Shown here: in pieces, positions 1-64,000 of the stretch
Numbering within the stretch: the stretch's first letter is position 1
How the letters are laid out: every line of letters begins with the position of its first letter
Assembly: GCA_013152415.1 (NCBI GenBank)
Contig: JAADGI010000019.1
Location: 130,000-193,999 of the forward strand
DNA from: Gammaproteobacteria bacterium
GTDB lineage: Bacteria; Pseudomonadota; Gammaproteobacteria; HyVt-429
Direction of reading: 5' to 3'
DNA length: 64,000 bases
The notes under the pieces: generated by a model
Databases searched by the model: none
Told to the model about the DNA's origin: nothing
What the model saw: the letters and a program-made list of their open reading frames with translations, nothing else
Made by a program: the position numbers and the translations under genes

Positions 1-978
1 TTGTCCCCACAGGCGTACCGGATCACCCACCTGAGCATCATCATGCTGACTCAGATCAACCGTCATCATGTCCATGGATACCCGCCCCACTAAAGGCGCG
101 GCGCGGCCATTAACGAGCAAAGGCGTACCATGGGGGGCATGACGAGGGTAGCCATCACCATAACCACCGGCCACCACGCCGATACGCATATCTTGAGGGC
201 AGACCCAGGTGCCGCCATAACCGACGCTATCACCCCGGCTCAGACTCTTGATGGAGATGAGCGCCGAGTCCAGGTCCATGGTGGGTTGCAAGCCAAGCTC
301 TTGGGCAGATTTGGCATCCACAGGCGATGACCCATAGAGCATAATGCCGGGCCGTACCCAATCGAGATGGGTATCTGGCCAAGCTACGACCCCGGCCGAG
401 TTGGCCAAACTCTTGGGCTCAGTGTAGACCGAACAAGCATTTATAAATTGGTCTAATTGCTTCGGCGTAGCGGGATCGCCTTGCTGATCCGCATTGGCCA
501 AATGTGACATGAAACCTATCAGGCGTACATTGTCCAGGACTAAAAGACGCTGCACCACATCGGTGACCGCAGTCGGTGAAAACCCAATGCGGTGCATGCC
601 GGTATCGAGTTTGACCCAAACATCCAAAGGCCCCTTGAATCGGGTGCTTTCAAGGATGCGGAGTTGCGTTTCGCTGTGAAGGGCAGCGGCGACCCCATAG
701 CCTGCCAACACCGTCAATTCGTAGGGCTCAAAGAAACCCTCAAGCAGGCATAAGGGTTTATCCACCCCCATTTCACGCAGATGAATAGCTTGATCGGTGG
801 TCAGCAAAGCAAAGCCGTCTGCGGCCTGAAGCCCCTGCACCGCACCTACCAAGCCATGTCCATAGGCATCGGCCTTCACCACCGCCATCAGCTTGCTGTG
901 CGGTGCGAGCTTTCGAGCAATGTTGAGATTGTGGGCGAGGGCCGCAAGATGGATCACCGCCCGCAGTGGCCGGGTCAT
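1..978 (-). CDS. alr: alanine racemase, partial (C-terminus runs off window start)
   Basis: Minus-strand translation from ATG at 978 reads MTRPLRAVIHLAALAHNLNIARKLAPHSKLMAVVKADAYGHGL. This is the canonical PLP-binding N-terminus (AVVKADAYGHG). The frame continues to position 1 with a GDPVRLWG-like C-terminal motif. It sits directly downstream of dnaB, as in E. coli. The ORF track does not list it because it has no stop within the window. Confidence 0.85.
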   Translation of the reverse strand, partial: MTRPLRAVIHLAALAHNLNIARKLAPHSKLMAVVKADAYGHGLVGAVQGLQAADGFALLTTDQAIHLREMGVDKPLCLLEGFFEPYELTVLAGYGVAAALHSETQLRILESTRFKGPLDVWVKLDTGMHRIGFSPTAVTDVVQRLLVLDNVRLIGFMSHLANADQQGDPATPKQLDQFINACSVYTEPKSLANSAGVVAWPDTHLDWVRPGIMLYGSSPVDAKSAQELGLQPTMDLDSALISIKSLSRGDSVGYGGTWVCPQDMRIGVVAGGYGDGYPRHAPHGTPLLVNGRAAPLVGRVSMDMMTVDLSQHDDAQVGDPVRLWGQ

Positions 979-1021
979 ACTATCGTGTTCCTGGTTTTGG
1001 AGGCTAAGGTCACTCTCGTGA

Positions 1022-2431
1022 TCAGTGACTGTAGTAATCGTCAAAGTCAGGACTGGAGTAGTTTTCAAAGCGCGTAAACTCACCGAGAAAGGTCAGCCGC
1101 ACCGTGCCGATGGGGCCATTACGTTGCTTGCCGACAATAATTTCGGCAATACCCTTTTCATCGGTATCGTCATTGTACACTTCATCACGGTAGATAAAGA
1201 TAATCACATCGGCATCTTGCTCAATGGCACCCGACTCACGCAAGTCGGACATGACCGGAATTTTCTTTTTTCCTGGCCGTTGTTCCAGGGCGCGATTCAA
1301 CTGCGACAAGGCAATCAACGGCACATCAAGCTCTTTGGCCAGGGCCTTCAGCGAACGGGTAATGGCAGAAACCTCGGTGGCGCGGTTTTCGTTGCTATCC
1401 CCGGACTGCATAAGTTGCAGGTAGTCGACCACAATCAAGCCAAGCCCGTGTTCATGGTCCCGGGCCAAACGCCGTGCCCGGGCGCGTATCTCCAAGGGGG
1501 TCAACGCCGGGGTGTCATCAATGTAGATAGGGGCTGACCCTAGCAGGTGTGCCGCCGAACTCAGCCGGGGCCAATCATCATCATTGAGCTTGCCGGTTCT
1601 GAACTTCTGCGCATTGATACGCCCGGTAGAGGCCAGCATACGCATGGCCAACTGGCTCTCAGGCATTTCCATGCTGAAGATGGCCACTGGCAGTTGGTGC
1701 CCCAGGGCGGCATTCTCGGCGATGTTCATGGCCAGGGCGGTCTTACCCATGGAGGGCCGGCCAGCAATGATAATGAGGTCCGCTTTCTGAAACCCCGAGG
1801 TCAATTCATCCAGATCTTTATAGCCGGTGGGTACACCGGTAATGGGGTTATCGGATTGTGATAGCAAATCGATACGATCCATCACCCCGGGCAGGGCCGC
1901 CTTCATGGACCGGAACCCTTTCTGGGTCTGGGTGCCATGCCGGGCCAGCTCAAAAATCTCCTTTTCTGCGGCATCCAGAATTTCGTCTGGGCGCCGCCCT
2001 TGAGGACTGTAAGCACTTTGGGCGATGCCATTGGCCACCTCAATCAAGCCCCGCAATACCGCCCGTTCGCGAACGATTCGGCCATAGGCCTCAATATTGG
2101 CCACACTAGGGGTGTTTTTGGCCAAACCACCAATGTAGGTCAAGCCGCCTGCGGCCTCGAGTTGGCCATTTTTTCCCAGCCACTCGGATACCGTCACCAC
2201 ATCAGCCGGGGAGTCAGACTCACACAAGCTGCGTGTGGCGGCGAAGATGAGACGGTGGTCGCGGCGATAAAAATCACTCTCCGCCACCAGATCGGCGATC
2301 TGTTCCCAGCGGCGAAAATCGAGTAACAAGCCCCCCAATACCGATTGCTCAGCCTCCAGGGAATGAGGTGGCAGCTTTAGCGTATCCGTATCCGGATCGC
2401 TACGCTGGGGCAGATAGACGGGCTCCTCCAA
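1022..2431 (-). CDS. dnaB: replicative DNA helicase DnaB
   Basis: Track ORF 1022..2464 (480 aa) has the PPHSLEAEQSVLGG N-terminal motif, the Walker A GRPSMGKTA, and the RecA-like C-domain. The true start is probably TTG at about 2431, preceded by GGAGG. The ATG-extended N-terminus would overlap the rplI terminator. Confidence 0.9.
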   Translation of the reverse strand: MEEPVYLPQRSDPDTDTLKLPPHSLEAEQSVLGGLLLDFRRWEQIADLVAESDFYRRDHRLIFAATRSLCESDSPADVVTVSEWLGKNGQLEAAGGLTYIGGLAKNTPSVANIEAYGRIVRERAVLRGLIEVANGIAQSAYSPQGRRPDEILDAAEKEIFELARHGTQTQKGFRSMKAALPGVMDRIDLLSQSDNPITGVPTGYKDLDELTSGFQKADLIIIAGRPSMGKTALAMNIAENAALGHQLPVAIFSMEMPESQLAMRMLASTGRINAQKFRTGKLNDDDWPRLSSAAHLLGSAPIYIDDTPALTPLEIRARARRLARDHEHGLGLIVVDYLQLMQSGDSNENRATEVSAITRSLKALAKELDVPLIALSQLNRALEQRPGKKKIPVMSDLRESGAIEQDADVIIFIYRDEVYNDDTDEKGIAEIIVGKQRNGPIGTVRLTFLGEFTRFENYSSPDFDDYYSH

Positions 2432-2449
2432 TTTTCCTCCGCAAATACA

Positions 2450-2490
2450 AATAAACAACGACAAAACAGCCGGGCTGTCGCCTCCCGGCC
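2450..2490 (-). terminator. rho-independent terminator downstream of rplI
   Basis: On the minus strand, GCCGGGAGGCGACAGCCCGGC (6-bp GC stem) is followed by TGTTTTGTCGTTGTTTATTT. Confidence 0.5.
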
Positions 2491-2637
2491 TGGGTTCGGT
2501 TTATTGTACTTAACTACGGCGGCGCTGAGCAGTCTTGACAAGACCGGATTTCCGATGCGCACTACCGGCTAACGGAACCCCAACTTTTCGTCCAGGCTTG
2601 CTGGTCAATAAAAATACAGGGGCACCCCCTAAAAATA

Positions 2638-3087
2638 CTAGGCTTCACCCACAATGGAGACAATAATGTGGGCTGCCACCTCGGGATGAAGGGAGAGTTT
2701 AATCTCATGGTCCCCCACCACCTTCAGCGCACCGTCGGGCAGTAGTATTTCGGCCTTGGCCAAGTCAAACCCTGCCTCAGTGGCAGCACTGGCGATGTCA
2801 GGGGCGCCGACAGAACCAAACAGCTTGCCCTCTTCACCCACCTTCATAAGTATCTGCACCGTGACACCGTTGAGTTTCTCACCCCGTGCACTCGCCGTCG
2901 CCAGGGACTCGGCACCTGCCACTTCCAATTCCGCGCGTCGGGCTTCAAACTCTTTGAGATTGGCTGCAGTGGCCGGTACGGCCTTGCCCTTGGGCACAAG
3001 ATAATTGCGGGCATAGCCGGCCTTTACAGAGACCTTGGTACCGAGATCACCCAGGTTGCGTACTTTTTCGAGCAAAATGACATCCAT
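2638..3087 (-). CDS. rplI: 50S ribosomal protein L9
   Basis: [36 protein letters not shown] is a typical L9 N-domain. The length is 149 aa. Confidence 0.95.
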
Positions 3088-3144
3088 CAAATAGTCCTCA
3101 TCATCAGTTCACGGGCATGGTTCTTGGCATGCCCGTTGGGGCCA

Positions 3145-3372
3145 CTAGTCGTGCTGATCGCTGTAGGGCAACAAGGCGATGTAACGCGCCAGTTTAATGG
3201 CCCGTCCCAGTTGCCGCTGATAGCGTGCCTTGGTGCCGGTATTGCGGCTGGGGATAATCTTACCGCTCTCGCTGACATAACCCTTCAGGGTCGCGATATC
3301 CTTATAGTCGATCTCATCGACCCCAGCGGCAGTAAAACGACAAAACTTTTTACGTCGAAAATAACGTGACAT
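3145..3372 (-). CDS. rpsR: 30S ribosomal protein S18
   Basis: [55 protein letters not shown] is an S18 signature. Confidence 0.95.
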
Positions 3373-3374
3373 AT

Positions 3375-3902
3375 CTAGGCCTCCTCAGGAACAGGTTGAT
3401 CTGATGGCTTTGCCTCGTCCACCCCGGATTCGGCCGTAGCTGCATTCGCATCGGGGGTATCTGTACCTTCTTCTTTGCCATCTGCGGCAGACTTCCCGTC
3501 CTCGCTGGCCTCTTTGTTATCCGCGGCAGGTTTCGCATCCTGGCGGTCTTCCTTGCTCTCTGAGCCGGAATCCTCGTCGTCACGGGTGTCTCTGGCCAAA
3601 GGCGACGCCTCAGTGATGGCCTTATCTCGTTTTAGCACCAAGGAGCGAATCACCGCATCATTAAACCGAAATGCATTCTCCAGCTCATCAAGGGAATCCT
3701 GACCACACTCTATGTTCATTAACACATAGTGGGCCTTGTGGATTTTATTGATGGGATAGGCGAGTTGGCGGCGACCCCAATCTTCCAGACGATGAATCTG
3801 GCCTTGGGTACCTTCAATCATAGTGCGGTACCGATCGATCATCGCTGGTACCTGCTCACTCTGGTCAGGATGGACCAGGAAAACAACTTCGTAATGACGC
3901 AT
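3375..3902 (-). CDS. rpsF: 30S ribosomal protein S6 with long acidic C-terminal tail
   Basis: [25 protein letters not shown] marks the S6 core. There is about 70 aa of D/E/K/A-rich tail. It directly abuts rpsR, with no priB between them. Confidence 0.95.
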
Positions 3903-4331
3903 TGTAGCTCCTTACGGGTTAGTAGCCTCCTGTCACGCTGGACAGTAAGACAAGGAGTGTTGATCACCCAGCTATGCGGTGACCAAGAGAGCGCCGGAGT
4001 CTAAAGGAAAATGGCCCCACTGGAAAGCCGGAGGACAAACTAAATGGGGGTTAACCAAGGGCAGCGGGGGCTGTCGCCAATGCACCATGGAGAGGCTTGG
4101 TCTCACCCCAGGCCAAACGACCAATCACCCAGACGGCGTCACCGCTGAGGCATCACGCCTCTCCCGAAAACGCCCACGGAGAGGTCTGTGAATCACAGGT
4201 CCCTGCCAGGGAGGGTCTTGCCAATAGACGTTCGCCTGAGCGTTGCCACAACAGATGATCCATATCACTGAAACTCGAAGTGATCATGGTACTTTCCGGG
4301 ACTGGCTTTCCCTACTACCCTGTCTTTTTTG

Positions 4332-4347
4332 CTAGACTCAAGTCTAG
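4332..4347. promoter_or_regulatory. 7-2-7 inverted repeat CTAGACT-CA-AGTCTAG at the head of the RiPP-like operon
   Basis: Perfect 7-bp arms read directly. It lies in the only sizeable plus-strand intergenic region upstream of the peptidase-like/HprK-like/PqqD/rSAM genes. The track ORF at 4329 begins with TTG inside this repeat, so the real start is probably downstream. Confidence 0.3.
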
Positions 4348-4370
4348 TACAAGCCGTTTCAGCCTTGATT

Positions 4371-4832
4371 ATGACCCCCTTTCAAGCACCAAGCCCATCT
4401 CGCCACACCACGACACGGAATTGCAATGTGGTGACAGGATTACGGGAAATGGCCCGTCGGCGGGCCCTGTGGATGGATGTAACAGGGGATTGTATGGCAC
4501 CACAGCTCAATGCCAACCAGCAGGTCTGCGTCATCAACCGCCGCCTCTATTGGCCTGGTGATGTGGTGGCCTTTCGGGCCTGGGACGGCCAACTTCTGGT
4601 CCATCGGGTGTTGGGATATCGATTTAAAGGGGGCCACCCGGAACTGGTCACCTGCGCCGACCGTGCCAGCAAAAATGATGTACCGATCCAACTCGACCAA
4701 GTCATCGGTAAAGTGGTCGATGTAGCCCCTCCCAGCGACTTGCTCCCAATTTCCTTCTCATGCCGGGTCCGGGCAATCATTCGCTATTACCAACTGGCCT
4801 GGCGACAGATCAAGATACGTCTGAAAACATGA
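4371..4832 (+). CDS. signal-peptidase (S26/S24)-like protein with Cys/His in place of the Ser/Lys dyad
   Basis: VTGDCMAPQL aligns to the SPase I box B (SGSMxPTL) with Ser to Cys. LLVHRVLGY aligns to box D (VKRVIG) with Lys to His. The start is uncertain: ATG candidates are at 4371 and 4449. The stop overlaps the start of the next gene (ATGA). Confidence 0.5.
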   Translation: MTPFQAPSPSRHTTTRNCNVVTGLREMARRRALWMDVTGDCMAPQLNANQQVCVINRRLYWPGDVVAFRAWDGQLLVHRVLGYRFKGGHPELVTCADRASKNDVPIQLDQVIGKVVDVAPPSDLLPISFSCRVRAIIRYYQLAWRQIKIRLKT

Positions 4833-5746
4833 GCTTTGCCGATCGTTTTGTCCTGGATTCAGATCAATTTACCCCATCCTCACCGGGCCAAGCCTTTGGC
4901 AATCATCGGCTGGTGATTGATTTTGCCGGGGGCCCCTACGGATTTGATGGTCTGAGTGCGACACAAACGGATCGCATACGGGAACGCTTCCAAGACCTGT
5001 GTAGTGAGGACACATCCCGGCAAGTCAAAGTAAACACCCTTCTGTATCGCACACAAAACCGGTCTTTCCCTGACTTTGATCTCGACAATTGGGAATACAC
5101 TCTCGATTTTGAATACAAAGAGGCGTCTGTGGGTATTGCCGGCCTAAAATTCTTTGCCTACTTCGACCTCAGGCAGGGCAAGCAAAGCCATCTGTGGACT
5201 TCGACCGAAGATGATGATTATTTTACAGGTGTTTTCGAAAATTACTTTCGTGTAGTGGTGGCCTATCGACTATTAGCCTGTGGCGGAGTCTTGCTACACA
5301 GCGCCGGGGTAATCGATGAGGGCAATGCATACCTATTCTTCGGACCTTCTAACGCCGGCAAGACGACTGTTTCTCGTTTGAGCCAAGACAGTGGCCACAG
5401 TGTCTTGAGTGATGACATCAATGCCTTGCTGGCCGGACCCGCCCAGGATGTAGTCGCTGAAAAAATGCCATTTGCCGGTGAATTAGGTCAAACGGCAACA
5501 CCCAGTGGCACCTATCCGGTGCGCGGCCTGTTTCGACTCCACCAGGGGCCACGCAATGCTGTACGTGATATGCGTCCAAGCGAGGGTATCGCTGCCCTAG
5601 TGGCATGCTCACCTTATGTCAACGCCGACCCCGTCCGCCAGGACAGGTTGTTCGAGAACCTGGAGCACCTGAGCACCATTACGCCGGTACGTCATTTAAC
5701 TTTCTCCCTAGACCAACCTCTTTGGCCTTTACTCACAGGCCACTAA
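4829..5746 (+). CDS. HPr kinase-related P-loop protein (HprK-like C-terminal domain)
   Basis: HSAGVIDEGNAYLFFGPSNAGKTTVSRL...VLSDDINAL shows a GxxxxGKT P-loop followed by an SDD motif, as in the HprK/P C-domain. It is translationally coupled to the preceding ORF. Confidence 0.6.
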   Translation: MSFADRFVLDSDQFTPSSPGQAFGNHRLVIDFAGGPYGFDGLSATQTDRIRERFQDLCSEDTSRQVKVNTLLYRTQNRSFPDFDLDNWEYTLDFEYKEASVGIAGLKFFAYFDLRQGKQSHLWTSTEDDDYFTGVFENYFRVVVAYRLLACGGVLLHSAGVIDEGNAYLFFGPSNAGKTTVSRLSQDSGHSVLSDDINALLAGPAQDVVAEKMPFAGELGQTATPSGTYPVRGLFRLHQGPRNAVRDMRPSEGIAALVACSPYVNADPVRQDRLFENLEHLSTITPVRHLTFSLDQPLWPLLTGH

Positions 5747-5758
5747 AATGAGAGTAAC

Positions 5759-6067
5759 GTGACCCATCTATCCACTGTCTACAAACCGAGAAAGGATGTT
5801 CGCTACCGCATTGTTGCCGATGAGGCTGTGGTTGTACGCCAACAATCAACAGAGGTGCTTGTCCTTAACGAGGTCGCCGCACGTATATTACAGCTTCTGG
5901 ACGCACAGACTACGGTTAATGAATTGATCCATGCATTGGAAGCGGAGTTTGATATCGGCCCATCTCAACTTGAACACGATGTCATGGCTTTCATCAAGGA
6001 ACTTTTGAATGCCGGAGTAATTATGCCGGCAACATCCAACACGCCAAAAAGTAGCGATGAACTTTAA
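5759..6067 (+). CDS. PqqD-family protein (RiPP recognition element)
   Basis: 102 aa. YRIVADEAVVV...LNEVAARILQLLDAQTTVNELIHALEAEFDIGPSQLEHDVMAFIKELLNAGVI matches the PqqD/RRE pattern. Confidence 0.75.
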   Translation: MTHLSTVYKPRKDVRYRIVADEAVVVRQQSTEVLVLNEVAARILQLLDAQTTVNELIHALEAEFDIGPSQLEHDVMAFIKELLNAGVIMPATSNTPKSSDEL

Positions 6068-6085
6068 TGTAGCGGCAAACTCACC

Positions 6086-6364
6086 ATGAATATCACGCCA
6101 TCGACTCTGTTGAAAAAAAAATCCGACATCAGGCACCGAACTATTGATAATGAAGGCATTATCATGTGCCAGAATTCGGCAGACATTATCGCGGTAAATG
6201 CGGTTGGCAGCCGCATACTTGAACTCATAGACGGGCACAAAACTATTGACGACTGTCTGGCCATACTTGTTAACGAGTTTGACGTTGAGCCGTTGCAACT
6301 GCAACAGGACTGCCTGGATTTTATTTTAGACCTGATGCAAAACGATATTCTGGAATTGGCCTGA
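6086..6364 (+). CDS. PqqD-family protein (second tandem RRE)
   Basis: 92 aa. HRTIDNEGII...VNAVGSRILELIDGHKTIDDCLAILVNEFDVEPLQLQQDCLDFILDLMQNDIL is a paralogue of the preceding ORF. Confidence 0.75.
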   Translation: MNITPSTLLKKKSDIRHRTIDNEGIIMCQNSADIIAVNAVGSRILELIDGHKTIDDCLAILVNEFDVEPLQLQQDCLDFILDLMQNDILELA

Positions 6365-6387
6365 GTACAACCCAAAAACCTGACGCA

Positions 6388-7515
6388 ATGCCTACGCTAC
6401 TAGAAAAACTCAAGTCCAAGGCTGTGGCCAATAACCAGCTTCTTTCTGTAACCCTGGAACTCACCTATCGCTGCAATCTGGATTGTTTTATCTGCTATAA
6501 CGATCGTGACACCCAGGGCCAACTATTATCTTTAAAGCAATACAGGTCATTATTATTGTCGCTACAGAAAATGCAGGTGATGTTTCTCACCCTGACCGGC
6601 GGCGAACCCATGCTCCACCCGGAATTTTGGCCTATTGCTCAATATGCCCATGACCTGGGGTTTGTTGTGCGCCTTAAAACCAACGGTCACGCCCTTAACG
6701 ACAAACTGGCACTGAAGTTGAGAGAAGAAGTTGACCCGTCCATGGTGGATATCAGCATCCATGGTGCCAGTGCCGATACGCACGATAGGCAAACCAAGGT
6801 CCCAGGCAGTTTCACAAGACTGATGAGAAATCTTGAGATTCTGAATGGCTACGGGGTGAAGGTAAATTTGATGATGACCATAAGCCAATGGAATTTCTCT
6901 GAATTGGAAAGAATCCAGTCTCTAGCGGACTCATTGGGATTTCACTTGGATGCCTCTTCCACCATTACACCACGAGACAACGGGGATCGCATGCCCCAGT
7001 CCATTTCAATATCGTCTGAACAGACACGCCAATTGATAAGCCCGCAAACGGATCGTCTGGGTACGCAGGCCGTTCATTTTGACAACAATAGCCAACCTGT
7101 TTCAGGCACCCTGAACAAAGAAAATACTGCTGCTACAAAAGCAGACGAGCCGCCTGTTAACAAGCAATGTGGCTCAGGCTCATCTATTCTGGTCATTGAT
7201 CCCTATGGCCACGTTTACCCTTGCATGCAACTGCGCCGATTACTGGGAAATATTCACCATCAATCAATTGAAGAAATCTGGAGCCATTCACCGTCCCTCA
7301 AGGAAGTGCGAGACCTGTCCGCTGCGGCCAAACAATTGGTGGATTCATATGGAGAGGGATCAGAATACCTGGGCTACTGCATGGGATTGGCTGAACTGGC
7401 AACTGGTGATCCGGTTAAGATCTACCCACAAGCACAGCAACACTTCGAACTCACCCGAAAACTGCAGCGAGAAAGAATCCTCAAAAAACTGAGTCGATCA
7501 GTAACCCTTCGCTAG
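6388..7515 (+). CDS. radical SAM / SPASM-domain peptide-maturase-like enzyme
   Basis: CNLDCFIC is a CX3CX2C radical SAM motif near the N-terminus. GGEPMLHPEF is a SAM-binding motif. The C-terminal Cys-rich region (CGSGSS...YPCMQL...GYCMG) is typical of SPASM auxiliary clusters. Confidence 0.85.
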   Translation: MPTLLEKLKSKAVANNQLLSVTLELTYRCNLDCFICYNDRDTQGQLLSLKQYRSLLLSLQKMQVMFLTLTGGEPMLHPEFWPIAQYAHDLGFVVRLKTNGHALNDKLALKLREEVDPSMVDISIHGASADTHDRQTKVPGSFTRLMRNLEILNGYGVKVNLMMTISQWNFSELERIQSLADSLGFHLDASSTITPRDNGDRMPQSISISSEQTRQLISPQTDRLGTQAVHFDNNSQPVSGTLNKENTAATKADEPPVNKQCGSGSSILVIDPYGHVYPCMQLRRLLGNIHHQSIEEIWSHSPSLKEVRDLSAAAKQLVDSYGEGSEYLGYCMGLAELATGDPVKIYPQAQQHFELTRKLQRERILKKLSRSVTLR

Positions 7516-7538
7516 AGTGCAGCAACACCCCAATGACT

Positions 7539-7715
7539 TCAAGAACCCTGGATGATAGTACACATCCCAATAGGGGTTCCTATGGATTTGCCTGGGGTAC
7601 AGACCGCCGCCACCACTTCCAGGTGTTCCCTGGAGATAATCGCAGGCTTTTCATAGACACGTTTGACAGACCTGCAATCATCTGCTGATTTTTTTTCGGT
7701 CTTCCCGGTTTTCAT
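7539..7715 (-). CDS. candidate small Cys/Thr/Gly-rich peptide (possible RiPP precursor), 58 aa
   Basis: Hand-translated minus-strand ORF, too short for the track: MKTGKTEKKSADDCRSVKRVYEKPAIISREHLEVVAAVCTPGKSIGTPIGMCTIIQGS. It has a Lys-rich N-terminus, a YEKPxI motif and three Cys. It lies 43 bp downstream of the C25-like gene and converges on the radical SAM gene. There is no strong RBS. Confidence 0.25.
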   Translation of the reverse strand: MKTGKTEKKSADDCRSVKRVYEKPAIISREHLEVVAAVCTPGKSIGTPIGMCTIIQGS

Positions 7716-7758
7716 TTAGCAGAAATCCATATTGCTGGTACACACTTTGTAAACATAA

Positions 7759-10700
7759 CTAGTGACGTAGCGTGAGCCCTGGATCCCCTAACAAAATATA
7801 GATTTTTGGAATGTAGGCAAAACTTCCAGTTCTTGCTCGATACTCTCCTAAACTCTGCACAATGGCCTCACCCAGAGTTTCCGTACCGGTGTCAAAAACC
7901 GCCTGGAAGAGCTCCTGGTTTAAGCGCAATGCCTCACTGTCCAAAGATTGCCCTGACGGCGCCCAAACCGCGATCGCACCGCCCCCACTACGCAACACCA
8001 AGTCTTCACCGAGGGCATTGAATCCTGGGATCTCAAAACGTCCTACTGAACACGTCAGGGCACTGACTATCGGGTAGAGGTCATTTACCAAGGTGGGCAC
8101 ATCGCTGGACATCAACAGGGCATTTAATCGATCCAGGCCACCGTGGCCACGATAATTGAGCCAACTGGTCCCCTGTGCCAAACCATCAAAAAGGCGGTTT
8201 CGGGCCTGGTCTATAGGCAAACTGTCGGAAAGATATATCTTATCAACGCTGATATTTTGCGGTAGCAAGGTCAACAGTGCATTGCTGTCCACGGCAAACT
8301 CTCCTGCACTTTGATCTCGCTTGTCGGCAAGCATCGTCACGCTCGAGAGGGTTGTGCTGGCCTCGTAGCGCTTAATCTTATCGATGACGACAGCGAGCTC
8401 CCCCGCATTAAGTACAGGTATACGCCCGATAGCAAATTCGGGCACACCGTCGTCACCTACAACATCTGCATAGGCATTATCGGAGGCCATAATGCCACCG
8501 AAGGGTGTTGCCACCAGCAACGGTGGTAACAAATTTCCACCTACCTGCCAATGATCAAGATAATCAAAGGTGCCATCACCCACCAACACTACGAATCGAG
8601 GCACACCGGACCAAGCGTGACGGACATACTCCAGCATGGACTTAATCGCCACCGGCGATCTTAAACCGTACCCAAAGGTATTGTAGACGTCTTCCAGCGA
8701 AACCACCTTGCTGCTCAATCCCTGGGCTTGCCTGTAATCGGCCAGTACCTGGGCCCCTGCCATCAGAGATTGTGGGGCGATAAGCAGGTAATCGGCACTA
8801 TTTCGCCGACGCTTCAGATGCGTAGCTTTTTCGGCAACCATGGCGATTGCAGACTTGGCTGCGGTATTGGCGACAACAAAATATTCCGCAGTCGGCGACG
8901 AGGGCCGAAAGCTGACTTGATAAGCTGTACCCGCCTGCTGAACCCGAACACCCTTAATGCGTTTAGGCCTGTTTGGGCGCGAAATATCCAGCACAAAGAT
9001 ATTGGTGTCTGAAAAGCCCGTCACCGTGATCACCTCGTTACCATCACCGCGTAACAGAAGTTGATTGTTGAGCGCCCGATAACTACGGTGATAATTCAAT
9101 TCCAAACTGTCAAGATAGACATAACTGTAGGCGACGCCTGTATCCAGCAAACCACCCAGCTCAATACTGTTGTCCCCTTCTTGCAGCAAATCCTGACTGA
9201 AACTAAATGTTAGCGTGGCTGCATCGGTGCCCGACAGGTAGCCGTCCCCCACCCGCTGGCCATTGACATCCACTTTGATGTGGTGATCAAGTTCAACTTT
9301 TGCGTCGTTACTGTAACCTTGAAGATTGACATTTAAGCTCACTTCGTCCGTTACACTGGCAAGCTCAGCGGCCTGAATGGTAAATACCTTGCTTGCGGCC
9401 CCGGCAATAATCACGTCCCAATGCCAGAAGTCACCCGCAGGATCGGTAGCGGTCACGGTGACCGGAACCACGTCCTGTTCGGCCTGAACCCGACTCAAAA
9501 AACTCTGCCCATCGGGTGCAGGGCCTGTCCTCCTGCCTTTCCTGGAATGCACCTGTTTGCCCTTGCCGCGAGACAACCAATAGACATTCTCATCGGTAAA
9601 ATTACTTTCCAGCGCCTCGGCATAGAAATAGAGCCCGGTGTTAGCTCGGGCCTTGATATAGGCCACAGATTTACCCCGGTTAGTGAGCCTTATCCGCCTG
9701 TGCTTTAATAACTTCCGGAACTGAGCGGACCCAAGCCCCAGCAAATCAGCAGCTTGTGCAGCATCCACGTAGTAAAGGCCCGCCTCTTTAACTGTGATCT
9801 TTACCCGTCCCCGACCTCGGTCCCGGTTTCGATGCTTTTCCTTCTTCAGTTTTGCGTGCCTTTTGGCAAGCTTGCTCTTGTCCAGGCGCTTGAGTTGCTT
9901 TGGGGATATCTCTTGGGCGTGGTGCGCATATTTCTTGCCCATCCGCTTGGCCCGCTTGTAGCCAGACGGCTTATCTGACACATAGCCCTCGCCATCCACG
10001 GTGACTGTAAATGGCCCATAGCGATGTTTTTTGCCGGTCGCTTCTACTTCAATCAATTTATAGCGGTATGTTTCTCCCGATACCGCACCTGAATCCATAA
10101 AGACGTAAGATCCTCCCTGCGGGGTATTGAGCAATGCGGGCAATATTTCATCATTGATCCGTTTGTATTTACCGGTATCCGGATCCTTTCGCTTTAAATG
10201 AAATCCCAAGGTCCCTATCTGCGAGGTCGTACGCCATTCAAGCTGTGTCCCACCATCCACAGTTCGCGCCATAAAAGACGCCAGGGAAACATAAGTTGTG
10301 CCACGCGGCTTAAAGGCGCACTCGACTGCTTCATAGTCCCCTGCCCCTCTGCTATTTGAACTGCGACCACCATGTAACGGCCAGCCTTCGGTGCCACTGC
10401 CTGTATCCGTCACCTGAGCAACCGCCACCGTCGGGCCACCGGGGCTGGCGGGTATGATGATTTCCCACAGCCGATTGCGGATGCGGTTGGGACCGGCGTT
10501 ACCGGTCAAACCGTAGAGCGTGGACGTAGCGGTGGCGCTGTTGTAGGCAAAGCTGAGACCTTCCATGTCTGCCGTGGTGCCTCCGCCATCGGCAAACGCG
10601 CCATAATCAACTGGCGCCACCGTGTTGGAACCGGAAGTCCAGTCAACTGCGTAGAGGTTACTGGGACTGCTGATCCAGAAACGGCCATAGCCCGAGGCAT

Positions 10701-11922
10701 TGGGATTTACATTCACCGGATCAATGCCAAGATCATCGGCCCGGGTCAGTCCTGATGAATTGCTGATGGTGATGTAATCAATACCCGCACCGAAGGTATC
10801 CGTTGCCATCTGACCTTCATTGGCACCGGAGGTCTCCACCACAAACAAAATCCGGGAACCCGAATTGCTACCGCTTTCGGGGGTATCAAGGGCAAACATC
10901 AAACCGGTATAAGGGTCAAAGGCCATGGCATCTACATCGGTGACGATACCAGAAGAAGTGCTGCCATCGGAGCCTGAACCAATGGGATTGAGCAACGGAA
11001 AAGTCGCACCCGAGGAGCGGTCAACCCGATAGATCTGGCCGCCGCTGGCGGTATAAAGCGTGCCGTCATCGGGGTCCATGGCCATAGTCTCGGCACCCCT
11101 GACACCATTGGCACCGACTACACAACTGCGACCGGTGTTGATATTGGCATCGGGGTTACCGCCGACACATTCAACCGGATCGGCAGCCGTTGGATTATCA
11201 TCAATGAGGTGGGTATAACGTAATAGATTGTCAGCATCCGAAATCAGATAGCAGATTTGACTCACAGGGGGTGCCAAATAGCCGGCAAATTCGACATGCA
11301 AGCGGGCAGCCTGGGTACGCCTGCCATTATAGGACTCTGCGGTACGCTGGCATGCGCTAGAGGCACAAGCACTACCCGCTTGAATAACAAATGTCATCGC
11401 GTTGCCGGCACTCCAACCACTGCGGTCGACAATTTCCTGGACGATGCTGGTCAGATCAGGGGTCCTTTTGTGCTCATCGTCACTATCGGCGACGTTCCAG
11501 GGACTGATTGACGACCAGGGGACGGTTGCCGAGGTCAGTGTACGACCTGAAATATTGTCGCTGGTGCTGAAGGTGACTGAATTGTCTGTATCTTCGCCGT
11601 TGATCACCACATTGGTGGCACCACTATCATTTTCATCTACGGTAAATTCGATATAGGCACGGGTAATACTTGTACCCTGGGGAACCTGTAAGTCCTGAAA
11701 TCGCATACCAACAAGTTGTTGGGTACTGCCATCAAAGACCAGCTCCAAATCAGAACTGGTGATGTACATGGAACCGGGGGGTGAACCTGAAAATTGCTCT
11801 TCCGCGTCGTCGGTACTCTGACTGACAATACGGTCGAGCTGGACCGCACTGGCAGGGACGCTGAATCCTAGCAGCAGTAAGCTCAGAAAAAACACCCCCC
11901 ATCTGCGGGAGGCCAGGATCAT
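7759..11922 (-). CDS. large secreted peptidase C25 (gingipain/clostripain-fold)-like protein
   Basis: Signal peptide MILASRRWGVFFLSLLLLGFSVPASA, so the start is taken at the internal Met. The C-terminal about 450 aa show NYRGHG (His) followed by SALTCSVGRFE (Cys), the order expected for the C25 His/Cys dyad. A central, extremely basic K/R-rich linker reads KRAKRMGKKYAHH...KLKKEKHRNRDRGRGR. Confidence 0.7.
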   Translation of the reverse strand: MILASRRWGVFFLSLLLLGFSVPASAVQLDRIVSQSTDDAEEQFSGSPPGSMYITSSDLELVFDGSTQQLVGMRFQDLQVPQGTSITRAYIEFTVDENDSGATNVVINGEDTDNSVTFSTSDNISGRTLTSATVPWSSISPWNVADSDDEHKRTPDLTSIVQEIVDRSGWSAGNAMTFVIQAGSACASSACQRTAESYNGRRTQAARLHVEFAGYLAPPVSQICYLISDADNLLRYTHLIDDNPTAADPVECVGGNPDANINTGRSCVVGANGVRGAETMAMDPDDGTLYTASGGQIYRVDRSSGATFPLLNPIGSGSDGSTSSGIVTDVDAMAFDPYTGLMFALDTPESGSNSGSRILFVVETSGANEGQMATDTFGAGIDYITISNSSGLTRADDLGIDPVNVNPNASGYGRFWISSPSNLYAVDWTSGSNTVAPVDYGAFADGGGTTADMEGLSFAYNSATATSTLYGLTGNAGPNRIRNRLWEIIIPASPGGPTVAVAQVTDTGSGTEGWPLHGGRSSNSRGAGDYEAVECAFKPRGTTYVSLASFMARTVDGGTQLEWRTTSQIGTLGFHLKRKDPDTGKYKRINDEILPALLNTPQGGSYVFMDSGAVSGETYRYKLIEVEATGKKHRYGPFTVTVDGEGYVSDKPSGYKRAKRMGKKYAHHAQEISPKQLKRLDKSKLAKRHAKLKKEKHRNRDRGRGRVKITVKEAGLYYVDAAQAADLLGLGSAQFRKLLKHRRIRLTNRGKSVAYIKARANTGLYFYAEALESNFTDENVYWLSRGKGKQVHSRKGRRTGPAPDGQSFLSRVQAEQDVVPVTVTATDPAGDFWHWDVIIAGAASKVFTIQAAELASVTDEVSLNVNLQGYSNDAKVELDHHIKVDVNGQRVGDGYLSGTDAATLTFSFSQDLLQEGDNSIELGGLLDTGVAYSYVYLDSLELNYHRSYRALNNQLLLRGDGNEVITVTGFSDTNIFVLDISRPNRPKRIKGVRVQQAGTAYQVSFRPSSPTAEYFVVANTAAKSAIAMVAEKATHLKRRRNSADYLLIAPQSLMAGAQVLADYRQAQGLSSKVVSLEDVYNTFGYGLRSPVAIKSMLEYVRHAWSGVPRFVVLVGDGTFDYLDHWQVGGNLLPPLLVATPFGGIMASDNAYADVVGDDGVPEFAIGRIPVLNAGELAVVIDKIKRYEASTTLSSVTMLADKRDQSAGEFAVDSNALLTLLPQNISVDKIYLSDSLPIDQARNRLFDGLAQGTSWLNYRGHGGLDRLNALLMSSDVPTLVNDLYPIVSALTCSVGRFEIPGFNALGEDLVLRSGGGAIAVWAPSGQSLDSEALRLNQELFQAVFDTGTETLGEAIVQSLGEYRARTGSFAYIPKIYILLGDPGLTLRH

Positions 11923-12566
11923 GCGGGGTGTCTGTTTTAATGAAAAACACGAAAACAAGACGGAGAGCGGTTGCAAAATACCCAACCCAGAGGAAAGATT
12001 CAGATCACGTGGGAACGGTAGGCTATTTTTCATGGTCATACCCCGATATTGGCTCGGCGGTCCCTGCGACCAAGTGCATGGTGCATCAAAATCAGGAAGT
12101 TCGCATTATCAAGGTGCCGCGTATGTGTGCCTGCCTGGTCTACCGGACCCTTGCTGCGGCAAACATTGCACCCTCAGATAATAGCGAAAAACCCACTAAT
12201 AATATGGTATTACTGCCCTGACTTAAACCAAAGTATAACCCAAACTGGCGCTGTTCCCCAGTCTTCCTGGGCCATGGTTTAGAGGGGGCTTGAATCTGTG
12301 CCCGGGCCATCAATGTAGACACAAAACCTGCACCGCTGCTTCCTTATCGACTGAAAATGGGAAATCTTTAAGCCAGGACTCACTCCCTGGGCCCAAGCCC
12401 AACCATATCAAAACCCATGACACACTGGGTCCTTTATGGATAAACTCTCCCCCCCATTGGCCCGAATGGGCACAGAGGTGTGAGACTATGTTTTGCGCGT
12501 ACCCTCAAATCCGGGAAAGGGCATTTCGCCAGATCAAATCAGCTTAGCTTGTGACGATAAATCAGT

Positions 12567-13709
12567 TTGACCCCTCTACCCGTTTACTTAGACATACTCT
12601 CTGGCCATCTGGCTTCTGAAGACTATAACCTGCCCAGGCACTGGCATGAGCACGATTGGCAGCGTTACCTGGACCTGGCTCAAAACCATGGTGTATTACC
12701 CCTTGTCCAGGACCGATTATTAAACGCAAACCATACCGTACAATCCCCACCTTCCATAAGGTCTGCCATTGAACAAGGCCTAAAAAACCAGGCCATCCTG
12801 GAAATTCTGCAAACACTGGAACTACAACGTGTTTTAGGTGCATTTAATAAAAACAACACCCCGGTCCTGGTGTTTAAGGGGGGTGCCCTTGCCCACAGCC
12901 ACTATCCCGAGGCCAAACTACGCCCCCGGGATGATACTGACCTGTTAATTGGGCAATCAAATCGTGAACAATCTGCAGAAATTCTTGAGGTACTTGGCTA
13001 TAGCGCCCAAAACACCATTAGTGGACGTCGCATCATGCACCAGTGTAACTATAGCTATACCGATCAGCAGGGCTGTCCCCATGTGGTCGACTTACACTGG
13101 CGCCTGAGTAATCCGACTGCGTTTTCTGAGCTGTTGGATTTTGAGAGTCTGTGGCAACGCTCGGTGCTGATTCCAGTTCTTGGCCAAGGTGCACGGTGTC
13201 CGACCCAAGTCGATGCGCTATTGATTGCATGCATCCATCGTCTCGCCCATCACCACAATAATCATCGATTGATCTGGCTGATGGACATTCACCTGCTGCT
13301 AACGGCTCTCAGCAAGTCGGAGTCATTGGAATTTGCCCGACGGGCACGAGAGATCGGCGTAGCAGCCATTTGTACGCAGGGGCTAAAACTCAGCCGGGAC
13401 TATTTTAACACCAAGCTCTCTCCCGCCCTGCTCAAAATACTGTCCCAAACCGAAGCCACGAAGGTAAGTAAGGCAGAGAGCCATACCCGTAAATACCTTA
13501 ACAAAGATAGAAGCCACTGGGATAACTACATAGATGACTTGCGTGCGCTACCACACTGGCGGGCCCGAGTGGCTTATCTTCACGAGACCTTGTTCCCGGA
13601 TGCAGATTACTTGCTCGGTCGCTACAATACCCGCCACCGAATCTTACTGCCCATACTGTATCTGTATCGCCTGCTACGTGGCTTTCTCAGGCTACTGCAA
13701 AAACGCTAG
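12567..13709 (+). CDS. uncharacterised nucleotidyltransferase-family protein (PF14907-like)
   Basis: 380 aa with a TTG start. The N-terminal region (LDLAQNHGVLPLVQDRL) and central NTase-like segment (VLVFKGGALAHSHYPEAKLRPRDDTDLLI) resemble the family that co-occurs with PqqD/radical SAM/HprK-like cassettes. It is divergent from the C25-like gene. Confidence 0.6.
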   Translation: MTPLPVYLDILSGHLASEDYNLPRHWHEHDWQRYLDLAQNHGVLPLVQDRLLNANHTVQSPPSIRSAIEQGLKNQAILEILQTLELQRVLGAFNKNNTPVLVFKGGALAHSHYPEAKLRPRDDTDLLIGQSNREQSAEILEVLGYSAQNTISGRRIMHQCNYSYTDQQGCPHVVDLHWRLSNPTAFSELLDFESLWQRSVLIPVLGQGARCPTQVDALLIACIHRLAHHHNNHRLIWLMDIHLLLTALSKSESLEFARRAREIGVAAICTQGLKLSRDYFNTKLSPALLKILSQTEATKVSKAESHTRKYLNKDRSHWDNYIDDLRALPHWRARVAYLHETLFPDADYLLGRYNTRHRILLPILYLYRLLRGFLRLLQKR

Positions 13710-13747
13710 GCATATGGCCACACCTGAGCAAGCCGACGTCGACTAAC

Positions 13748-14566
13748 CTAATAGCCTTGAGATTCAGGGTCGAGATTCAGATCGTAACTATCAAGCCGCT
13801 CTACCCGAGTCTCGATCCTGCCATCGGGAAAAAGATCCAGTCGGCGATAACCGGGAGGTGCGGTATCCACCGTAAAATCGCTACTGAGAGGTTTAAACTG
13901 AAAACAGGTGGACGGTGAGCTGAGTAACTGCACACCATTGCGTTGTTGGGCCAACTTCTGATGCACATGCCCCCAAACGACTGCCTTCACTTGTGGGTGC
14001 CGATCTAATACTGCAAACAAGGCATCACTATTGTTAAGCCCGATGGGCTCCATCCAATCACTACCCATAGTGACAGGGTGATGGTGCAAACACACCAAGG
14101 CATGCTTGTCGGGAAATTCAGTCAACCACTCCTCTAACTTCTTCAGTTCCGCTTCACCTAATTCACCATGTACATGGTCAGAAACGGTGCTGTCCAACAA
14201 AATAATCTGCCAAAACCCCAATTCGATACGCTTATCGGCACTCACCTGACCCCCGGTCAGGGTATCTTGCATCATGGTAAGGTTGTCGTGATTGCCTGGA
14301 ATCCAGTAGGTCGGCACCTTCAGAGACGCAAAATTGCTTTGCAATCTCCTGTAAGTCTCTTTGCCCCCGTCTTGGGCCAAATCACCCGTGGCCAACACCA
14401 CATCCGGCGGCCATTCATCTTCTTGCGCCCAACCGAGGACGGTCTCAAAGCTTTTCTGAGTGTCCACCCCCATCAGTGTTTGATGGGGCGCTTCGAATAG
14501 GTGAAAATCCGAGATCTGCAGGACGCGGATGGGCCCATCCACGGTATCAGATTTTTTGAAGTCCAT
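13748..14566 (-). CDS. cpdA: 3',5'-cyclic-nucleotide phosphodiesterase (metallophosphoesterase)
   Basis: IRVLQISDFHLF, GDLAQDG, GNHD and VWGHVHQ are calcineurin-like metal-binding motifs. The length of 272 aa fits CpdA. Confidence 0.85.
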   Translation of the reverse strand: MDFKKSDTVDGPIRVLQISDFHLFEAPHQTLMGVDTQKSFETVLGWAQEDEWPPDVVLATGDLAQDGGKETYRRLQSNFASLKVPTYWIPGNHDNLTMMQDTLTGGQVSADKRIELGFWQIILLDSTVSDHVHGELGEAELKKLEEWLTEFPDKHALVCLHHHPVTMGSDWMEPIGLNNSDALFAVLDRHPQVKAVVWGHVHQKLAQQRNGVQLLSSPSTCFQFKPLSSDFTVDTAPPGYRRLDLFPDGRIETRVERLDSYDLNLDPESQGY

Positions 14567-14751
14567 AGGCAGATCGTTTTCTATGAAAGATTAAAAGACC
14601 CTAATATTCTCAAAGGCTTAGCACCGTTCCGAGTGTACACAATTTACCCGTTCGTCTCACCCCGTGGGGAGGGCCATCTTTATCTCTTGGGTCCTGGCAC
14701 ACATATTGCTGAATCATAGCCTGAGCATAGGCCGGTTGACAGGAGATTAAG

Positions 14752-15615
14752 ATGATAGGCTCAAACGCACCGATAACAGTATCCAATGACAGCCAAGTCA
14801 ATGGCAGCCAGGGGATCCAGCAAAACCGTGTCAATGCAGGCACTGACGCTGGTGAAACCCCGTTTTCCAATGTCTTCAGCCAGCAATTAAACATGTTCCG
14901 GCTCGGCCAGATGTCGGCCTTGCAGAATATGATGACCCCCTCGATGATGACCGCAGGGGGGCAAGGACTTGCCAACTTTGGCCAATTCTTGCCGGGCATG
15001 TACGGTGCTAACCCACCGTCGCCGGTCACCATAATCAATTACAATTTCTTCAACCTGTCGGAGTCTCTTGGCAGTCCAGAGCAGGCGGATTTGGCACAGC
15101 TCCTGAAGTCCGTGGATCTTAACCAACTCACTGCCGAACCCGGTGTGGATTCGGTTACCGGCCTGAGCAGCGAGCCCCCAGAACTGGCACCTCTGTCATC
15201 CCTACCAACTGCACAAACAGGCAGCGTTAGCATTCCCACAACTCCGGAAGAATTGGGTGGAAAGCTGGCGGAGCGCCTGGCTGCACTGGCGCGGGGTGGT
15301 GATACCGAAATCAAGGCCACAATCGACCATGATGTCTATGGCCCCATCAGCGTAGATGTATCGATACAGGACAACCGGATCACCCTGAATCTATCCACCG
15401 AAGATGCGGGCCTGCGTGCTGCCCTGGAAGCGGCCACAGAGAGCCTCAATAAAAACGTCGCCAGTCAAGGTCTGACACTTGCAGGCTTTACAGTAAACGG
15501 GCTCACCAGCACCGTCGGCAGTGGTGGGACAAGCAGCAATCAGGCTGTGGCCAGCCTGTACAGCTCAATCAATGCCGCATCTTCACCCTTGGATCTAATC
15601 AATAGCACCTCTTAG
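14752..15615 (+). CDS. FliK-like (hook-length control, Flg_hook C-terminal domain) protein
   Basis: The C-terminal EELGGKLAERLAALARGGDTEIKATIDHDVYGPISVDVSIQDNRITLNLSTEDAGLRAALEAATESLNKNVASQGLTLAGFTV matches the FliK/YscP C-domain pattern. The N-terminus is low-complexity and Gln/Pro-rich. No other flagellar genes lie nearby. Confidence 0.45.
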   Translation: MIGSNAPITVSNDSQVNGSQGIQQNRVNAGTDAGETPFSNVFSQQLNMFRLGQMSALQNMMTPSMMTAGGQGLANFGQFLPGMYGANPPSPVTIINYNFFNLSESLGSPEQADLAQLLKSVDLNQLTAEPGVDSVTGLSSEPPELAPLSSLPTAQTGSVSIPTTPEELGGKLAERLAALARGGDTEIKATIDHDVYGPISVDVSIQDNRITLNLSTEDAGLRAALEAATESLNKNVASQGLTLAGFTVNGLTSTVGSGGTSSNQAVASLYSSINAASSPLDLINSTS

Positions 15616-15682
15616 GTACCGCCCAAGCTGCCAGGAATAGGTAGGTGCGTATCAACGCCGGGCATTAAAGCCCGGCCTGATG

Positions 15683-17728
15683 TTAACGACCAAGCTGGGC
15701 CTTGTTGTGCCAATAATTTGAGGTCTTGGCATCCTTGGGCAGGCCATAGAGTCCGTCATGATAGGCTTGTGCCATAAACTCCTGGGCCTTACTGAACCCC
15801 GCCTCGGCTGCCTGCCTGACCAAACTCACCCCACGACGTGCATCACCCACCACACCTCTTCCTTCCACGTAGAGCAGAGCAAGATTATACAGTGCGGTTA
15901 AATGCCCCTGGTCTGCGGCACGCCGATACCATATGGATGCCAAACGATCGTTGCGCTCTACACCCCAACCACTTTCGTAGAGAAAACCCATGTTGTATTG
16001 GGCGCTGGCGAGCCCACCCTCGGCCAAGGGCTGCCACAGGGCCACCGCCTGATCATAGCGTCCCGCATTAAAGGCATTTTGCCCATCGCGAAGTAGTTTT
16101 CGTTGCAGGGCGTTGCCTGATTTGAGCTTTGTTGCTTTGCTCTTGGGTTTACCTTTTTCAACCACTAATTTCTTATCGGGCTGGACAGCCGGTTCTTTTT
16201 TCTTTTTCTTGGGTGTTGCGGATGTGGGTGCTTTGATAGATTGCTCACGTTTCTTGATGGCAAGGTGCACGGTCTTAAAAGACCGAATCCACGGTTTTCT
16301 ATCACGCAAGGACTGTGGCAATCCATCTCGAGCCTGTTTTGCCACCTGCAAAGTCTCAAAAGAACCGTATAAAAGAGAAAACCAGGGGCGTCCTTCGTGA
16401 CGTGACTCGAAATAAGCCAGTGGTGAACCAAGCGACTTGTTGACAACAAAGTCTTTCACCGAGCTTAACCTACGATCGGCAAAAATTTGTATCGTATAGT
16501 GCCTTGGATTACGCTTGAGCAACCAGGCCTCGTCGAGCAACTTCTCTCCTTCTGCAATAACCGACCCCTCATCTTCGTCACCTCTAACAAGCGGTGGTGG
16601 CGAAACGGGCTTCTCGGGCACTCTGGGTACTTGAATAGACGACTGCTTCGGCACTACTTTTTCCACCTTGGCGACGACGGGTTTGGTGGGTTCCTTGGAT
16701 TGGGGTGCAGATGGCGTCACTGGTTTCTTCTTAACACCCACAACAGGCTTAGCCTCAACAGAGCCACGCGCCATCAAGTCTTGCACCTCTGCAAATCGAC
16801 GTATCCACGCCCCCATAACTCTCAATTTTGGCGATAGCCCCTTAAGTGCCCGGTCGGCCTCTGCAAGTGTGGGATAAACCCCCTGAATCAGACTAAACCA
16901 GGGCTTACCCTGGTGCAGAACTTTAAAAAGGGCCACATCCCTTTTTAAATCATGCTCTTTAATGAAGGTCAAAATCGAGGCCTCAGTCCAATTGGCAAAG
17001 AGCTGGATGGTATAGTGGCCTGAATTCTGGACTGCAATCCAATCCCCACGGTGGATAGTGAATTTAGCCTGCTGCCCTGACTTCCCATCCCCGACAAGTT
17101 TGTGTTTCGCAATTACTTGCGGCTTTGCCTGGGTGATTTTTTGGGCCTGGGTGGTTTTTTTGGATGCTGAAGTCTTGCCAGCCAACTTTAAACGTTTTTC
17201 GGTGGACTTTAAGGCCTGAATCGCAGCCTTGTCACCTGTTTCAGCAGCCAGAACAAACCAATGCCGGGCTTGCTCCAGACTCATCTTGACGCCACGGCCA
17301 TAGAAATAAAGTGTCCCAAGATTATATTGGGCCTGGGCAAAGCCCTGCTCGGCGGCCTTCGTCCACCAACTCGCCGCAGTGGCTATATTCTTCTTAACTC
17401 CACGCCCAGCTTCGTACAACACACCTAGATTGAACTGGGCCGGTGGATAACCCTGCCCGGCAGCCTGTTCATATAATTTCGCGGCCTTGGAGTAGTCGCG
17501 CTTTACACTCTGGCCTTCTGCGTATAACACCCCCAGATTAAACTGGGCTGCAGCCTCACCCTTTTCTGCCAAGGGCTGCCATAACTTTTTGGCAGTTTTA
17601 AAATCCCCTTTTTGGTAGGCCATAACAGCATCTGCAAATCCATCGGCGTATAGGGGCGCCGCCAAATACACACCGATCAGCCAGATGATCAGGCCGAAGC
17701 TTCCTGTTTTTTTGATCATATCAAACAC
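15683..17728 (-). CDS. Sel1-repeat and SPOR-domain protein
   Basis: Sel1 repeats lie at both ends (AQFNLGVLYAEGQSVKRDYSKAAKLYEQAA..., AQYNMGFLYESGWGVERN...). Two internal SPOR-like domains are present (HYTIQLFANW...WIRRF and HYTIQIFADR...WIRSF). There is an N-terminal signal/TM segment and Lys/Pro-rich linkers. Confidence 0.75.
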   Translation of the reverse strand: MFDMIKKTGSFGLIIWLIGVYLAAPLYADGFADAVMAYQKGDFKTAKKLWQPLAEKGEAAAQFNLGVLYAEGQSVKRDYSKAAKLYEQAAGQGYPPAQFNLGVLYEAGRGVKKNIATAASWWTKAAEQGFAQAQYNLGTLYFYGRGVKMSLEQARHWFVLAAETGDKAAIQALKSTEKRLKLAGKTSASKKTTQAQKITQAKPQVIAKHKLVGDGKSGQQAKFTIHRGDWIAVQNSGHYTIQLFANWTEASILTFIKEHDLKRDVALFKVLHQGKPWFSLIQGVYPTLAEADRALKGLSPKLRVMGAWIRRFAEVQDLMARGSVEAKPVVGVKKKPVTPSAPQSKEPTKPVVAKVEKVVPKQSSIQVPRVPEKPVSPPPLVRGDEDEGSVIAEGEKLLDEAWLLKRNPRHYTIQIFADRRLSSVKDFVVNKSLGSPLAYFESRHEGRPWFSLLYGSFETLQVAKQARDGLPQSLRDRKPWIRSFKTVHLAIKKREQSIKAPTSATPKKKKKEPAVQPDKKLVVEKGKPKSKATKLKSGNALQRKLLRDGQNAFNAGRYDQAVALWQPLAEGGLASAQYNMGFLYESGWGVERNDRLASIWYRRAADQGHLTALYNLALLYVEGRGVVGDARRGVSLVRQAAEAGFSKAQEFMAQAYHDGLYGLPKDAKTSNYWHNKAQLGR

Positions 17729-18284
17729 TGGGTCACATAATTTTACTGGAAAACAGACTGGTCTGGACTATATGCCAGATCCTCAACGCACTCTATCCTT
17801 CGGTTAGATCAGCTACTCCCTCTGCACCCAAATCTCATACCTGATCTAAGTACACTCACTCCGGTACGAATGATAACATTCATGGCATCTACTTCCATTA
17901 GTGCAATATCACTGTGTCCCCATGACAATCCCTTTTGGGGCTCGTACTCCTTGAGCACATTACAAACATCCAGTATCTGGGCCACGAGAAATGGCCCGGC
18001 CACACAGATTCTTCGGGTGACTACTACCGTCTCAAGGCTTGTGGTGATATTAATGGAACAGCCCTTTGCATACTACAATGAGTTTGGGGCTGTCATTTAA
18101 TCGCTCAGGTGTAGCGCACTTTGGAGGAAACCTTTCATCATGCGCTCAAAAAAGGGACTCGGATCGTAGCCCCCATTTCTTCCAGACCCGTAGAAAAGGC
18201 CAAATAAATACGCAATATGACGGTGCGAGGGGAACAAAGAAACACGACGCAGAACTTCAGCAACAATGGTCGAAGTCATCCGCA

Positions 18285-19721
18285 TTACAACACCTTCGAA
18301 CGGATCACCATGAGCTTTTCGACCTGCATATCACGGTAGGTATAAGGGATGCCCCCAACCCCTAAACCGGATTGACGCAACCCAGCGAAGGGCATCCAGT
18401 CCACTCTAAATGCAGTATGGTCATTGATCATCACTGCGCTGGCGTTAAAATGCTTGCAGGCATACAGGGCCTTGTCCATGTCCCGGGTAAACACTGCGGC
18501 CTGAAAGGCCACCGGCAAGGCATTGGCGCGGCCCAGGGCCTCATCCATATCCACATAATCGTAGACACATATGACCGGTCCAAAGATTTCTTTGTTTGAC
18601 ACCTTGGTGTCCTGGGGGGGATTAAAGAGCACCGTCGGGCTATAGCAATGGCCATGGACTTCGCCCCCGGTCAACAATTTGGCACCGGCAGTCACTGCCT
18701 CGCTGACCCACTGACGCACCCGATTCAGCTCTTTGCTCCGAATCAGGGGTCCGATCTCGGTAACAGGATCTGTGGGGTCACCCACAACCTGGGCCTGGGC
18801 AAGCGTGGCTAAACGCTCGGCCACCTCCCTGGCAATAGACTTGTGGCAGAATACCCGCTGTACCGACACACAGACCTGACCCGCATGATAAAATCCACCC
18901 TTGGCGATAAGCGGCAGGGCGTCGTCCAGATCTGCATCTGCCTCGATAATGACCGGCGCCACACCGCCATGCTCCAGAGCACAGCGGGTCCCTGGGGCCA
19001 ACTTGCTGCGCAACATCCAGCCCACACTGGCACTACCAATAAAACTAAAAAAACCTACCCGTGAGTCGGTAACCAATTGACTCGCCACATCCAGATCCGA
19101 CACTACCAATGCCTGGCACCACTCCTCCGGGAGGCCTGCTTCCCGTAACAAGGCAACAAAGCGGTAACAGGATAGAGGCGTGTCTTCCGCCGGTTTAATA
19201 ATCACCGGACAACCGCTGGCCACTGCCGGGCCCACCTGATGCACAATCAAGTTGAGCGGGTGATTAAAGGCACTGACCGCCACCACCACCCCGATAGGCT
19301 CCTTCCGAGTGAAGGCCAAACGACTCTGCGATGCCAAATTGACCCCCATGGGGATTTCCCGACCGCTATCACCTCGAATACATTCGATACAGTTGTGCAC
19401 CCCATCAATAGCACGGGCAACTTCTACCCTGGAGTCCATCAATGGCTTGCCACCCTCTCGTGCCGCCTCCATAGCCAGATCATCGGCCTGGGCATCCATG
19501 AGTTGCGCAGTTTTCTTCAGAATGGCAATGCGCTCGGTAGCCGTCAACCAACGACCGCGATCCGCAAAAAGTTGCTGTGCGGTATTTAGCGCGGTTTCGA
19601 TAGCAGCGGTGTTGGCCGTATCCAGGGTAGCGATAATGCTGTCGTCATAGGGGGCAGTGACGGTCAGGGTGTCACCACTGGCAGTAGCCCCTGGAATCAT
19701 CAATGGGTGGTGTGTCGTCAT
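18285..19721 (-). CDS. NAD(P)-dependent aldehyde dehydrogenase
   Basis: The ALDH family motifs FNHP, the catalytic region ALEHGGVAP and FYHAGQVCVS are present. The start is probably the internal Met (MTTHHPLMIPG). Confidence 0.85.
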   Translation of the reverse strand: MTTHHPLMIPGATASGDTLTVTAPYDDSIIATLDTANTAAIETALNTAQQLFADRGRWLTATERIAILKKTAQLMDAQADDLAMEAAREGGKPLMDSRVEVARAIDGVHNCIECIRGDSGREIPMGVNLASQSRLAFTRKEPIGVVVAVSAFNHPLNLIVHQVGPAVASGCPVIIKPAEDTPLSCYRFVALLREAGLPEEWCQALVVSDLDVASQLVTDSRVGFFSFIGSASVGWMLRSKLAPGTRCALEHGGVAPVIIEADADLDDALPLIAKGGFYHAGQVCVSVQRVFCHKSIAREVAERLATLAQAQVVGDPTDPVTEIGPLIRSKELNRVRQWVSEAVTAGAKLLTGGEVHGHCYSPTVLFNPPQDTKVSNKEIFGPVICVYDYVDMDEALGRANALPVAFQAAVFTRDMDKALYACKHFNASAVMINDHTAFRVDWMPFAGLRQSGLGVGGIPYTYRDMQVEKLMVIRSKVL

Positions 19722-19749
19722 ATGTCCTTCCGTCTTATATGAAATTTTT

Positions 19750-21402
19750 TTAGATGGGGCAGGCAATCTCACCAAGACGCTGAGTCAGCAATATATTTTC
19801 CCGGTAGTCGATGGGGACCACGATAAGACTTGGGCCAGATTCCTTAAATGCGGCCTCCAGGGTATCAACCAGGTCACGGCTGTTCTCCACCCGATGACCG
19901 TGCCAACCAAAGGCGCTGGCCAGTTGCCGCCAGTCCGGATTGCCGAAAGATAAATCCGTATGGTGGCCAAATTCGTTAGTTTGCTTCCAGGCAATCAGGC
20001 CATAGCTGTAATCTTCCCACACCATGGCTACGATATTGGACCCAAGACGCTTGGCGGTCTCCATCTCCTGCGCGTTCATCATAAAACCGGCATCGCCACA
20101 GATGGCCAGGATACGACGGTCACCGTAGACCATACTGGCACCAATGGCACCGGGAAAGGCAAAGCCCATGGAACAAAACCCGTTGGGAATCAAACAAGTA
20201 TTCGGAACATGACATTGATAGTGGCGTGCAATCCACATCTTGTGAGCTCCGACGTCGGATAACAAAATGTCATCGGCCCCCATCACCTGGCGCACATCCC
20301 ACAGGACCTTCTGTGGGCGAATCGTACCCTCGGTATCGTCATCCTTATGCAACTCGAATTCTTTTTGCATATCGCGACGGGTGGCAGCCTGCTGATGGAG
20401 ATCAAACTTGAGCCCCCCCACCTTGTCCACACGCTCACTCATCATCCACAGGGTATGGGCTAAATCACCGACAATCTCCTTTTCCGGATGATAGTGTTCA
20501 TCAATCTCGGTGGGCAGAAAGTCTGCATGGATAATATTTTTTTTCTTATTCTTATTCCACAGATAGGGGTGGTACTCCACCATATCGTAGCCCAGGGCGA
20601 TAACAAGATCAGCAGAATCCAGGGCACAGGCGACCACATCTCTGGCCTGCAGGCCAATAGTATACAGACAGTAGTCCGCATCCATATCCACACAACCCTT
20701 GGCCATGAAAGTGCTAATCACACCAATACCGGTTTTCTCACAAAAGATGCGTAGTTGCTTGCTGGCACGTTTACGGATACAGCCATTGCCGGCAAGAATG
20801 ATAGGCCGCTTGGCATTCATAATTTGATCAAAGGCCTGGTCTACAATCACGTCATCCGCCACCGGTCGCCGGAAGCGAAACGGCACCATGGGGGCCGAAT
20901 TCGTCTCCATCTTGGCCACATCCTCAGGCAGCTCAATATGGCAGGCCCCAGGCTTTTCGGTGCGGGCGAGCCGCACGGCCTTACGCACCATCTCGGGAAT
21001 ACTGTCCGGGTGCAACACCGTGTGAGCCCACTTAGTGACCGGCTCGAACATGGCGACCACATCCATGACTTGGTGAGATTCTTTGTGTAATCGGGTGGAG
21101 GCCCCCTGCCCGGTCAGGACCAGCATGGGGGAACGGTCCATATTTGAATCGGCGACACCGGTAATCAGATTAGTGGCCCCGGGCCCCAGCGTACCCAGAC
21201 AAGCTGCGGGATTACCGGTGAGACGACCATAGACCTCGGCCATAAATGCGGCGCCTTGTTCATGGCGAGTAAGGATAAATCGAATCTTGTCAGATGCCTC
21301 GAGAGACATCATAAAATCTGCGTTCTCCTCCCCCGGGACACCGAAAATATATTCAATGCCCTCTTCTTCCAGACATTTAACAAACAAATCAGAGGCTTTC
21401 AT
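19750..21402 (-). CDS. thiamine-pyrophosphate enzyme, acetolactate-synthase-like
   Basis: N-terminal Pyr domain (LFVKCLEEEGIEYIFGVPGEEN). Central FAD-like domain. C-terminal TPP motif GDAGFMMNAQEMETAKRLGSNIVAMVWEDYSYG. Confidence 0.8.
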   Translation of the reverse strand: MKASDLFVKCLEEEGIEYIFGVPGEENADFMMSLEASDKIRFILTRHEQGAAFMAEVYGRLTGNPAACLGTLGPGATNLITGVADSNMDRSPMLVLTGQGASTRLHKESHQVMDVVAMFEPVTKWAHTVLHPDSIPEMVRKAVRLARTEKPGACHIELPEDVAKMETNSAPMVPFRFRRPVADDVIVDQAFDQIMNAKRPIILAGNGCIRKRASKQLRIFCEKTGIGVISTFMAKGCVDMDADYCLYTIGLQARDVVACALDSADLVIALGYDMVEYHPYLWNKNKKKNIIHADFLPTEIDEHYHPEKEIVGDLAHTLWMMSERVDKVGGLKFDLHQQAATRRDMQKEFELHKDDDTEGTIRPQKVLWDVRQVMGADDILLSDVGAHKMWIARHYQCHVPNTCLIPNGFCSMGFAFPGAIGASMVYGDRRILAICGDAGFMMNAQEMETAKRLGSNIVAMVWEDYSYGLIAWKQTNEFGHHTDLSFGNPDWRQLASAFGWHGHRVENSRDLVDTLEAAFKESGPSLIVVPIDYRENILLTQRLGEIACPI

Positions 21403-21531
21403 GGTCAAGGCGGTCCTTTTTCTTGTTAGTCGAATCGCTCATTTCAGTCCATTGGGACCAAAATAAAGCTATAGCGTTCCCTGACACGAGTATAGACCGG
21501 TAAATCGGTCCCTATACGCTAAAAAGTACTT

Positions 21532-21667
21532 ACACTAAGGAAAACGGAAGTTGCCCTACATCGCTATCAGCGGGTGTCGGCAGCATGGGCGCTGCCGTCA
21601 AGCGTACAGGGACGTATTTACCGCGTCCCGCTGATAGTGATGTCGGGCAACTAATGAACTCTAGTAC
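21532..21667. repeat. ~136-bp structured MITE/REP-like intergenic element, copy A
   Basis: About 88% identical to 59355..59494. It has long imperfect inverted arms (GTTGCCCTACATCGCTATCAGCGGG / CCCGCTGATAGTGATGTCGGGCAAC) around an inner GGCAGCATGGGCGCTGCC hairpin. The terminal inverted repeats are TACTAAGG / CTAGTA. Confidence 0.7.
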
Positions 21668-21745
21668 CAGGGGAAACGCCCCTTTGCCTCACCTTGGTAT
21701 GGTGGCATCACCAGCGCCAGAGCAGGCCACTTTCCATATCAGCAT

Positions 21746-22861
21746 TTAACGAATTGACGCATACCCACCATCAATACCCGACCTGGTGAAAACAATCTGC
21801 CACAGTTCATTAAACCTTGCCCGGAATGCGCCGGCAGCGGACATCAGAAAAAAACGCCACATGCGATAAAACCGCTCATCATATCTATCGTGATCCAAAC
21901 TGTCCCAGTGACGGTCCACGTTGGCCATCCATGCCATCAGCGTGGGATCATAGTGAGTCCCCATACTGTGCCAGTCCTCCATAACGAAGATTTCCTCCGC
22001 GGCCCGTGCGATTTGCGCCACCGTTAGCAACATCCCATCCGGAAAAATATATTTGTTGGTCCAGGGGTCCACTGCATCTTTGCGTGAATTCGCACCGATG
22101 GTATGCAAAAGAAATATGCCATCCTTCGCCAGACAGCGACTAACCGTACGCATAAATATCCGGCAATTTTTTACGCCCACATGCTCAAACATACCAATTG
22201 ACACAATCCGATCAAAGGTGCCTTGTATGTCACGATAATCTTGCAGCCTAAACTCAACTGCCAAACCATCACACAAGCTACGACCCAACTCGATTTGCTC
22301 TTTCGACACCGTAACGCCGGTTACTTCAACACCATATTTTTCAGCAGCATATTTGGCAAAACCACCCCATCCACAGCCAATATCCAGAACCGTCATACCC
22401 GGTTGCAATCCTATCTTGCGACAAATCAAGTCAAGCTTGTCCTCTTGGGCCTGCTTCAGGGTCTTGGCATCCTTCCAATAGGCACAGGTATAGACCATTC
22501 GTGGATCCAACATTTTCTGAAACAGATCATTCCCTATATCGTAATGGTGCTCACCAATATTGAATGCCCTTGATCGGCGTTGGGGATTAAAAATTTTCGC
22601 CATAATGACAGGAAACACAAGTTTTAAAGGGGATATACTGTGCTTTAAATCTGCACGCAGTAGTCGATAAACCAAATCGTCCAGCCGCTCAGAGTCCCAC
22701 CAACCATCCATATAGGATTCACCAAATGCAATGGGGCCATCACGCAATATACGCTTATAGAAGTGAGGATTATCTACCTGTATATCCCAATCTCGCTCAC
22801 CATTGATTTTCACATCCGCCAGCGCAACTATCTTTCTGATTACCGATTCAGCACGGTTCAT
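21746..22861 (-). CDS. cfa: cyclopropane-fatty-acyl-phospholipid synthase
   Basis: The SAM-MTase motif VLDIGCGWGGFAKYAAEKYG and the Cfa family context (FDRIVSIGMFEHVG) are present. Length is 371 aa. Confidence 0.85.
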   Translation of the reverse strand: MNRAESVIRKIVALADVKINGERDWDIQVDNPHFYKRILRDGPIAFGESYMDGWWDSERLDDLVYRLLRADLKHSISPLKLVFPVIMAKIFNPQRRSRAFNIGEHHYDIGNDLFQKMLDPRMVYTCAYWKDAKTLKQAQEDKLDLICRKIGLQPGMTVLDIGCGWGGFAKYAAEKYGVEVTGVTVSKEQIELGRSLCDGLAVEFRLQDYRDIQGTFDRIVSIGMFEHVGVKNCRIFMRTVSRCLAKDGIFLLHTIGANSRKDAVDPWTNKYIFPDGMLLTVAQIARAAEEIFVMEDWHSMGTHYDPTLMAWMANVDRHWDSLDHDRYDERFYRMWRFFLMSAAGAFRARFNELWQIVFTRSGIDGGYASIR

Positions 22862-23239
22862 CCCTGACTATCCTCCCCACCAAGTTTTTGGTTTAACGCA
22901 CAGACTCATCATGATGGACTTCACCCATGGTGCGATCCAGTAACACACCTACAAAACCATGAAGATCGCTATTGTCTATCCCTAGGTTTTTCAGCAAGGC
23001 CAACTAAAGAGGGCAGACAAACACCAGTGGTCCTTCATGCTGTCTACTGTCACACTATCGGATTGAATCACTACATACAACCACAAAAAAAGACCCATAC
23101 AACGTGGGACTTTTTGTTAATGAGCCCCCGGACAGCAGCCCCGTGGATGTTTGAACTATCCACTTCACTCTCTTGGCAACACATAAACTACATCGATTAG
23201 CATGTACCCCACATCCCTACATTCAAGCCCTGACAGGGC

Positions 23240-24508
23240 TTAGTCACCTAGTAGTTTTGCCGTCTCCACCTTAATCAACTTGCTGTGTTCGCACAATACC
23301 AAGGGTCCCAGCAGGGAATGCTTGTCCACATGATACTGCCCATCAGCACCTTTTCGGACACCGCGATGCTCAATACTCTCCGGAAAATTGGTCACCTCAT
23401 CAATTCCAATGGAAACGAAGGTGGGTATCTTCCCTTCATCATGAATATCCGGTAGTGCTGGACAGTTAAACCCGGAATTAGCGTAAATAAACGGTAGCGG
23501 CTGAGCAGTATCTTTTACATTCAAAACACGCAGTTTCTCATTTTCTCTCGGCACGTGGGTGTGCCCCATAACAACAATTTTTGCGTGATGAACAGATGCC
23601 AATTGCCCAGCATACGAGCTCAGATTATTTTCAATATCAGAGTGCAACAAGGCATCCCACGCACCCTCTGTCCCCAAGGGCTTGCCGTCGGGACCCAAGC
23701 TCTTTTCAAAACTGGCAAAGAGGTCATGAAAGTCCTCATCGGCATCATCCAGAGACCGGGATGCATGATTATCCGGCATTACAATCTTTGTGTACCAATC
23801 AAGCCCGGTGGCCTTTTGTATGGCTGACATAATGGCATATCCGACCGAATGTACTGCCGCATCAACAACAATCTCGGCAAAATTTTCGACCGTAAGACCA
23901 ATGCCTGTCGGCTCCCCCGTACCGGGCAGTTCCGCCACATTCTTCTTGCCGGTTTTCTTAAGCTGTAGCTCCGCGTAATAAGCGCCAGCACGTGTCGCAT
24001 AATAACCAACGGGAAGTGGAGCGATAATATTTTTAGAATCCTTGTACGGTGCGCACATCATGGAAAAATGGTGTCCATGCGTACATACCAATGTTCCGTT
24101 ACCCAGAGGCTTATAAAGGTCGGGCTGAAGATAGATCTGTTTTTGGGTGGTCAGGCCAGACAGTAATTTAAGGTCGTCAGCGGTCACGGTCATGTCGTGA
24201 TTACCATTCACAAAGCTGACCTTCTCAATCTTGTCGACCAGCGTACGAATAATATTAAATAATGACTTGTTCTGTGTGTTCTGCACAATCTCCGCAAATG
24301 TAGGTGGTGTTTCAGAAGGTAGATAAGTCCATAGATCTACAAAATCCCCCAACAAGATGAGCTCTTTGATCTGATCCGCATGGGTGATCAGATAATTCAA
24401 TATCGCCTGCACATACGGGCCATGGATACCGGCCTGATACCAATTAGTGGGTGAATTGGTGCCAATATGGATATCACTAAGAACAACTATAAACCGGGTA
24501 TCAGCCAT
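23240..24508 (-). CDS. calcineurin-like metallophosphoesterase (422 aa)
   Basis: Metal-ligand motifs are present: VVLSDIHIG, LLGDFVDLW, GNHD, and the C-terminal VVMGHTHVP. Confidence 0.75.
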   Translation of the reverse strand: MADTRFIVVLSDIHIGTNSPTNWYQAGIHGPYVQAILNYLITHADQIKELILLGDFVDLWTYLPSETPPTFAEIVQNTQNKSLFNIIRTLVDKIEKVSFVNGNHDMTVTADDLKLLSGLTTQKQIYLQPDLYKPLGNGTLVCTHGHHFSMMCAPYKDSKNIIAPLPVGYYATRAGAYYAELQLKKTGKKNVAELPGTGEPTGIGLTVENFAEIVVDAAVHSVGYAIMSAIQKATGLDWYTKIVMPDNHASRSLDDADEDFHDLFASFEKSLGPDGKPLGTEGAWDALLHSDIENNLSSYAGQLASVHHAKIVVMGHTHVPRENEKLRVLNVKDTAQPLPFIYANSGFNCPALPDIHDEGKIPTFVSIGIDEVTNFPESIEHRGVRKGADGQYHVDKHSLLGPLVLCEHSKLIKVETAKLLGD

Positions 24509-24767
24509 AATATTTTTTGTAAGGGCTTGCCATCATAATCTCCTTTTACAAAAGCCTACATCAAAGTTAATGTGGTGGCTGCGAAAGATGCACTGGATAT
24601 AAAAGGCGCCAGGTGTTAGCCAAATCCACTTATTCCGTGTTAATTATGGGGTTTATGAAAATGCTAAGCAACGCTATATTGCCTACTGGTGTTACAAACG
24701 GGTGGTAGAAGATGCCCCTTGTAGTACAGATCAAACTCGAACTATATACTCAACAATAACTCTAAAA

Positions 24768-25427
24768 ATGGCTCACTCTACTAAAAAGATCAATCTCCGC
24801 GACATCGCACTTTTCTCTGATTTACCAGACAGGGTATTAGAGAAACTGCTAAAACACATGACCACTCGCACATACCCACGTGCAACAATTATCATTAGTG
24901 AAGGTGAACGTAGTGGCGGCCTTTACTTTATTCATTCCGGGAAGGTAAGAATATTTGTCGGTGATGAAGAAGGTCGGGAATTAGTGTTACGCACCCAGGG
25001 CATCGGGGAATATTTTGGAGAAATGTCACTCTTTAGTGAGGCGCCACGATCCGCATCGGTTATAACCATAGAGGAAACAGAATTATCATTGATATCACGC
25101 CCAGATTTTAAGGATTGTTTGTCCGAAAACCCGGAAATTTCATATCATTTAATTAGCATGCTAAGCCATCGGATTCGATTACTTACCGATGAGATGAAAA
25201 ATCTGTCATTTCTTGACGTGAGTAGTAGGCTAGCACGAGTGCTGCTGGATCAAGCAATAAATCAAGACGGCAAGTGGATTGTAAAGAGTATCACTCAGCA
25301 GGAAATAGCCAATATGATCGGTTCATCCCGCGAAATGGTCAGTCGATCCATGAGAGACCTCATCAAAAACGACCACATCTCGGTTGATGGCAACACCATT
25401 ACCATCAAAGCGAAACTTCCAGTATGA
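24768..25427 (+). CDS. Crp/Fnr-family transcriptional regulator
   Basis: A cNMP-binding domain (FYFIHSGKVRIFVGDEEGRELVL...GEMSLF) plus a C-terminal HTH (QQEIANMIGSSREMVSRSMRDLIKN). The start is taken at the internal Met of track ORF 24702. Confidence 0.8.
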   Translation: MAHSTKKINLRDIALFSDLPDRVLEKLLKHMTTRTYPRATIIISEGERSGGLYFIHSGKVRIFVGDEEGRELVLRTQGIGEYFGEMSLFSEAPRSASVITIEETELSLISRPDFKDCLSENPEISYHLISMLSHRIRLLTDEMKNLSFLDVSSRLARVLLDQAINQDGKWIVKSITQQEIANMIGSSREMVSRSMRDLIKNDHISVDGNTITIKAKLPV

Positions 25428-25749
25428 ATATTTGATAAACACAGAGTCTTGTCTTTTCACCTCCCACACCACTAATGATTCACTTGCTTCATAATACTTT
25501 TTACTGCTGTATCGACTGTGCGAAGAATCGCGCAAATGCATCTTGGAGTACATAGGTATTACTGGGACAACGCCCATGACGATATCACGACGCATTACTC
25601 TGCGGCCGAGTTACAGGAATTGTTAGACGCCGCCGAGAAAATCGTGGACAGAGGCATTGCCCAAATGCCGACACTGACGGTTCTGACAGGCTACAAAGAT
25701 GAAAGTGTCGGAAAAAGAAAAAGGCTACGGGAAGAAACCCTATAACCCT

Positions 25750-25777
25750 TTGATTTTATGGCGCGCCCGGAGAGATT
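25750..25777. repeat. 25-bp direct duplicate of the tRNA-Arg 3' end plus flank (att-like remnant)
   Basis: TTGATT(TTAT)GGCGCGCCCGGAGAGATT here matches TTGATTGGCGCGCCCGGAGAGATT at 25940..25963, which is the tRNA-Arg 3' end including CCA. Confidence 0.5.
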
Positions 25778-25910
25778 ACTTCGGGCATCCTGCCCTTCGC
25801 CCTCCGGGCCAGCCTTCGGCTGTTCAAATTTGTTCCCGACAAATTTGTCAAACACACTCCAAATATTTCGTCGGGAGTTCAAATCTTTCCAAAACTATAT
25901 CAGTCAATGC

Positions 25911-25936
25911 AAAAAGGACCCATAAAGGGCCCTTTT
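25911..25936. terminator. bidirectional hairpin terminator downstream of the tRNA-Ser/tRNA-Arg pair
   Basis: AAAAGGACCC-ATAAA-GGGCCCTTTT: a 10-bp stem with one mismatch and U-runs on both strands. It lies 9 nt past the tRNA-Arg 3' end. Confidence 0.5.
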
Positions 25937-25944
25937 ACATTGAT

Positions 25945-26021
25945 TGGCGCGCCCGGAGAGATTCGAACTCCCGACCGCCTGGTTCGTAGCCAGGTACTCT
26001 ATCCAGCTGAGCTACGGGCGC
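25945..26021 (-). tRNA. tRNA-Arg (anticodon ACG)
   Basis: The reverse complement GCGCCCGTAGCTCAGCTGGATAGAGTACCTGGCTACGAACCAGGCGGTCGGGAGTTCGAATCTCTCCGGGCGCGCCA folds as a cloverleaf with anticodon loop CTACGAA. It is near-identical in architecture to E. coli argV. Confidence 0.9.
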
Positions 26022-26218
26022 GTTGATAGGTAAATTTTACTTTGTCACTCCTGATGTCACAACGGTAATTCTTTAAATAGTCGACCCGTCGGGAAAAATG
26101 TTCACTGGGCGTTTCCTCTTTACTCCAATCAACCAAGCTACGGATGCACGGACAGTTAAAGAGGCCTGCAAGATGGGCAGAATTTACCCAAACTCCTGAG
26201 GCTAGACCAGAAAGATTC

Positions 26219-26311
26219 TGGCGGAGAGAGAGGGATTCGAACCCTCGATGGAGTTTAACCCCCATACTCCCTTAGCAGGGGAGCGCCTTCAGCCAACTCG
26301 GCCATCTCTCC
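26219..26311 (-). tRNA. tRNA-Ser (anticodon GCU)
   Basis: The reverse complement GGAGAGATGGCCGAGTTGGCTGAAGGCGCTCCCCTGCTAAGGGAG...GGGTTCGAATCCCTCTCTCTCCGCCA is a class II tRNA with a long variable arm. The anticodon is GCT. Confidence 0.9.
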
Positions 26312-26379
26312 GAAAATCTGAGGGGCGAAGGATAGCTTGATGGCGTATTCTGGTAAAGGTCTAAATTAGTAGTCGTGGG

Positions 26380-26580
26380 CTATTCGTTACCGAAACTATT
26401 ACCACCCTTGGCAGCTTGCTCTTGCTTAATGCGTTCGTAAATCTCCTCACGGTGTACAGGAATATCTTTTGGTGCATTGATACCGATACGCACCTGGTTG
26501 CCTTTTATCCCTAATACCGTGACCTGAACGTCGTCCCCTATGTTCAGTGTCTCTCCAATACGCCTCGTCAAAATCAGCAT
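26380..26580 (-). CDS. csrA: carbon storage regulator CsrA
   Basis: [51 protein letters not shown] is a near-canonical CsrA. Confidence 0.9.
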
Positions 26581-26843
26581 TGTGCTGTACTCCTTAAAAA
26601 TACGTCTAACAATTAATTCTCACCCCTGTCTGACGACCTGTAAGGTAATCACAAACAGCCATTGCCGCAGCGCCGACACCTGGGGCCACAAACTGCAATG
26701 TATAGGGAGTTGCGGGTAAAACGAATCTACCTGGACAGGCAGTGTCGGCGCATATGCGATTGGACAAAACCGTACCTATATCATGCAACCGATTATACAC
26801 CAACTGCCCCTTCTGTGATCAACTTCCGGCTGGGATGCCATTA

Positions 26844-28070
26844 TCAACCTTCCTGTCCCTGATCCAGCCCGAACGCCTTATGCAGGGTTCGTACTGCCAG
26901 CTCTAAATATTTATCGGCCAAAACCACAGAAATCTTAATTTCTGAGGTCGATATCATCTGGATATTAATCCCCTCTTCAGCTAGGGTTTTAAACATGGTG
27001 CTGGCCACACCGGCATGAGAACGCATTCCCACTCCTATCACTGAGACCTTGGCAATATCGTCGGCCCCTCTTACCTCCCGCGCCTTCACATCCTTGGCGG
27101 TTTTCTCCAGAATTTCCATGGCCTTGGGAAAATCGTTACGATGAACGGTGAAGGTAAAATTGGTGCTGCCGTCTTCACCCACATTCTGGATAATCATATC
27201 CACATTGATATGGGCATCGGCCACGGGACCCAAAATCCGTACGGCAATACCGGGCTCATCCGGGACTCCCAATATAGTAAGCTTGGCCTCGTCTCGGTTG
27301 TGGGCAATGCCAGAAATTAACGCCTGTTCCATATCGTCTTCCTCATAGCTGATCAGGGTACCGCCACCGGCCTCAAAGGCCGACAACACCCGTAGGGGGA
27401 CCCGGTATTTACCGGCAAATTCCACCGAACGGGTCTGTAATACCTTGGCCCCCAGGCTGGACAGTTCCAGCATTTCCTCCACCGTAATCCGCTCCAGACG
27501 TCTGGCCTCAGGCACAATACGTGGGTCGGCGGTGTAGACCCCATCCACATCGGTAAAGATACGGCATTCGTCCGCCTTCAAGGCTGCCGCCAGGGCCACC
27601 GCAGTGGTATCTGATCCGCCCCGGCCCAAGGTGGTGATATTGCCATCACAGTCCGCACCCTGAAACCCAGCCACCACCACCACCCGGCCCTCGGCCAAGT
27701 CACGGCGAATCGGCTCGGCGTCGATCTCCATGATACGTGCCTTGCCGTGTATATTATCGGTAAGAATATGCACCTGAGCACCGGTATAGGAACGCGCCGC
27801 GCAACCACGCTTATCCAATGCCATAGCGAGCAAGGCAATGGTCACCTGCTCGCCAGTAGACAGCAGCACGTCTAACTCACGGGCTGAGGCCCTGGCATGG
27901 ACTTCGGTGGCCATCGCCTGTAGCCGGTTGGTCTCACCACTCATGGCAGACACCACCACCACTACATCATGACCCTCACTACGGGTGCGCGCCACCTGTC
28001 GGGCTACCGCATCAATACGCTCGACGCTGCCAACAGAAGTCCCGCCAAATTTCTCTACATACAGGGCCAT
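26844..28070 (-). CDS. lysC: aspartate kinase
   Basis: MALYVEKFGGTSVGSVERI at the internal Met. The amino-acid kinase domain and C-terminal ACT domains are present. The track ORF extends 100 codons upstream into alaS and is not credible. Confidence 0.9.
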   Translation of the reverse strand: MALYVEKFGGTSVGSVERIDAVARQVARTRSEGHDVVVVVSAMSGETNRLQAMATEVHARASARELDVLLSTGEQVTIALLAMALDKRGCAARSYTGAQVHILTDNIHGKARIMEIDAEPIRRDLAEGRVVVVAGFQGADCDGNITTLGRGGSDTTAVALAAALKADECRIFTDVDGVYTADPRIVPEARRLERITVEEMLELSSLGAKVLQTRSVEFAGKYRVPLRVLSAFEAGGGTLISYEEDDMEQALISGIAHNRDEAKLTILGVPDEPGIAVRILGPVADAHINVDMIIQNVGEDGSTNFTFTVHRNDFPKAMEILEKTAKDVKAREVRGADDIAKVSVIGVGMRSHAGVASTMFKTLAEEGINIQMISTSEIKISVVLADKYLELAVRTLHKAFGLDQGQEG

Positions 28071-28242
28071 AATGGGTAAAACCGGGTTTTTAGAATGAAT
28101 CCATTGCCCTCGTGCCCGAAGGCAGTGGGAGCAACATGCTCGACATGAACTTAAAGTGACTGCAAAATAAAGGGGCCGATTAGACCCTGTTTCACAACAG
28201 CTGTAAACCTCGGTAGAAACTGGGGAGCTCTGTGGAGAAGAC

Positions 28243-30846
28243 TCAGGAAAGAAGTGTTTCGGTATGAGCGTAAACTGCGTCGAGGGCCGAATCCAGAGCA
28301 GACACGTCATTGCCACCCGCCTGGGCCATATCCGGTCGCCCACCACCCTTTCCACCGACCTGCTCGGCAACCATAGCGATCAATTTGCCAGCGTGTACTT
28401 TTTTGCTCAGGTCCTGGGTGACCCCGGCGATCAGGGCCACCTTGCCATTGGTAGCAGAACCAAGAACAATCACTGCACTACCGAGCTTATCCTTGAGCTG
28501 GTCTACACTGGTGCGCAGGGCCTTGGAGTCGGCACCTTCCAATCGTGCCGATAACACCTTAATACCCTTGATATCACGTGCAGAGGACAGGAGCTCACCG
28601 CTACCGGTTCTGGCGAGCTGCCCCTTCAGACGCTCCAATTCCTTCTCGAGGCTGCGGTTACGCTCCACTAACTGCTCCACCTTGGCTTCCACATCCTCTC
28701 GCCCGCCTTTAACCCGTTGAGCGATGCGCAACAATGCGCTGGACTCAAAACGAGTGGCCTCCAAGGCCGCCGCGCCGGTAACTGCCTCAAGACGCCGCAC
28801 CCCCGCAGCGATACCCGCCTCAGTGAAAATACGAAACAGACCGATGTCACCCGTGCGGGCCACGTGGGTGCCACCACATAACTCCGTTGAAAACTCTCCC
28901 ATGGCCACCACCCGAACCTGATCACCGTATTTCTCTCCAAAAAGGGCCGTGGCCCCTGACTTCTTGGCATCTTCCAGGTCCATTAGCCGGGTTTCCACCT
29001 CCCGATTGGCACGAATCTCGGTATTGACCCGTTGCTCTATGGCCGTTATTTCATCGTGGGTCACGGGGCTGGAGTGAGAAAAATCAAAGCGCAATCGATC
29101 GGCATCTACCAATGAGCCCTTTTGTTGAACATGATCGCCCAACACTTCTTTCAGGGCAGCGTGCATCAAGTGGGTGGCGGAGTGGTTAGCCGCCGTAGCT
29201 AAACGCCCCGCCCCATTAACCTCAGCGTGGACCTGATCGCCTATTTTGAGGGTGCCCTGAGACAGCCGCCCAATATGGCCCCAGGCTACGCTGTTCAGTT
29301 TGCGGGTATCACTCACATCGAAGACCGCATTGTCACTATGCAAGCGGCCTTGATCACCTACCTGTCCACCGCTCTCGGCATAAAAGGGTGTCCGGTCCAA
29401 TACCACGATCGCCTCGTCTCCGACCTTGAGACTATCGGTGGACTTACCTTCCACGAACACCACCAGGACCTTGGCGGTATCTTCGGTACGGCCATAGCCA
29501 GTAAACTCGGTGACAATATTGCTCTCGAGCTCCAGATTATCGTCCATCGCAAATTGGTTGGCAGCCCGGCCACGGGCGCGTTGAGCTTCCATGGCCACTT
29601 CAAATCCAGCACTATCGATATGAAGACCTCGTTCACGGGCGATGTCGGCGGTCAGGTCAGCGGGAAAACCGTAAGTATCATACAGCTGAAACACCACATC
29701 ACCGGTAATGGTCTTGTTTTTACCTTTGAGTGAGGTGATATGTTGTTCAAGAAGTTTCATACCCTGTTCCAGGGTCTCACCAAAGCGTTGTTCTTCCTGC
29801 TTGAGTTCGTCTTCTACCCGTTTTTGCGCCTGGCTGAGTTCAGGGTAGGCCTGGCCCATTTCTTTTACCAACGGCTTGACCAATTTGTAAAAGAAAATGT
29901 CGCCGCCCAGTTGGCGCCCATGGCGTATGGCGCGACGAATGATGCGGCGTAACACATAACCCCGGCCTTCATTGGAGGGTATGACGCCGTCCACAATCAG
30001 AAACGCACAAGAACGAATATGATCGGCTATGACGTTCAGGGATTTATTGCTCAAATCATCGGTACCCAACAATTTTGCCGCTGCGGTCACCAGGTTCTTA
30101 AACAGATCAATGTCATAATTTCCGTGAACCCCTTGTTTGACTGCTGCCAGACGCTCCAGACCCATACCGGTATCTACCGAGGGTTTGGGTAATGGGCTCA
30201 GCTTGCCGTTTTTGTCCCGGTTGTATTGCATAAACACCAGGTTCCATATCTCCACATAGCGGTCGCCTTCGGCCTCCGGACTCCCCGGTGGACCACCGGC
30301 CACATCGGCACCGTGGTCGTAGAAGATTTCAGAGCAAGGGCCACAGGGCCCGGTCTCACCCATAGACCAAAAATTGTCATCTCCCGAAATGTGCACCAGA
30401 CGTTTTGGGTCGATACCAATATCTTTGAGCCAAATATCTGCGGCCTCGCTATCGTCTACATACACTGTGACCCAAAGCCGATCGGCTTCAATGGCCATGG
30501 TCTGGGTCAGAAACTCCCAGGCGTATTGAATGGCATCACGTTTGAAGTAATCCCCAAAACTGAAATTGCCCAGCATCTCAAAGAAGGTATGGTGGCGGGC
30601 GGTGTAACCGACATTTTCCAGGTCATTGTGCTTACCGCCGGCACGCACACAGCGCTGTACGCTGGCAGCACGCCGATAGCTACGCTTGTCAACACCCAGA
30701 AAAACATCCTTAAACTGCACCATACCGGCATTGGTAAACAGCAAGGTGGGGTCATTGCCCGGCACCAAGGAACTGCTGGCCACAAGCTCATGGTCGCGGC
30801 TGGCAAAATATTCCAAAAATGCCTGGCGTATGTCGGCGCTAGTCAT
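28243..30846 (-). CDS. alaS: alanine--tRNA ligase
   Basis: 867 aa. The [10 protein letters not shown] class II motif, the editing domain [16 protein letters not shown] and the C-terminal DHHA1 domain are present. Confidence 0.95.
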
Positions 30847-30949
30847 ATCACTCTAAATTCATTGGGTTGTGGTTACCGAATTGAACAGGGATGGCCCAGC
30901 CCCGATAGCATCAGCCCCTAGTGGGGCACACGCCTTAGTAGCCACGTCG

Positions 30950-31375
30950 TTAACAGGATTCACACATATAGGGCTGTATTGTCTGATTGATCTGCTCGCG
31001 GGTAAAGCCCCGTGATTGTAAAAAACGCATGCGCCGGGTTTGTTCACGATAATCCTGCGGTTCTGCATCGTGGTATTTCTTCTGGTAGACCGCCACAACA
31101 CGATTTAGCCAGTCCGGATGATTAAAATCCACCCACTGGTCAATAATCTCTTCAGGCAAACCTTTTTCCTTCATCTCCAGGGCGATACGCACCGGTCCAT
31201 AGCCCTTATTGCAACGAACACTAAACAGGGCCTCTGCAAACCGTTGATCGGAAACAAGCTTATCCTCAATCAGGACCCCAACCACGGCATTGGCCTGATC
31301 GGGGTCAAATCCCTTTTTGATGAGCTTGGCCAGCAACTCCCGACAGCCGTATTCACGACGTGCCAACATATCCAT
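30950..31375 (-). CDS. recX: RecA regulator RecX (true start probably upstream at a non-ATG codon)
   Basis: NKGYGPVRIALEMKEKGL and the three-helix repeat pattern are present. The in-frame upstream extension (…APARARHV) resembles a RecX N-terminus and would overlap the recA 3' end. Confidence 0.8.
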   Translation of the reverse strand: MDMLARREYGCRELLAKLIKKGFDPDQANAVVGVLIEDKLVSDQRFAEALFSVRCNKGYGPVRIALEMKEKGLPEEIIDQWVDFNHPDWLNRVVAVYQKKYHDAEPQDYREQTRRMRFLQSRGFTREQINQTIQPYMCESC

Positions 31376-31422
31376 GGCAACATGCCGGGCACGAGCCGGA
31401 GCTCGCTGAGTCGATTGGGTGC

Positions 31423-32514
31423 TCAGGCGCTTGCCTCTTCTGGTATGTCGGCAGCGGCCTCCACCTCTTTTAGCACAACAGCGGGCTTAGCTGACTTGGT
31501 GGGCTTAAGGGATTTAAGGCCCAGGGCCTCGCGCACCCGCGATTCGATTTCGCCAGAAATCTCCGGGTGTTCTTTCAAAAATTGGCGGGCATTGTCTCGG
31601 CCCTGGCCAATACGATCTTTCTTGTAGCTATACCAGGCACCGGATTTATCGACGATCTTGTGGTCTACACCCAGATCAATGATCTCACCCTCGTGGGAAA
31701 TGCCTTCATCATAAAGAATATCAAATTCACATTTCTTAAATGGTGGTGCAACCTTATTTTTCACCACCTTGACCCGGGTCTGGTTACCGACCACCTCATC
31801 ACCCTTTTTGATCGCCCCGATACGCCGAATATCAAGACGTACCGAAGAGTAAAACTTGAGGGCATTACCACCGGTAGTGGTCTCGGGATTACCAAACATC
31901 ACCCCGATTTTCATGCGAATCTGGTTAATAAAGATCACCATGGTATTGGAGCGCTTGATGTTGGCGGTGAGCTTGCGCAAGGCCTGGGACATCAACCGGG
32001 CCTGAAGGCCCATATGGGAATCGCCCATCTCGCCCTCGATTTCTGCCTTGGGGGTCAGGGCCGCCACCGAGTCCACCACAATCACATCCACGGCTGCGGA
32101 ACGCACCAGCATATCGGCAATCTCCAGGGCCTGCTCACCGGTGTCCGGTTGCGAGACCAACAACTCGTCCACATCCACACCCAACTTGGCCGCATAGGAC
32201 GGGTCCAGGGCGTGCTCGGCATCAATAAACGCCGCCGCCCCACCCAGCTTTTGGGCCTGGGCAATCACCGACAAGGTGAGGGTGGTCTTACCCGAAGACT
32301 CGGGACCGTATATTTCAACCACCCGACCCCGTGGCAGCCCGCCTATGCCGAGGGCGATATCCAGGCTCAAGGAGCCGGTGGGTATCGTGCCAATGTCCTG
32401 CATGAGACTACCATCCCCCATGCGCATCACCGCCCCCTTGCCAAACTGTTTTTCGATCTGGCTCAGGGCCGCAGTCAGTGCCTTTTGTTTATTCGCGTCC
32501 ATTTTTTTCTCCAA
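31423..32514 (-). CDS. recA: recombinase RecA
   Basis: [23 protein letters not shown], the Walker [10 protein letters not shown] and the L2 loop region are present. Length 363 aa. Confidence 0.95.
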
Positions 32515-32549
32515 GTTAATGAATTATTACACATCTACCAAAACCTGAC

Positions 32550-33131
32550 CTAGCTCACTTGTTCCAGGCCCAATTCCGCACCGCCAACCAATGCCGACCA
32601 ACGGTGCAGCACTTCATAGTGGCTACCCTGGGCACCTATATGAGAGCGGACCAGACAAAGCTGATTCACACTCCAATCAATGCCCTTAAAGTCCAACTGG
32701 GGCAAACAACGTGCCTTACGCACCAGGCTCACGTGGGCCTGAAAGGGCCGGGCCTCCACCCTGAACCCGTAATCACCCAAACCATCACGTAATTGGGTGA
32801 CCCATGCCAACAACGCCGGGGGGGTGGAACCACACCCCGCCCAAACAATCCTGGGGCGGGACCACCACCCGAGCCGGTCCAGGCGCAGTTCGAAGGGTCG
32901 GATATCAATGGAACCGGCCACCTGAATCACCTGATCCAACTGATCTGTGGTTACTGCACCTATAAAGACCAGGGTCATGTGGATATTTGCAGCCACCGTG
33001 GGACGACCCTTGCATTGTGTTACACAGTCCTCAGCCATTTGGGCCAAAAACTGCTGCTGTGTCCTATTCGGCCACAGGGCCAAAAAGACCCGTTGAGGCC
33101 GGGAGGCCACTGATCGAGTTGCCATATTCAA
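32550..33131 (-). CDS. thpR: RNA 2',3'-cyclic phosphodiesterase (2H family, ThpR/LigT)
   Basis: Two H-x-T/S-x motifs (HMTLVFIG, HVSLVRK) are present. Length about 190 aa. Confidence 0.8.
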   Translation of the reverse strand: MNMATRSVASRPQRVFLALWPNRTQQQFLAQMAEDCVTQCKGRPTVAANIHMTLVFIGAVTTDQLDQVIQVAGSIDIRPFELRLDRLGWWSRPRIVWAGCGSTPPALLAWVTQLRDGLGDYGFRVEARPFQAHVSLVRKARCLPQLDFKGIDWSVNQLCLVRSHIGAQGSHYEVLHRWSALVGGAELGLEQVS

Positions 33132-33685
33132 TCCACCTCCTGTCCCAGGCGTGCCAACACACCCAAAAGTGCGTACCGCACCGCCTGTTCCCGAACGGCC
33201 AGACGATCACCCTGGAAACACTGCCGGTCGGTATCCACGGCAGCATCCTTCATGGTGGTATCTTTCACCGCCCAGGCAAACCATACCGTACCGACGGGCT
33301 TGGTCTCGGTGCCCCCACCCGGCCCGGCGATACCGGATACCGCCACGGCCACATGGGCCTGACTATGCCCTAATGCCCCCAGGGCCATGGCGATCACCGT
33401 GGCCTCACTTACAGCACCCTGCTCAACCAAAGTTTGTACTGGTACTCCCAGCATGTCCTGCTTGGCAATATTACTGTAGGTGACAAATCCACAGTCAAAC
33501 CACCGTGAACTGCCTGCCACACTGGTCATGACTTGGGCAATGCCGCCACCGGTACAGGACTCCGCCGTGGTCAACAACCACTTCCGGGAGACCATCAATT
33601 CACCGATCTGCTGGGCCAATCCTGTCGATTCCAATCTCAATGTCCTCTTTGCTCTCGTAACGACTACGAGACTCTTGTGCCCCAT
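33128..33685 (-). CDS. pncC: nicotinamide-nucleotide amidohydrolase (CinA C-terminal domain)
   Basis: LLTTAESCTGGGIAQVMTSVAGSSRWFDCGFVTYSNIAKQDMLGV aligns with E. coli PncC (LATAESCTGGW...SSAWFERGFVTYSNEAK). The start is uncertain because the track ORF is N-terminally extended. Confidence 0.7.
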   Translation of the reverse strand: MGHKSLVVVTRAKRTLRLESTGLAQQIGELMVSRKWLLTTAESCTGGGIAQVMTSVAGSSRWFDCGFVTYSNIAKQDMLGVPVQTLVEQGAVSEATVIAMALGALGHSQAHVAVAVSGIAGPGGGTETKPVGTVWFAWAVKDTTMKDAAVDTDRQCFQGDRLAVREQAVRYALLGVLARLGQEVD

Positions 33686-33776
33686 CACCCCTGGGCTCGT
33701 GGCCCCAGTCCAAGACCCCTGCCAAGACCCCTGACAGGGCTCTTGCATCTGTCTGCGGAACATTCTATCCTAAGTG

Positions 33777-33791
33777 AGAACAAAAAGAGAA
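33777..33791 (+). promoter_or_regulatory. GAAC-N7-GAAC direct repeat abutting the lexA start (candidate SOS box, alphaproteobacterial type)
   Basis: GAACAAAAAGAGAAC was read directly, ending about 8 nt before the lexA ATG. No CTGT-N8-ACAG box was found near lexA or recA. Confidence 0.25.
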
Positions 33792-33798
33792 CACTTTT

Positions 33799-34425
33799 AT
33801 GCCAACAGATCGTGAACGTCAGACACTTGAGTTTGTCCGTGCCTATACTGCGGAACACGGCTTCCCCCCCAAACTGAGGGAAATTGCCTCCCATTTGGGG
33901 ATTCAGTCCCGGGGCACCGTACACCGCTACCTGAGCGCCTTGAGGCAGGCCGGATTGATTGAGATCGAGCCCGAACGGGCTCGAGGTATTCAGGTCACCG
34001 GCCCCACAGAGTTAAAGGGTTCTGAGGAGACCGATATTGCCGGTCCAGGCACTCTGCCCCTGCTCGGACGTATTGCCGCCGGTATCCCCATTGAGGCTAT
34101 CCCCGGCCAGGATTGCATCAATCTCAGTGAGTTTTTTGTCCGCCCCAACCGTTTTGTGCTCCGGGTCCAGGGCGATTCCATGATGGATGACGGTATTCTG
34201 GACGGCGATATGGTCATTGTAGAAAAACGCGACAGTGCCGATGACAATGAAATTGTAGTAGCCCTCATCGACCTGGAAGAGGCCACCTTAAAACGCTTAC
34301 AGCGTAACCCGGACGGCAGCGTCACCCTGCACCCCGCTAATTGTGATATGCAACCGATGCGCTACAGCGGTGAGCGGGTACGTATCCAGGGCGTGGTGGT
34401 GGGACAATTCAGGTCTTATCGATAA
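33799..34425 (+). CDS. lexA: LexA repressor
   Basis: N-terminal winged HTH (KLREIASHLGIQSRGTVHRYLSALRQAGLIE). C-terminal S24 domain with GDSMMDDGILDGD and VVGQFR. Confidence 0.9.
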   Translation: MPTDRERQTLEFVRAYTAEHGFPPKLREIASHLGIQSRGTVHRYLSALRQAGLIEIEPERARGIQVTGPTELKGSEETDIAGPGTLPLLGRIAAGIPIEAIPGQDCINLSEFFVRPNRFVLRVQGDSMMDDGILDGDMVIVEKRDSADDNEIVVALIDLEEATLKRLQRNPDGSVTLHPANCDMQPMRYSGERVRIQGVVVGQFRSYR

Positions 34426-35391
34426 GTGGATGACCACAGTTGCTACTGGCCACGGGCGTTTGTTTATTTATATCACCGCCCTGCCAAACAACAGGTGTTC
34501 CAGGCATCGGATCAGAACACGCTCAGGCTAGTCCCTGGTTTAAATCCCATGACACGCCAGTTGTGCGATGAAGTCCTGAATATAAAAAAGCCGCTAATAC
34601 AACAAGATGCCAAAGGCATTTGGCTCGATATCACCCATTGGCAACCCCGTCACGGCACCCCATCATGTATTGCCCGGGTATTACGGAATGCCTGGCTGGA
34701 ACAAGCAACCGCCCCACCGGTCACCTTGGGAGTCGCATCCAACCGACACCTGGCGCGTTTCGCCTCCCTTTGTGCTGCCGTTGACGAGATCCACGTACTG
34801 CCACCCTGGCAGATCCACGACAGCCGGGATCAGATTGCCATAGCCGATGTGATTCCCCTGGACCCGTCTCAGAATCATCTACTCCACTCCCAGGGGATCG
34901 TTACCCTCAAAGATCTGGCCCACTGCCCCTTCGATAGCCTGCTACACCGGGCACCCTCCCTGGCCAAACAACTGTGGTCACTTTACCTGGGTCGAGACCA
35001 GGACATCACTATTGAGATGCTCAACCAATCACATAAAATGGCCCTGATACTCCCTCCCAATACTAATAGCCCGAAAACATTAACACGCTACCTAAAAAGA
35101 GCCTGTGCCAGTGTGATACGGCAATTAAATCAACGGCAGTTGATTGCAGGGCGTGGTGACATCACCCTGCACCTTGGTAGTGCCCAGGGTCCTGTAGCTG
35201 AGAATAAAAATTCCAGATATTCACTGGCAAGTGAAGAAGACAGCGGAATTGATCTGCCCACCATGGCCACCAAATTGCTCAAACAATGGGATGGCAGGGC
35301 GGTAAGCGAGATCGTCATCGAAGTGACTGCATTACAGCACTGCCACGGTCAACTGGACATGTTTCGGGATGAGCCCACCCTGGCGGCCTAG
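34426..35391 (+). CDS. truncated Y-family DNA polymerase-like protein (ImuB-like), GTG start coupled to the lexA stop
   Basis: VTLGVASNRHLARFAS...IHVLPPWQ...LHSQGIVTLKDLAHCPFDSLLHRAPSLAKQLWSLYLGRDQ aligns to the DinB/ImuB thumb region (IGVASNKLLAKLAS...LPV..LWGVG..T..KL..LGI.T..DL). The N-terminal palm and C-terminal little finger are shortened. Confidence 0.5.
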   Translation: MDDHSCYWPRAFVYLYHRPAKQQVFQASDQNTLRLVPGLNPMTRQLCDEVLNIKKPLIQQDAKGIWLDITHWQPRHGTPSCIARVLRNAWLEQATAPPVTLGVASNRHLARFASLCAAVDEIHVLPPWQIHDSRDQIAIADVIPLDPSQNHLLHSQGIVTLKDLAHCPFDSLLHRAPSLAKQLWSLYLGRDQDITIEMLNQSHKMALILPPNTNSPKTLTRYLKRACASVIRQLNQRQLIAGRGDITLHLGSAQGPVAENKNSRYSLASEEDSGIDLPTMATKLLKQWDGRAVSEIVIEVTALQHCHGQLDMFRDEPTLAA

Positions 35392-35489
35392 AGTCTATTT
35401 GCACAACCTGAAGGAAAACAAAAGTGACCCGACATCACTCTCAGCAGATATCGGGTAACCCGTACCCCAGCCGCTGAACACCACCATTA

Positions 35490-36245
35490 TTATGGGAGGC
35501 CTTTTAACTCCCGCTGGCGCAGGGCCTCATAAAGGCATACCCCGGCGGCCACTGAAACATTGAGACTGGCGACCTCACCGTGCATGGGGATCTTGATTAA
35601 CAGGTCACAGACCTCTTTGCTCAACCGGCGTAAGCCCTGCCCCTCTGCCCCCAGCACCAAGGCCAGGGGGCCCTTAAGGTCAGTATGGTGAAGGTCGCTT
35701 TCGCCTCTTTCATCCAGGCCCACCAACCACAAGCCCGCATCTTTGAGCATGCGCAGGACTCGGGCCAGGTTCGCCACCTGAAACAAGGGCAGTGATTCCA
35801 CCGCCCCACTGGCCACTCGATGCACCGTGGCAGTGAGTGGGCTGGAACGATCTCGAGGAATCACCACCGCATCCACACCCACCCCCGAGGCGGTGCGCAG
35901 ACAGGCCCCCAGATTGTGGGGATCTTGCACCCCGTCCAGCACTAATAGAAAAGGGGGTTGCTCGAGGGATTCCAGGAACGACATCAAGTCACGCTCACCG
36001 CGAATGGGCAAGGGCTGGCACCGTAACAGGGCACCCTGGTGACGCCCCTTTTGGCTTAGCTGGTCTAACTTCTCCTTCGGCACCCAACGCCAACGTACCC
36101 CATTGGCCTCGGCCTGCTCACGCAGGGTGTTTAGACGTTGATCACGGCGGCCTTCGGATAACAACAACACGTCGACGCGTTCTGGATGCCTTTGAAGGGC
36201 AGACTCCACCGGATGGATACCGAAAATAATATCGTTGTCAGGCAT
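35490..36245 (-). CDS. rlmB: 23S rRNA (guanosine-2'-O)-methyltransferase RlmB (SpoU family)
   Basis: The SpoU MTase motifs LVLDGVQDPHNLGACLRTA and the C-terminal knot region (LNVSVAAGVCLYE) are present. It sits immediately downstream of rnr, as in E. coli. Confidence 0.85.
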   Translation of the reverse strand: MPDNDIIFGIHPVESALQRHPERVDVLLLSEGRRDQRLNTLREQAEANGVRWRWVPKEKLDQLSQKGRHQGALLRCQPLPIRGERDLMSFLESLEQPPFLLVLDGVQDPHNLGACLRTASGVGVDAVVIPRDRSSPLTATVHRVASGAVESLPLFQVANLARVLRMLKDAGLWLVGLDERGESDLHHTDLKGPLALVLGAEGQGLRRLSKEVCDLLIKIPMHGEVASLNVSVAAGVCLYEALRQRELKGLP

Positions 36246-36372
36246 TAGTTAAAACTGTGGGCAAACACGAATAAAGTCTTCTCCCCATCAAGGGTGCACC
36301 AAGGTCTGTGAACTCTGTGCCTCTATGGTAAATGTGACGAATTACCCAGACAATATCGGAAAAAACCATTAC

Positions 36373-38688
36373 CTATTTCGACTTGCGTCTACGTTGCCTG
36401 CGCCCTTTGCTGGTCTTGCCAGACTTCTTAGATTGTTTGCTTTCCTTCTTTGCCTTTTTGGTGCGTTTATCCCGCTTAGGGTTGCGTTTCCTGCCACCTT
36501 CACCCCCCAAAGGAGACTCGAGCTCAAAGTCGATACGGGCCTCATCCAGGTCCACCCTCACCACCTTTACTTTCAATTCATCGCCGAGGCGAAACACCTT
36601 GGCGCTATGTTCGCCGGTGAGCCGGTGATGGGCCGGATCGAAATGGTAATAGTCATTACCCAGGGCGGTCACATGCACCAGACCCTCGACAAAGATTTCT
36701 TTGAGCTCCACAAAAATACCAAAGCCCGTTACCCCGGTGATCTTGCCTTCAAAAACCTCGCCAACTTTGTCCATCATGAATTCCGCCTTCAACCAACCGA
36801 TGACGTCTCGGGTGGCATCATCGGCACGCCGCTCGGTCATAGAACAGTGCTCGCCCTGTTGGTTGACACTGGCCTGGGTCTCCTTGTCCTGGGCGATGGG
36901 CTTGCCGCTAATCACATGCTTAATGGCGCGGTGCACCATCAAATCCGGGTAGCGCCTGATGGGTGAGGTGAAATGAGTATAATTCACATAGCCCAAGGCA
37001 AAATGTCCTACATTATCGGGGCTATACATGGCCTGACTCAGGCTGCGTAGTAACACAGTCTGCACCAAAGTGATGTCACTGCGGCCTTCCAGTTGGGCGA
37101 TGAGATCGCCATAGTCCTTGCTGTCGGGCTTGTCACCGCCACCCAAATGCAATCCTAACTCAGCCAAAAAACTGCGCAGGTCTTCCAGCTTATCGGCACT
37201 GGGTCCTTCATGAATCCGGTACAGAGAGGGGTGTTTATATTTCGCCAGTAGATCGGCGGCGCAGACATTGGCCGCGAGCATGCATTCCTCGATCAACCGA
37301 TGGGCATCGTTGCGGACCGTGGGCACAACACACTCAATCCGCTTGTTGTCATCATAAACAATACGGGTTTCGGGCAAGTCTAAATCTACCGCACCCCGTT
37401 TATGGCGTGCGGTACGTAAAATCTTATACAAATCATAGAGTGCATGCAGCGAACCCAGCACAGTGCGATAACGTTCAATCAATCCCTGATCCTTGTCTAT
37501 CAAAATAGCTGCGGTCTGATCATAGGTCAGACGTGCCTGGGACCGCATTACAGCCTCATAGAAACGGAAGTCTTTGACGATGCCTTGCGAATCAATATCC
37601 ATATCACAAACCACACACAACCTGTCTACATCAGGATTGAGCGAGCATAGCCCATTAGATAAGGCCTCCGGCAACATAGGAATCACCCGTAGCGGGAAGT
37701 AGACTGAATTACCCCGTTGATAGGCCTCCCGGTCCAGATCGCTGCCGGGCTGAACATAACTGGACACATCGGCAATGGCCACGATGAGGCGGTAACCATT
37801 TTTTTGAGGCTCACAGTACACTGCGTCATCAAAATCCCGTGAGTCGGCCCCATCAATAGTCACCAGCGGCAAGTCACGCAGATCCTCGCGATTCTGTTTT
37901 TGCTCCTCAGGCACCTGGGCCGCTAAGGCATCGGCAGCAGCAGACACCGCCTGCGGCCACTGAACGGGTATTTCATGTTTGCGTATGGCAATTTCCACTT
38001 CCAGGCCCGGCGCCATGTGGTCCCCCAATACCTCGGTGATCCGCCCTGCCAGGCGGCTACGCCGGCCGGGTTGGGCCACAATCTGGGCCACCACGATCTG
38101 CCCCTGTCGCGCGTCTCCGCTTTCACCTGGGGGAATTAAAATATCCTGGGTAATCCGCTTGTCATCGGGCACCACAAAGTCCATGCCGTTCTCATTGATC
38201 AAACGACCAACGATGCTGTGATGATGGTGCTCCAGCACCTCAACAATGGCACCTTGCCTGCGCCCACGGTGGTCTACACCGACCACACGCGCCATGGCCC
38301 GGTCCCCGTGTAATACTCGGCGCATATCCCGGGGTGCCAGGAAGAGGTCCTCGCCACCCTCGTCCGGGATCAAAAAGCCAAAACCATCCGCATGCCCCAT
38401 GACACGACCGCAGATCATATCCATCTTGGCGGCCACCCCATAGCGGCCACGGCGGTTTTTAAGTAATTGCCCATCCCGCTCCATGGCGCGCAAACGGCGG
38501 GCAAAGGCCTCGGTATCCCGTTCACCGGCCACACCCAATGCCCGGCATATCTCCTTGAGAGATTGTTGCTCACCTAGGGCTCCCAGGTGATCCAGCACCA
38601 TCTCACGGCTGGGTACGGGAAATTCATAGCTACGGGTCTCCCTATCGATCATGGGGTCAACGGGTGTATCCTTGTTTGGGTTTGACAT
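36373..38688 (-). CDS. rnr: ribonuclease R
   Basis: The RNB catalytic domain (DADSRDFDDAV), a C-terminal S1 domain and a Lys/Arg-rich tail are present. Length 771 aa. Confidence 0.9.
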   Translation of the reverse strand: MSNPNKDTPVDPMIDRETRSYEFPVPSREMVLDHLGALGEQQSLKEICRALGVAGERDTEAFARRLRAMERDGQLLKNRRGRYGVAAKMDMICGRVMGHADGFGFLIPDEGGEDLFLAPRDMRRVLHGDRAMARVVGVDHRGRRQGAIVEVLEHHHHSIVGRLINENGMDFVVPDDKRITQDILIPPGESGDARQGQIVVAQIVAQPGRRSRLAGRITEVLGDHMAPGLEVEIAIRKHEIPVQWPQAVSAAADALAAQVPEEQKQNREDLRDLPLVTIDGADSRDFDDAVYCEPQKNGYRLIVAIADVSSYVQPGSDLDREAYQRGNSVYFPLRVIPMLPEALSNGLCSLNPDVDRLCVVCDMDIDSQGIVKDFRFYEAVMRSQARLTYDQTAAILIDKDQGLIERYRTVLGSLHALYDLYKILRTARHKRGAVDLDLPETRIVYDDNKRIECVVPTVRNDAHRLIEECMLAANVCAADLLAKYKHPSLYRIHEGPSADKLEDLRSFLAELGLHLGGGDKPDSKDYGDLIAQLEGRSDITLVQTVLLRSLSQAMYSPDNVGHFALGYVNYTHFTSPIRRYPDLMVHRAIKHVISGKPIAQDKETQASVNQQGEHCSMTERRADDATRDVIGWLKAEFMMDKVGEVFEGKITGVTGFGIFVELKEIFVEGLVHVTALGNDYYHFDPAHHRLTGEHSAKVFRLGDELKVKVVRVDLDEARIDFELESPLGGEGGRKRNPKRDKRTKKAKKESKQSKKSGKTSKGRRQRRRKSK

Positions 38689-38776
38689 GGAATCAGTCTG
38701 TCCGGTAGAGTCCGGCCCGCTCGGGGCACGTACAAAAAGTGAAAATATATTTTAGAATAGAGCCGGGTCAGCACAT

Positions 38777-38863
38777 GCCGAGGTGGCGGAATTGGTAGAC
38801 GCGCTAGCTTCAGGTGCTAGTGGGGGCAACCCCGTGGAGGTTCAAGTCCTCTCCTCGGCACCA
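38777..38863 (+). tRNA. tRNA-Leu (anticodon CAG)
   Basis: GCCGAGGTGGCGGAATTGGTAGACGCGCTAGCTTCAGGTGCTAGT...GGTTCAAGTCCTCTCCTCGGCACCA is a class II tRNA with anticodon loop TTCAGGT. It is very similar to E. coli leuPQVT. Confidence 0.9.
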
Positions 38864-39662
38864 AATTTTAGGTAGACCATAGCAGACCACGATAAACCAC
38901 GCAACACATTGTTATAAAAGCGTTTTTCTACGCCTCCTTTCCTCTACATATTGTCCGTCCTTCATTCCTTCCCTAACATTACTAATGAATTCATCAGTAA
39001 GGGAGAGAAAGCACCTTACTCAGGTCCTCATGCCCAAAGGCCGAGGCCATACGATCAATCTCGGCTTGCCTAAGACCTAGTCGCGCAGCCTCTTCACGCC
39101 ACGCTGCCACCGCCCGACCTCGGCGGCGGTCGCGTTCGCCTTATTTTAACCCAGCTCAAAGTACCCCACCACACTCATCGCCAGGCCCAGTGAAGCCGAG
39201 CCGTCATCGAGATCAATGGCCGTCGTCAGAACACGTGGCTTGATATCGATGGGCACCGGATTGAGATCATTAGGTCGGGGGCAGAATCGCCAAGAGTGCC
39301 GAACAGGGGGGTACCTGAAGGTGACCCTTATATAACCAGTGGTGTGGACTTTGGTTAGCAATTGTAAGTGTCGCTACCCCTAACAAAATCTGGAGTTTTG
39401 ACAAGATGAGGCTTTTGCAGATGCCAGGGGTACAATAATCGAATGAGATAAATCTCGTTCGTGTGCGGAAATCGACAGTAATACAAGACTTTTGCATATG
39501 ACTGGGGTACGAAGGTACCCTGAATGTCAGATTAAGACTAAGCCAACGGAACAAAAGACCTGTACCACCAAAAATGCCCAAGTGCTGGAAAATATGTTTC
39601 TGCCACACCTGGGGGCTCGAGGTTGCTTTGTGCAAACTCATTCATGACTGAGGGCCGAACAA
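38864..39662. other. ~800-bp non-coding / gene-fragment region between tRNA-Leu and the signalling island
   Basis: There is no intact ORF with recognisable similarity. Short protein-like frames occur (for example minus-strand ...AVAAWREEAARLGLRQAEIDRMASAFGHEDL). Repeated GGGTACC-like motifs are present. The position next to a tRNA gene is consistent with a decayed integration junction. Confidence 0.3.
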
Positions 39663-42600
39663 CTAAACGGCAAGCAACTTGACAACCATATTAAACAGCG
39701 TTTTGATTTCCATGGGCTTGGTCAGATAGCCCCGAATACCCAGCGCCTTGGATTTTACCTCATCCACTTGCTCACTGTAGCCAGTACACAGGATTACAGG
39801 CAGTTCAGGCCTCAGCGCCATCACTTTCTGCGCCAATTCCACACCCGTCAGCCCCGGCATAGTTTGGTCGGTAATGATGAGATCAAAAGCTGCCGGATCC
39901 TGACTGAACAAATCCAATGCCGCACGGCTCTCTGTCAGTACCGTGATCTTCCCTCCACGATTCTCCAACAAACTACCCATGAACCTGCCGATTGATTCTT
40001 CATCATCGACAATGAGTATGCGAGCACCCTTTAAATTTTTGGGTATAAGCTTAACATCTGACTGGGCACCTGGCTCATGGATTGACACACCCTCTGCTAT
40101 GGGCAATAACAATCGAAAAGTGGTTCCAAGCCCAAGCTCCGTATCCACAAGAATATGGCCCTCATGTTGATGAATAATACCATACACCATAGACAGCCCC
40201 ATACCGGTCCCTTTGTCCACATCTTTAGTTGTGAAAAACGGTTCAAAAATCCGTTCCAACTCGTCAACACTTATCCCGGTACCAGTATCCTGCACAGATA
40301 ATTCGACGTAATTCCCTGATGCAATTTCAATATGACAGGCATCACAAGTACAACGTAACACCGCATTACTTGGCACTGATTGTAAAATTTCTTGATTACT
40401 GTTTTTTCTAATACGAACACGACGTGCACGGATATCAAGACGCCCCTTACCCCCAACTGCATCCCGGGCATTAATGCATACATTCATCAGAACTTGTTGT
40501 AACTGTACTGGTTCCATCATCACCGCCGGAACATCCGTATCACAATGGCCGGATAATTCGATACTTGAAGGTAATGTGGAGTGCAACATTTTAACTACTT
40601 CTTTTATCATGGGGGATATCGGCACCCGGCTCACTGTGCTGCTACCGGTTCGACTAAAGGCCAGCATCTGGCTCACCAAATCACGCGCCCGTTCACCCGC
40701 CTGTGAAACCTCATTGAGGTACTCACGAAGTTCTGGCTGATTATTATTTGCAAAACGCTGTAAGGCCAGGCTGGTAAACCCCAGGATTGAGGCAAGAATA
40801 TTGTTAAAATCGTGAGCGATACCGCCGGTAAGCTGGCCAATCGCCTCCATCTTTTGCGCCTGCCGGAGTTGTATATTTAATTGGTGGCGCTCCTTGTGTG
40901 AACGTAAAGTCACAATGCCATAGGCCAGATCGTCAGCTAACTCCTGAAGAAGACGTACTTCTTCCTCATCATCGAATGCACTCTCTTCATGTGCGTAAAT
41001 ATTCAGCACCCCAAATGTCTGTTCTTTGTTTTTGAGAGGCAGCGCAACAGATGATCTATACCCATGTTTCAAGGCCGATTGTCGCCATGGTATATAACGG
41101 GGGTCTTCTAGAATATTACGAATAATACTAAGCTTGCCGCTTCGAATTGCGATCCCTGTAGGACCTTGCCCTCTTTCCGTATCGGCCCAAGTTAGATTTA
41201 CTGTCTCAAGATAGCCCTCATCATAGCCTGCCTGGGCCATGGGTTTAACAGTCTTCGCTTCATCATGCTCGGCAAACCCCACCCAAGCCAGTCGGTACCC
41301 CGAAATCTCCACGATAATACGGCACACCTTGTTTAATAATTCCGCTTCATCTTCGGCCCGCACCAGGACTTCATTGCATGCACTTAACGCCTTCAACGAT
41401 CTATTGAGCCTTCTCAAGGTTTGCTCAGTCTGATATTGCTCTGTTATATCCTGCACCGTACCGACGGAACGGACCGCATTACCCGTATCATCATAAAATG
41501 TCTCACAACGTGCCATAACATGTTTGATTTTACCGTCCGGCATACGGATACGATAGGCAATGTTATAGGGCAATTTATTCTTGAGTGATGCCGTATAAGC
41601 AGTTTCCACCTGCTCCCGATCATCCGGATGCATGAGATCCAGGTAGGTCCCAAAAGTTACGTCGATCTTCCAGGGATCGACCTCAAAGATACGGTAAATC
41701 TCCTCCGACCACTCCAGTTTATTGGTCACCAGATCCAGCTCCCAGTTGCCGATACGGGCCATGCGTTGTGCCTCGGCCAATCCCGCTTCACTATCGCGAA
41801 GTGCCTGTTCCACCCACAACCTTTCCAACTCCGCCGCCACTCGGACAGCGAAGATTTTGAGTATGGCCCCCACCATTCCGGCATTTTCCATGGGTTTGTC
41901 ATCCATCACCACAATCAGGCCGATGGGCTTACCGGTAGTATCCACTAAAGGTGCCCCAACATAGCTTTGTGCACCCATCTCTTTGAGCATGGGATCATCG
42001 GGAAACAGATACTGGATATCACGGGGATAAGCCTGAACACCGCAAGACGAAGACACCCCTACGACGTGCTCGCAGGGAGAACGCACTAATTCATAACTCG
42101 GACCATCAACAACCTCACCCTGAATACACAGGGCAACGGTGTCGACCGTGCCCGGTCTTTGTTTGTCCAGCAGACCGATGAAAGTGTATTTGGCATTGAA
42201 TGTCTTCGCCAAGTGTATAGCCAGCGATTGGAAAAAGGCCTCACCGATCTGGGACGAAACCCCAACAGCAATATTGTGCACGGTCTCCTCGGTATGCTTG
42301 CGCTCGGTTATATCCGTAATTGTTCCAACATAACCGACTATCACACCGTTTTCGTTCAGATCAGCCCTTGCCTGACCTAAAACCCACTTTGTAACACCTT
42401 CGGGTGTCCTGAAACGATATTCGCTCTGAAATGGCAAACTATTGTCGAAGGCCAATAGCCATTCTTCAAAAACGCGCTTGCGATCATCAGAGTGTATACC
42501 ATGGATCCAACCCTCACCCTGTGCATCTTCAAAAGTCATTCCTGAAATCATGCACCACCGTTCATTCACGTAGAGACAATTCCCAGCTGCGTCCGTACGG

Positions 42601-43568
42601 AATATCCCTACAGGTGAGACTTCTGCTAACACTTGATATCGCCTTTCGCTCTTCCGTAGCGCTTCATTGGCTTGTTTTGCAGTTTCTTTTGATCTGTCCA
42701 GTGCGCTGCCCATATGCCGGGATATTAATGTTGCAATAAATCCTGTGATAATAATAACTACTACCGTCAAGGCTGATGATATAAGCGCCGGATTTATTTT
42801 TGTCATTTGCATTAAAAAGAGAACCGCCACCCCACCAAATACAACCGATAACACCGAGAGAGGCAGGATAAAACGAAGTAAGTAACTGCGCGTAGAAGTC
42901 TCTGTCAAGAACCGCAGAGGGAAAGCATCCCCTTCAGCGGTCAGGATAGAAATGGACAGGAATGCAAAACCCAAAGCTGTCGTCAGTGCCATCGGAATGG
43001 TGGCGCCAAGCCCATAAAGCAGTGGCATCCCATAGAAATAAGCCAAACAGAAGGAAAAACTAATTAGCAGCACGAGAAAGCCCAACCCACTTACAAAATA
43101 TTCCACAAGCGTGTTGCCTTCCGGGAACTTTCGCTTAAAGATGAGAAAGAACACAGCAGTACCTGAAAGAAAAAAGGCGCCCCCCGTGGCAGGAGACATT
43201 CGTGCAATAGGAACCCCATTGAGCTTTCCTACAGCAGGGACAAGTATATCTTCAAAATTAAGGTCTATTCCGCTGAAATACCCAGCGACTTCCAGCACCC
43301 CGAACAGAGATACCAGAAAAGTGATTGCCATAAGGCTGGTTACTTTGGCCCCAGGGTACCGCCTGATATTTAAAACCAACAGAACAAAGCCAAGAATAAT
43401 AAAATTTACCGCTGTACTCGGCGCCATAGGGATATAGCTCTCCCTAACGCTACCGAGCAGACCCATGCCAGGCAGATATCCCACCAGCCCCAGAATTGCG
43501 AACATGATTGCGCCTGATGCGCCAACCGTGGACCATGGCTTCAGTACATTTTTCATGCAGCACTCCAA
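39663..43568 (-). CDS. hybrid sensor histidine kinase (multi-TM N-domain, PAS-GAF-PAS, HisKA-HATPase, C-terminal REC)
   Basis: 1301 aa. About 8 N-terminal TM helices. PAS/PAC repeats. HisKA IAHDFNNILASILGF. HATPase GTGMGLSMVYGII. Receiver ARILIVDDEESIG...DLIITDQTMPG. Confidence 0.85.
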   Translation of the reverse strand: MECCMKNVLKPWSTVGASGAIMFAILGLVGYLPGMGLLGSVRESYIPMAPSTAVNFIILGFVLLVLNIRRYPGAKVTSLMAITFLVSLFGVLEVAGYFSGIDLNFEDILVPAVGKLNGVPIARMSPATGGAFFLSGTAVFFLIFKRKFPEGNTLVEYFVSGLGFLVLLISFSFCLAYFYGMPLLYGLGATIPMALTTALGFAFLSISILTAEGDAFPLRFLTETSTRSYLLRFILPLSVLSVVFGGVAVLFLMQMTKINPALISSALTVVVIIITGFIATLISRHMGSALDRSKETAKQANEALRKSERRYQVLAEVSPVGIFRTDAAGNCLYVNERWCMISGMTFEDAQGEGWIHGIHSDDRKRVFEEWLLAFDNSLPFQSEYRFRTPEGVTKWVLGQARADLNENGVIVGYVGTITDITERKHTEETVHNIAVGVSSQIGEAFFQSLAIHLAKTFNAKYTFIGLLDKQRPGTVDTVALCIQGEVVDGPSYELVRSPCEHVVGVSSSCGVQAYPRDIQYLFPDDPMLKEMGAQSYVGAPLVDTTGKPIGLIVVMDDKPMENAGMVGAILKIFAVRVAAELERLWVEQALRDSEAGLAEAQRMARIGNWELDLVTNKLEWSEEIYRIFEVDPWKIDVTFGTYLDLMHPDDREQVETAYTASLKNKLPYNIAYRIRMPDGKIKHVMARCETFYDDTGNAVRSVGTVQDITEQYQTEQTLRRLNRSLKALSACNEVLVRAEDEAELLNKVCRIIVEISGYRLAWVGFAEHDEAKTVKPMAQAGYDEGYLETVNLTWADTERGQGPTGIAIRSGKLSIIRNILEDPRYIPWRQSALKHGYRSSVALPLKNKEQTFGVLNIYAHEESAFDDEEEVRLLQELADDLAYGIVTLRSHKERHQLNIQLRQAQKMEAIGQLTGGIAHDFNNILASILGFTSLALQRFANNNQPELREYLNEVSQAGERARDLVSQMLAFSRTGSSTVSRVPISPMIKEVVKMLHSTLPSSIELSGHCDTDVPAVMMEPVQLQQVLMNVCINARDAVGGKGRLDIRARRVRIRKNSNQEILQSVPSNAVLRCTCDACHIEIASGNYVELSVQDTGTGISVDELERIFEPFFTTKDVDKGTGMGLSMVYGIIHQHEGHILVDTELGLGTTFRLLLPIAEGVSIHEPGAQSDVKLIPKNLKGARILIVDDEESIGRFMGSLLENRGGKITVLTESRAALDLFSQDPAAFDLIITDQTMPGLTGVELAQKVMALRPELPVILCTGYSEQVDEVKSKALGIRGYLTKPMEIKTLFNMVVKLLAV

Positions 43569-43819
43569 TTCTGCACCGGTTTCTACGGTAGAAGCACCGG
43601 ATACCGGTCAGGTCCTTCCTGACTATAAGATGCGCGGTGAGGTTCCGAACTCCGTGGCTCTGGCTGTATAGATGTTCGGATCACTACGCCTCAATCACCG
43701 ATCCACTGCTTAACACTAAATAGCATATTTTTATGTACGCCGTTACCTGGTCCTGCTCATCTGGGCAATCATTCTACAACCGCAGACTCAGATCTTCCCC
43801 ACCCACATCGGCCTTGTGA

Positions 43820-46800
43820 TCAGACACTCTTGAGCAGATTTTCAACCAACCCCAGAAATTTATCGGTTTCTATCGGCTTGTCAACATAGCCTCTAATCCC
43901 CAGTGATTTGGCCTTGGCCTCATCAATATACTCGCTATAACCCGTACACAAGATCACCGGTAATTGTGGCCGAATCTCTAACAATGACTGCGCCAGTTCC
44001 ACGCCCATCATACCCGGCATGGTCTGATCTGTTACCACTAAATCAAATGCCTCTGGATTCTGCTTGAATCTTGATAACGCCAATCGGCTATCGGTTACTA
44101 CGGTAGTTTGACAACCATGACTTTTCAACAACTCGCCAATAAAGCCTCCAACCGAAACCTCATCATCCACAATTAAAATGCTCGCATCTAAAGTTGGATC
44201 TGATGATGTCTTCGTATCACTGTCCTGCCTATTCACGGTATCAACCTTTATATCTACTGCTGGGAATAATAGATTGAAGCTAGTGCCTTTCCCTGACCCA
44301 GTCTCCACGATAATATGACCGTCATGATCATGCATAATGCCATGCACCATAGACAAACCCATTCCTGTCCCCTTACCCACCTCCTTGGTGGTGTAAAATG
44401 GGTCAAAGAGTCGATCAAGTTGTTCCACATGAATACCGGACCCGGTATCACGAACAAAAAGCTTAATGTAATCGCCTCTAATCATTTTATGACAGGAATG
44501 ACATTGCTTTACGATATTACTCTCTCGCTGCAATCCGATAGTAAGACGGCCCTTTCCTTCCATGGCATCTCGTGCATTGATACATAAGTTCATGACCAGT
44601 TGATGTAGTTGCACCGGGTTCGTCATGATAGCCAAATTGCCACTCTCCATCTGTAAATCAATCTCGATACTCGATGGCAAAGTAGTACCCAGCATCTTCA
44701 ATGACCCCTTTATCAAGGCCGGCAACACATGCAGATCAAACTCCCCCTCACCCCCACGACTAAATGCCAACATTTGTGACACCAGATCACGTGCCCGCTT
44801 ACCCGCTCTATAGACTTCGCCAAGACAATCTTCAATTTGATTATTATCGTATTGCCCCAGCCCTTCACGCGCCAGTTCTGTGTAACCCATGATTGATGTC
44901 AGCATATTATTAAAGTCATGGGCAATGCCGCCCGTCAGTTGGCCGATGGACTCCATTTTCTGGGCCTGCTGTAACTGTCGTTGTAATTGCCTACGTTCAC
45001 TGATATCGCGCTTAATAGCAATAAAGTGGCCGATTCTTCCGTCCGTATCCAATACGGGTGTGATACTTTCTTCTTCCAGATACAGACTGCCGTCCTTGCG
45101 CTTGTTCCACAGATCTTCATGCCACGTCTTACCAGAGAGTATGGTATCCCATAGCCGTTTGTAGAATGCCTTATCATGTTTTCCGGACTTAACTATCCGT
45201 GGGTTTTTTCCCAGCACCTCACCCAACGTGTAACCGGTTAATCTGGTGTAGGCCGGATTAACCCATTGGATACTCCCGTGCCGATCGGTAATAACAATCC
45301 CGTCAGCCGTCGCCATAAGGGCTGAGGCCTGCAAGCGTGTTTTGGCTTGCGCAAATTCGAGTTCAATTACCTCGGAAAGAATGTTTGCCACCGCCAAAAG
45401 AAAATTACTATCATCTTGGGTAAAAACCCGGTGCTCACTTGTGTGGACACCGAGAATACCAAAGGGTCGGCTCCCCCCATGAATGATGATGCTCATACCA
45501 CTGACCACACCGTGGTCATGCAGCAACTGGGGTCCCGTAAAACGTGTCTCTTGATGCAGGTCTGCAACAATGACCGGATTTTTACAAGCAAGAGTGTAAC
45601 CCGCTTGCGAGTCTATTCCGGCATCCACGATGGCCCGACCCACAAGCCCCTCTTTCCATCCCACACCAGCACGCAATACCAGCGTCTTGGCATCATCAAG
45701 TAACTCCAGAATCTTGCAGTACTCCACCTCCAGGACCTGAGCAATGTACTCAACCGTTGTATCCATCAATGCGGCAAGCTCCATACCTGACAAGGCACGT
45801 TGTCCCAATTCCGCCACTGCCGCTTGTTGGTGTACACGCCTTATCAATGCCTCATCTACTTCCAGACGCCGCACTCTGGCTTGTGCCTGCCACCAGGTGC
45901 CTGCGACCATCAACCCTAACAACGGCATGGCGATCAACGACAGTTTCACAGCAAGGGTGTTCGCAGCAACATCGAGAGTCTTGCCTGGAACGTGGGCGAC
46001 AGCTTTCCAGTGGTATTCCTTATCCTTGGCCCCGTTAGGACCCAACTCGTCTGCAAGCTCCATTCTGGCAAGTGTTTTTCGTCCCTCCCGCAGGGGGTAG
46101 ACTGTAGTAAATGTAAATAAGCCATCACTGGTGTAGAAATGACCCTCATCCACTTTTTCAATTCGCTCCCAAACCCCTGGAAACTGTTTCTTGAATGTGT
46201 GTTTCGAACTCAACTGGGAGCCCCATTTCAATTGCGGACGTAGGCCAAACATCCAGAATCCACTTGCATCCAAAAGCATCACACGATCTGTGGTGTCAGC
46301 TGTCGCCTTCTTGAAGCCCTGTATTAAACTGGAGCCCAGGTAATTAAGGACAACAATGCCCTTTATTTTTTCCTGGCCATAAAGCACCGGGGTTGCCAGC
46401 CGAATAACGGGCTTATATGGCCTTTCCACTTTGCCGTACTCAACATTCAAATCCAAAGGAGAAATAAATAATTCTCCCTTTTTAAGGCCCATGGTGTCCG
46501 TAAAATAACGGCGCTTACTTTTATCTTGTAGTTGATCTTGTGGAACGATATAGGACTGTTTGAGGCCGAGATTTATCCTGATAACCTCCTTTCCGGTTTC
46601 ACCCAGGAAACGGAGCTGATCGTAGTGCCGTTTATTTTGCGAAAAAATCAGAAACTCTTGTGCCAGCTGCCCAAGTCCCTGAAAGGCCTGTTGTGTATTC
46701 ACTGTAATAAATTCACTGTGTTGCGAAAGAACCCTCAAATCGGCAATGGCGGCTTCCATATCCTTTTCCATAACCTGTTTTCCAAGGCTAATATGCAAGG

Positions 46801-46936
46801 TCTCTTCCGCCTCAAGAATGGCTCTCTGCTTCTTGACCCCAGAGGAGTAAAGATAACCAATAACCAGGCCAAAGATGACCACTATTGGTACAAACATGCG
46901 CAGGAATTGCTTAACAATACTTTTGGGTATTTGCAT
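43820..46936 (-). CDS. hybrid sensor histidine kinase (periplasmic Cache-like domain, PAS-GAF-PAS, HisKA-HATPase, C-terminal REC)
   Basis: The start is at the internal Met MQIPKSIVKQ. One TM helix, then a periplasmic sensor, then a second TM. HisKA IAHDFNNMLTSIMGY. Receiver ILIVDDEVSVG...DLVVTDQTMPG. The C-terminal half is paralogous to the preceding kinase. Confidence 0.85.
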   Translation of the reverse strand: MQIPKSIVKQFLRMFVPIVVIFGLVIGYLYSSGVKKQRAILEAEETLHISLGKQVMEKDMEAAIADLRVLSQHSEFITVNTQQAFQGLGQLAQEFLIFSQNKRHYDQLRFLGETGKEVIRINLGLKQSYIVPQDQLQDKSKRRYFTDTMGLKKGELFISPLDLNVEYGKVERPYKPVIRLATPVLYGQEKIKGIVVLNYLGSSLIQGFKKATADTTDRVMLLDASGFWMFGLRPQLKWGSQLSSKHTFKKQFPGVWERIEKVDEGHFYTSDGLFTFTTVYPLREGRKTLARMELADELGPNGAKDKEYHWKAVAHVPGKTLDVAANTLAVKLSLIAMPLLGLMVAGTWWQAQARVRRLEVDEALIRRVHQQAAVAELGQRALSGMELAALMDTTVEYIAQVLEVEYCKILELLDDAKTLVLRAGVGWKEGLVGRAIVDAGIDSQAGYTLACKNPVIVADLHQETRFTGPQLLHDHGVVSGMSIIIHGGSRPFGILGVHTSEHRVFTQDDSNFLLAVANILSEVIELEFAQAKTRLQASALMATADGIVITDRHGSIQWVNPAYTRLTGYTLGEVLGKNPRIVKSGKHDKAFYKRLWDTILSGKTWHEDLWNKRKDGSLYLEEESITPVLDTDGRIGHFIAIKRDISERRQLQRQLQQAQKMESIGQLTGGIAHDFNNMLTSIMGYTELAREGLGQYDNNQIEDCLGEVYRAGKRARDLVSQMLAFSRGGEGEFDLHVLPALIKGSLKMLGTTLPSSIEIDLQMESGNLAIMTNPVQLHQLVMNLCINARDAMEGKGRLTIGLQRESNIVKQCHSCHKMIRGDYIKLFVRDTGSGIHVEQLDRLFDPFYTTKEVGKGTGMGLSMVHGIMHDHDGHIIVETGSGKGTSFNLLFPAVDIKVDTVNRQDSDTKTSSDPTLDASILIVDDEVSVGGFIGELLKSHGCQTTVVTDSRLALSRFKQNPEAFDLVVTDQTMPGMMGVELAQSLLEIRPQLPVILCTGYSEYIDEAKAKSLGIRGYVDKPIETDKFLGLVENLLKSV

Positions 46937-47257
46937 GTAGAGACGGCCACCCTCGACTCGTGATTGTTTGCTCGTCACCAGGTCCACTGCCCCAAGTGCC
47001 CAGCCTTATATCTCAGTCTTTGCTTACAGGCCATCCTGATGGCTGACCATCAATTACAAACGGCAGCAGCAAATCTACGTGAATAAGCTCAAGCCCTTTA
47101 TGTTGAGCCTTCGCCACAAAGAAATAGAATTCACAGGGAAAATATGTCTTATCATCATCTGCTCTACAAACAAACAGGGAAGAGCCCTTCTGTCCATTCA
47201 CCAACACGACTTTTGAAATTCACCCTAGACACCAAATGATAAATTTCTTATTCAGCT

Positions 47258-48337
47258 TCACTGTGATCCCCTGCCCCAATTCAACACACCCGTTGCCGTA
47301 ATATCATCAAATATCTGCGCCCCCAGATCTTTCTTTGTCTGTGCCGGCAATAACAGATCCTGTGGGCGATTGCGTAAAAGCGCCAAAAAAATTGACACCA
47401 ACTCCGGATCACGCCACCCTTTTTGTTTCTCTTCCTCAAAAATCGTAATGACTTCGTCCTTTGATAAGGCCTTTTTGTAGGGTCGTTCACTCACAAGTGC
47501 GTCATAAATATCTACAATCTGAAACACACGAGCCAGTAGCTGAATCTCCTCACCCTTCAGTCCATCGGGGTATCCACCACCATCCCAACGTTCATGGTGC
47601 TGCCGGATGATAGGTAAAGTAAGTTTCATACTTTTCAAACCACCACAAAGGTGGCTACCAATAGTTGAATGCTGGCGCATGATATGCCATTCCTTATCAT
47701 CAAGTGGCCCCTTTTTAAGCAGGATACTATCCGGTATGCCCAGCTTACCGATGTCATGCAACACACCTCCTCGTCTTAGCGCAAGGAGCTCTTGTGAGCT
47801 GAGCCCGAGCTCCTTTCCAAAAACCACAACCATATGCTCAAGGCGCGAACAATGGTCACCGGTTATCTCATCTTTTGCTTCCACCATACGCGCCAAAGCA
47901 AACAGTATAGACTCCATATTGTCCAATTGATCCGTTATACGTTTATTATTTGCGGCCGCTCTCACCCTGGCAACCATCTCCATTGGGGCATAGGGTTTGC
48001 GGATAAAGTCATTCGCACCCGCCAACAGGCTACTTTCAAGATCTTCATTTGCTGTTGTTCCAGTAACGATAATCAGCGGCAATAATGGCATATCGAGATC
48101 ACGACGGACTCGATTACAAACCTCATCACCGCTTATGCCCGGCATGAGTTTGTCCAAAAGAACCGCATCAAACTCATGATCCTTGATACAAGATAAGGCC
48201 TCATCACCCGTTTGTGCCTCCATTACCTCAAATTCTGGTGACGGTAAAATTGCCCTTCCCAGCTTCCGATGTGATTCCTGATCATCAACTATAAGTATAC
48301 GAAAAGGGTGGCTCATGGTAGTCATGCTTGCACTCAT
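47258..48337 (-). CDS. response regulator with HD-GYP domain (putative c-di-GMP phosphodiesterase)
   Basis: REC (ILIVDDQESHRKLG...DAVLLDKLMPG) followed by HD-GYP motifs (GVLHDIGKLGIP, HHERWDGGGYPDGL). Confidence 0.85.
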   Translation of the reverse strand: MSASMTTMSHPFRILIVDDQESHRKLGRAILPSPEFEVMEAQTGDEALSCIKDHEFDAVLLDKLMPGISGDEVCNRVRRDLDMPLLPLIIVTGTTANEDLESSLLAGANDFIRKPYAPMEMVARVRAAANNKRITDQLDNMESILFALARMVEAKDEITGDHCSRLEHMVVVFGKELGLSSQELLALRRGGVLHDIGKLGIPDSILLKKGPLDDKEWHIMRQHSTIGSHLCGGLKSMKLTLPIIRQHHERWDGGGYPDGLKGEEIQLLARVFQIVDIYDALVSERPYKKALSKDEVITIFEEEKQKGWRDPELVSIFLALLRNRPQDLLLPAQTKKDLGAQIFDDITATGVLNWGRGSQ

Positions 48338-48364
48338 ATTTAAAATATTCGTTAATATTCCTAC

Positions 48365-48949
48365 TTATCGATTTAAGCCAAGATGTTTGATCAACACTTG
48401 TTCATCAATCGGTTTGGGTAAACATACTTCTGCACCAGCAGCCAGAATGTTTTCAATGTTTTCCGGTGAGGGATAACCGGTCATGGCAATGACGCGTATT
48501 GCTTTTGTATTGGGTTCTGTTTTTAATAAATGGCAAACTTGAAAACCATTTAAGCCCGGCATCATTAAATCCAGCAAAACGACGTGAGGTTCAAACTCAC
48601 GGACCTTGAAACCTGCTGCAAACCCATCACCGGCAGTTTCTGTAATAGCTTCATTCTGAAACCCATTCAGGACTTCTACCAAATAACGCATTAACTGCTC
48701 ATCATCATCTACGATGAGAATCCGTAAAGCACCATTATTGCCCGGATTCAAAGTCAAGCCTCTATCCCGCGCAAAGCGTTCCACCTCACCAGGGAGAAAG
48801 CGGCGATGCCCACCTGGGGTGGTTAATGCATTTAAATCGCCCTTTTCTGCCCATTGCCGAACCGCAGTTGGGGAAACCATCAACAATTCAGCGACCTGAT
48901 TGGGTGTTAAATATGATTTCGAAACTACTTTCTTTCTTAGCTTAGCCAC
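48365..48949 (-). CDS. response regulator with N-terminal excisionase/MerR-type HTH (HTH_17-like) and C-terminal REC
   Basis: LTPNQVAELLMVSPTAVRQWAEKGDLNALTTPGGHRRF matches the excisionase-family DNA-binding pattern. RILIVDDDEQLM...VVLLDLMMPG...AMTGY matches a receiver domain. Confidence 0.75.
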   Translation of the reverse strand: MAKLRKKVVSKSYLTPNQVAELLMVSPTAVRQWAEKGDLNALTTPGGHRRFLPGEVERFARDRGLTLNPGNNGALRILIVDDDEQLMRYLVEVLNGFQNEAITETAGDGFAAGFKVREFEPHVVLLDLMMPGLNGFQVCHLLKTEPNTKAIRVIAMTGYPSPENIENILAAGAEVCLPKPIDEQVLIKHLGLNR

Positions 48950-49180
48950 ACTTGTACGAACCTCCTCTTCAACAAATAAACCCGACAGTCACCATTATAC
49001 TTCGGCTCTTGTGGTTTTCTAATTTTTTTCGATTTTTACGCTTTTACTATGTGTATGTTCTCGGCCCTGGATAAAAAAGCTTTAGCCTTTGCAGGCTCAT
49101 AGCACAGAAATAAATACATAACTATTTGTTTTTATTGAATATCCTGAGTTACCACTACTGCTGTTTTTCGAGACCTCTAT

Positions 49181-49310
49181 AGCAATAACGATAATATCGG
49201 TAATAACGCTAAAAACTTCATAAAAGACTAAAGATACCGCATGAGAAGACGATAGTACTACTACCAATCGCTATTTTCATAAATACCGTTAATACCGTTA
49301 TTTTCGCTAT
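49181..49310. promoter_or_regulatory. repeat-rich AT-rich divergent promoter region between the regulator/kinase operon and the che operon
   Basis: AATAACGATAATATCGGTAATAACGCT contains two ATAACG half-sites and an 11-bp palindrome CGATAATATCG. A tandem repeat ATACCGTTA occurs twice, and is the reverse complement of TAACGGTAT. Confidence 0.3.
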
Positions 49311-49506
49311 ACCTTCTACTGGATACAGACGAGCGCCGTTCAGGATACGAGCACGAGGGGAAACTGAGCAGAAAAGGAAAAAGATTATGTCTCAACAACT
49401 CCGGCGAGAATATTTTGAAATTGGAATCTGGGGTCTATGTGCCTAAACCCGTAGAACCCAACGATATGTTTCAGTTTCTTGTACTGAATAAAGCTTATTC
49501 AGCAAG

Positions 49507-49812
49507 GTGATACGAGAACCAAAGGATAATCTTATGCGAAATCATAAAAAAGAAATGGCATCACTTAAATTTGAAGGCGATTGCACAATATATGAAGTAA
49601 CGGAACACTATAAAAGAATTATGGAGGCGATCACCGACACTTCGAATATCAAACTGGATCTCATGGAAGTAGAAACTATCGATAGTTCTTTTATTCAACT
49701 ATTAATTTACACGCAGATAGAGGCCAATAGAAATGAAACACTAATTGATATTAGTGCAAATAAAAAAGTAACTGATTTTATGGCAATGCTTACCCACTGC
49801 AAGCACTGCTAA
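49507..49812 (+). CDS. STAS-domain protein (anti-sigma-antagonist-like), first gene of the che operon
   Basis: About 85-100 aa. SLKFEGDCTIYEVTEHYKRIMEAITD...IKLDLMEVETIDSSFIQLL matches the SpoIIAA/STAS pattern. The start may be at an internal Met. Confidence 0.6.
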   Translation: MIREPKDNLMRNHKKEMASLKFEGDCTIYEVTEHYKRIMEAITDTSNIKLDLMEVETIDSSFIQLLIYTQIEANRNETLIDISANKKVTDFMAMLTHCKHC

Positions 49813-49851
49813 CTGAAAATCAATATCAAGACTGATCACGGAGAATAGGCA

Positions 49852-52047
49852 ATGTCATTTGATGAAAACACGCAAATATTTATTGCCGAAAGTAACGAAT
49901 TATTGAACGACATGGAAAATGCTTTGTTGGAATTGGAACGCTCACCGAATGATATAGACCTGATCAATCGTGTATTCAGAGCAGCACATACGATAAAAGG
50001 ATCTGCTGGCTTATTCGGCTTTAGCCATATTATTTCATTTACTCATGTTGTTGAGAACCTTCTAGATGATGTACGTAAGTGCACCGTACCAGTCAATAAT
50101 GACCTGATAAGCCTGTTTATGCGGGTAAAGGACCACATGGTTAGCATGATCCAAAACCTAGTGGATGAAACACCGACAGATGAGAATGAAGAAATAATTT
50201 TATTGCGGATGCTAAATGCCTCAAAGGCAGATAAAAATAACGAAAAACAGGAGACAATAACAAAAACGACTATCACACACGAAGAGCACCAAAGTGGGAA
50301 TCTGGTGGTAAGTGATCACTGGCATATTTCAATACGCTTGGGAACAGACACTTTCCGCCAGGGATTTAAGCCCCAACTTATATTCGAACAATTAACAGAG
50401 ATGGGAGAAATTATCTCAGCGAAACTAGTAACCGATTCAATCCCCCTACTCGAAAACTATGATCCTGAGAGTTGCTATCTAGGGTGGGAGATACTTCTTA
50501 AAACTGATGTTGATAAAAATACAATTTCCGGAATATTTGACTTTTTTCATGGTGCCAAAATATCAATTCTACCCCCCAAATCGCTCATATCAGACTATCA
50601 GGACATGCTGGAGAGTTTAGCAGGCGGTGATGAGGCATTGGGCAAGATACTGGTTGAAATTGGTGCGCTTACGGGAAGTGAGTTGCAGCAGGCATTGAAT
50701 CAGCAAAAAGAAAGCGGGGGATTAACGGGTGATATTCTAATTGAGCAAGGTGCTGTTCAACCGGAGGTGGTTAATAGCGCGGTTAAAAAACAACAACAAA
50801 CAAGGGCTGAAAAACAACGTGAATTAAATTTTGTACGTGTCGACTCAAAAAAACTTGACAAATTAGTCACACTCGTTGGTGAGCTTGTGATCAATGGAGC
50901 AAAGGTGTCGCAATTGGCATCTTATCACAAGAACGAAGATCTTAATGGGTCCTTGGAGGAAATGACACTGACACTGGAAGACATGCGGGAAACGGCTCTG
51001 GGGCTACGCATGGTACCTATAGCCAATAGCTTCAACCGTTTTCATCGTGTAATACGTGATACCTCAAAAGAACTAAACAAAAAAATCAGATTGGAAATCA
51101 TTGGTGGTGAAACTGAACTAGATAAAACAGTTATTGAGAGAATAGGTGATCCACTTATGCATCTTATCCGTAATTCAATGGATCATGGTATTGAATCGCC
51201 AATAGAGCGCACCAAAGCAGGTAAACCGGAAGAAGGTGTTATAGAACTCAAGGCATTTCATGAAACCGGTACCATCGTTATTAAGGTAAGCGATGATGGT
51301 GGCGGTCTGAATCCCCAAAAGCTTTTAAAGATCGCCAAAGAGCGCGGAGTGCTAAGGGATGATCAATCACTGTCCGAAAACGAAATTTACAAGCTAATAT
51401 TTGAGCCAGGTTTTTCTACCGCCGAATCGGTCAGTAATATATCCGGACGCGGTGTTGGTATGGATGTGGTAAGGCGTAATATCGAGTCATTACGGGGTTC
51501 TATCTCGGTAAATTCCACACTGGGAAAAGGTGTGACAATGACAATCCGCCTACCATTAACTCTCGCTATTATAGATGGTTTTCACATTTGTGTTTCTAAT
51601 GAATCGTTCATTATACCACTGGATATGTTGGATGAATGCGTAACTATGACGGAAACTCAAAAGCAAGAGGCCGATCTTCATAACTATATTAACTTGCGTG
51701 ATGAGGTACTGCCGTTAATACATATGAATAATTATTTCGGCTTGAGTCCAAAAGCAGAAACAGCAACACGAATGAACATAGTTGTGGTGAAATTTGCGGG
51801 CAGAAAACTAGGGTTGCTAGTAGATAAGCTTCATGGTGAAGCGCAGGCTGTAGTCAAACCATTAGGAAGAGTTTTTCAAGGTGTTAGAGGATTTGCCGGC
51901 TTCACCATACTGGGTAGTGGACAGTTGGCCTTGGTTCTGGACATCCAGGATCTAGCCAAATCCGCCATTGAACACGAGCAACTTGAACAATACCAACAAC
52001 TTCGATCTGCTAAAAATTCGGTCGATCAAACTTTATCTATTCACTAG
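49852..52047 (+). CDS. cheA: chemotaxis histidine kinase CheA with an inserted MshEN-like tandem motif
   Basis: The Hpt P1 domain (AAHTIKGSAGLFGF), dimerisation domain, HATPase (HLIRNSMDHGIE; GRGVGMDVV) and C-terminal CheW-like P5 are present. Residues 264-310 (GKILVEIGALTGSELQQALNQQKESGGLTGDILIEQGAV) resemble the two-part GspE-N/MshEN motif. Confidence 0.9.
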   Translation: MSFDENTQIFIAESNELLNDMENALLELERSPNDIDLINRVFRAAHTIKGSAGLFGFSHIISFTHVVENLLDDVRKCTVPVNNDLISLFMRVKDHMVSMIQNLVDETPTDENEEIILLRMLNASKADKNNEKQETITKTTITHEEHQSGNLVVSDHWHISIRLGTDTFRQGFKPQLIFEQLTEMGEIISAKLVTDSIPLLENYDPESCYLGWEILLKTDVDKNTISGIFDFFHGAKISILPPKSLISDYQDMLESLAGGDEALGKILVEIGALTGSELQQALNQQKESGGLTGDILIEQGAVQPEVVNSAVKKQQQTRAEKQRELNFVRVDSKKLDKLVTLVGELVINGAKVSQLASYHKNEDLNGSLEEMTLTLEDMRETALGLRMVPIANSFNRFHRVIRDTSKELNKKIRLEIIGGETELDKTVIERIGDPLMHLIRNSMDHGIESPIERTKAGKPEEGVIELKAFHETGTIVIKVSDDGGGLNPQKLLKIAKERGVLRDDQSLSENEIYKLIFEPGFSTAESVSNISGRGVGMDVVRRNIESLRGSISVNSTLGKGVTMTIRLPLTLAIIDGFHICVSNESFIIPLDMLDECVTMTETQKQEADLHNYINLRDEVLPLIHMNNYFGLSPKAETATRMNIVVVKFAGRKLGLLVDKLHGEAQAVVKPLGRVFQGVRGFAGFTILGSGQLALVLDIQDLAKSAIEHEQLEQYQQLRSAKNSVDQTLSIH

Positions 52048-52074
52048 TAAATGTATTCCAGTCAGGAGAATTTT

Positions 52075-54096
52075 ATGAAACTCATCGACAATCTAAAGAT
52101 GCGAAATAAGTTTGCATTAATGCTGGTGTTCCCCGTCTTAGGTCTGATTTATTTTGCCATCGCAGAGATATTTATTGAATACAACACCTTGCAGGAAATG
52201 GAGAGAGTTGAGCAACTTTCTACCTATGGGGTCGAAGCCAGTAATCTGGTGCATGAGATACAAAAAGAGCGTGGCATGACCGCAGGTTACCTGGCATCCA
52301 AAGCTAAGAAATTCTCCACTGAGTTGCCCAAGCAACGTAGTATGGTTGACAAACGCCTGGTCACATTAAAGGCCCACCTGAGAGACCATAATACCAAAGA
52401 TTTTGGTGGTGAAAAACTAACCCAGAGAGTCAATGCAATTCTCGGTCTCCTAAGTAATTTACAAGTTAAACGTGAAGAAATTACTGGCCTAAATATCAAG
52501 CAAAAAGATGCAATTGCTTACTTTACCAGCATTAACACTAAGTTACTTGATTCCGTTAGCCTGGTTGCAAGTTTAAGCACTACGGCAGAGATCAACAAGC
52601 TAGCCTCAGCCTATGTTAATTTTTTACAGGCCAAGGAGCGCGCAGGAATTGAACGTGCTGTAATTACAGGTGCATTCGGTGCCGACAAATTTAACGAGGG
52701 TGGTTATGAAAAATTCCTCTCACTTGTTGTGATGCAAGATACTTACATCAATGTATTCAGGTCATTTGCAAATGAAGCCCAGTTAGAGTTTATGGAAGAA
52801 ACCGTAAAAGGTTATGACATTAATGAAGTTGCTCGCTTACGCAGGATAGCCGGTGATGTAGATTCTAGAGAAAAGGGCTTCAATATTGATGCTGCCCACT
52901 GGTTTAAGGTCAGTACTGGGCGTATCAACTTATTAAAGAAAGTCGAAGACTATCTGGCTAATAATCTTTCAGAACGTACAGAAAAATTATTCTTATCAGC
53001 GAACAAAAATTTTGTTAGTGCAATATCCATATCCTCAATCGTTACACTGGTTACATTTCTATTCACATTTCTCGTTGTTCGTGGTGTCACCAGACCATTA
53101 AGTGACGCATTGCTACGGATGAGAGACATTGCAGAAGGGGAAGGCGATCTTACCAAGCGCATCGAAATTAAATCAACGGATGAGATTGGCCAATTATGTG
53201 GTGCAGCCAATACATTCATTGAAAAAATACATGGTGTAATCAGCAATGTCATAGTTAGCTCATCGGACTTGAGTGATGCTGCCAAACAAGTCAGTACTGC
53301 GTCACAGGATCTATCGAGCGGCTCTTCAGAACAAGCGGCCAGTGTTGAGGAAACCTCTTCCTCACTAGAACAAATAAGTGCAACGGTAAATCAGAATGCT
53401 GGCAACGCAAAACAAACTGAGGCCATGGCAACAACAGCTTCTAATCAAGCTGAAAAAGGTGGTGAACAGGTAGCGGAAACCGTTATTGCTATGAAGGATA
53501 TTGCAGAGAAAATTGCCATCATTGAAGATATTGCCTACCAAACCAATTTACTGGCACTCAATGCAGCTATCGAGGCTGCACGCGCAGGGGAGCATGGCAA
53601 GGGATTTGCAGTTGTAGCAACGGAAGTACGCAAGCTGGCAGGCCGCAGTGAATCAGCCGCTGGTGATATCAGCTCACTGGCAAAAAATAGCGTGAGCATT
53701 GCTGAGGGTGCAGGAAAATTACTGGAAGAAATCGTCCCCAGTATCAAGAAAACGGCAGACCTGGTTCAGGAGATCAGCGCATCGAGTGGAGAGCAAGCCA
53801 GTGGCATTGGTGAAATAAACAGTGCCATGGGGCAACTGGATACGGTCACTCAGAATAATGCGGCTTTGGCAGAGGAGCTATCAGCAACCGCAGAGGAAAT
53901 GAGCGCACAAACACAGGCATTGAGTGACATGATGAGCTTCTTCACAGTCGAAGATGGCACTGTTAAATCCAAGCCTATGCCCATTCGGGCCTCGGTAACG
54001 GAACTAAAACCCAAATTAGAAATTAAGAGAGTGATTGAGGGGCATGTTGCTACTGCGAGCAATATGGCTGTTCCCGAAGGATTTCAACGCTATTAG
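52075..54096 (+). CDS. methyl-accepting chemotaxis protein with periplasmic NIT-like sensor domain
   Basis: RBS AGGAGA lies 6 nt before the ATG at 52075. TM1, then about 270 aa periplasmic with an [11 protein letters not shown] motif (NIT-like), then TM2, HAMP, and an MCP signalling domain ([35 protein letters not shown]). Confidence 0.8.
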
Positions 54097-54112
54097 TATT
54101 AGGAGCAATCCA

Positions 54113-54646
54113 ATGAATAATATTGCGCTTGAAAACATTGAACAGCCAATAGATACAAGCCAATTTCTCACCTTTATGCTGTCGGGTGAGGAATTGGCTG
54201 TATCCATCATGCAAGTCAAGGAGGTCATTGAGTACGATAGTTTGACCTCTGTACCCATGATGCCCAACTTTATCTCTGGCGCCCTTAATCTCAGAGGCAG
54301 TATTGTACCAGTTGTTAATCTCGCTATTAAATTTGGTATGCCAGTTTCTGAAATAACACACCGTAGCTGTGTTGTCATTATGGAGGTGATGCTAGATGGC
54401 GAGGAATCTGTAATCGGCATATTGGTGGATAAGGTATTGCAGGTCAACTACATCACAGACGAAGACATTCATGCGGCACCTACGCTGGGCTCTCAGATAC
54501 GGACTGACTTTATTCGTGGTATGGGCAAGCTGAAAGAACGATTTGTGACTATTCTGGCCATCAATAGAGTGTTATCAGAAGAAGAGATTGCAATAGCAGG
54601 CAATATTCAGAAAGAAGATGAAACCCTCATGGAAGCCCGCGCTTAG
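54113..54646 (+). CDS. cheW: chemotaxis coupling protein CheW
   Basis: FLTFMLSGEELAVSIMQVKEVIEY...ALNLRGSIVPVVNL matches the CheW fold pattern. The start is taken at the internal Met of track ORF 54035. Confidence 0.85.
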   Translation: MNNIALENIEQPIDTSQFLTFMLSGEELAVSIMQVKEVIEYDSLTSVPMMPNFISGALNLRGSIVPVVNLAIKFGMPVSEITHRSCVVIMEVMLDGEESVIGILVDKVLQVNYITDEDIHAAPTLGSQIRTDFIRGMGKLKERFVTILAINRVLSEEEIAIAGNIQKEDETLMEARA

Positions 54647-54658
54647 AGATTAAAGAAA

Positions 54659-55534
54659 ATGCAGACTCAAACGTTAAAGCATACAGATGAAATACAAGGC
54701 TATGATGGCATGTCAAATAGGGCACTAAAGGGCTTCCAGACTCTGATATTTAAGGTATCTGGTATCACCATGTCTGATGCTAAAAAATCTTTGATAGCAG
54801 GGCGTCTGACAAAAAGGTTACGTGCTCTTAACCTAAATAGTTATGATGAATACCTGCATTATCTGACAAAAGGAGAAGGTACACATAGCGGTGAAGTTGA
54901 AAACTTTACTAACTTATTGACAACCAATGAAACCTACTTTTACCGAGAACCTCAGCATTTTGCTTTTCTAAAGAAAGAAATTCTCTACAAACACAATTCA
55001 GACCAAGCCATACGTATCTGGAGTGCAGCCAGTTCCTCAGGAGAAGAGGCCTATACTCTAGCTATGGTCCTGGCTGAAGAGTTCGGTGCCAATGCCAACT
55101 GGATGGTAATGGGTACAGATATATCAACCAGCATGATCAAAGCTGCACAACAAGCGATATACAGCGAGCAACGTGTTCGAATGGTCCCTGATGACATTAG
55201 GTATAAATACCTATTGAAAGGGACGGGAGAATACAATGGCTATGTGTCTGTTGTGCCAGAGATAAAAAAACATGTCCACTTCGAGCACTATAACCTGGTC
55301 GAATCTACGCTTAAAACAGAACTATTCGACGTGATATTTTGCCGAAATGTGTTGATTTATTTCAACCAACAAACCAAGAAAAAAGTCATGGAAAGATTGT
55401 GCAGACAATTAAAACAAGGATCATACCTAATGACTGGCCATTCAGAATCCTTGCACGGCATGTTACCAGAACTAAAGTCTGTCAGTCCATCTGTCTATCT
55501 GAAAGCGAATCAAACAAATGGACTAATATCATGA
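54659..55534 (+). CDS. cheR: chemotaxis protein methyltransferase CheR
   Basis: The N-terminal helical domain is followed by a SAM-MTase domain (TNETYFYREPQHF, RIWSAASSSGEEAYTLAM, FCRNVLIYF). Confidence 0.85.
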   Translation: MQTQTLKHTDEIQGYDGMSNRALKGFQTLIFKVSGITMSDAKKSLIAGRLTKRLRALNLNSYDEYLHYLTKGEGTHSGEVENFTNLLTTNETYFYREPQHFAFLKKEILYKHNSDQAIRIWSAASSSGEEAYTLAMVLAEEFGANANWMVMGTDISTSMIKAAQQAIYSEQRVRMVPDDIRYKYLLKGTGEYNGYVSVVPEIKKHVHFEHYNLVESTLKTELFDVIFCRNVLIYFNQQTKKKVMERLCRQLKQGSYLMTGHSESLHGMLPELKSVSPSVYLKANQTNGLIS

Positions 55535-56622
55535 CAAAGACCATCAAGGTCATGGTTGTGGATGATTCTGCTCTGGTCAGAAAGGTCATGACTGAAGTGC
55601 TGAGCAGCGATCCAGACATCACGGTCATTGACCAGGCATCTGATCCCATATTTGCCATGCAAAAAATGGCCAAGGAAATGCCTGATGTCATGACACTGGA
55701 TATTGAGATGCCTCGCATGGACGGCATCACATTCTTACGCAAATTGATGTCTGAGAACCCCTTACCCGTTGTTATTTGCTCAAGTCTGACACATGAAAAT
55801 ACCGATACAACAGTTAGCGCGCTATGTGCAGGTGCGGTGGACATCATAACTAAACCCGCCATTGGCGTAAAAAGCTTTATAGAAGAGTCAAATATCCAAA
55901 TTATAGATTCAATCAAGGCAGCGGCTCAGGCCTGCGTCAAGAAGCGCAAGCCAGGTCACATCAACACAGAATCAAGACATTCTGCCGACGTGATGTTAAA
56001 AAAAATGAGTTCCAATAGTCATGCCATAAGTGAAACTACGGACAAAATCATCGCCATTGGTGCATCTACCGGTGGCACCGAGGCCTTGCGGCAAGTACTT
56101 AAGGCCATGCCCGCCATCACGCCCGGCATACTTGTCGTTCAACACATGCCAGAAAAATTCACAACGGCTTTTGCTGGGCACCTGAATGAAATCAGTGCAA
56201 TGGAGGTAAGAGAAGCAGTACATGGTGATCGATTGCATAACGGTCTGGTATTGCTCGCACCGGGCGGTAAACATCTGCTGCTCAAACGGAATGGAGCACA
56301 ATATCATGTCGATGTTGTAGATGGCCCTCTGGTAAATAGACACAGGCCATCGGTTGACGTTCTGTTCAGATCTGCCGCGCGCTTTGCAGGCACTAATACT
56401 AGTGCCTGCTTGATGACGGGCATGGGTGATGATGGCGCCACTGGATTAAAAGAAATAAGGGACGCAGGTGGCAGAACGTTTGCTCAGGATGAGGAAACTT
56501 CTGTCGTATTTGGCATGCCAAAAGAGGCCTGGAAACGGGGTGCGGCAGAAAAGTTACTCGCATTACAGGATATTGCACCAATGTTACTGAAAACAAGCAA
56601 ACAGGCCTCCAGGCTTAACTGA
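55531..56622 (+). CDS. cheB: chemotaxis methylesterase/deamidase CheB (REC + CheB_methylest)
   Basis: The start is at the internal Met MTKTIKVMVVDDSALV, overlapping the cheR stop (ATGA). REC is followed by the esterase domain with IIAIGASTGGTEAL and HMP motifs. Confidence 0.9.
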   Translation: MTKTIKVMVVDDSALVRKVMTEVLSSDPDITVIDQASDPIFAMQKMAKEMPDVMTLDIEMPRMDGITFLRKLMSENPLPVVICSSLTHENTDTTVSALCAGAVDIITKPAIGVKSFIEESNIQIIDSIKAAAQACVKKRKPGHINTESRHSADVMLKKMSSNSHAISETTDKIIAIGASTGGTEALRQVLKAMPAITPGILVVQHMPEKFTTAFAGHLNEISAMEVREAVHGDRLHNGLVLLAPGGKHLLLKRNGAQYHVDVVDGPLVNRHRPSVDVLFRSAARFAGTNTSACLMTGMGDDGATGLKEIRDAGGRTFAQDEETSVVFGMPKEAWKRGAAEKLLALQDIAPMLLKTSKQASRLN

Positions 56623-56642
56623 TATTCAAGAGGAGAAGGCAT

Positions 56643-57008
56643 ATGGGGAAAAAGATATTATTTGTTGATGACTCAACGTCTATGCGAGAGATCGTTGGCA
56701 TGGCAATGAGTGATGCAGGTTATGAGGTGACGACAGCGGAAGATGGGAATGATGGTGTCGGAAAAATGGAAAATGATAAGTTTGATGCCATTATTTCGGA
56801 CCTTAATATGCCAAATATGAATGGCATTGAAATGATTAAAGCTGCCAAAAATAATGCGAACAACAAATTTACACCGGTCATCATGCTAACGACAGAATCC
56901 AGCGATGACATGAAACAACAAGGCAAAGATGCAGGGGCCAAAGTCTGGATAGTAAAACCCTTTAAACCCGACCAGTTAATTGATGTTTTAAAAAAACTAT
57001 TAGGGTAA
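56643..57008 (+). CDS. cheY: chemotaxis response regulator CheY
   Basis: 121 aa single REC domain: KILFVDDSTSMREIV...DAIISDLNMPNMNGIE...KVWIVKPF. Confidence 0.85.
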   Translation: MGKKILFVDDSTSMREIVGMAMSDAGYEVTTAEDGNDGVGKMENDKFDAIISDLNMPNMNGIEMIKAAKNNANNKFTPVIMLTTESSDDMKQQGKDAGAKVWIVKPFKPDQLIDVLKKLLG

Positions 57009-57022
57009 CGCATGTAAAAGAG

Positions 57023-57625
57023 ATGAATGACTCTGTTAACCGGTATTGGGATAATCGATTTAAACGGCAAACTGTTAAGATTTTGCCGGGTGATTATTAT
57101 GTTTGTGATGGCCAAGAAATGATTGTAACGGTACTCGGATCCTGTATTTCAGCCTGCATACAGGATCAAGTGACAAAGATTGGTGGGATGAATCATTTTA
57201 TGTTGCCCACGAAGAAAGGTCACGATTATGAACAGTCTGTCAATATTACAGATGATACGGATACGGCCCGCTATGGTAATGTGGCGATGGAACGCTTAAT
57301 TAACGATATAGTAAAACTAGGTGGAAACCGTCATAGCATGAGAGCAAAGATATTTGGAGGTGGGCGCATTACCAATACACGTATAGACATTGGTGCAGGG
57401 AATATCAGTTTTGTACATGAATACCTGCATACAGAAGGGATTCAGATTTTATCTGAAGATGTGGGCAATATCTATCCCAGAAAAGTGTATTACATACCAG
57501 AGATCAATGAAGTCTATGTGAAAATAATTCAACACATGAATAATACTACTATTATAGACCGCGACATTAGCTACATACATTCACTTGATAAATATGACAC
57601 AGAAGGTCAAGTGTCTTTTTTATGA
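57023..57625 (+). CDS. cheD: chemoreceptor glutamine deamidase CheD
   Basis: [12 protein letters not shown]...GGMNHFMLP matches CheD signature motifs. Length 200 aa. Confidence 0.75.
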
Positions 57626-57689
57626 ATGGATAGTACTGATTATTTTCCAGATTGAGTCAGGAATCAAATATTTAAAATGGGGCAAGATT

Positions 57690-58955
57690 ATGGAAAAAGA
57701 TAAATCAATACACAAAAAATCACAAATAGTATTTGATGAAAATATGCGATTCGTTTTTGTGCCATGGTCTCTAGGATTATTCTTTGCTTTGTCCAGCATA
57801 TTATCAATATTGAACGATATACATGTCAACCTGGTTATTGCAATGATACTAGCAAGTATCATTAGTTGGGTAACGGGTAATTATGTTTTTCTGACAAAGA
57901 CAAGAACTTACAAAGAGAAAGAGAAATGGGGTAATGCTATCACCTGCAAACTTTCAGATGAATACGAAAAGCTAATGGACCAAGCTGACAATGATCAAAA
58001 TACCCAGTTTGAGCAAATGGAAGATGAGCTTGCACGCGTTAAATCCATACAAGGTGATGCTATTACAGGCGTGATAAAAAGCTTCCAGGGTCTGGACGAC
58101 CAATCTCGCAGCCAACTTGATATGGTATCAAACCTGATCAATCTTGTTACTAAAAGCAGCAGTGGAGATGGTGAAACAAAAAGCGTTCGTGAAGAAGCAA
58201 CGGATATGATAACAATGTTCACTCAAAGTATACAGAAAATGAGTGACGGTAGCATGCATTTGGTCAATTCTATGAATACCATGGACATGAATATTAAGGC
58301 AATCAAAAAACTCTTAGGTGAAATCGATGGTATCAGTTCACAGACAAATTTACTGGCACTCAATGCATCAATAGAGGCTGCTCGTGCTGGAGAAGCGGGA
58401 CGAGGATTTGCCGTTGTTGCCGATGAAGTTAGAGACCTCTCTCAGCGTAGCCACCAATTCAGCAGCGAAATCCGGATGAATTATAGTGAAATAGAAAAAA
58501 CAATGAATGGTGCCAGACAGGTTGTCGGCAAGATTGCAGCCAACGACCTAACATTAACCCTGAGCTCCAAGAATCGCATGGATGAAATCATGACAGAAAT
58601 AGAGCAGACCAATAAGAATATCGGCGATGAACTTCAAAGAGTGTCCAGCATCTCGTCTGAAATCACAAAAAATGTAGATCTTGCTCTCAAATCAATGCAA
58701 TTTGAGGACATGACCAGCCAATTGTTGGTCCACTTATCCAAGCGTGTTGGCGCCCTGCGTGGTTTTACAGATGCATCCTCGGAACTCAGACATGATTTTA
58801 ATGTTGTGAGCCGCAATGACCTTGCCTTGCAGCTTGACGAACATATTGAACATTTGCAAATAGCAATGTCAACTGCCCATAAACTATCAGGAGAGACCGA
58901 ACATGCTCCAGTTCACCAGAAAAACATGGATGATGGTGAAGTAGTATTTTTCTAA
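57690..58955 (+). CDS. methyl-accepting chemotaxis protein (short, two N-terminal TM helices, no periplasmic domain)
   Basis: The start is at the internal Met [10 protein letters not shown]. The signalling domain reads [37 protein letters not shown]. Confidence 0.8.
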
Positions 58956-58967
58956 AGGAGAACGATC

Positions 58968-59342
58968 ATGAGCAGAACAATACTAATTGTTGACGATGAG
59001 CCTTCAGTGCGTAAAATGCTAACCAAGATTCTCAAAGAAGAAGCAGATGTATTTCTAGACGCAAAAAATGGAGTACAGGCAAAACAACTCTGTTACGAAC
59101 AAGATGTTGACTTAATGATTACCGATATAGTCATGCCAGAAAAACATGGGATAGACCTGATTATTGAGATAAAAAAAGAAAAACCAAATTTACCTATTAT
59201 TGCAATATCAGGCGGCGGGGGCATATCTGGCCGGTTTGATTACTTGGAAATTGCCGGGACCCTTGGTGTTGAAAATATATTGCACAAACCGTTTAAGGCA
59301 AGCGAATTAAGAAGTTTTGTCAGATCCGCTTTGAGTGATTAG
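58968..59342 (+). CDS. single-domain response regulator (CheY-like)
   Basis: 124 aa: ILIVDDEPSVRKML...DLMITDIVMPEKHGIDL...LHKPF. Confidence 0.8.
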   Translation: MSRTILIVDDEPSVRKMLTKILKEEADVFLDAKNGVQAKQLCYEQDVDLMITDIVMPEKHGIDLIIEIKKEKPNLPIIAISGGGGISGRFDYLEIAGTLGVENILHKPFKASELRSFVRSALSD

Positions 59343-59354
59343 TTGTTCCGCACC

Positions 59355-59494
59355 TACTAAGGAAAACGAAAGTTACCCGACATCCTTTATCAGCGGGTGT
59401 TGGCAGCATGGACGCTGCCATCAAGCGTACAGGGACGTATTCACCGCGTCCCGCTGATGAAGGATGTTCGGGTAATCAATGAACTCATTAGTAC
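59355..59494. repeat. ~140-bp structured MITE/REP-like element, copy B
   Basis: About 88% identical to 21532..21667. Arm substitutions are compensatory (CTTTA/TGAAG here versus CGCTA/TAGTG in copy A). It begins 13 nt after the last che-operon stop codon. Confidence 0.7.
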
Positions 59495-59666
59495 GTGTAC
59501 GGCACTTCTATGCCCCTGGATAAAAAGGGGACTAATAGGAGGGCCCATATATTACAAATGACTGGGCTCGAACACACCCCGAATACCAGATGTCAGTAGA
59601 CCGATTGAACAGAGGCAAGAATCAACGTAGGACGTATGCAGAGGGGCAAAAACAGCCTCTTTTGCT

Positions 59667-59870
59667 CTACTCCTCTTTACGCGTCGACAAACCGATCAGG
59701 GTATAAGCTGGGCAAAAACTCACCAGGCTTGACAACACAAACACCACCGCAAAAATGCCTAGTACAATAGCAGCGGTACCCGTAATATAGCCCGTGTAAT
59801 ACAACACGCAAATAACAACGGCTAACAATACACGAAGCACTCGATCAATCATTCCCATATTCTTTTTCAT
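59667..59870 (-). CDS. small inner-membrane protein, DUF2892 (YgaP-like) family
   Basis: 67 aa with two TM helices and a C-terminal SFCPAYTLIGLST motif typical of DUF2892. Confidence 0.55.
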   Translation of the reverse strand: MKKNMGMIDRVLRVLLAVVICVLYYTGYITGTAAIVLGIFAVVFVLSSLVSFCPAYTLIGLSTRKEE

Positions 59871-60064
59871 AACTTAATTTCTCCAATAAACAAAGGTCAT
59901 AGCACTACTGCATGACCCAAACAAGTCCATAGACGATACCGACACAAATGGTGCACACCATCACGAGCTTTATCAACTTTACACCGATGGTGTCTTTGCC
60001 CAACATTAGACAGCCTGATAAGAGAAAGTTTAATGATTATTTAAATAATCTCATAGCATCTATT

Positions 60065-61378
<1,314 letters not shown>

Positions 61379-61398
61379 TTAATCTGGATTGAATTGGC

Positions 61399-62580
61399 TT
61401 AAAGCGGGACGACCCGCCAACGATCATCTTGTTTTTCCAACTTGCGGTCACAGCAACAGACCATGGTAGCATCCGCCACGCCAGGCAGGGCCCGTATCAC
61501 CCGCTCACCACCCTTACGCAAGCTCTGAATTTTTTCCATAAGCGCACTGTCATCATCTTCAGGTGCGAGTATAGCTCTGATCAAACCACCCTTATCCTCT
61601 TTTATGCGCAGCAAAATTCTAAGATCCGCACTAAACCCAGTGGCAGGTCGGGCACGACCGAAAGCTTCGCCAATGGCATCATAACGACCACCGTGAGCAA
61701 TGGCCTCACCATAACCGGCTACATAGGCGGAAAAAACAATGCCGGTGTGATAGCGATAACCTCGCAAATCCGCCAAATCGAAATACAGTTTTAAACCGGG
61801 CAGGGTTTGGGTTGTCAACGCTATCACCTGTTCGAGATTCTGCAATGCCGCCTGCACTTCCGGTCCCGCTGCCGACAAAGCGGCCTGGGCAGCACCGAAT
61901 TCGGCCACCTCCCCATTGAGATCAATCAACCCCGCAAACATACGCTTATAGTCATCACCTAATTCACTGGCAGCCATAAGTGCCTGTACATCGGGTTTTG
62001 ACTTTCGCCGCAAGGCATCAAATAACGCTTCTTCTATAGCGGCCCCAAGTTGACTCTCGTTTACAAGCTGCCGGTAGACCCCCACATGCCCTATACCCAA
62101 ATTTGGCTTTGGAATACCAATCAACTCAAGTGCCGTCATCAACAGATGTACGATTTCCACATCGCTCTGGGCCCCTGGGTGACCAAAAAGTTCTGCACCC
62201 AATTGCAAGGGTTCCCGAGAGCCCCCAAACACACCAGGACGAGTGCGCAATACCGGCCCCAGATAACATAGCCGCACAGGGGCCTCATGCTTAATATAGT
62301 GTGACTCGATACGGGCAACCTGTGGTGTCATATCTGCCCGTATACCCATGAGGCGGCCAGTAAGTTGATCGGTAAGCTTAAAGGTCTGCAAATCCAAATC
62401 TTGGCCCAAACCCGTCTTGAGGGCATCAAGAAATTCAACCATGGGTGGCATGACCAAGTCATAACCCCAACTGTCGAATAAGTCGAGCAGAGCCCGACGC
62501 ATGACTTCCAACTGCCTCGCCCTCTCCGGGAATACCTCTTCAATGCCCTCGGGCAACAACCACCGATCTAAATTTGCCAT
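61399..62580 (-). CDS. hisZ: ATP phosphoribosyltransferase regulatory subunit (HisRS paralogue)
   Basis: A class II aaRS-like core with LPEGIEEVFPERARQLE lacks the anticodon-binding domain. It lies upstream of purA, as in many gammaproteobacteria. Confidence 0.85.
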   Translation of the reverse strand: MANLDRWLLPEGIEEVFPERARQLEVMRRALLDLFDSWGYDLVMPPMVEFLDALKTGLGQDLDLQTFKLTDQLTGRLMGIRADMTPQVARIESHYIKHEAPVRLCYLGPVLRTRPGVFGGSREPLQLGAELFGHPGAQSDVEIVHLLMTALELIGIPKPNLGIGHVGVYRQLVNESQLGAAIEEALFDALRRKSKPDVQALMAASELGDDYKRMFAGLIDLNGEVAEFGAAQAALSAAGPEVQAALQNLEQVIALTTQTLPGLKLYFDLADLRGYRYHTGIVFSAYVAGYGEAIAHGGRYDAIGEAFGRARPATGFSADLRILLRIKEDKGGLIRAILAPEDDDSALMEKIQSLRKGGERVIRALPGVADATMVCCCDRKLEKQDDRWRVVPL

Positions 62581-62609
62581 TTTGTCTGGATAAAGTTGAA
62601 TACCAATGC

Positions 62610-62804
62610 CTAAGACTTGGAAAGCACCAAAAATAACACGCCCGCCACCATGCTAACCAAACCCATAACCCGCAGCTGGTGGTCACTCATCTGGCTGACT
62701 GTCGCCATCATGCGCCGCATTCTATCGGGGCTCAAAAATGGCATAATACCCTCGATGACCATCACCAGGGCAACCGCCGCAAAAAGATCTTGCCAATTTA
62801 TCAT
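62610..62804 (-). CDS. yjeT: small membrane protein DUF2065 (YjeT-like)
   Basis: MINWQDLFAAVALVMVIEGIMPFLSPDRMRRMM is the YjeT pattern. The start is at the internal Met of the track ORF. Its position between hflC and hisZ is conserved. Confidence 0.55.
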   Translation of the reverse strand: MINWQDLFAAVALVMVIEGIMPFLSPDRMRRMMATVSQMSDHQLRVMGLVSMVAGVLFLVLSKS

Positions 62805-63289
62805 AAAGAAACTTAAGGAAAAGATCAGTTTACTGCTATCTGTAAACTCATCCAAACATGAATGACACTGTAAACCCCCTCTCCCTTCGGGAGCACCCCA
62901 TCCCTAGGGCATAAAAGGGTTAGGGTGAAGGGAATAAACCAACAAAACTTACTTTTCCTAACATCACCCCCCCTCATCCTAACCTTCTCGACTCTGGTTC
63001 CGAACTTCGTTCTACCTCCTCCATCCCTGGAGTCGTCCCTGAGGGAGAAGGAACCGGTTAAAGCACTAAATCACCTTGCAAGTGGTCAAAGTAAATACCA
63101 TTCAACCAGCCATATTTAATGCCGTAGCACCTATAAATCCTGCTGAAACAAACAGTCAGATGCTAATGTGGGCAAAAACTACCCATTACCGTCATTTTCC
63201 TGAATTCCGGCCTGCACTAAAACAGCAAACCAAAGTAGCCGAATGAGAATTTTCAGCTTAAGTTAAGCACCATTTAGCACTCATGCTTA

Positions 63290-64000
63290 TTACCGAGGTT
63301 TGCCCGTGCCCCCAAAGTAGGTAAAGAACTCGGAATCTGGCTCGAGAACAAGAATATCCTGCTTGCTAGAAAAACTATTTTTATAGGCTTCCATGCTGCG
63401 ATAAAAATTGTAGAATTCCTTGTCTTCTCCGTATGCCAAGGCATAGATCTTGGTGGCTTGTGCATCGCCCGCGCCTCGATTCTCTTCTGCTTCACGCCGC
63501 GCCGCAGCCAACAACTCAACCCGCATACGATCAGCCTTGGAGCGAATGATTTTAGACTCTTTTTCACCTTTGGCACGGTGCTCATTAGCTATCCGCTCTC
63601 GTTCTACACGCATGCGTCTATACACCGATTCAGCAACCTTGGGGGGCAATTCGATCTGTTTAATCCTGACATCGAAAATTTTAATCCCGAATGCTGTCAA
63701 TTTTTGATCCGCATTTTGAGTCACGTTCTGCATGATCTCTTTACGATCACCCGAAACAACGTCCTTGATGGTCCGGTCACCCAATTGAGCCTGCAATTCG
63801 TTTTTTATGGTCTGGGCCATACGAAAGCTGGCATCCTTTTCACTGCCGCTAAAGGCACGGTAAAACTCCCCCGTATCGGCTATACGCCACTTAACAAAAT
63901 AGTCTACCAGTACGTTCTTTTTTTCACCGGTCAGAATCTGCTCAGGCTTACCATCTAAAGTCAGTATCCGCCGGTCAAACTTAATAATATTATTATAAAC
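63290..64000 (-). CDS. hflC: protease modulator HflC, partial (N-terminus beyond window end)
   Basis: The SPFH/band-7 domain continues in frame to position 64000 (…KFDRRILTLDGKPEQILTGEKKNVLVDYFVKWRIADTGEFYRAF…). The C-terminal coiled-coil region is present. Confidence 0.85.
   Translation of the reverse strand, partial: VYNNIIKFDRRILTLDGKPEQILTGEKKNVLVDYFVKWRIADTGEFYRAFSGSEKDASFRMAQTIKNELQAQLGDRTIKDVVSGDRKEIMQNVTQNADQKLTAFGIKIFDVRIKQIELPPKVAESVYRRMRVERERIANEHRAKGEKESKIIRSKADRMRVELLAAARREAEENRGAGDAQATKIYALAYGEDKEFYNFYRSMEAYKNSFSSKQDILVLEPDSEFFTYFGGTGKPR

Follow-up and report, generated by a model that had tools for sequence, protein, structure and literature searches.

The 64,000-nucleotide stretch of gammaproteobacterial DNA analysed here (the window) probably encodes an undescribed, widely distributed RiPP-type maturation pathway, the substrate of which would be a 58-aa peptide encoded at 7715..7539 (Table 1). 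The sequence-only reading of this DNA had proposed the same pathway logic, in which a ribosomal peptide is processed by a PqqD-guided radical SAM enzyme, a kinase-like enzyme and a peptidase, and that logic is strengthened by what gene-neighbourhood comparison found in other genomes, namely a conserved small ORF and co-occurrence of the genes across phyla. No published description of this gene set was found in a literature search.

Table 1. Genes of the proposed maturation locus, in window coordinates
Feature	Position	Strand	Length	Basis
SEC11/SipW-type (S26B-like) peptidase homologue, soluble	4449..4832	+	127 aa	Pfam, NCBIfam, profile, AF2 model
ScmC-family (PF27840) P-loop protein, PEPCK/HprK fold	4829..5746	+	305 aa	Family matches, AF2, motif
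PqqD-family peptide chaperone (RRE) 1	5759..6067	+	102 aa	Pfam PqqD
PqqD-family chaperone 2	6086..6364	+	92 aa	Pfam PqqD
Radical SAM enzyme, truncated SPASM (twitch-like) C-terminal domain	6388..7515	+	375 aa	Pfam, Cys pattern
Precursor peptide gene, putative	7539..7715	-	58 aa	Family profile, co-occurrence
PorU-like C25 cysteine peptidase, probably secreted	7759..11922	-	1387 aa	Pfam Peptidase_C25, PorU model
PF14907 (NTP_transf_5) nucleotidyltransferase	12567..13709	+	380 aa	Pfam

Organization and recurrence of the locus

ORF calls and domain searches place five co-directional genes at 4449-7515, every ORF being present as the sequence-only reading had it: an ATGA overlap at 4829-4832 joins the peptidase and ScmC-like genes, and gaps of 12, 18 and 23 nt separate the ScmC-like, PqqD1, PqqD2 and radical SAM genes in turn. 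The start proposed earlier for the first gene, TTG 4329, marks only the maximal ORF, and ATG 4449 is likelier, as it matches the calls in relatives. The C25 gene is convergent with this cassette (its maximal ORF reaches 12039, and the protein length is counted from the signal-peptide Met). No exporter adjoins the cassette in the window, though the C25 enzyme appears secreted. An insertion next to rpsF, as previously suggested, is unsupported; adjacency to rpsF recurs in a second gammaproteobacterial lineage whose ScmC-like proteins are just 44-47% identical, and so the arrangement is old.

Homology to the ScmC-like protein retrieved 81 non-redundant loci from Acidobacteriota, Gamma-, Beta- and Deltaproteobacteria and Binatia, mostly Thermoanaerobaculia MAG contigs, many of them truncated, in which ORFs were called mechanically. 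PqqD is encoded in 78 of these loci, the radical SAM enzyme in 70, the precursor in 66 (Acidobacteriota, Proteobacteria and Binatia), the SEC11-like peptidase in 65, always counted directly 5' of the ScmC-like gene, the C25 peptidase in 45 (the fetched flanks of the other 36 lack it) and the nucleotidyltransferase in 39 (missing from the fetched flanks of 42). Because the set recurs in so many loci of several phyla, among which gene order varies, we judge the linkage to be far beyond chance. In Competibacter the cassette, the C25 peptidase and the peptide share one co-directional run with the nucleotidyltransferase and an MsbA/HlyB-type ABC exporter.

The precursor peptide

No precursor had been annotated in the sequence-only reading, and the 58-aa ORF (MKTGKTEKKSADDCRSVKRVYEKPAIISREHLEVVAAVCTPGKSIGTPIGMCTIIQGS) was found directly downstream of the C25 gene on the same strand. 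Its leader carries the motif Y-x-x-P-x-I...E-x-L-E-x-x-A, and its core has the form C-x(7-16, with Lys)-C-x(5-8), the terminal residue being Ser. The YxxPxI motif, the two Cys, a Lys between them, the C-terminal Ser, and Pro(-15), Glu(-6) and Ala(-3) are each present in 192/192 sequences, and a small residue stands at -5 in 95% of precursors. The cores are otherwise variable, with 140 distinct versions and a loop of 7-16 residues. Twelve synonymous and 11 nonsynonymous codon changes and one in-frame indel separate the ORF from its L001-L004 orthologue, a pattern that points to purifying selection.

Of 84 loci searched with a profile, 69 yielded precursor copies, 75 in all (E = 1e-7 to 1e-22), and the family comprises 763 protein-database clusters, all labelled 'hypothetical' and matching no Pfam or NCBIfam model. 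A consensus scan near the small ORF returned no promoter, terminator or strong ribosome-binding signal. A weak GGA lies ~11 nt before the ATG.

Maturation enzymes

In the scheme that follows we infer by analogy which crosslink forms and where the peptide is phosphorylated and cut. The first step would fall to PqqD, which is expected to bind the YxxPxI leader motif and present the peptide. PqqD1 (Pfam PqqD, 63 bits; NCBIfam PQQ_PqqD, 45.5 bits, cutoff 46) shares 40-55% identity with the radical-SAM-adjacent PqqD of other loci and by that measure is the orthologue of the single PqqD seen in most of them. PqqD2 (Pfam PqqD, 45.4 bits), for which an internal Met would allow a 66-aa form, was found in L001-L004 at 84% identity, and most other loci hold a single PqqD beside the radical SAM gene; the second copy is specific to the Acidiferrobacteraceae-like clade.

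The radical SAM enzyme would then crosslink the core at least once, the most plausible linkages being thioethers that involve the two Cys. It matches Pfam Radical_SAM at 70.6 bits and Pfam SPASM at 38.3 bits, the latter over model positions 1-52 of 67, and contains exactly six Cys, all family-invariant (C29, C33 and C36, with C261, C279 and C331), neither a CX2CX5CX3C motif nor a fused RRE being present. The SPASM-type C-terminus read earlier is thus not a full SPASM domain but a twitch-like one, since only three C-terminal Cys are conserved. Domains of the twitch type hold a single auxiliary cluster, and one thioether synthase with such a domain is SkfB (PMC10114670); the single three-Cys cluster site here could accept a substrate Cys as its fourth ligand. 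The closest solved sequences are BlsE, SkfB, PqqE and CteB. Scores against NCBIfam equivalogs all fall far under cutoff, and the best of them belong to mycofactocin (maturase, 121 bits against 265) and heme/NirJ enzymes and not to thioether synthases, which counts against the thioether reading.

The ScmC-like protein is most likely an ATP-dependent precursor kinase, with the invariant C-terminal Ser as the favoured site and PqqD probably helping. Its AF2 model is confident (pLDDT 91.3), and H157, G172, G177, K178, D195 and D196 are invariant in the family, T179 standing alongside in the window protein, so as to complete an H...GxxGxGK[ST]...DD motif. Where a nucleotidyltransferase is encoded it may extend the resulting Ser phosphate. 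The window enzyme matches Pfam NTP_transf_5 at 166.2 bits, and its relatives often lie directly 5' of the peptidase and ScmC genes or are paired with a second HprK-like kinase; we propose it as an accessory, frequently linked tailoring enzyme.

Leader removal is provisionally assigned to the SEC11-like protein, which would cut in the cytoplasm, by a Cys/His/Asp mechanism, at a signal-peptidase-like A-x-A three residues before the first Cys. It matches Pfam Peptidase_S24 at 23.7 bits, barely above the Pfam cutoff, and NCBIfam archaeal-type signal peptidase I at 33.6 bits, under cutoff. The best match of the family profile is human SEC11A (7p2p, E = 3.8e-5), in which G-S56-MEP aligns with G-x-C-M-x-P, vH96R with vHR, and two Asp likewise, and the AF2 model (pLDDT 80) resembles the LexA C-domain, SipA and SEC11C. 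Cys15 stands where the Ser nucleophile would be, with His52 and Asp71/Asp77 also present; among 63 orthologues this column holds Cys in 51 and Ser in 11, with His in all 63, and among 153 representatives, none of which has a transmembrane segment or a hydrophobic run of more than 8 residues, it holds Cys in 117 and Ser in 21. The earlier description as S26/signal-peptidase-like therefore stands as to SEC11-type homology and is amended in that the protein is soluble and has Cys replacing Ser. Ala(-3) is invariant also in loci that have no SEC11-like gene, so this residue may serve another purpose. Fourteen of the 16 loci lacking that gene carry C25, both exceptions being short contigs (Fisher p = 0.005), so that the two peptidases complement each other in their distribution, in keeping with the scheme.

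The C25 protein (Peptidase_C25, 245.7 bits, residues 1084-1424; PorU model, 210.6 bits, cutoff 420, residues 813-1425) begins with MILASRRWGVFFLSLLLLGFSVPASA, which resembles a Sec signal peptide when read by eye, and the GHG His and TC Cys are kept in 35/36 homologues. It had been thought possible cargo of an insertion, but it lies immediately upstream of the precursor gene on the same strand for 41 of 72 such genes, and in L027, L031, L034 and L040 the two genes have been duplicated together as a pair. From this arrangement we take it to belong to the system. We propose that it is either a dedicated partner of the peptide or an extracytoplasmic processing enzyme that handles the peptide after export, as a second leader protease or an alternative one.

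Alternative explanations

It is unlikely that the peptide becomes a cofactor or small enzyme subunit, with the C25 protein as its partner, and not a free natural product. Precedents are PQQ, mycofactocin and the crosslinked gamma subunit of quinohemoprotein amine dehydrogenase. A discrete PqqD with an RRE-less radical SAM enzyme reproduces the PqqD/PqqE and MftB/MftC layout, among NCBIfam models the radical SAM enzyme scores best on the mycofactocin maturase, and the peptide and C25 genes are so often co-oriented and duplicated together; however, the core is variable, unlike cofactor precursors, no conserved dehydrogenase or redox partner was found nearby, and the flanks of 36 loci are without C25.

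Somewhat less probable is the filing implied by the sequence-only reading, which places the cassette in the HprK-related-kinase/PqqD/PF14907 neighbourhood (NCBIfam 'HPr-rel-A system'). The HPr-rel-A PqqD model gives PqqD1 34.2 bits (cutoff 35), and among 28 family members of the ScmC-like protein HprK_rel_A is matched by 22 (best E = 2.4e-5) and HprK_rel_B by 20. Yet the window protein itself reaches only 11.4 bits on HprK_rel_A (E = 0.13, cutoff 200); ScmC scores higher for the family and is matched by 26 members (PEPCK by 23, all these matches sub-cutoff), and homologues are annotated Pfam PF27840 'ScmC', which is the family to be named. The earlier statement that PF14907 genes accompany such neighbourhoods holds in part: one is present here, and next to the cassette in some Acidobacteriota (L077, L080) stands a triad that joins PqqD and PF14907 to an HprK_rel_A-like kinase (59-61 bits, cutoff 200), but about half the loci lack PF14907 in their fetched flanks, and the adjoining kinases form a separate paralogous family, which scores 107-136 bits on the ScmC-family profile where orthologues reach 397-454.

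The ScmC label itself raises the equally improbable reading of the cassette as a copy of canonical SynChlorMet (SCM), which consists of ScmC, ScmD and two radical SAM/SPASM enzymes, ScmE and ScmF. ScmC (TIGR04249) is the top NCBIfam match of the 305-aa protein, which also matched PEPCK P-loop models, the PqqD proteins match ScmD, and the radical SAM protein matches both ScmE and ScmF. All of these scores are nevertheless far under their equivalog cutoffs (ScmC 24/125, ScmD 34/100, ScmE 91/400, ScmF 83/400), and there is a single radical SAM gene with three auxiliary Cys rather than seven. The TIGRFAM definition of SCM is not known to include a SEC11-like peptidase, a C25 peptidase or a precursor of this family, which also counts against it.

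Of similarly low probability is a role for the matured peptide as a constrained-loop, Lys-presenting substrate mimic, either a regulator or inhibitor of its cognate gingipain-family C25 or a target that this enzyme cleaves at the invariant Lys. Specificity within the C25 family is typically for Arg or Lys (gingipains R and K), the Lys between the Cys is universal, and each duplicate of the C25 gene is accompanied by a separate, diverged peptide gene. The Lys is just as invariant where no C25 gene is nearby, however, and the peptide has no signal peptide, which leaves its encounter with a secreted enzyme unexplained.

That the genes are chance neighbours and the small ORF no gene, as the consensus scan and the weak GGA might suggest, is effectively refuted by the comparative data: the set recurs in several phyla while its order changes, and the ORF diverges with synonymous bias and an in-frame indel and belongs to a 763-cluster family.

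Comparison with known systems

The RiPP-type pathway favoured here has parallels in the biosynthesis of lasso peptides. The precursor leader YxxPxI matches the YxxPxL of lasso leaders, which is read by PqqD-type RREs (PMC10368454), and the motif spacing of the ScmC-like protein equals that of characterised lasso-precursor kinases (H148-G163-G166-G168-K169-S170-D186-D187). Phosphorylation of a C-terminal Ser is the step that such HprK-like kinases perform on precursors otherwise sharing nothing, and the RRE speeds the reaction (PMC8498205; PMC10368454). One of them, BsfK, targets core Ser3 and not the C-terminal residue (PMC10368454), and thus the C-terminal Ser is not guaranteed as the phosphorylation site. 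Pseudomycoidin, a lasso peptide, receives a hexose on its C-terminal Ser phosphate from a nucleotidyltransferase (PMC8498205).

Precursor family and locus layout

The small gene between the cassette and the C25 peptidase gene encodes a 58-aa peptide, MKTGKTEKKSADDCRSVKRVYEKPAIISREHLEVVAAVCTPGKSIGTPIGMCTIIQGS, that appears to be the precursor of the pathway. Its 3' end is 23 nt past the stop codon of the radical SAM gene, on the opposite strand. Between this gene and its orthologue in a genome related at 86-87%, 12 codon differences are synonymous and 11 nonsynonymous, with one in-frame codon indel, and all differences within the leader motif are synonymous. A tblastn search followed by a profile run over all stop-to-stop frames located 75 copies in 69 of 84 related loci, and a profile search of the protein database returned 763 clusters, all of 49-98 aa. 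None of the 763 contains a Pfam domain, their source names, where given, are 'hypothetical', and the precursor is without any NCBIfam or Pfam model.

Conserved positions were counted over 192 sequences (140 distinct cores) and numbered back from the first Cys. Fixed in this set are Tyr/Trp at -18, Pro at -15, Ile/Val/Thr at -13, Glu at -6 and Ala at -3, with a small residue at -5 in 95%. Every precursor has two Cys, 7-16 residues apart, with at least one Lys between them (192/192), and Ser is the C-terminal residue in all 192. A double-glycine (C39-type) leader site was rejected because the spacing is off by one and a C39 transporter is absent. A separate subfamily (loci L005, L006, L011, L027, L034 and L040) ends in G-F-S and places Asp/Glu just before the first Cys; its loci run in the order C25-peptide-PqqD-radical SAM-ScmC without a SEC11-like gene, and may represent a distinct subtype processed by C25 alone.

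Features of the locus in the window, with strand and supporting evidence
Feature	Coordinates	Strand	Evidence
Non-coding gap, divergent rpsF to first cassette gene	3903-4448		546 bp
SEC11-like (S24/S26-like) peptidase gene	4449-4832	+	Peptidase_S24 23.7 bits; maximal ORF from TTG 4329
ScmC-like gene	4829-5746	+	ATGA overlap with preceding gene; 305 aa; weak ScmC (24 bits) and PEPCK P-loop matches only
PqqD1 gene	5759-6067	+	12-nt gap before; Pfam PqqD 63 bits
PqqD2 gene	6086-6364	+	18-nt gap before; Pfam PqqD 45 bits
Radical SAM gene	6388-7515	+	23-nt gap before; Radical_SAM 70.6 bits, SPASM 38.3 bits
Precursor gene, 58 aa	7715..7539	-	Between stop codons of radical SAM and C25 genes
C25 peptidase gene	7759-11922	-	245.7 bits; convergent with cassette
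Lys/Arg-rich linker of C25 protein	9799-9957	-	53 residues
PF14907 nucleotidyltransferase gene	12567-13709	+	166.2 bits

The five plus-strand genes of the sequence-only reading are real, their ORFs and coordinates being confirmed with corrections, and the interpretation placed on them is supported in part. The first cassette protein is called at 127 aa in relatives, which supports the start at 4449. Of the two genes described outside the five, the PF14907 nucleotidyltransferase is indeed nearby, and the C25-like peptidase is present beside the cassette with its strand corrected to minus. The source genome is an Acidiferrobacteraceae-like gammaproteobacterial MAG in which the locus lies between rpsF-rpsR-rplI-dnaB upstream and cpdA downstream. 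GC content falls to 0.46-0.49 over 5500-8000 (PqqD genes, radical SAM gene and precursor) against ~0.55 in the flanks, a mild compositional anomaly. The gap upstream of the first cassette gene gave no Rfam match at gathering score, and its promoter signal did not exceed chance; the Rfam search matched only three tRNAs, all distant, and the promoter/terminator scan was likewise at chance level.

The suggestion that the cassette had been inserted next to rpsF finds no support. In locus L009 of another gammaproteobacterial MAG (1593-6691) the cassette is also divergent from rpsF, and RpsF is 80% identical; the ScmC-like proteins of the two genomes are only 44-47% identical, yet the adjacency is common to both, and a recent insertion was rejected on that ground. 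The same locus has a second ScmC-like and PqqD pair facing the first, and a C25 gene is absent within 10.5 kb.

Conservation across phyla

Exact-sequence look-ups of the window's radical SAM and ScmC-like proteins gave no contig; context came from one 86%-identical relative and from a genome scan with the ScmC-like alignment, which yielded 80 loci from Thermoanaerobaculia and other Acidobacteriota, Competibacteraceae, Casimicrobiaceae, Desulfobulbaceae, other Proteobacteria and Binatia. The set was gathered through ScmC homology, with mechanically called ORFs, and is dominated by Thermoanaerobaculia MAGs. Single-linkage clustering of those ORFs was noisy in high-GC MAGs (over-extended and shadow ORFs), and components were counted instead with profiles run against 81 non-redundant loci, of which many are truncated contigs. 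The counts cover 8-kb flanks, and a gene missing from a flank may still be elsewhere in its genome. PqqD was found in 78/81 loci, the radical SAM enzyme in 70/81, the precursor in 66/81, the S24/S26-like peptidase in 65/81, the C25 peptidase in 45/81 and the PF14907 nucleotidyltransferase in 39/81. The 4-nt overlap of the S24/S26-like peptidase gene with the ScmC-like start is usual across loci. At the level of sequence, the comparison establishes a substrate family, its co-occurrence with the enzymes across phyla and the integrity of the catalytic residues.

Of 72 precursor genes, 41 have a C25 gene directly upstream on the same strand. In four loci (L027, L031, L034 and L040) the C25 and peptide genes have been duplicated together, and the peptides have diverged beside one maturation gene set. 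The two peptidases may also stand in for one another: 14 of the 16 loci without an S24/S26-like gene have C25, the other two being short contigs, and every remaining C25-less locus has an S24/S26-like gene (Fisher p = 0.005), a complementarity that is only suggestive because of contig truncation. At locus L068 (390-7594), with equivalents in ~20 acidobacterial loci, the upstream co-directional genes comprise one for a Wzy_C (O-antigen-ligase-like) protein, one for a TPR protein and one for a divergent member of PF14907, together with genes whose 390-490-aa products are unannotated; these may reflect lineage synteny or extra components. Several conserved flanking ORFs in the Acidobacteriota loci have no Pfam match.

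Family assignment of the kinase-like protein

The sequence-only reading had likened the cassette to HprK-related-kinase neighbourhoods (in NCBIfam, the HPr-rel-A system), and profile scores do not bear out membership there. The 305-aa protein reaches 11.4 bits (E = 0.13) on TIGR04352 against a 200-bit cutoff (TIGR04352 kinase A/TIGR04355 kinase B), and the best of 28 ScmC-like family members reaches E = 2.4e-5 on TIGR04352. Among these 28, 26 match ScmC, 22 HprK-related kinase A, 20 kinase B and 23 PEPCK, all far under the cutoffs. PqqD1 scores 34.2 bits on the HPr-rel-A PqqD model TIGR04353 (cutoff 35) and 45.5 on PQQ_PqqD (cutoff 46); PqqD2 has no match to TIGR04353.

Homologues of the 305-aa protein are recorded with Pfam PF27840 'ScmC', and the SCM equivalogs are missed as well: 24 bits against a cutoff of 125 for ScmC (TIGR04249), only 34.2 and 22.6 bits for the PqqD proteins on ScmD (cutoff 100 bits), and 91.2 and 82.8 bits for the radical SAM protein on ScmE and ScmF (cutoff 400 bits each), the cassette having a single radical SAM gene. 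Because these model cutoffs are missed, the locus is placed by its profile scores outside the HPr-rel-A and SCM equivalog families. The earlier likening to neighbourhoods with an HprK-related kinase and PF14907 is explained by some Acidobacteriota, in which separate triads of an HprK_rel_A-like kinase, PqqD and PF14907 adjoin the cassette. Several loci carry such a triad, L077 at 12879-15688 and L080 at 2322-5170 for example, with the HprK_rel_A-like kinase scoring 59-61 bits (cutoff 200) next to PqqD and PF14907; it looks like a second, paralogous tailoring module.

The ScmC-like protein nevertheless has the HprK/PEPCK fold with the motif H-x14-G-x2-G-x-G-K-[ST]-x15-D-D. Invariant in the family are H157, G172, G177, K178, D195 and D196, accompanied in the window protein by T179; the spacing is identical to that of the lasso-precursor kinase motif H148-G163-G166-G168-K169-S170-D186-D187.

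Radical SAM enzyme and peptidases

The radical SAM protein has exactly six invariant Cys. Three form the CX3CX2C motif (C29, C33, C36), invariant in 64 homologues. The SPASM-type C-terminus proposed earlier stands in so far as Pfam SPASM matches (model positions 1-52 of 67), but the seven-Cys motif, which binds two auxiliary clusters, is absent and only C261, C279 and C331 are conserved. Since the C-terminal domain has only three Cys, it fits the truncated SPASM/twitch type as defined elsewhere (PMC10114670) and could hold one auxiliary cluster; twitch domains hold a single auxiliary cluster (PMC10114670). The nearest solved sequences are BlsE, SkfB, PqqE and CteB, and the protein is far under the cutoffs of the NCBIfam sactipeptide and ranthipeptide models. 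Both an RRE partner (two PqqD genes upstream) and an adjoining precursor are present.

The family profile of the first cassette gene has human SEC11A as its best match, with the nucleophile, His and two Asp motifs aligned and the His and both Asp conserved, and an AF2 model matches LexA, SipA and SEC11 folds; NCBIfam TIGR02228 scores 33.6 bits (cutoff 51.85). The nucleophile column holds Cys in 51 of 63 orthologues, the window protein included, and Ser in 11, with the His invariant; among 153 database representatives it holds Cys in 117 and Ser in 21. No hydrophobic run exceeds 8 residues in those 153 representatives, and no membrane anchor was found. By profile, predicted fold, residue counts and the lack of a transmembrane run, the product is therefore assigned as a soluble ER/archaeal-type signal-peptidase homologue with a mostly Cys nucleophile. 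The gene's translational coupling to peptide-maturation genes makes a leader peptide, not a Sec signal peptide, the probable substrate.

In the C25 domain, His (GHG) and Cys (TC) are conserved in 35/36 homologues, and the protein begins with an apparent Sec signal peptide. It scores 210.6 bits on the PorU equivalog NF033707, half of the cutoff of 420, and a sequence search against the PDB gave no match. The Lys/Arg-rich linker (KRAKRMGKKYAHH...RNRDRGRGRVK) separates a ~650-residue N-terminal region without Pfam match from the PorU-like part.

Proposed pathway

The pathway would begin with PqqD reading the YxxPxI leader of the precursor, by analogy with lasso leaders, which have YxxPxL at -17 to -12 (PMC10368454). 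The radical SAM/twitch enzyme would crosslink the core, most plausibly via both Cys, and the ScmC-like kinase may phosphorylate the invariant C-terminal Ser. HprK homologues phosphorylate the C-terminal Ser of lasso precursors that have nothing but that Ser in common (PMC8498205), and an RRE accelerates an HprK-like lasso-precursor kinase (PMC10368454), which could explain the second PqqD in the window. The PF14907 enzyme may in turn extend the phosphate, as the pseudomycoidin nucleotidyltransferase does (PMC8498205). The SEC11-like protease is predicted to cut the leader at an A-x-A-like site (VVA|AVC in the window peptide), after which the secreted C25 enzyme would act outside the cytoplasm. 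No exporter is adjacent to the cassette in the window; in Competibacter an MsbA/HlyB-type ABC exporter is within the cassette's co-directional gene run.

Taken together, the locus is like a hybrid, by analogy, of a twitch/SPASM radical SAM RiPP pathway and a lasso kinase/RRE/nucleotidyltransferase module. We found no published description of the system in the literature. A defined precursor family can now be assigned to what was an orphan ScmC-type 'hypothetical' neighbourhood; the family is frequent in soil and sediment Acidobacteriota and wastewater Competibacter, and because the precursor is identified the pathway is directly testable, the two Cys, the Lys and the C-terminal Ser serving as fixed handles. 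Two possible firsts in enzymology are a soluble signal-peptidase-fold protease with Cys for Ser, apparently recruited as a leader peptidase, and a PEPCK/HprK-fold kinase family partnered with a radical SAM enzyme instead of lasso machinery. No published counterpart was found for a secreted, PorU-like cysteine peptidase so tightly paired with a small modified peptide.

It is conceivable, and in our judgement distinctly improbable, that the matured peptide is a dedicated partner of the PorU-like C25 enzyme instead of a free antibiotic-like product. The peptide would have an N-terminal amine freed when the SEC11-like protease cuts the leader and a phospho-linked group placed on its C-terminal Ser by the ScmC-like kinase and the nucleotidyltransferase, and C25 would use it as a linker or anchor, a substrate mimic or a subunit. 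In favour of this, each duplicated C25 gene has its own peptide gene, and O-antigen-ligase-like genes share gene runs with the locus in Acidobacteriota.

Comparison with known systems

One close likeness is to the lasso tailoring modules of paeninodin (PadeK), pseudomycoidin (PsmK/PsmN) and Bradymonas (BsfK/BsfB1/BsfN). Shared are an HprK/PEPCK-fold kinase with the H...GxxGxGK[ST]...DD motif and spacing, a YxxPx(L/I) leader motif, the invariant C-terminal Ser, and the co-occurrence of a PqqD partner and an 'uncharacterised nucleotidyltransferase'; in the literature, lasso clusters are often accompanied by genes for HPr kinase, PqqD and an 'uncharacterized nucleotidyltransferase'. The lasso systems, however, have a lasso cyclase and a B2 protease, neither of which is in the window cassette, whereas here a radical SAM/twitch protein would modify the core, the putative leader protease is SEC11-like and the kinase belongs to the ScmC family, not to HprK-related A/B. 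A B2 homologue (57 bits, cutoff 33) is near the cassette only in the Competibacter locus L050. There (2020-7080; also L014 3901-5507) the B2 homologue, a lasso-like PqqD, PF14907 and an MsbA/HlyB-type ABC exporter precede the cassette, and no lasso cyclase is visible.

Sactipeptides and ranthipeptides (SkfB, CteB) likewise pair a Cys-bearing core with a leader recognised by an RRE, and their radical SAM enzymes have an auxiliary-cluster domain. Their RRE is fused, whereas here it is a separate protein, and the core here has only two Cys and an invariant Lys; a thioether would be hypothetical.

The SCM cassette (NCBIfam TIGR04248-TIGR04251; PF27840) also unites radical SAM chemistry with a ScmC-family protein and a PqqD homologue. 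From its NCBIfam model names, we take SCM to be defined by two SPASM enzymes, ScmE and ScmF, in contrast to the one radical SAM enzyme with three auxiliary Cys here. The two peptidases (SEC11-like and C25), the nucleotidyltransferase and the precursor family defined here are not known to belong to SCM, and the window cassette misses every SCM equivalog cutoff by a wide margin.

Among peptidases, SEC11A and SipW (MEROPS S26B) share the fold and the nucleophile/His/two Asp alignment with the first cassette protein, and the precursors bear an A-x-A-like site; the family here differs in its ~80% Cys nucleophile, window protein included, and in having no membrane anchor. PorU, the type IX secretion C25 sortase, shares the catalytic His/Cys and an architecture over ~610 residues with the C25 protein, which is also secreted, as are PorU and leader peptidases such as NisP, and is encoded beside a peptide that it may process. 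It differs from PorU in its ~770 unannotated N-terminal residues and Lys/Arg-rich linker, and in being found in Proteobacteria and Acidobacteriota.

Follow-up and report, generated by a model that had tools for sequence, protein, structure and literature searches.

To our knowledge, the peptidases of the LexA/signal-peptidase clan (MEROPS clan SF) have so far been described as purely serine-type; the chymotrypsin-like clan PA, by comparison, is already a mixed Ser/Cys clan. An engineered S90C form of the E. coli leader peptidase is reportedly active and sensitive to thiol reagents, which would show that the scaffold tolerates a thiol nucleophile. We found no description in the literature of a natural Cys form anywhere in the S24/S26 (LexA/signal-peptidase) superfamily, and a 2026 structural survey of this superfamily leaves cysteine unmentioned. 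The NiSOD maturation protease SodX is a soluble Ser enzyme of the S26 family that removes the N-terminal propeptide from one dedicated substrate, and thus offers a precedent for a signal-peptidase-fold enzyme dedicated to a single substrate encoded nearby.

Two further systems serve as points of reference for the locus described here. [quoted passage not shown] In lasso peptide clusters, the phosphate that an HPr-kinase homologue places on the last residue of the precursor, a Ser, is further decorated by a nucleotidyltransferase (PMC8498205).

Here we describe a 127-aa protein encoded in a 64,000-nucleotide stretch of DNA from a Gammaproteobacteria bacterium (contig JAADGI010000019.1, positions 130,000 to 193,999; hereafter the window). 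On balance we judge it more likely than not that this protein is a cytoplasmic, S26B-derived peptidase in whose triad the Ser has been replaced by Cys, and that a conserved RiPP cassette uses it for leader removal. Our literature searches returned no description of this cassette or its precursor, nor of the related Scm/SynChlorMet cassette.

The peptidase gene and its start

Two motifs resembling the catalytic boxes of signal peptidases had been picked out in the original prediction, and both are present letter for letter in the plus-strand frame at 4371-4832, which reads ...WMDVTGDCMAPQLN...GQLLVHRVLGY... and can also be given as ...ALWMDVTGDCMAPQLNANQQV...WDGQLLVHRVLGYRF.... From stop to stop this frame is longer than the gene (4449-4832), whose start is most likely the ATG at 4449 and not position 4371, so that the predicted protein begins MARRRALWMDV. 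We place the start there because each of the two nearest homologues (95% and 74% identical) has 127 aa and begins at the same Met with MAR(R/Q). A purine-rich GGGAA lies upstream of this ATG. Some gene callers begin genes of this family at the Met that directly follows the Cys; among the 150 top cluster representatives and the window protein, 7 gene calls start at this Met16 and so lack the nucleophile position. The features of the locus are collected in Table 1.

Table 1. Window coordinates of the peptidase gene, its putative active-site codons and the neighbouring genes.
Feature	Coordinates	Strand	Basis or remark
S26B-like soluble peptidase, 127 aa	4449..4832	+	Family matches, residue alignment, fold, conservation
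Cys15 codon (TGT)	4491-4493	+	Putative triad
His52 codon (CAT)	4602-4604	+	Putative triad
Asp71 codon (GAC)	4659-4661	+	Putative structural pair with Arg53
Asp77 codon (GAT)	4677-4679	+	Putative triad
ScmC-like P-loop protein, 305 aa, putative PEPCK/HprK-type kinase	4829..5746	+	TIGR04249, E 2.5e-5, below cut-off
PqqD-family peptide-binding protein (RiPP recognition element), copy 1	5759..6067	+	PF05402, E 3.3e-17; NCBIfam agrees
PqqD-family protein, copy 2	6086..6364	+	PF05402, E 1.1e-11
Radical SAM/SPASM peptide maturase	6388..7515	+	Radical_SAM, E 2.3e-19; SPASM, E 1.7e-9; NCBIfam agrees
Candidate precursor peptide, 58 aa: MKTGKTEKKSADDCRSVKRVYEKPAIISREHLEVVA/AVCTPGKSIGTPIGMCTIIQGS (slash, predicted cut)	7539..7715	-	Family in 57 loci
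Large secreted protein with C-terminal Peptidase_C25 (gingipain-like) domain	7759..12039	-	PF01364, E 1.2e-72
NTP_transf_5 nucleotidyltransferase, occasional accessory gene of the cassette	12567..13709	+	PF14907, E 1.3e-48

Fold, family and cellular location

Scores of the window protein against curated models are marginal or under the cut-off. The Pfam model Peptidase_S24 is just passed (E 3.8e-5; 23.8 or 23.6 bits against a gathering threshold of 23.3), and the best NCBIfam match, to the archaeal-type signal peptidase I model TIGR02228, has an E-value of 2.9e-8 at 33.8 bits, below the cut-off of 51.85. A profile built from 26 family members was searched against all PDB sequences and placed human SEC11A (E 2.4e-10) and SEC11C (4e-10) at the top, followed at lower ranks by S. 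aureus SpsB, other bacterial signal peptidases and LexA. An AlphaFold2 model computed from the 26-member alignment (pLDDT 84.8, pTM 0.75) has a beta core followed by a basic and amphipathic C-terminal helix (residues 103-126), and its top Foldseek matches among solved structures (SEC11C, LexA, lambda cI, SipA, SEC11A and SpsB) all belong to S24/S26. Because the S24/S26 matches from Pfam, NCBIfam, the PDB profile search and AlphaFold2/Foldseek concur, we regard the modelled S24/S26 beta-barrel peptidase fold, already proposed in the original prediction, as secure.

Within this superfamily the closest resemblance is to the S26B type, represented by SEC11A/C, archaeal signal peptidase I and SipW of B. 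subtilis. These proteins share with the window protein the fold, the His-Arg of box D and the Asp residues of box E; they are also the best sequence relatives of the family, with an hhalign probability of 94% to a true member (P0022), and the site predicted in the precursor (see below) obeys their -3/-1 small-residue rule. As a Ser-form member of the cassette family (P0021) passes TIGR02228 (65.9 against 51.85 bits), the family grades into proteins annotated as 'signal peptidase I'. The window protein differs from the S26B type in having Cys15 at the nucleophile position (G-D-C-M-A-P) instead of the Ser of S-M-x-P, in its short form of 127 aa ending in the basic amphipathic helix, and in being encoded in a RiPP cassette, where its presumed substrate is a leader without a hydrophobic h-region. 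Boxes B and D can likewise be aligned with the LexA-like Peptidase_S24 family and other Ser/Lys types, but the base in the window protein is a His with a partner Asp and not a Lys. Unlike LexA, the protein has no N-terminal DNA-binding domain and no internal self-cleavage site. Only about 5 residues stand ahead of the first core strand, and the possibility of a LexA-like self-cleaving regulator was rejected for want of any N-terminal domain.

The protein also differs from the S26B type in lacking a transmembrane anchor. No transmembrane or hydrophobic segment was found in the window protein (maximum 19-residue Kyte-Doolittle mean of 1.07); P0022 and P0024, both true TIGR02228 members, possess hydrophobic N-terminal stretches. 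Because it has no such segment and is encoded beside cytoplasmic enzymes, the peptidase should be soluble and act in the cytoplasm, unlike canonical signal peptidases, whose active site faces the periplasm or the ER lumen. A reducing cytoplasm would keep such a thiol active, and Cys may for this reason have been tolerated, or even preferred, once the enzyme was off the membrane.

A putative Cys-His-Asp triad on a Ser-His-Asp scaffold

Residue equivalences were drawn from sequence-profile alignments together with the common fold. Against SEC11A, Cys15 aligns with Ser56 (V-x-G-D-C-M-x-P versus V-L-S-G-S-M-E-P), His52 and Arg53 with His96 and Arg97 (L-V-H-R-V-L versus I-V-H-R-V-L), and in box E Asp71 with Asp116 and Asp77 with Asp122. 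In the alignment with SpsB, Cys15 stands opposite Ser36 and His52 opposite Lys77. The original prediction was therefore correct in matching the two boxes, and in placing a Cys at the nucleophile and a His at the general-base position. Its description of them as a Cys/His dyad on a Ser/Lys scaffold, however, calls for revision in two respects. The nearest relatives, those of the ER, archaeal and SipW type, use Ser-His-Asp natively, and because the His is native to this lineage only the Ser-to-Cys change is a true substitution; there is no Lys-to-His replacement to explain. In addition, a Cys-His-Asp triad fits better than a dyad, given that the Arg and both Asp residues of the S26B type are conserved as well. 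The active site would thus comprise a putative Cys15-His52-Asp77 triad, with Arg53 and Asp71 forming a putative structural salt bridge.

Conservation of the active site and alternation of Cys and Ser

Relatives of the window protein were few by word-indexed search, and 25 were recovered by profile search, while HMMER, run over all of 1.84 billion cluster representatives, returned 453 with E <= 1e-10. A separate scan of one genome per GTDB species, for which we used a 12-sequence alignment of Cys forms and search patterns that excluded the Cys itself, gave 67 loci, nearly all of them in Acidobacteriota and mostly in the Thermoanaerobaculia. Of 69 loci, 57 have Cys at the nucleophile position, 11 have Ser and one has Gly; His52 is present in 68/69, Asp71 in 69/69 and Asp77 in 68/69, and Gly13, Met16, Pro36, Gly37, Asp38, Arg53 and Gly87 are invariant.

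Much the same picture emerged from the 150 top cluster representatives taken together with the window protein, where His52 and Arg53 are each found in 151/151 sequences and Asp71 and Asp77 each in 150/151, and where the nucleophile is Cys in 127 and Ser in 17 of the 144 full-length sequences. The conservation of the two catalytic positions that the original prediction called for is upheld by this alignment, the His being universal and the nucleophile always Cys or Ser. A Cys/His dyad on this scaffold had been called rare, and within the family the Cys is not: of 240 non-redundant homologues 195 carry Cys and 36 Ser, the His and both Asp being almost invariant, so that Cys is the majority state (about 85%) and the Ser forms (about 15%) occur in the same cassette. 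Present database models overlook or under-score the Cys forms.

On a neighbour-joining tree of the 240 sequences, rooted on the membrane-anchored P0022 and P0024 (both of which pass the TIGR02228 cut-off), Cys and Ser forms are interleaved, the root state is Ser, and parsimony counts about 16 changes; because the protein is short and the tree rough, this figure stands for no more than 'several to many' Ser/Cys switches. Cys is encoded at this position by TGC or TGT, and Ser by TCG or AGC. As Ser alone alternates with Cys, next to an invariant His-Arg pair and two Asp residues, the position shows the pattern expected of a nucleophile, and not that of a metal ligand or disulphide partner. In L050, the single copy among the 69 loci with neither Cys nor Ser, Gly stands at the Cys and His positions alike and Asn replaces Asp77; no cassette genes accompany it on its contig, and the MAG it comes from carries an intact copy too.

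The cassette and its relation to known systems

The gene order peptidase, ScmC, PqqD and radical SAM/SPASM recurs in essentially every sufficiently long locus, for Cys and Ser forms alike. Examples with a Cys form (P0002, P0004, P0006 and P0007) come from a related Acidiferrobacteraceae MAG and further metagenome contigs, and those with a Ser form are P0019, P0020 and P0021. Of 76 sequences, 73 have ScmC, 69 have PqqD and 64 have the radical SAM gene; where one is missing, the contig is short. The tight linkage of the peptidase gene to a RiPP-like cassette, which had been supposed from this one locus, is thus borne out by synteny. The peptidase stop codon overlaps the ATG of the ScmC gene (ATGA, 4829-4832), suggesting translational coupling of the two. 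Precursor peptide, recognition element and maturase accompany the peptidase in nearly all loci, which is the genomic context of a RiPP leader peptidase. An NTP_transf_5 gene accompanies the cassette in 5/76 sequences. The C25 gene adjoins it in 29/76, frequently although not universally, and this cysteine-protease neighbour could itself carry out the processing, in place of the S26B-like peptidase or alongside it. The remainder of the window up to 30.8 kb consists of housekeeping genes.

The ScmC-like protein was examined further. A profile search against the PDB matched the P-loop region of PEPCK-ATP (E 1e-3), and a single-sequence search of the same database gave nothing useful; since the profile search yielded P-loop similarity to PEPCK only, a kinase role for this protein stays an analogy. 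PF27840 (ScmC) is recorded on its orthologues.

A comparable gene set defined in NCBIfam/TIGRFAMs is SynChlorMet, made up of ScmC, the PqqD-like ScmD and the radical SAM/SPASM proteins ScmE and ScmF, and here too ScmC-like, PqqD-like and radical SAM/SPASM proteins co-occur. Matches to the corresponding models (TIGR04248-04251) are weak and fall far under the equivalog cut-offs (ScmC 23.8 against 125, ScmD 34.2 against 100, ScmE 91.2 against 400). The window cassette differs in having one radical SAM gene and not two, and in the presence of a peptidase and an identifiable precursor.

Lasso peptide clusters offer a second parallel. As in the pairing of a PqqD-like B1 protein with a B2 Cys protease, a PqqD-type protein is paired here with a separate, putative Cys-His-Asp protease, and the cassette likewise combines an invariant terminal Ser on the precursor with a P-loop kinase-like gene and sometimes NTP_transf_5. 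The protease folds are unrelated, however, being S26-like here and transglutaminase-like in B2, and there is no cyclase in or near the cassette, the radical SAM/SPASM enzyme being the main maturase; neither an Asn-synthetase-like lasso cyclase nor a transglutaminase-like B2 protease was found among the ORFs examined in the window from 1 to 30.8 kb. A more distant relation is to SodX (TIGR02754), to which a Ser-form family member gives a weak match (E 4.9e-4), but whose substrate and context differ from those of a peptidase in a RiPP cassette.

A candidate precursor and its predicted cleavage site

The ORF directly downstream of the C25 gene, on the same (minus) strand, encodes the candidate precursor, whose family includes 56 distinct sequences in the 57 loci. 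Counting positions from the first Cys (position 0), the leader carries Tyr or Trp at -18 (57/57), Pro at -15 (57/57), Ile or Leu at -13 and -12, Arg-Glu at -10/-9, Leu at -7 and Glu at -6 (57/57), followed by Ala, Val, Thr or Gly at -5 and Ala at -3 (57/57), which together form an E-[AVTG]-x-Ala motif. The core has exactly two Cys, one at position 0 and a second beyond it (57/57), and always ends in Ser (57/57). Basic residues are conserved in the leader, as is a Lys in the core; the leader has no hydrophobic h-region, and there is no C-terminal follower peptide.

Because [AVTG]-x-Ala fits a -3/-1 signal-peptidase site and is the sole invariant small-residue motif in the precursor, we predict cleavage after the Ala, between Ala36 and Ala37, which would release a 22-aa core, AVCTPGKSIGTPIGMCTIIQGS, with two Cys and a C-terminal Ser. 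The YxxPx(I/L) motif lies about 16 residues before this predicted cut and resembles the motif of lasso leaders.

A model for leader removal

In the pathway that we infer, from the cleavage site and the kinase role to the order of the steps, the PqqD protein would bind the [Y/W]xxPxIL motif of the 58-aa precursor, as is to be expected from its likeness to RiPP recognition elements and from the lasso leader motif. The radical SAM/SPASM enzyme would then crosslink or otherwise modify the two-Cys core, and the ScmC P-loop protein would probably modify the invariant C-terminal Ser, a step for which the lasso kinase and nucleotidyltransferase provide a precedent that fits both the terminal Ser and the occasional NTP_transf_5 gene. 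Finally, the peptidase would cut after the invariant Ala of E-[A/V/T/G]-x-Ala by way of a thioester acyl-enzyme on Cys15, with His52 serving as the base and Asp77 orienting His52. We also considered whether such a thioester might serve a macrocyclase or transpeptidase, and rejected this role because an S26-type acyl-enzyme would hold the leader and not the core, and because the precursor has no follower peptide.

Alternative functions

An active Cys/His peptidase might instead cut another bond or substrate: elsewhere in the precursor, in trimming the product after removal of its export signals, or in another cassette protein. That our cut site is drawn from a motif alone leaves some room for this view, as do the conserved basic residues of the leader and the conserved Lys of the core. 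S26 peptidases, however, select small residues at -1 and -3, for which [AVTG]-x-Ala is the only invariant candidate, and we consider the alternative unlikely.

Rather less likely is that the protein has lost catalysis altogether and, like SipA of S. pyogenes, serves as a pseudo-peptidase, a peptide-binding module that keeps the Ala-x-Ala region of the precursor in place for the radical SAM enzyme or a different protease. Proteins of the SipA type have lost their catalytic residues, whereas here the Cys/Ser, the His, the Arg and both Asp are near-invariant across hundreds of 50%-identity clusters. The lone copy outside the cassette (L050), by contrast, has lost three of these residues together.

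The frequent C25 neighbour raises the further possibility that the enzyme is a dedicated signal peptidase for this secreted protein, much as SipW of B. subtilis serves TapA and TasA, the substrates encoded next to it. In keeping with such a role, the closest curated family is that of archaeal/SipW-type signal peptidase I, the C25 protein has a signal-peptide-like N-terminus ending in ...VPASA/VQ, and its gene adjoins the cassette in the 29 sequences mentioned above. A peptidase with neither membrane anchor nor signal sequence would, however, have its active site on the wrong side of the membrane. Moreover, ScmC, PqqD, the radical SAM gene and the precursor are nearly universal, whereas many loci whose downstream flank extends the full 6 kb have no C25 gene; this gene lies on the opposite strand, and it is to ScmC that the peptidase gene is translationally coupled. 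We therefore find this function very doubtful. Finally, Cys15, His52, Asp71 and Asp77 could form a metal-binding or redox site, for instance in a small metal-dependent or thiol-disulphide partner of the radical SAM step, as one Cys, one His and two Asp would make a typical set of metal ligands and the substrate core has two invariant Cys, but this is scarcely credible when the Cys alternates only with Ser (36/240, in the same cassette), a poor metal ligand that forms no disulphide, and when each conserved residue maps to a catalytic or structural residue of SEC11.

Implications

Leader removal by a Cys-His-Asp peptidase of signal-peptidase ancestry remains the function that we favour. Going further, we would give roughly even chances to the whole proposition that the family is the first natural thiol-nucleophile lineage in clan SF: a cytoplasmic SEC11/SipW offshoot with a Cys-His-Asp triad, which has gone through many Ser/Cys switches without a change of task and carries out PqqD-guided leader removal in an uncharacterised class of radical-SAM RiPPs with two invariant Cys in the core and an invariant, probably phosphorylated C-terminal Ser.

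The locus defines a widespread RiPP cassette, most often seen in Acidobacteriota and in this instance in a relative of the Acidiferrobacteraceae, for which a precursor candidate, a predicted cut site and a tractable 127-aa putative protease are now identified. It also presents a signal peptidase that has no membrane anchor and apparently works on a cytoplasmic leader peptide, where the reducing environment may permit a thiol. The hundreds of orthologues in one genomic context, differing mainly in Ser versus Cys, would amount to a natural experiment on the requirements that a protease scaffold must satisfy for its nucleophile to be exchanged. Should Cys15 indeed be the nucleophile at work, the LexA/signal-peptidase clan would join clan PA in comprising both Ser and Cys enzymes.

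Peptidase copies and gene calls

Among the 150 top database representatives of the peptidase family, 7 (P0101, P0124, P0129, P0137, P0146, P0156 and P0165) have a gene call that begins at the conserved Met directly after the Cys, so that the nucleophile is missing from these entries through automatic annotation. An orphan paralogue (locus L050) carries Gly at the positions of Cys15 and His52 and Asn at that of Asp77, and its contig holds none of the cassette genes. The same metagenome-assembled genome (MAG) also possesses an intact Cys copy of the peptidase (L018). The L050 paralogue appears to be a decayed copy in which the entire catalytic set was lost together.

Gene neighbourhood of the cassette

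Coordinates of the features discussed here
Feature	Locus	Position	Strand
dnaB, rplI, rpsR, rpsF (upstream of cassette)	window	1022-3902	-
First PqqD	window	5759-6067	+
Second PqqD	window	6086-6364	+
Candidate precursor peptide	window	7539-7715	-
Secreted protein, 1426 aa, C-terminal C25 (gingipain-like) cysteine-protease domain	window	7759-12039	-
NTP_transf_5 nucleotidyltransferase	window	12567-13709	+
Calcineurin-like metallophosphoesterase	window	13748-14566	-
Second small peptide	L013	10855-10998	+
Transglutaminase-like ORF (after second small peptide)	L013	11329-11754	
Orphan peptidase paralogue	L050	888-1328	+

At least 29 loci encode a secreted C25-domain protein beside the cassette. 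The candidate precursor gene of the window lies directly downstream of the C25 gene, and because the two are adjacent on one strand they may be co-transcribed. In the window and in L001 (a contig of an Acidiferrobacteraceae MAG) alike, the cassette is also flanked by the nucleotidyltransferase and the metallophosphoesterase, the former recalling the nucleotidyltransferases that decorate a phosphorylated C-terminal Ser in some lasso peptides.

Approximately 2 kb past the cassette, 11 Acidobacteriota loci (L013, L011, L017, L028, L029, L031, L033, L039, L046, L057 and L074) encode another small conserved peptide, MKKAYRKPSLRRLGLLRQITRFSF*. Behind this second peptide, L013 has a PqqD-like and then a transglutaminase-like ORF, which look like a lasso-type B1/B2 pair, although the peptide would leave a core of merely 3-4 residues.

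Distribution of the cassette

The order of dnaB, rplI, rpsR and rpsF upstream of the cassette is identical in the window and L001, and the window therefore derives from a related gammaproteobacterium. Both have a tandem pair of PqqD genes, whereas the Acidobacteriota loci have one. Members of the peptidase family come mostly from Acidobacteriota, in contrast to the gammaproteobacterial window, and this patchy distribution suggests that the cassette has spread by horizontal transfer.

Follow-up and report, generated by a model that had tools for sequence, protein, structure and literature searches.

Comparative sequence analysis identifies the minus-strand open reading frame at positions 7539-7715 of the window (the whole stretch of 64,000 nucleotides of gammaproteobacterial DNA that was analysed) as a genuine gene, which quite likely encodes the precursor (substrate) peptide of a cassette that comprises an S24-like peptidase, a ScmC-type kinase-like protein, PqqD-family proteins and a radical SAM enzyme. 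Because members of this peptide family are found almost always next to the radical SAM enzyme, PqqD and the kinase-like protein, the peptide is very probably the missing substrate of the cassette.

A small gene under purifying selection

The radical SAM gene, on the plus strand, ends at position 7515 (TAG), and the C25-like gene, on the minus strand, ends with a stop codon at 7759-7761; the two genes thus converge on a gap of 243 bp (7516-7758). The minus-strand frame within this gap consists of 58 codons and a stop (7539-7541), with the translation MKTGKTEKKSADDCRSVKRVYEKPAIISREHLEVVAAVCTPGKSIGTPIGMCTIIQGS, and its ATG immediately follows an in-frame TAA, which leaves no room for a longer version. 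A preliminary description of this DNA had proposed a 58-aa candidate precursor at these positions of the gap, and the translation it quoted was reproduced exactly; however, the space is not unannotated, as had been stated, given that the source record, a Gammaproteobacteria MAG, already includes the frame as GXP09_08155, 'hypothetical protein'.

The length of 58 aa is not significant by itself, since 129 open reading frames of 40 aa or more occur within the first 16 kb; what places the frame above chance is its conservation, both in an ortholog in loci L001 and L014 and in 439 related clusters (see below). L001 is an Acidiferrobacteraceae MAG that was found by a genome scan with the radical SAM protein and has the same gene order, with a radical SAM enzyme 74% identical to that of the window; the sequence of metagenome locus L014 is the same as that of L001. 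At the same position on the minus strand, these loci carry a 59-aa frame with 81% identity to the window peptide, and the sole indel between the two genes is one whole codon (3 nt). Substitutions at codon positions 1, 2 and 3 number 8, 7 and 16, respectively, and the dN/dS value is 0.26, compared to 0.10 to 0.18 for the neighbouring cassette genes. By these measures of sequence divergence, the peptide gene is shown to evolve under purifying selection.

It is hardly credible, then, that the frame arose by chance in the 3' untranslated or intergenic region of two convergent genes, or that the real gene is the overlapping plus-strand frame (7533-7688). Consistent with such an origin, no Shine-Dalgarno sequence precedes the peptide frame, the gap's minus strand has no promoter-like site, and it is common for real genes to have open antisense frames, the plus-strand frame being open in L001 as well. 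The dN/dS value and the whole-codon indel argue against it, as do conservation at the protein level that reaches loci with radical SAM enzymes only 31-45% identical to that of the window and the 439 clusters among representative proteins. The plus-strand frame was rejected since in L001 it lacks an ATG, GTG or TTG start; its conservation only mirrors that of the minus-strand gene. The preliminary description was therefore right that at most one of the two overlapping frames could be real; the competing frame that it reported does exist, but encodes 51 aa, not 50, the span 7533-7688 including the stop.

The absence of a Shine-Dalgarno sequence is shared with all other genes of the cassette (4371-13709), at none of which one was recognizable; the only gene nearby with such a sequence (AAGGAG) is rpsF, next to the cassette. 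Scanning for promoters and terminators yielded nothing on the minus strand of the gap, with promoter totals at the level of shuffled sequences, and an Rfam search of the gap for an RNA element yielded nothing relevant at E ≤ 1. The fold z-score of the gap (−2.5) is unremarkable for a coding region.

The frame at 3979-4191, previously named as a second, weak candidate, was rejected: it is not conserved, the region upstream of approximately 4283 cannot be aligned with L014, and it returned no family match. The plus-strand segment 4283-4370, the approximately 90 nt before the start codon of the S24-like gene, is retained in L014, with unalignable sequence further upstream, and is probably the promoter or 5' UTR of the cassette. 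Two further features of L001 were observed, namely a 17-nt overlap between the 3' ends of the peptide and radical SAM genes, and a C25 gene that is broken near its 3' end into overlapping minus-strand frames (3676-3861 and 3837-8084), which is a frameshift or an assembly error.

The peptide family and its signature

Word-based search with the single peptide retrieved only the peptide itself, and homologs were obtained once syntenic loci provided an alignment. These loci included L002, with a 63-aa homolog directly upstream of PqqD-radical SAM, and L003, with a 78-aa homolog between the C25 gene and a ScmC-PqqD-radical SAM-S24 array; in both, the radical SAM enzyme is 40-45% identical to that of the window. 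With a profile of these peptides, the database proteins P0002-P0006 were recovered, each of them in such a context, and a metagenome scan with the radical SAM alignment added 80 loci. A profile of six peptides (alignment A4) was then run on 1.84 billion representative proteins (E ≤ 1e-3) and retrieved 439 clusters at 50% identity, from sources that include Gammaproteobacteria, Desulfobacterales, Thermoanaerobaculia-type and other metagenomic lineages; there was no match in the plasmid collection.

Among the best 149 small proteins of the 439 clusters, 148 share a single full architecture: [RK]xYxxPxΦΦSxExLExxAxxC, a variable loop with an invariant lysine, a second cysteine, a tail and a terminal serine or threonine. 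The leader block is preceded in these 148 proteins by 14-59 variable residues, often basic, and YxxPxΦ is present in 149/149 of the representatives. The loop between the cysteines spans 7-24 residues and contains lysine in 148/148 cases (exactly one lysine in 143), which is never replaced by arginine and is preceded by glycine (110), alanine (18) or serine (11) in 139 of the 148. The tail after the second cysteine is 5-13 residues long, and the last residue is serine in 145 and threonine in 4 of the 149 representatives. Such a wide spread of loop and tail lengths is unusual for a fixed ring size.

All elements of this architecture are identifiable in the window peptide (all positions on the minus strand). 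The leader motif Y21-E-K-P24-A-I26 (YxxPxΦ; 7638-7655), a putative RRE/PqqD recognition element, is followed by the conserved second leader block E30-H-L32-E33-V-V-A36 (ExLExxA; 7608-7628). Y21, P24, S28, E30, L32, E33 and A36 are the invariant residues of the leader block, and the last four of these are invariant in alignments A1 and A4 and are seen across the family. The putative core (7542-7601) consists of the first cysteine, C39 (codon 7599-7601), a loop with the invariant K43 (7587-7589), the second cysteine, C52 (7560-7562), and a tail that ends in QGS, with S58 (7542-7544) at the C-terminus; apart from C39, K43, C52 and S58, the core is variable. The peptide has no signal sequence, whereas the C25 protein has one. 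The 'YxKPxI' motif and the cysteines pointed out in the preliminary description are conserved from the window to Desulfobacterales and Thermoanaerobaculia-type loci, with tyrosine, proline, both cysteines and the C-terminal serine invariant and a hydrophobic residue in the isoleucine position. The strongest features were absent from that description, namely the invariant loop lysine, the invariant C-terminal serine and the constant placement of the peptide gene at the C25 3' end (see below).

Pfam-A and NCBIfam models gave no match to five diverse peptides even at E ≤ 10, and no description of the family was found in the literature searched; the family is, apparently, undescribed. In one database protein, P0255 (714 aa), the C-terminus of a C25 peptidase continues in frame into an entire precursor peptide (...KKPYEPPRIVSREPLEAVAAVCSPPGKANPGACPTGPISS); this may be a real fusion, a stop-codon read-through or a sequencing error.

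Genomic context of the peptide gene

The cassette of the window extends from approximately 4371 to 13709, between dnaB/rplI/rpsF and a Metallophos gene. A matching peptide was detected in 45 of the 88 loci of the family, many of which are short contigs. When the comparison was limited to the 23 radical SAM loci with adequate flanks (2.5 kb or more before the radical SAM gene and 1.5 kb or more after it), the peptide was found in 22 of them, beside PqqD, the radical SAM enzyme and a ScmC-type protein, in 18 by HMM and in four divergent cases (L075, L077, L092 and L093) by pattern. Thus, conservation of the peptide next to homologous radical SAM and PqqD genes, which the preliminary description had named as the check on its proposal, was clearly observed. 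L041 has an adequate flank and no peptide by either HMM or pattern; five further genomic contexts also carry the peptide. The contig of L004 begins within the ScmC-like gene, so that nothing follows from its lack of a peptide, and L005-L010 were left out as radical SAM enzymes of other families, with 24-29% identity over the greater part of the match (in L010, the match covers a 38-residue stretch only).

The position of the peptide gene relative to the enzymes varies. It is located directly upstream of PqqD-radical SAM, on the same strand, in several loci (L002, L012, L013, L025, L032 and L055), and upstream of ScmC-PqqD-radical SAM in L003, L011, L043 and L047. Its position relative to the C25 gene persists, directly downstream and on the same strand, in approximately 30 loci and across several rearrangements: C25-peptide-PqqD-radical SAM, the other strand encoding ScmC and S24; C25-peptide-ScmC-PqqD-radical SAM-S24; C25-peptide-S24-ScmC-PqqD-radical SAM; and the window type, in which S24-ScmC-PqqD-radical SAM converges on peptide-C25. 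A distance of 44 nt separates the C25 stop codon from the start of the peptide gene in the window, where the peptide gene is on the C25 strand and opposite to the radical SAM gene; with the C25-peptide unit inverted relative to the radical SAM operon, transcription of the peptide probably accompanies or directly follows that of the C25 gene. A distant radical SAM clade (31-35% identity) has the order peptide-PqqD-radical SAM-ScmC, with no adjacent C25 gene; hence, the invariant core of the system consists of the peptide, PqqD, the radical SAM enzyme and the ScmC-type protein.

This persistent linkage raises the question of whether it is the C25 peptidase for which the peptide serves as partner, substrate or inhibitor, instead of being a substrate of the radical SAM enzyme, its disulfide-closed loop offering the lysine to a cysteine peptidase of the gingipain type (Lys/Arg-directed) or the PorU type (sortase-like). 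Such a role, which we regard as improbable, would agree with the position of the peptide gene after C25 throughout the rearrangements, with the fusion in P0255, and with the loop lysine, which is never arginine and nearly always follows glycine, alanine or serine. However, the distant clade lacks an adjacent C25 gene, the peptide carries an RRE-type leader in its conserved YxxPxΦ block, and the C25 protein is secreted whereas the peptide has no signal peptide. The two roles are also not mutually exclusive, in that C25 may be the processing protease of the radical SAM product.

Several loci have additional neighbours. In a subclade (L016-L018, L029, L036 and L094-L098), a Wzy_C(+TPR) gene lies directly upstream of the cassette, which is also preceded by NTP_transf_5; further neighbours there are Bac_transf, Poly_export, ATP-sulfurylase/APS kinase (PAPS synthesis) and glycosyltransferases, and MTHFR/MetH recur on one side. 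NTP_transf_5 is the only one of these polysaccharide-type genes in the window, and no Wzy_C was found in its 64 kb.

Enzymes of the cassette

The presumed maturase is the radical SAM enzyme (6388-7515, plus strand), which contains a CX3CX2C motif and a reduced, SPASM/twitch-like C-terminal domain. It matches Pfam Radical_SAM at 2.3e-19 and SPASM at 1.7e-09, the latter over positions 1-52 of the 67 of the profile only. Beyond the SAM cluster, the only invariant cysteines are C261, C279 and C331 (C261-x12-G-x4-C279), and the CX2CX5CX3C block of the full SPASM domain is missing; three invariant cysteines after the SAM-cluster motif imply that SPASM is truncated to a twitch-like form with a single auxiliary cluster. 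The protein scores under every NCBIfam cut-off, the nearest models being peptide or cofactor maturases (MftC, StsB, ScmE, PqqE and AlbA), and its sequence matches in the PDB are BlsE, SkfB, PqqE and CteB.

Upstream on the same strand are two PqqD-family genes, of which the first (5759-6067; Pfam PqqD 3.3e-17) encodes an RRE-type peptide chaperone that scores 34.2 bits against TIGR04353 (HPr-rel-A system PqqD; cut-off 35), and the second (6086-6364) matches PqqD at 1.1e-11. The adjacent tandem pair is confined to the window and L001/L014; most related loci encode one PqqD, and a few (L055 and L057) have a second, non-adjacent match. One PqqD may serve the radical SAM enzyme and the other the kinase-like protein.

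The ScmC-family protein (4829-5746, plus strand) has a PEPCK/HprK kinase fold and is the presumed peptide kinase. PF27840 (ScmC) is the precomputed annotation of this protein (P0007) and of most of its homologs. The PEPCK match extends over two domains, and a Pfam scan at E ≤ 0.01, with models that apparently did not include PF27840, yielded a weak match to PEPCK_ATP and no other, so that the protein is not a member of Hpr_kinase_C. In NCBIfam it matches only ScmC, weakly and below the cut-off, and a sequence search of the PDB returned one weak match at chance level.

Two peptidases are encoded. The S24/S26-like protein (4371-4832, plus strand; start assigned with L001 as the reference), a candidate for the leader peptidase, matches Pfam Peptidase_S24 at 4e-05 and NCBIfam sigpep_I_arch at 3.3e-08, below the cut-off. 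The site of the serine nucleophile is occupied by cysteine (GDCMAP; GxCMxP in 22 of 24 homologs) and that of the lysine general base by His-Arg; these replacements suggest that the LexA/signal-peptidase fold is present here in a Cys/His variant. The secreted, 1426-aa C25-family (gingipain/PorU-like) peptidase (7759-12039, minus strand) has an N-terminal signal-like segment and matches Pfam Peptidase_C25 over the whole profile (1.2e-72); it scores 210 bits against the PorU model (cut-off 420), and a sequence search of the PDB with it found no match. Finally, an NTP_transf_5 nucleotidyltransferase (12567-13709, plus strand; Pfam PF14907, 1.3e-48), which recurs in L001, L003, L014, L038, L050, L094 and L098, is a possible second enzyme acting on the terminal serine.

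Comparison with known peptide-modifying systems

The closest parallels to the leader and the terminal serine are the lasso peptide systems of paeninodin (PadeA/B1/K) and pseudomycoidin (PsmA/B1/K/N), which likewise combine a YxxPxΦ leader, a PqqD-type RRE and a terminal serine with an HprK-fold kinase and an uncharacterised nucleotidyltransferase encoded alongside; the lasso motif YxxPxL is matched by YEKPAI (residues 21-26). Nevertheless, the peptide was rejected as a lasso precursor. The cassette lacks both the lasso cyclase (a homolog of asparagine synthase) and the B2 transglutaminase protease, neither of which was found in the cassette, in the open reading frames scanned with Pfam up to 30.8 kb or in the syntenic loci; the core offers no Asp/Glu acceptor, which a lasso precursor has at core position 7-9, since E33 is the last acidic residue; and the spacing does not fit, core residue 1 being expected 17 residues after the tyrosine, where the peptide has V38 with A36 at −2, so that there is no Thr/Ile at −2 at the lasso spacing. 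Also, the central enzyme here is a radical SAM enzyme, and the kinase is of the ScmC type, not Hpr_kinase_C.

The sactipeptide and ranthipeptide systems (AlbA, SkfB, CteB, PapB and StsB types) likewise feature a short precursor with conserved core cysteines and an RRE/PqqD-assisted radical SAM enzyme with a SPASM or twitch domain. However, when compared to the curated models of thioether-forming maturases (StsB, AlbA, PapB and SCIFF-type), the present enzyme falls far under the cut-offs (92.6 vs. 625 for StsB, 71 vs. 850 for AlbA and 62.7 vs. 340 for PapB). Further differences are that only three auxiliary cysteines are conserved here, that the peptide has an invariant lysine and an invariant C-terminal serine, and that the partners include kinase-like, S24-like and C25 proteins.

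The SynChlorMet cassette (NCBIfam ScmC/ScmD/ScmE/ScmF) similarly encodes a ScmC-family protein, a PqqD homolog and one or more radical SAM/SPASM enzymes. Here too, the scores are far below the cut-offs (23.8 vs. 125 for ScmC, 34.2 vs. 100 for ScmD, 91.2 vs. 400 for ScmE and 82.8 vs. 400 for ScmF), L003 and L092 likewise falling under them, and the cassette analysed here differs in having one radical SAM enzyme, not two, as well as S24-like and C25 peptidases. Nothing relevant was found in the literature searched on the SynChlorMet cassette, ScmC, a C25-radical SAM cassette, an HPr kinase with SPASM or PF14907.

The conservation of only Cys, Lys, Cys and the terminal Ser could also be read, if with little probability, as a sign that the peptide is the scaffold of a small cofactor-like molecule, following the logic of PQQ and mycofactocin, with peptidases discarding the remainder. 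The PQQ/mycofactocin toolkit consists of PqqD and a SPASM-type radical SAM enzyme, the best-scoring models include MftC and PqqE, all but four core residues are hypervariable, and the cassette does encode two peptidases. However, the scores of the radical SAM enzyme remain far below the cut-offs (121.5 vs. 265 for MftC and 74 vs. 381 for PqqE), the peptide has neither the Glu-x3-Tyr of PqqA nor the Gly-Val-Tyr end of MftA, and its invariant residues are far apart with variable spacing, whereas the reacting residues of PqqA and MftA are close together at a fixed spacing; no oxidoreductase partner is conserved in the loci.

[quoted passage not shown] The likeness consists in the presence of Wzy_C beside the cassette in the subclade loci, there being none in the window, and the link is by analogy only; furthermore, in contrast to the pilin substrates, the peptides of the present family are 50-100 aa long, without a pilin fold or signal peptide.

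Two general features of a precursor in an RRE-dependent radical SAM RiPP pathway were observed, namely a short open reading frame next to the maturase, with a conserved leader and a more variable core, and co-occurrence of the peptide with the RRE (PqqD) and the radical SAM enzyme in different genomes. By analogy, the system appears to work like an RRE-dependent radical SAM RiPP pathway with a lasso-style leader and terminal-serine tailoring.

Proposed mechanism

Under the preferred reading of the peptide as the substrate of the radical SAM enzyme, the leader block [RK]xYxxPxΦΦSxExLExxA would dock on the PqqD-type RRE, as the lasso motif YxxPxL does on B1. In lasso biosynthesis, it is the PqqD-like B1 protein that binds the YxxPxL leader motif, which is why YxxPxΦ is taken here as the docking site of PqqD. 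The lasso-leader motif spans positions −17 to −12 (PMC10368454).

The radical SAM enzyme, with one SAM cluster and three further cysteines, would then introduce an intramolecular cross-link, or several, within the Cys39-...Lys43...-Cys52 loop. The chemistry is most likely that of a Cys-derived thioether, possibly onto the invariant lysine, this being the most economical guess for the Cys-Lys-Cys loop. As in CteB-type enzymes, an auxiliary cluster with no more than three conserved protein ligands would have a site open to a cysteine of the substrate.

At the C-terminus, the ScmC protein, with its PEPCK/HprK fold, would phosphorylate the side chain of Ser58, and NTP_transf_5 may extend this phosphate, in the manner of PsmK and PsmN on pseudomycoidin; PsmN is presumably linked to PF14907. 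In lasso precursors, homologs of HprK phosphorylate the C-terminal serine, and a nucleotidyltransferase adds hexose to that serine phosphate (PMC6993621, PMC8498205). The cytoplasmic Cys/His S24-like peptidase, the secreted C25 peptidase or both would remove the leader or otherwise process the product.

As for the fate of that product, there is some chance, albeit a small one, that the peptide, made on the ribosome, serves as the acceptor of a cell-surface glycoconjugate and is not an antibiotic-type RiPP. Jointly, and at the same low probability, this proposal holds that, after cross-linking of the Cys-Lys-Cys loop by the radical SAM enzyme, the terminal Ser/Thr would first be phosphorylated and then either phospho-glycosylated or joined to a polysaccharide by NTP_transf_5 and, in many lineages, an adjacent Wzy_C ligase, and that the PorU-like C25 protein would act as a sortase-type transpeptidase. 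If true, it would place exopolysaccharide machinery in the same pathway as a radical SAM enzyme and a leader/kinase module of the lasso type.

Implications

A Pfam family (ScmC) for the kinase-like component was already known, and neither Pfam and NCBIfam nor the papers searched contained a model of the precursor. The peptide would supply the missing substrate for a widespread, uncharacterised radical SAM/PqqD/ScmC cassette, and its signature (a leader resembling that of lasso peptides, Cys-(G/A/S)Lys-Cys and serine at the C-terminus) is so unusually sharp that the chemistry can be tested directly. Some lineages have the cassette linked to polysaccharide loci. More generally, the joining of a lasso-type leader, RRE and terminal-serine kinase module to a radical SAM enzyme is suggestive of modular exchange among RiPP classes.

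Follow-up and report, generated by a model that had tools for sequence, protein, structure and literature searches.

A PorU-like C25 peptidase gene paired with a precursor-peptide gene in a modified-peptide cassette of a gammaproteobacterium

NisP/LanP, the secreted leader peptidases of lanthipeptide clusters, occur in only some of these clusters, and NisP is a subtilisin-fold serine protease. In the linear polyphosphorylated peptide (LPP) clusters of Bacillota (Popov et al., Nat Commun 2026, PMC13381572), the leader is cleaved by a SipW-like peptidase in dependence on the recognition protein. PorU acts as a sortase that removes C-terminal domains, with attachment of anionic LPS (PMC4804311). 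Here we describe a gene for a large PorU-like C25 peptidase in the window, i.e., the whole 64,000-nucleotide stretch of DNA analysed, whose neighbours are peptide-maturation genes and not por genes:

4329-4832, plus strand: S24/SipW-type (archaeal-type signal peptidase I-like) peptidase (Pfam S24, 4e-5; motif alignment)
4829-5746, plus strand: HprK-like/ScmC-like P-loop protein (Walker A GPSNAGKT; weak PEPCK_ATP and ScmC matches)
5759-6067 and 6086-6364, plus strand: two PqqD-type RiPP recognition element genes (PF05402, 3e-17 and 1e-11)
6388-7515, plus strand: radical SAM/SPASM enzyme (PF04055, PF13186), convergent on the precursor gene
7539-7715, minus strand: 58-aa precursor peptide MKTGKTEKKSADDCRSVKRVYEKPAIISREHLEVVAAVCTPGKSIGTPIGMCTIIQGS (open reading frame), 43 nt beyond the stop of the C25 gene and in its orientation
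7542-7607, minus strand: predicted core AVCTPGKSIGTPIGMCTIIQGS of the precursor, its cleavage site inferred
7759-11922, minus strand: C25 (PorU/gingipain-family) cysteine peptidase, 1387 aa (open reading frame and translation, PF01364)
12567-13709, plus strand: PF14907 nucleotidyltransferase (PF14907, 1e-48), divergent from the C25 gene

The sequence-only reading had recognized a C25-like peptidase with a caspase-like fold and a His-Cys dyad in its C-terminal domain, and all three points are borne out. The PF01364 profile matched aa 1045-1385 over its entire length (1-374) with 245.8 bits (cut-off 23; E 1.1e-72), while the AF2 model of the C-terminal module has a pLDDT of 92.9 and was aligned by Foldseek with RgpB (E 1e-18, TM 0.66, rmsd 3.4 A) and PorU (E 1e-30). 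The dyad, His1260 (nt 8143-8145) and Cys1291 (nt 8050-8052), aligns with the catalytic His211/Cys244 of RgpB and the GHG and TC motifs of PorU. It is invariant in eight full-length homologues. Of the 33 module homologues whose sequence spans both columns, 32 keep it, and the exception, P0137, looks frameshifted; the Cys column is Ser in one further member, P0148. Judged by these alignments and the model, the protein looks like a real, catalytically competent C25 peptidase with a caspase-like fold. It is extremely improbable that its C25 fold has degenerated and that it serves as a non-catalytic adhesin: the large beta-rich binding modules would suit such a role, but retention of the dyad in nearly all homologues, aligned with the catalytic residues of RgpB and PorU, the full-length Pfam match and the confident model of the catalytic domain speak against it.

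By profile and predicted fold, the nearest relative is the sortase-like PorU rather than the gingipains, so that the earlier label of a gingipain-like protein holds for the C25 family but not for the closest kin. PorU, the type IX secretion (T9SS) sortase of Porphyromonas gingivalis (PDB 6za2, NF033707), is the best profile match (E 2.6e-30, against 1e-17 for the gingipains, with which sequence identity is about 20%) and also the best fold match (792 aligned columns). Among the NCBIfam models, PorU and PorU2 alone match the protein, and the NF033707 score of 210.7 bits lies below the cut-off of 420 for PorU membership. Peptidases of this kind had been called uncommon outside Bacteroidetes, which the searches contradict: at E<=1e-30, the 693-aa C-terminal module matches 4,805 representatives of 50% clusters, spread over many phyla, and the 112 confirmed matches in GTDB species genomes are almost all outside Bacteroidota. 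The best 150 of the 4,805 representatives are 596-3335 aa long, and most are matched right up to their C-terminus.

The open reading frame from the first ATG (7759-12039, minus strand) encodes 1426 aa, and the NCBI record GXP09_08160, identical to the gene product, is called at 1424 aa. We prefer the ATG at 11922, in frame with and downstream of the one at 12039, as the start, since the proteins of five of the seven other full-length homologues (P0004-P0008) open just before their own hydrophobic segment. The resulting 1387-aa product opens with MILASRRWGVFFLSLLLLGFSVPASA, the n-region of which holds an SRRW pair. Of the Sec signal peptide proposed from the sequence, a signal-peptide-like N-terminus stands, both in the sequence and by its homologues, and from it the protein is read as an exported multidomain cysteine peptidase. 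The order of its parts is CBM-like beta-sandwich, propeller-like region, Ig/FN3-like domain, flexible basic linker, PorU-like beta-sandwiches and caspase-fold C25 domain:

11845-11922, minus strand: signal-peptide-like N-terminus (aa 1-26; sequence reading, with comparable hydrophobic segments opening five of the seven full-length homologues)
11209-11844, minus strand: beta-sandwich "DDAEE" module (aa 27-238; AF2 pLDDT about 80-95)
10315-11127, minus strand: beta-propeller-like middle region (aa ~266-536; all-beta in AF2, moderate confidence)
10000-10335, minus strand: Ig/FN3-like domain (aa ~530-641; AF2 beta-sandwich, pLDDT 75-93)
9805-9957, minus strand: polybasic linker (aa 656-706; composition; predicted disordered with one low-confidence helix)
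8803-9804, minus strand: PorU-like beta-sandwich domains (aa 707-1040; AF2 pLDDT >90), N-terminal to the catalytic domain
7768-8790, minus strand: C25 catalytic domain (aa 1045-1385; Pfam, alignments, AF2 and Foldseek)

The N-terminal half is beta-rich in the AF2 model, as had been predicted. Its first module found no Pfam family in the profile search and aligned by Foldseek with the chondroitin-sulfate CBM 8wab (TM 0.61) and the alginate CBM 7vbo (TM 0.49). This likeness to CBMs for anionic glycans gives the module a polysaccharide context, and the module is also found in hundreds of unrelated giant proteins. The middle region, whose Foldseek matches are generic WD40/propeller folds, is kept only in the seven other full-length homologues. 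The Ig/FN3-like domain stands directly upstream of the C25 module in 73 of 78 genome loci (tblastn), and aa 773-1190 are matched by the N-terminal models of NCBIfam PorU and PorU2.

A stretch of some 50 residues with more than 50% Lys/Arg/His had been noticed and is indeed present, with K/R/H at 26 of 51 residues (51%), K+R at 43% and D+E at 8%. K/R/H make up 10.7% of the whole protein and 23.5% of the 51-aa window that ranks next (binomial P about 1e-12, or about 1e-9 corrected for all windows). The AF2 pLDDT of the linker is 26-41 over most of its length and about 60 in the helix; in the C-terminal model, values under 50 are confined to no more than its opening part, where the first nine residues have them. 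Over the family, the median K/R/H content is 19%; the extreme basicity is lineage-specific and does not follow the presence of the cassette. The suggestion that the linker is a cluster of processing sites for an Arg/Lys-specific enzyme is without support, because the Arg-pocket Asp163 of RgpB aligns with Ala1210.

Among the accompanying genes, the S24/SipW-type peptidase likely starts at ATG 4449, carries a Cys at the nucleophile position (GDCMAP) and scores 33.6 bits with TIGR02228, under its cut-off. The HprK-like protein has an orthologue in a close relative that is called PF27840 ScmC, and its homologues start with MSFxxxF. The best NCBIfam matches of the PqqD genes include lasso-peptide and HPr-rel-A PqqD chaperones, while the radical SAM/SPASM enzyme stays under the thresholds of all named NCBIfam maturases, with MftC giving the highest score (121 bits against 265). 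The 58-aa precursor gene, absent from the earlier reading of the region and annotated by NCBI as hypothetical GXP09_08155, was found by ORF analysis; its position is consistent with a two-gene operon with the C25 gene. Its core has two conserved Cys, a conserved Lys and a conserved C-terminal Ser. A profile HMM of the precursor family matches the window peptide (E 7e-14) and picks up relatives at 43 distinct C25 loci. Of the idea that the whole 4.3-13.7 kb block was acquired together, the part that the block belongs together is supported by conserved neighbourhoods in other phyla, but comparison of GC and codon usage with the flanks revealed no compositional island and no sign of recent acquisition, and the C25 gene (GC 0.529, GC3 0.556) resembles flanking core genes.

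The neighbourhood survey covered 79 distinct loci seeded only with peptide patterns of the C25 module. Radical-SAM/SPASM genes occur in 44 of these, PqqD in 42, HprK-like in 41, S24-like in 33 and PF14907 in 15, and the otherwise uncurated precursor family is present in 43, mostly 0.1-1.7 kb from the C25 gene and on the same strand. By automatic classification, 34 of these 43 have the precursor downstream of C25 and in the same orientation, L045 and L052 being left out only through overlap in ORF calling. The C25 and precursor genes belong to a neighbourhood conserved over at least eight phyla, with PqqD, radical-SAM/SPASM, HprK-like, SipW-type and sometimes PF14907 genes. A close relative (82% identity) is syntenic with the window, and a 37%-identical homologue in unrelated context has kept the cassette. 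The distance matrices of C25 and the radical-SAM enzyme are correlated (Mantel rho 0.49, P<=0.0005). A reciprocal scan seeded with the HprK-like protein gave nine long loci with precursor and C25, two more with C25 in which the precursor was not detected, and at least four fully flanked cassettes without C25. Conversely, there is no cassette within 10 kb at L002-L005, which represent four of seven full-length homologues, nor at about 35 of the 79 C25 loci. The link is frequent and not obligatory in either direction, and we found no description in the literature of a partnership between C25-protease and modified-peptide genes.

Wzc-like and Wza-like genes lie close to the co-directional loci. 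The C25 protein could be secreted as a degradative protease or adhesin in its own right, brought next to the cassette by common surface/exopolysaccharide islands and not by a pathway; this we consider quite unlikely. Many paralogues and homologues without a nearby cassette, the several C25 paralogues per genome in Verrucomicrobiota and the tendency of both gene sets to adjoin polysaccharide export genes would fit it, but not the presence of the precursor in more than half of the loci seeded by C25 only, nor the recurrence of the pairing in three different gene orders over at least eight phyla. Furthermore, C25 and cassette have different nearest relatives in the window lineage, and this joining of two lineages speaks for the pairing having been selected repeatedly.

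The genes of staphostatins lie downstream of those of staphopains, and by this parallel the modified peptide could regulate the C25 enzyme, be it by inhibiting it, by keeping it latent or as a partner that activates it. The tight order of protease and then small gene, which recurs in at least ten loci, the constrained two-Cys core with its conserved Lys and the lack in this family of a gingipain-type prodomain beside the catalytic domain all suit such regulation. It is nevertheless decidedly unlikely, as Sec-exported enzymes fold outside the cytoplasm and cassettes with the precursor but without C25 exist. An inhibitor acting through a Lys loop is without specific support, because the RgpB pocket Asp is replaced by Ala in the window protein.

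The explanation that we favour, tentatively and at slightly less than even confidence, is that the C25 enzyme acts outside the cytoplasm, where the modified peptide, once exported, would be its substrate or its partner. The preceding steps would all be cytoplasmic: the PqqD protein would bind the YxxPx[IL] leader, as the LPP analogy suggests, the radical-SAM enzyme could cross-link the two conserved Cys of the precursor, the HprK-like protein may phosphorylate a Ser, possibly the conserved C-terminal one, and the SipW-like peptidase would cut off the leader at the predicted site VVA/AVC (slash, cleavage). The C25 enzyme could then trim the peptide or, like PorU, attach it to an acceptor on the surface or in exopolysaccharide, while its variable N-terminal binding modules and basic linker may tether it to a polyanionic matrix; in this lineage, the extreme basicity would exaggerate what is generally a basic and disordered tether. 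Several observations weigh against this explanation: the link between C25 and cassette is facultative, no peptide exporter is conserved in these loci, precursors with and without an adjoining C25 gene look alike, C25 and cassette have different nearest relatives in the window lineage, and linker basicity does not follow the cassette. Since the cassette has its own leader peptidase, C25 should not be needed for leader removal. We regard it as unlikely, if worth weighing, that C25 finishes maturation as an extracellular peptidase that takes the leader or a leader stub off the exported peptide. The enzyme appears exported and competent, its gene precedes that of the precursor, it is facultative like LanP, and the activity of the S24-like protein is less certain because Cys replaces the usual Ser nucleophile. 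However, a SipW-like peptidase performs leader cleavage in the related LPP system, the S24-like gene is present in 33 of the 79 loci, no conserved peptide exporter was found in the C25-cassette loci, and very large variable binding modules (proteins of up to 3335 aa) are unexpected in a simple leader peptidase.

Like PorU, the window protein places beta-sandwich domains ahead of a C25 catalytic domain that carries a GHG...C dyad, but at its N-terminus it adds the basic linker together with modules of CBM-like, propeller and Ig-like type, and it terminates at the catalytic domain, without the C-terminal T9SS domain. Its host is a gammaproteobacterium, with relatives in Nitrospirota, Acidobacteriota, Verrucomicrobiota and other phyla. 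With the gingipains RgpB and Kgp (MEROPS C25; PDB 1cvr, 4ief, 4rbm) it shares the Pfam family, the caspase-like fold and the catalytic pair, but it has neither the Arg-pocket Asp of RgpB nor the gingipain prodomain, haemagglutinin domains and T9SS C-terminal domain. NisP/LanP work alike only in being exported, facultative proteases encoded inside a modified-peptide cluster; NisP is unrelated in sequence and fold, far smaller and without variable binding modules. SynChlorMet (ScmC/D/E/F), GeoRSP and HPr-rel-A likewise combine PqqD-like, HprK-/ScmC-like and radical-SAM/SPASM proteins, and we know of no C25 component in their definitions. The window proteins are far under the NCBIfam/TIGRFAM cut-offs for ScmC (23.8 against 125), ScmE (91 against 400) and the GeoRSP radical SAM (88 against 400), and narrowly miss the HPr-rel-A PqqD model (34.2 against 35). 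The LPP clusters share a core of SipW-type leader peptidase, discrete PqqD-type recognition protein, HprK-like kinase and NTP transferase, and their leader YxxPxVLxHQxIxFET/xxS aligns with YEKPAIISREHLEVVA/AVC of the window at every conserved hydrophobic position. LPP clusters lie in capsule loci, and both systems tend to adjoin polysaccharide tyrosine-kinase and export genes. The LPP paper (PMC13381572) makes no mention of radical-SAM enzymes, C25 peptidases or Gram-negative hosts. Unlike the LPP clusters, the window cassette lacks an MsbA-like pump, its core has Cys in place of the phosphorylated Ser3, its peptidase carries Cys at the nucleophile position, and it adds a radical-SAM/SPASM enzyme and a PorU-like C25 gene ahead of the precursor.

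The coupling of a C25 peptidase gene to a radical-SAM-containing peptide system resembling the linear polyphosphorylated peptide (LPP) system is conserved and apparently undescribed; a literature search for C25 or gingipain peptidases linked to radical SAM, PqqD, SPASM or RiPP found nothing, nor anything relevant for SynChlorMet. In the window, the C25 reading frame extends from its first ATG over 7759..12039 on the minus strand (1426 aa; the NCBI record has 1424 aa). We prefer the start at 11922, an internal ATG that yields a protein of 1387 aa with the N-terminus MILASRRWGVFFLSLLLLGFSVPASA and agrees with the coordinates of the sequence-only reading, because a hydrophobic N-terminal segment directly follows the start in five of seven full-length homologues (P0004-P0008) and because an 82%-identical Acidiferrobacteraceae relative conserves the 39 codons upstream far less well than the remainder of the protein. 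Peptidase_C25 (PF01364) matches aa 1045-1385 over its whole profile (1-374/374) with 245.8 bits against a cut-off of 23 (E 1.1e-72), which bears out the earlier assignment to gingipain(C25)-like peptidases. The His-then-Cys dyad proposed for the C-terminal domain was likewise recovered: His1260 (8143-8145) and Cys1291 (8050-8052) align with NYTGH211G and VAC244 of RgpB and with GHG/TC of PorU in a profile search of the PDB, where a search with the single sequence gave no match. Both residues are invariant in eight full-length homologues, and the dyad is kept in 32 of the 33 homologues of the C-terminal module (693 aa) that span these positions; the one without it, P0137, seems to carry a frameshift, and in another member, P0148, the Cys column holds Ser. 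The protein is an exported PorU-like peptidase that appears catalytically competent. In one assembly of the 82%-identical relative (locus L008), the reading frame shifts shortly before the C25 domain ends, so that 78 aa matching PF01364 form an ORF of their own (14173-14409); this is why the homologue P0002 has a truncated C-terminus in alignments.

The AlphaFold2 model of the C-terminal module has a pLDDT of 92.9 and a pTM of 0.91, and its best Foldseek match is whole PorU (6za2, E 1e-30, 792 aligned columns); RgpB is matched with E 1e-18, TM 0.66 and rmsd 3.4 A, Kgp comes next, and separase is among the weaker matches. By these matches to PorU, RgpB and Kgp, the protein has the caspase-like (clan CD) fold that had been expected from the sequence. 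The N-terminal half is modelled with a pLDDT of 70, below that of the C-terminal model, and four parts are discernible, all on the minus strand:

aa 27-238 (11209-11844), beta-sandwich, well predicted
aa ~266-536, propeller-like region
aa ~530-641, Ig/FN3-like domain
aa 656-706 (9805-9957), polybasic stretch, a linker with one weak helix, low model confidence

The first part, a module of ~210 aa that we call DDAEE, matches no Pfam family. It recurs, frequently as tandem copies, in hundreds of giant proteins of unrelated types (PKD, PilY, metallophosphoesterase and Ig-like). Its predicted fold resembles CBMs for anionic polysaccharides (Foldseek TM 0.61 for chondroitin sulfate and 0.49 for alginate), a weak similarity that offers a lead.

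The linker, described earlier as a stretch of about 50 residues with more than 50% Lys/Arg/His, indeed contains 26 such residues among 51, compared with a protein average of 10.7% and 23.5% in the next-highest 51-aa window, a basicity far beyond chance (P ~1e-9 after correction). Among 54 family members, the medians for the segment that joins the Ig-like domain to the module are 48 aa in length, 19% K/R/H and a net charge of +4.5; extreme linkers occur only in the window protein and that of its close relative (44-46% with this delimitation) and in the subfamily carrying the DDAEE module (28-41%), which for the most part has no cassette. Basicity as a cassette-linked trait was rejected, since the full-length homologues from the cassette-free loci L002-L005 are strongly basic too. 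We read the linker as a flexible, basic tether that has become exceptionally basic in the window lineage, and its binding to a polyanion, either exopolysaccharide or polyphosphorylated peptide, is plausible. The suggestion that it is a cluster of processing sites fared less well, as Arg/Lys autoprocessing lacks support: in the profile alignment, Asp163 of RgpB, the acidic S1-pocket residue, corresponds to the residue after the invariant Phe1209, which is Ala1210 here and Ala, Ser or Thr across the family. Judged from this alignment, gingipain-like Arg/Lys specificity is not supported, and the enzyme is probably not an Arg- or Lys-specific gingipain (RgpA/B, Kgp). On the whole, what the sequence-only reading observed was confirmed, and its interpretation was partly supported.

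To our knowledge, C25 peptidases are known almost wholly from the Porphyromonas gingipains and the T9SS sortase PorU. The view that C25-fold peptidases are uncommon outside Bacteroidetes did not hold for metagenomic diversity, in which the module matches 14,640 representatives of 50%-identity clusters at E<=0.001 and 4,805 at E<=1e-30, from many phyla. Each of the best 150 matches spans the module wholly or for the most part, and in general the match is C-terminal, in proteins of 596-3335 aa. When one genome of each GTDB species was scanned for just two peptide patterns, taken from a five-sequence alignment, 112 C25 relatives were confirmed, and 78 loci were kept, from Planctomycetota, Desulfobacterota, Nitrospirota, Acidobacteriota, Verrucomicrobiota/Kiritimatiellia, Chloroflexota and a few Gammaproteobacteria. 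Ahead of the module come an Ig-like domain and a linker, and the N-terminal extensions found in the family vary, with domains of the LamG, FG-GAP, RTX, lectin and GEVED types. Many phyla outside Bacteroidota thus have PorU-like enzymes, which form a large family of mostly uncultured bacteria.

The C25 gene of the window stands between a plus-strand cassette run (4329-7515) and a PF14907 gene, with the following neighbours:

4329-4832, plus strand, S24/SipW-like peptidase from Pfam/NCBIfam searches (4449-4832 from its likely ATG)
4829-5746, plus strand, HprK/ScmC-like P-loop protein, likely ATG 4829
between 5746 and 6388, plus strand, two PqqD genes
6388-7515, plus strand, radical-SAM/SPASM gene
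7539-7715, minus strand, precursor peptide of 58 aa, MKTGKTEKKSADDCRSVKRVYEKPAIISREHLEVVAAVCTPGKSIGTPIGMCTIIQGS, starting 43 nt past the C25 stop on the same strand
12567-13709, plus strand, PF14907 nucleotidyltransferase on the other side of the C25 gene

The most likely start of the HprK-like gene (MSFADRF..., as in homologues) overlaps the S24-like stop by 4 nt (ATGA), which suggests translational coupling of the two genes. The S24/SipW-type peptidase carries GDCMAP, with Cys at the nucleophile position and His and Asp at the expected spacing; its relatives in co-directional loci have GxSMxP, and Cys also occurs in several acidobacterial and Sedimenticola copies. Acidobacterial loci (L036, 15944-17065, minus strand; also L045 and L066) have an additional, divergent paralogue of the HprK-like P-loop protein ~1.5 kb past the S24-like gene. 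Bordering the block of the window, at 14752-17728, are genes for a FliK-like (Flg_hook) protein and a Sel1-repeat/SPOR protein of 681 aa, both syntenic in the close relative.

The cassette region is fully syntenic in the 82%-identical relative. PqqD, radical SAM, ScmC-like and S24 genes also adjoin the C25 gene of a 37%-identical vent-metagenome homologue in an otherwise unrelated context, and four other full-length homologues have no such cassette beside C25. When all ORFs of 79 distinct loci (the 78 genome loci, the homologue loci and the window) were clustered, the radical-SAM family was present in 44 loci, PqqD in 42, the HprK-like family in 41, the S24-like family in 33 and PF14907 in 15. 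In a reciprocal test, metagenome contigs were scanned with an alignment of the HprK-like protein and each locus was scored; cassette, precursor and C25 occurred together in nine long loci, two more had C25 with no precursor detected, and in four loci flanked by the full 10 kb, cassette and precursor stood without C25. The association of C25 with the cassette is thus strong yet facultative in both directions. The C25 and radical-SAM similarity matrices of 40 loci are correlated (Mantel rho 0.49, P<=0.0005), to which shared species phylogeny contributes. The window lineage is discordant, its C25 module being nearest to those of Planctomycetota, Desulfobacterota and Nitrospirota and its radical-SAM enzyme nearest to acidobacterial cassettes, which suggests that the pairing was re-assembled more than once. 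Wzc-like (GNVR + AAA_31) and Wza-like (Poly_export + SLBB) polysaccharide export genes lie ~6 kb downstream of C25 in 17 and 13 co-directional loci, respectively (loci with either type include L015-L017, L024, L033, L059, L062, L074-L077 and L086). A rival explanation is that C25 and the cassette are merely co-located in surface-polymer islands. No transporter was found at 4.3-13.7 kb of the window, and no transporter family is conserved across the loci.

The same clustering exposed conserved small ORFs, and a profile built from them matches in 43 distinct loci. In all subtypes, a basic N-terminus leads into Y-x-x-P-x-[LI], two or three Cys are conserved, and the C-terminus is Gly-Ser, Ser-Ser or, rarely, Gly-Thr. 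The window precursor is annotated by NCBI as a hypothetical protein; the family has no NCBIfam match and only one sub-threshold chance match in Pfam, and a word-indexed homologue search with the window precursor returned the window's own record alone. By automatic classification, 34 of the 43 loci have the precursor downstream of C25 and on its strand (L045 and L052 were left out solely through ORF-calling overlap), directly after C25 in 10 and after PqqD and radical-SAM genes, ~1.4 kb away, in 24. Apparent C25-precursor fusions in L129, L046 and L036 were rejected, the precursor being in another reading frame 20-100 nt past the C25 stop. In a scan of 3.8-13.9 kb, promoter-like sites were at chance level and terminator-like sites only modestly above it (18 vs 10.7, sd 3.5), with none between the C25 stop and the precursor start; the scan as a whole is uninformative. 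About half of the sampled C25 members are physically coupled to this model-less precursor family and its maturation enzymes.

Popov et al. 2026 described the LPP of Bacillota (PMC13381572), in which the leader motif is YxxPxVLxHQxIxFET/xxS (the slash marks the cut), an RRE hands the leader to the peptidase, which cuts after T-1, and a kinase polyphosphorylates Ser3; the clusters lie in capsule loci beside a tyrosine autokinase (PMC13381572). The window leader matches this motif at Y-16, P-13 and the hydrophobic positions -11 (I), -10 (I), -5 (L) and -3 (V), has A at -1, and carries a conserved Cys at position 3 of the predicted core, vs Ser in LPP. From this alignment, cleavage would be predicted at VVA/AVC, releasing a 22-residue core, AVCTPGKSIGTPIGMCTIIQGS.

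The GC content (0.529), GC3 (0.556) and codon usage of the C25 gene are like those of the flanking core genes, so a compositional island at 4.3-13.7 kb was rejected for this gene; within the block, a mild GC deficit (0.45-0.48) is confined to the PqqD and radical-SAM genes. As to the proposal that the whole block was acquired together, conserved neighbourhoods support its being one unit, and composition does not. The Acidiferrobacteraceae relative has the block at the same place, between rpsF-rplI-dnaB and cpdA, thus any acquisition would be older than the split of both lineages. Elsewhere in the window, a clear low-GC block at 49852-59342 on the plus strand (0.38-0.44 vs ~0.53) is an unrelated chemotaxis cluster with genes for CheA, CheB, a NIT-domain MCP and another MCP; horizontal acquisition is more credible for it than for the C25 block. 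At 39663-46987 on the minus strand lie two neighbouring hybrid histidine kinases, each >1000 aa long and equipped with PAS and GAF domains, and an HD-domain response regulator follows (47258-48337).

The C25 gene lies upstream of the precursor gene and is coupled across phyla to the genes for its maturation. By analogy, the precursor would be modified in the cytoplasm under RRE guidance, with Cys cross-linked by the radical-SAM enzyme and a Ser phosphorylated, and the SipW-like peptidase would remove the leader. We propose, with low confidence, that the C25 enzyme is active beyond the cytoplasm, where the exported peptide is its substrate or its partner; it may trim this peptide or else transfer it in a PorU-like manner to a surface or exopolysaccharide acceptor; PorU itself removes C-terminal domains, with attachment to anionic LPS, in the account of it in PMC4804311 that we drew on. 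A rival reading is that C25 is a NisP-like finishing peptidase. The cassette has its own peptidase, and this, together with the facultative association, the lack of an exporter conserved across loci and the likeness of precursors with and without C25, disfavours a strict role of C25 in the pathway; a further rival is that the modified peptide regulates the C25 protease. The boldest form of the PorU-like proposal, which we hold to be improbable, is that C25 is the sortase-type transpeptidase of a new peptide-sorting system in T9SS-less diderms, covalently attaching the radical-SAM-cross-linked, phosphorylated peptide of the LPP-like cassette to an exopolysaccharide, surface glycan or protein acceptor (or using the peptide as the acceptor), while its variable N-terminal glycan-binding modules and basic linker hold it in an anionic matrix. 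The interest lies mainly in the conserved coupling; if functional, it would provide the first biochemical context for non-Bacteroidota C25 enzymes and, with a defined peptide, enzymes and an exported protease, a tractable route to the role of LPP-like peptides, which may be to decorate the surface or the biofilm matrix.

Among known systems, the C25 protein, which comes from a gammaproteobacterial MAG, is a PorU-like C25 peptidase outside T9SS. Its only NCBIfam matches are the PorU equivalog (NF033707, 210.7 bits vs 420) and the N-terminal model of PorU2 (146.6 vs 450), both under the cut-off. The window protein and PorU share beta-sandwich domains ahead of the catalytic domain, whereas PorU extends ~300 residues past the C25 domain and the window protein ends after two (GDPGLTLRH, then the stop). 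With the score under the equivalog cut-off and no C-terminal T9SS sorting domain, PorU proper was rejected. For the cassette, curated cut-offs excluded SynChlorMet (TIGR04248-04251; ScmC 23.8/125, ScmD 34.2/100, ScmE 91.2/400, ScmF 82.8/400 bits/cut-off), the mycofactocin and PQQ maturases (MftC 121.5 vs 265, PqqE 74 vs 381), the sactipeptide maturases (AlbA 71 vs 850, StsB 92.6 vs 625) and the GeoRSP system. The LPP core set of SipW-type peptidase, discrete RRE, HprK-like kinase and NTP transferase is matched by the S24/TIGR02228-like, two PqqD, HprK/ScmC-like and PF14907 genes, the last counted as the LPP NTP transferase, although PMC13381572 does not state that LppN belongs to PF14907, and the Wzc- and Wza-like neighbours echo the capsule-locus context. 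Unlike LPP, the window cassette has a radical-SAM/SPASM enzyme, lacks the MsbA-like export pump, places Cys in the core at the position of the acceptor Ser3 and Cys at the peptidase nucleophile position (GDCMAP vs GxSMxP), and has a PorU-like C25 gene ahead of the precursor; radical-SAM enzymes, cysteine proteases and Gram-negative hosts are not mentioned in the LPP paper (PMC13381572). The cassette is related to the LPP system, with Gram-negative hosts and a radical-SAM enzyme.
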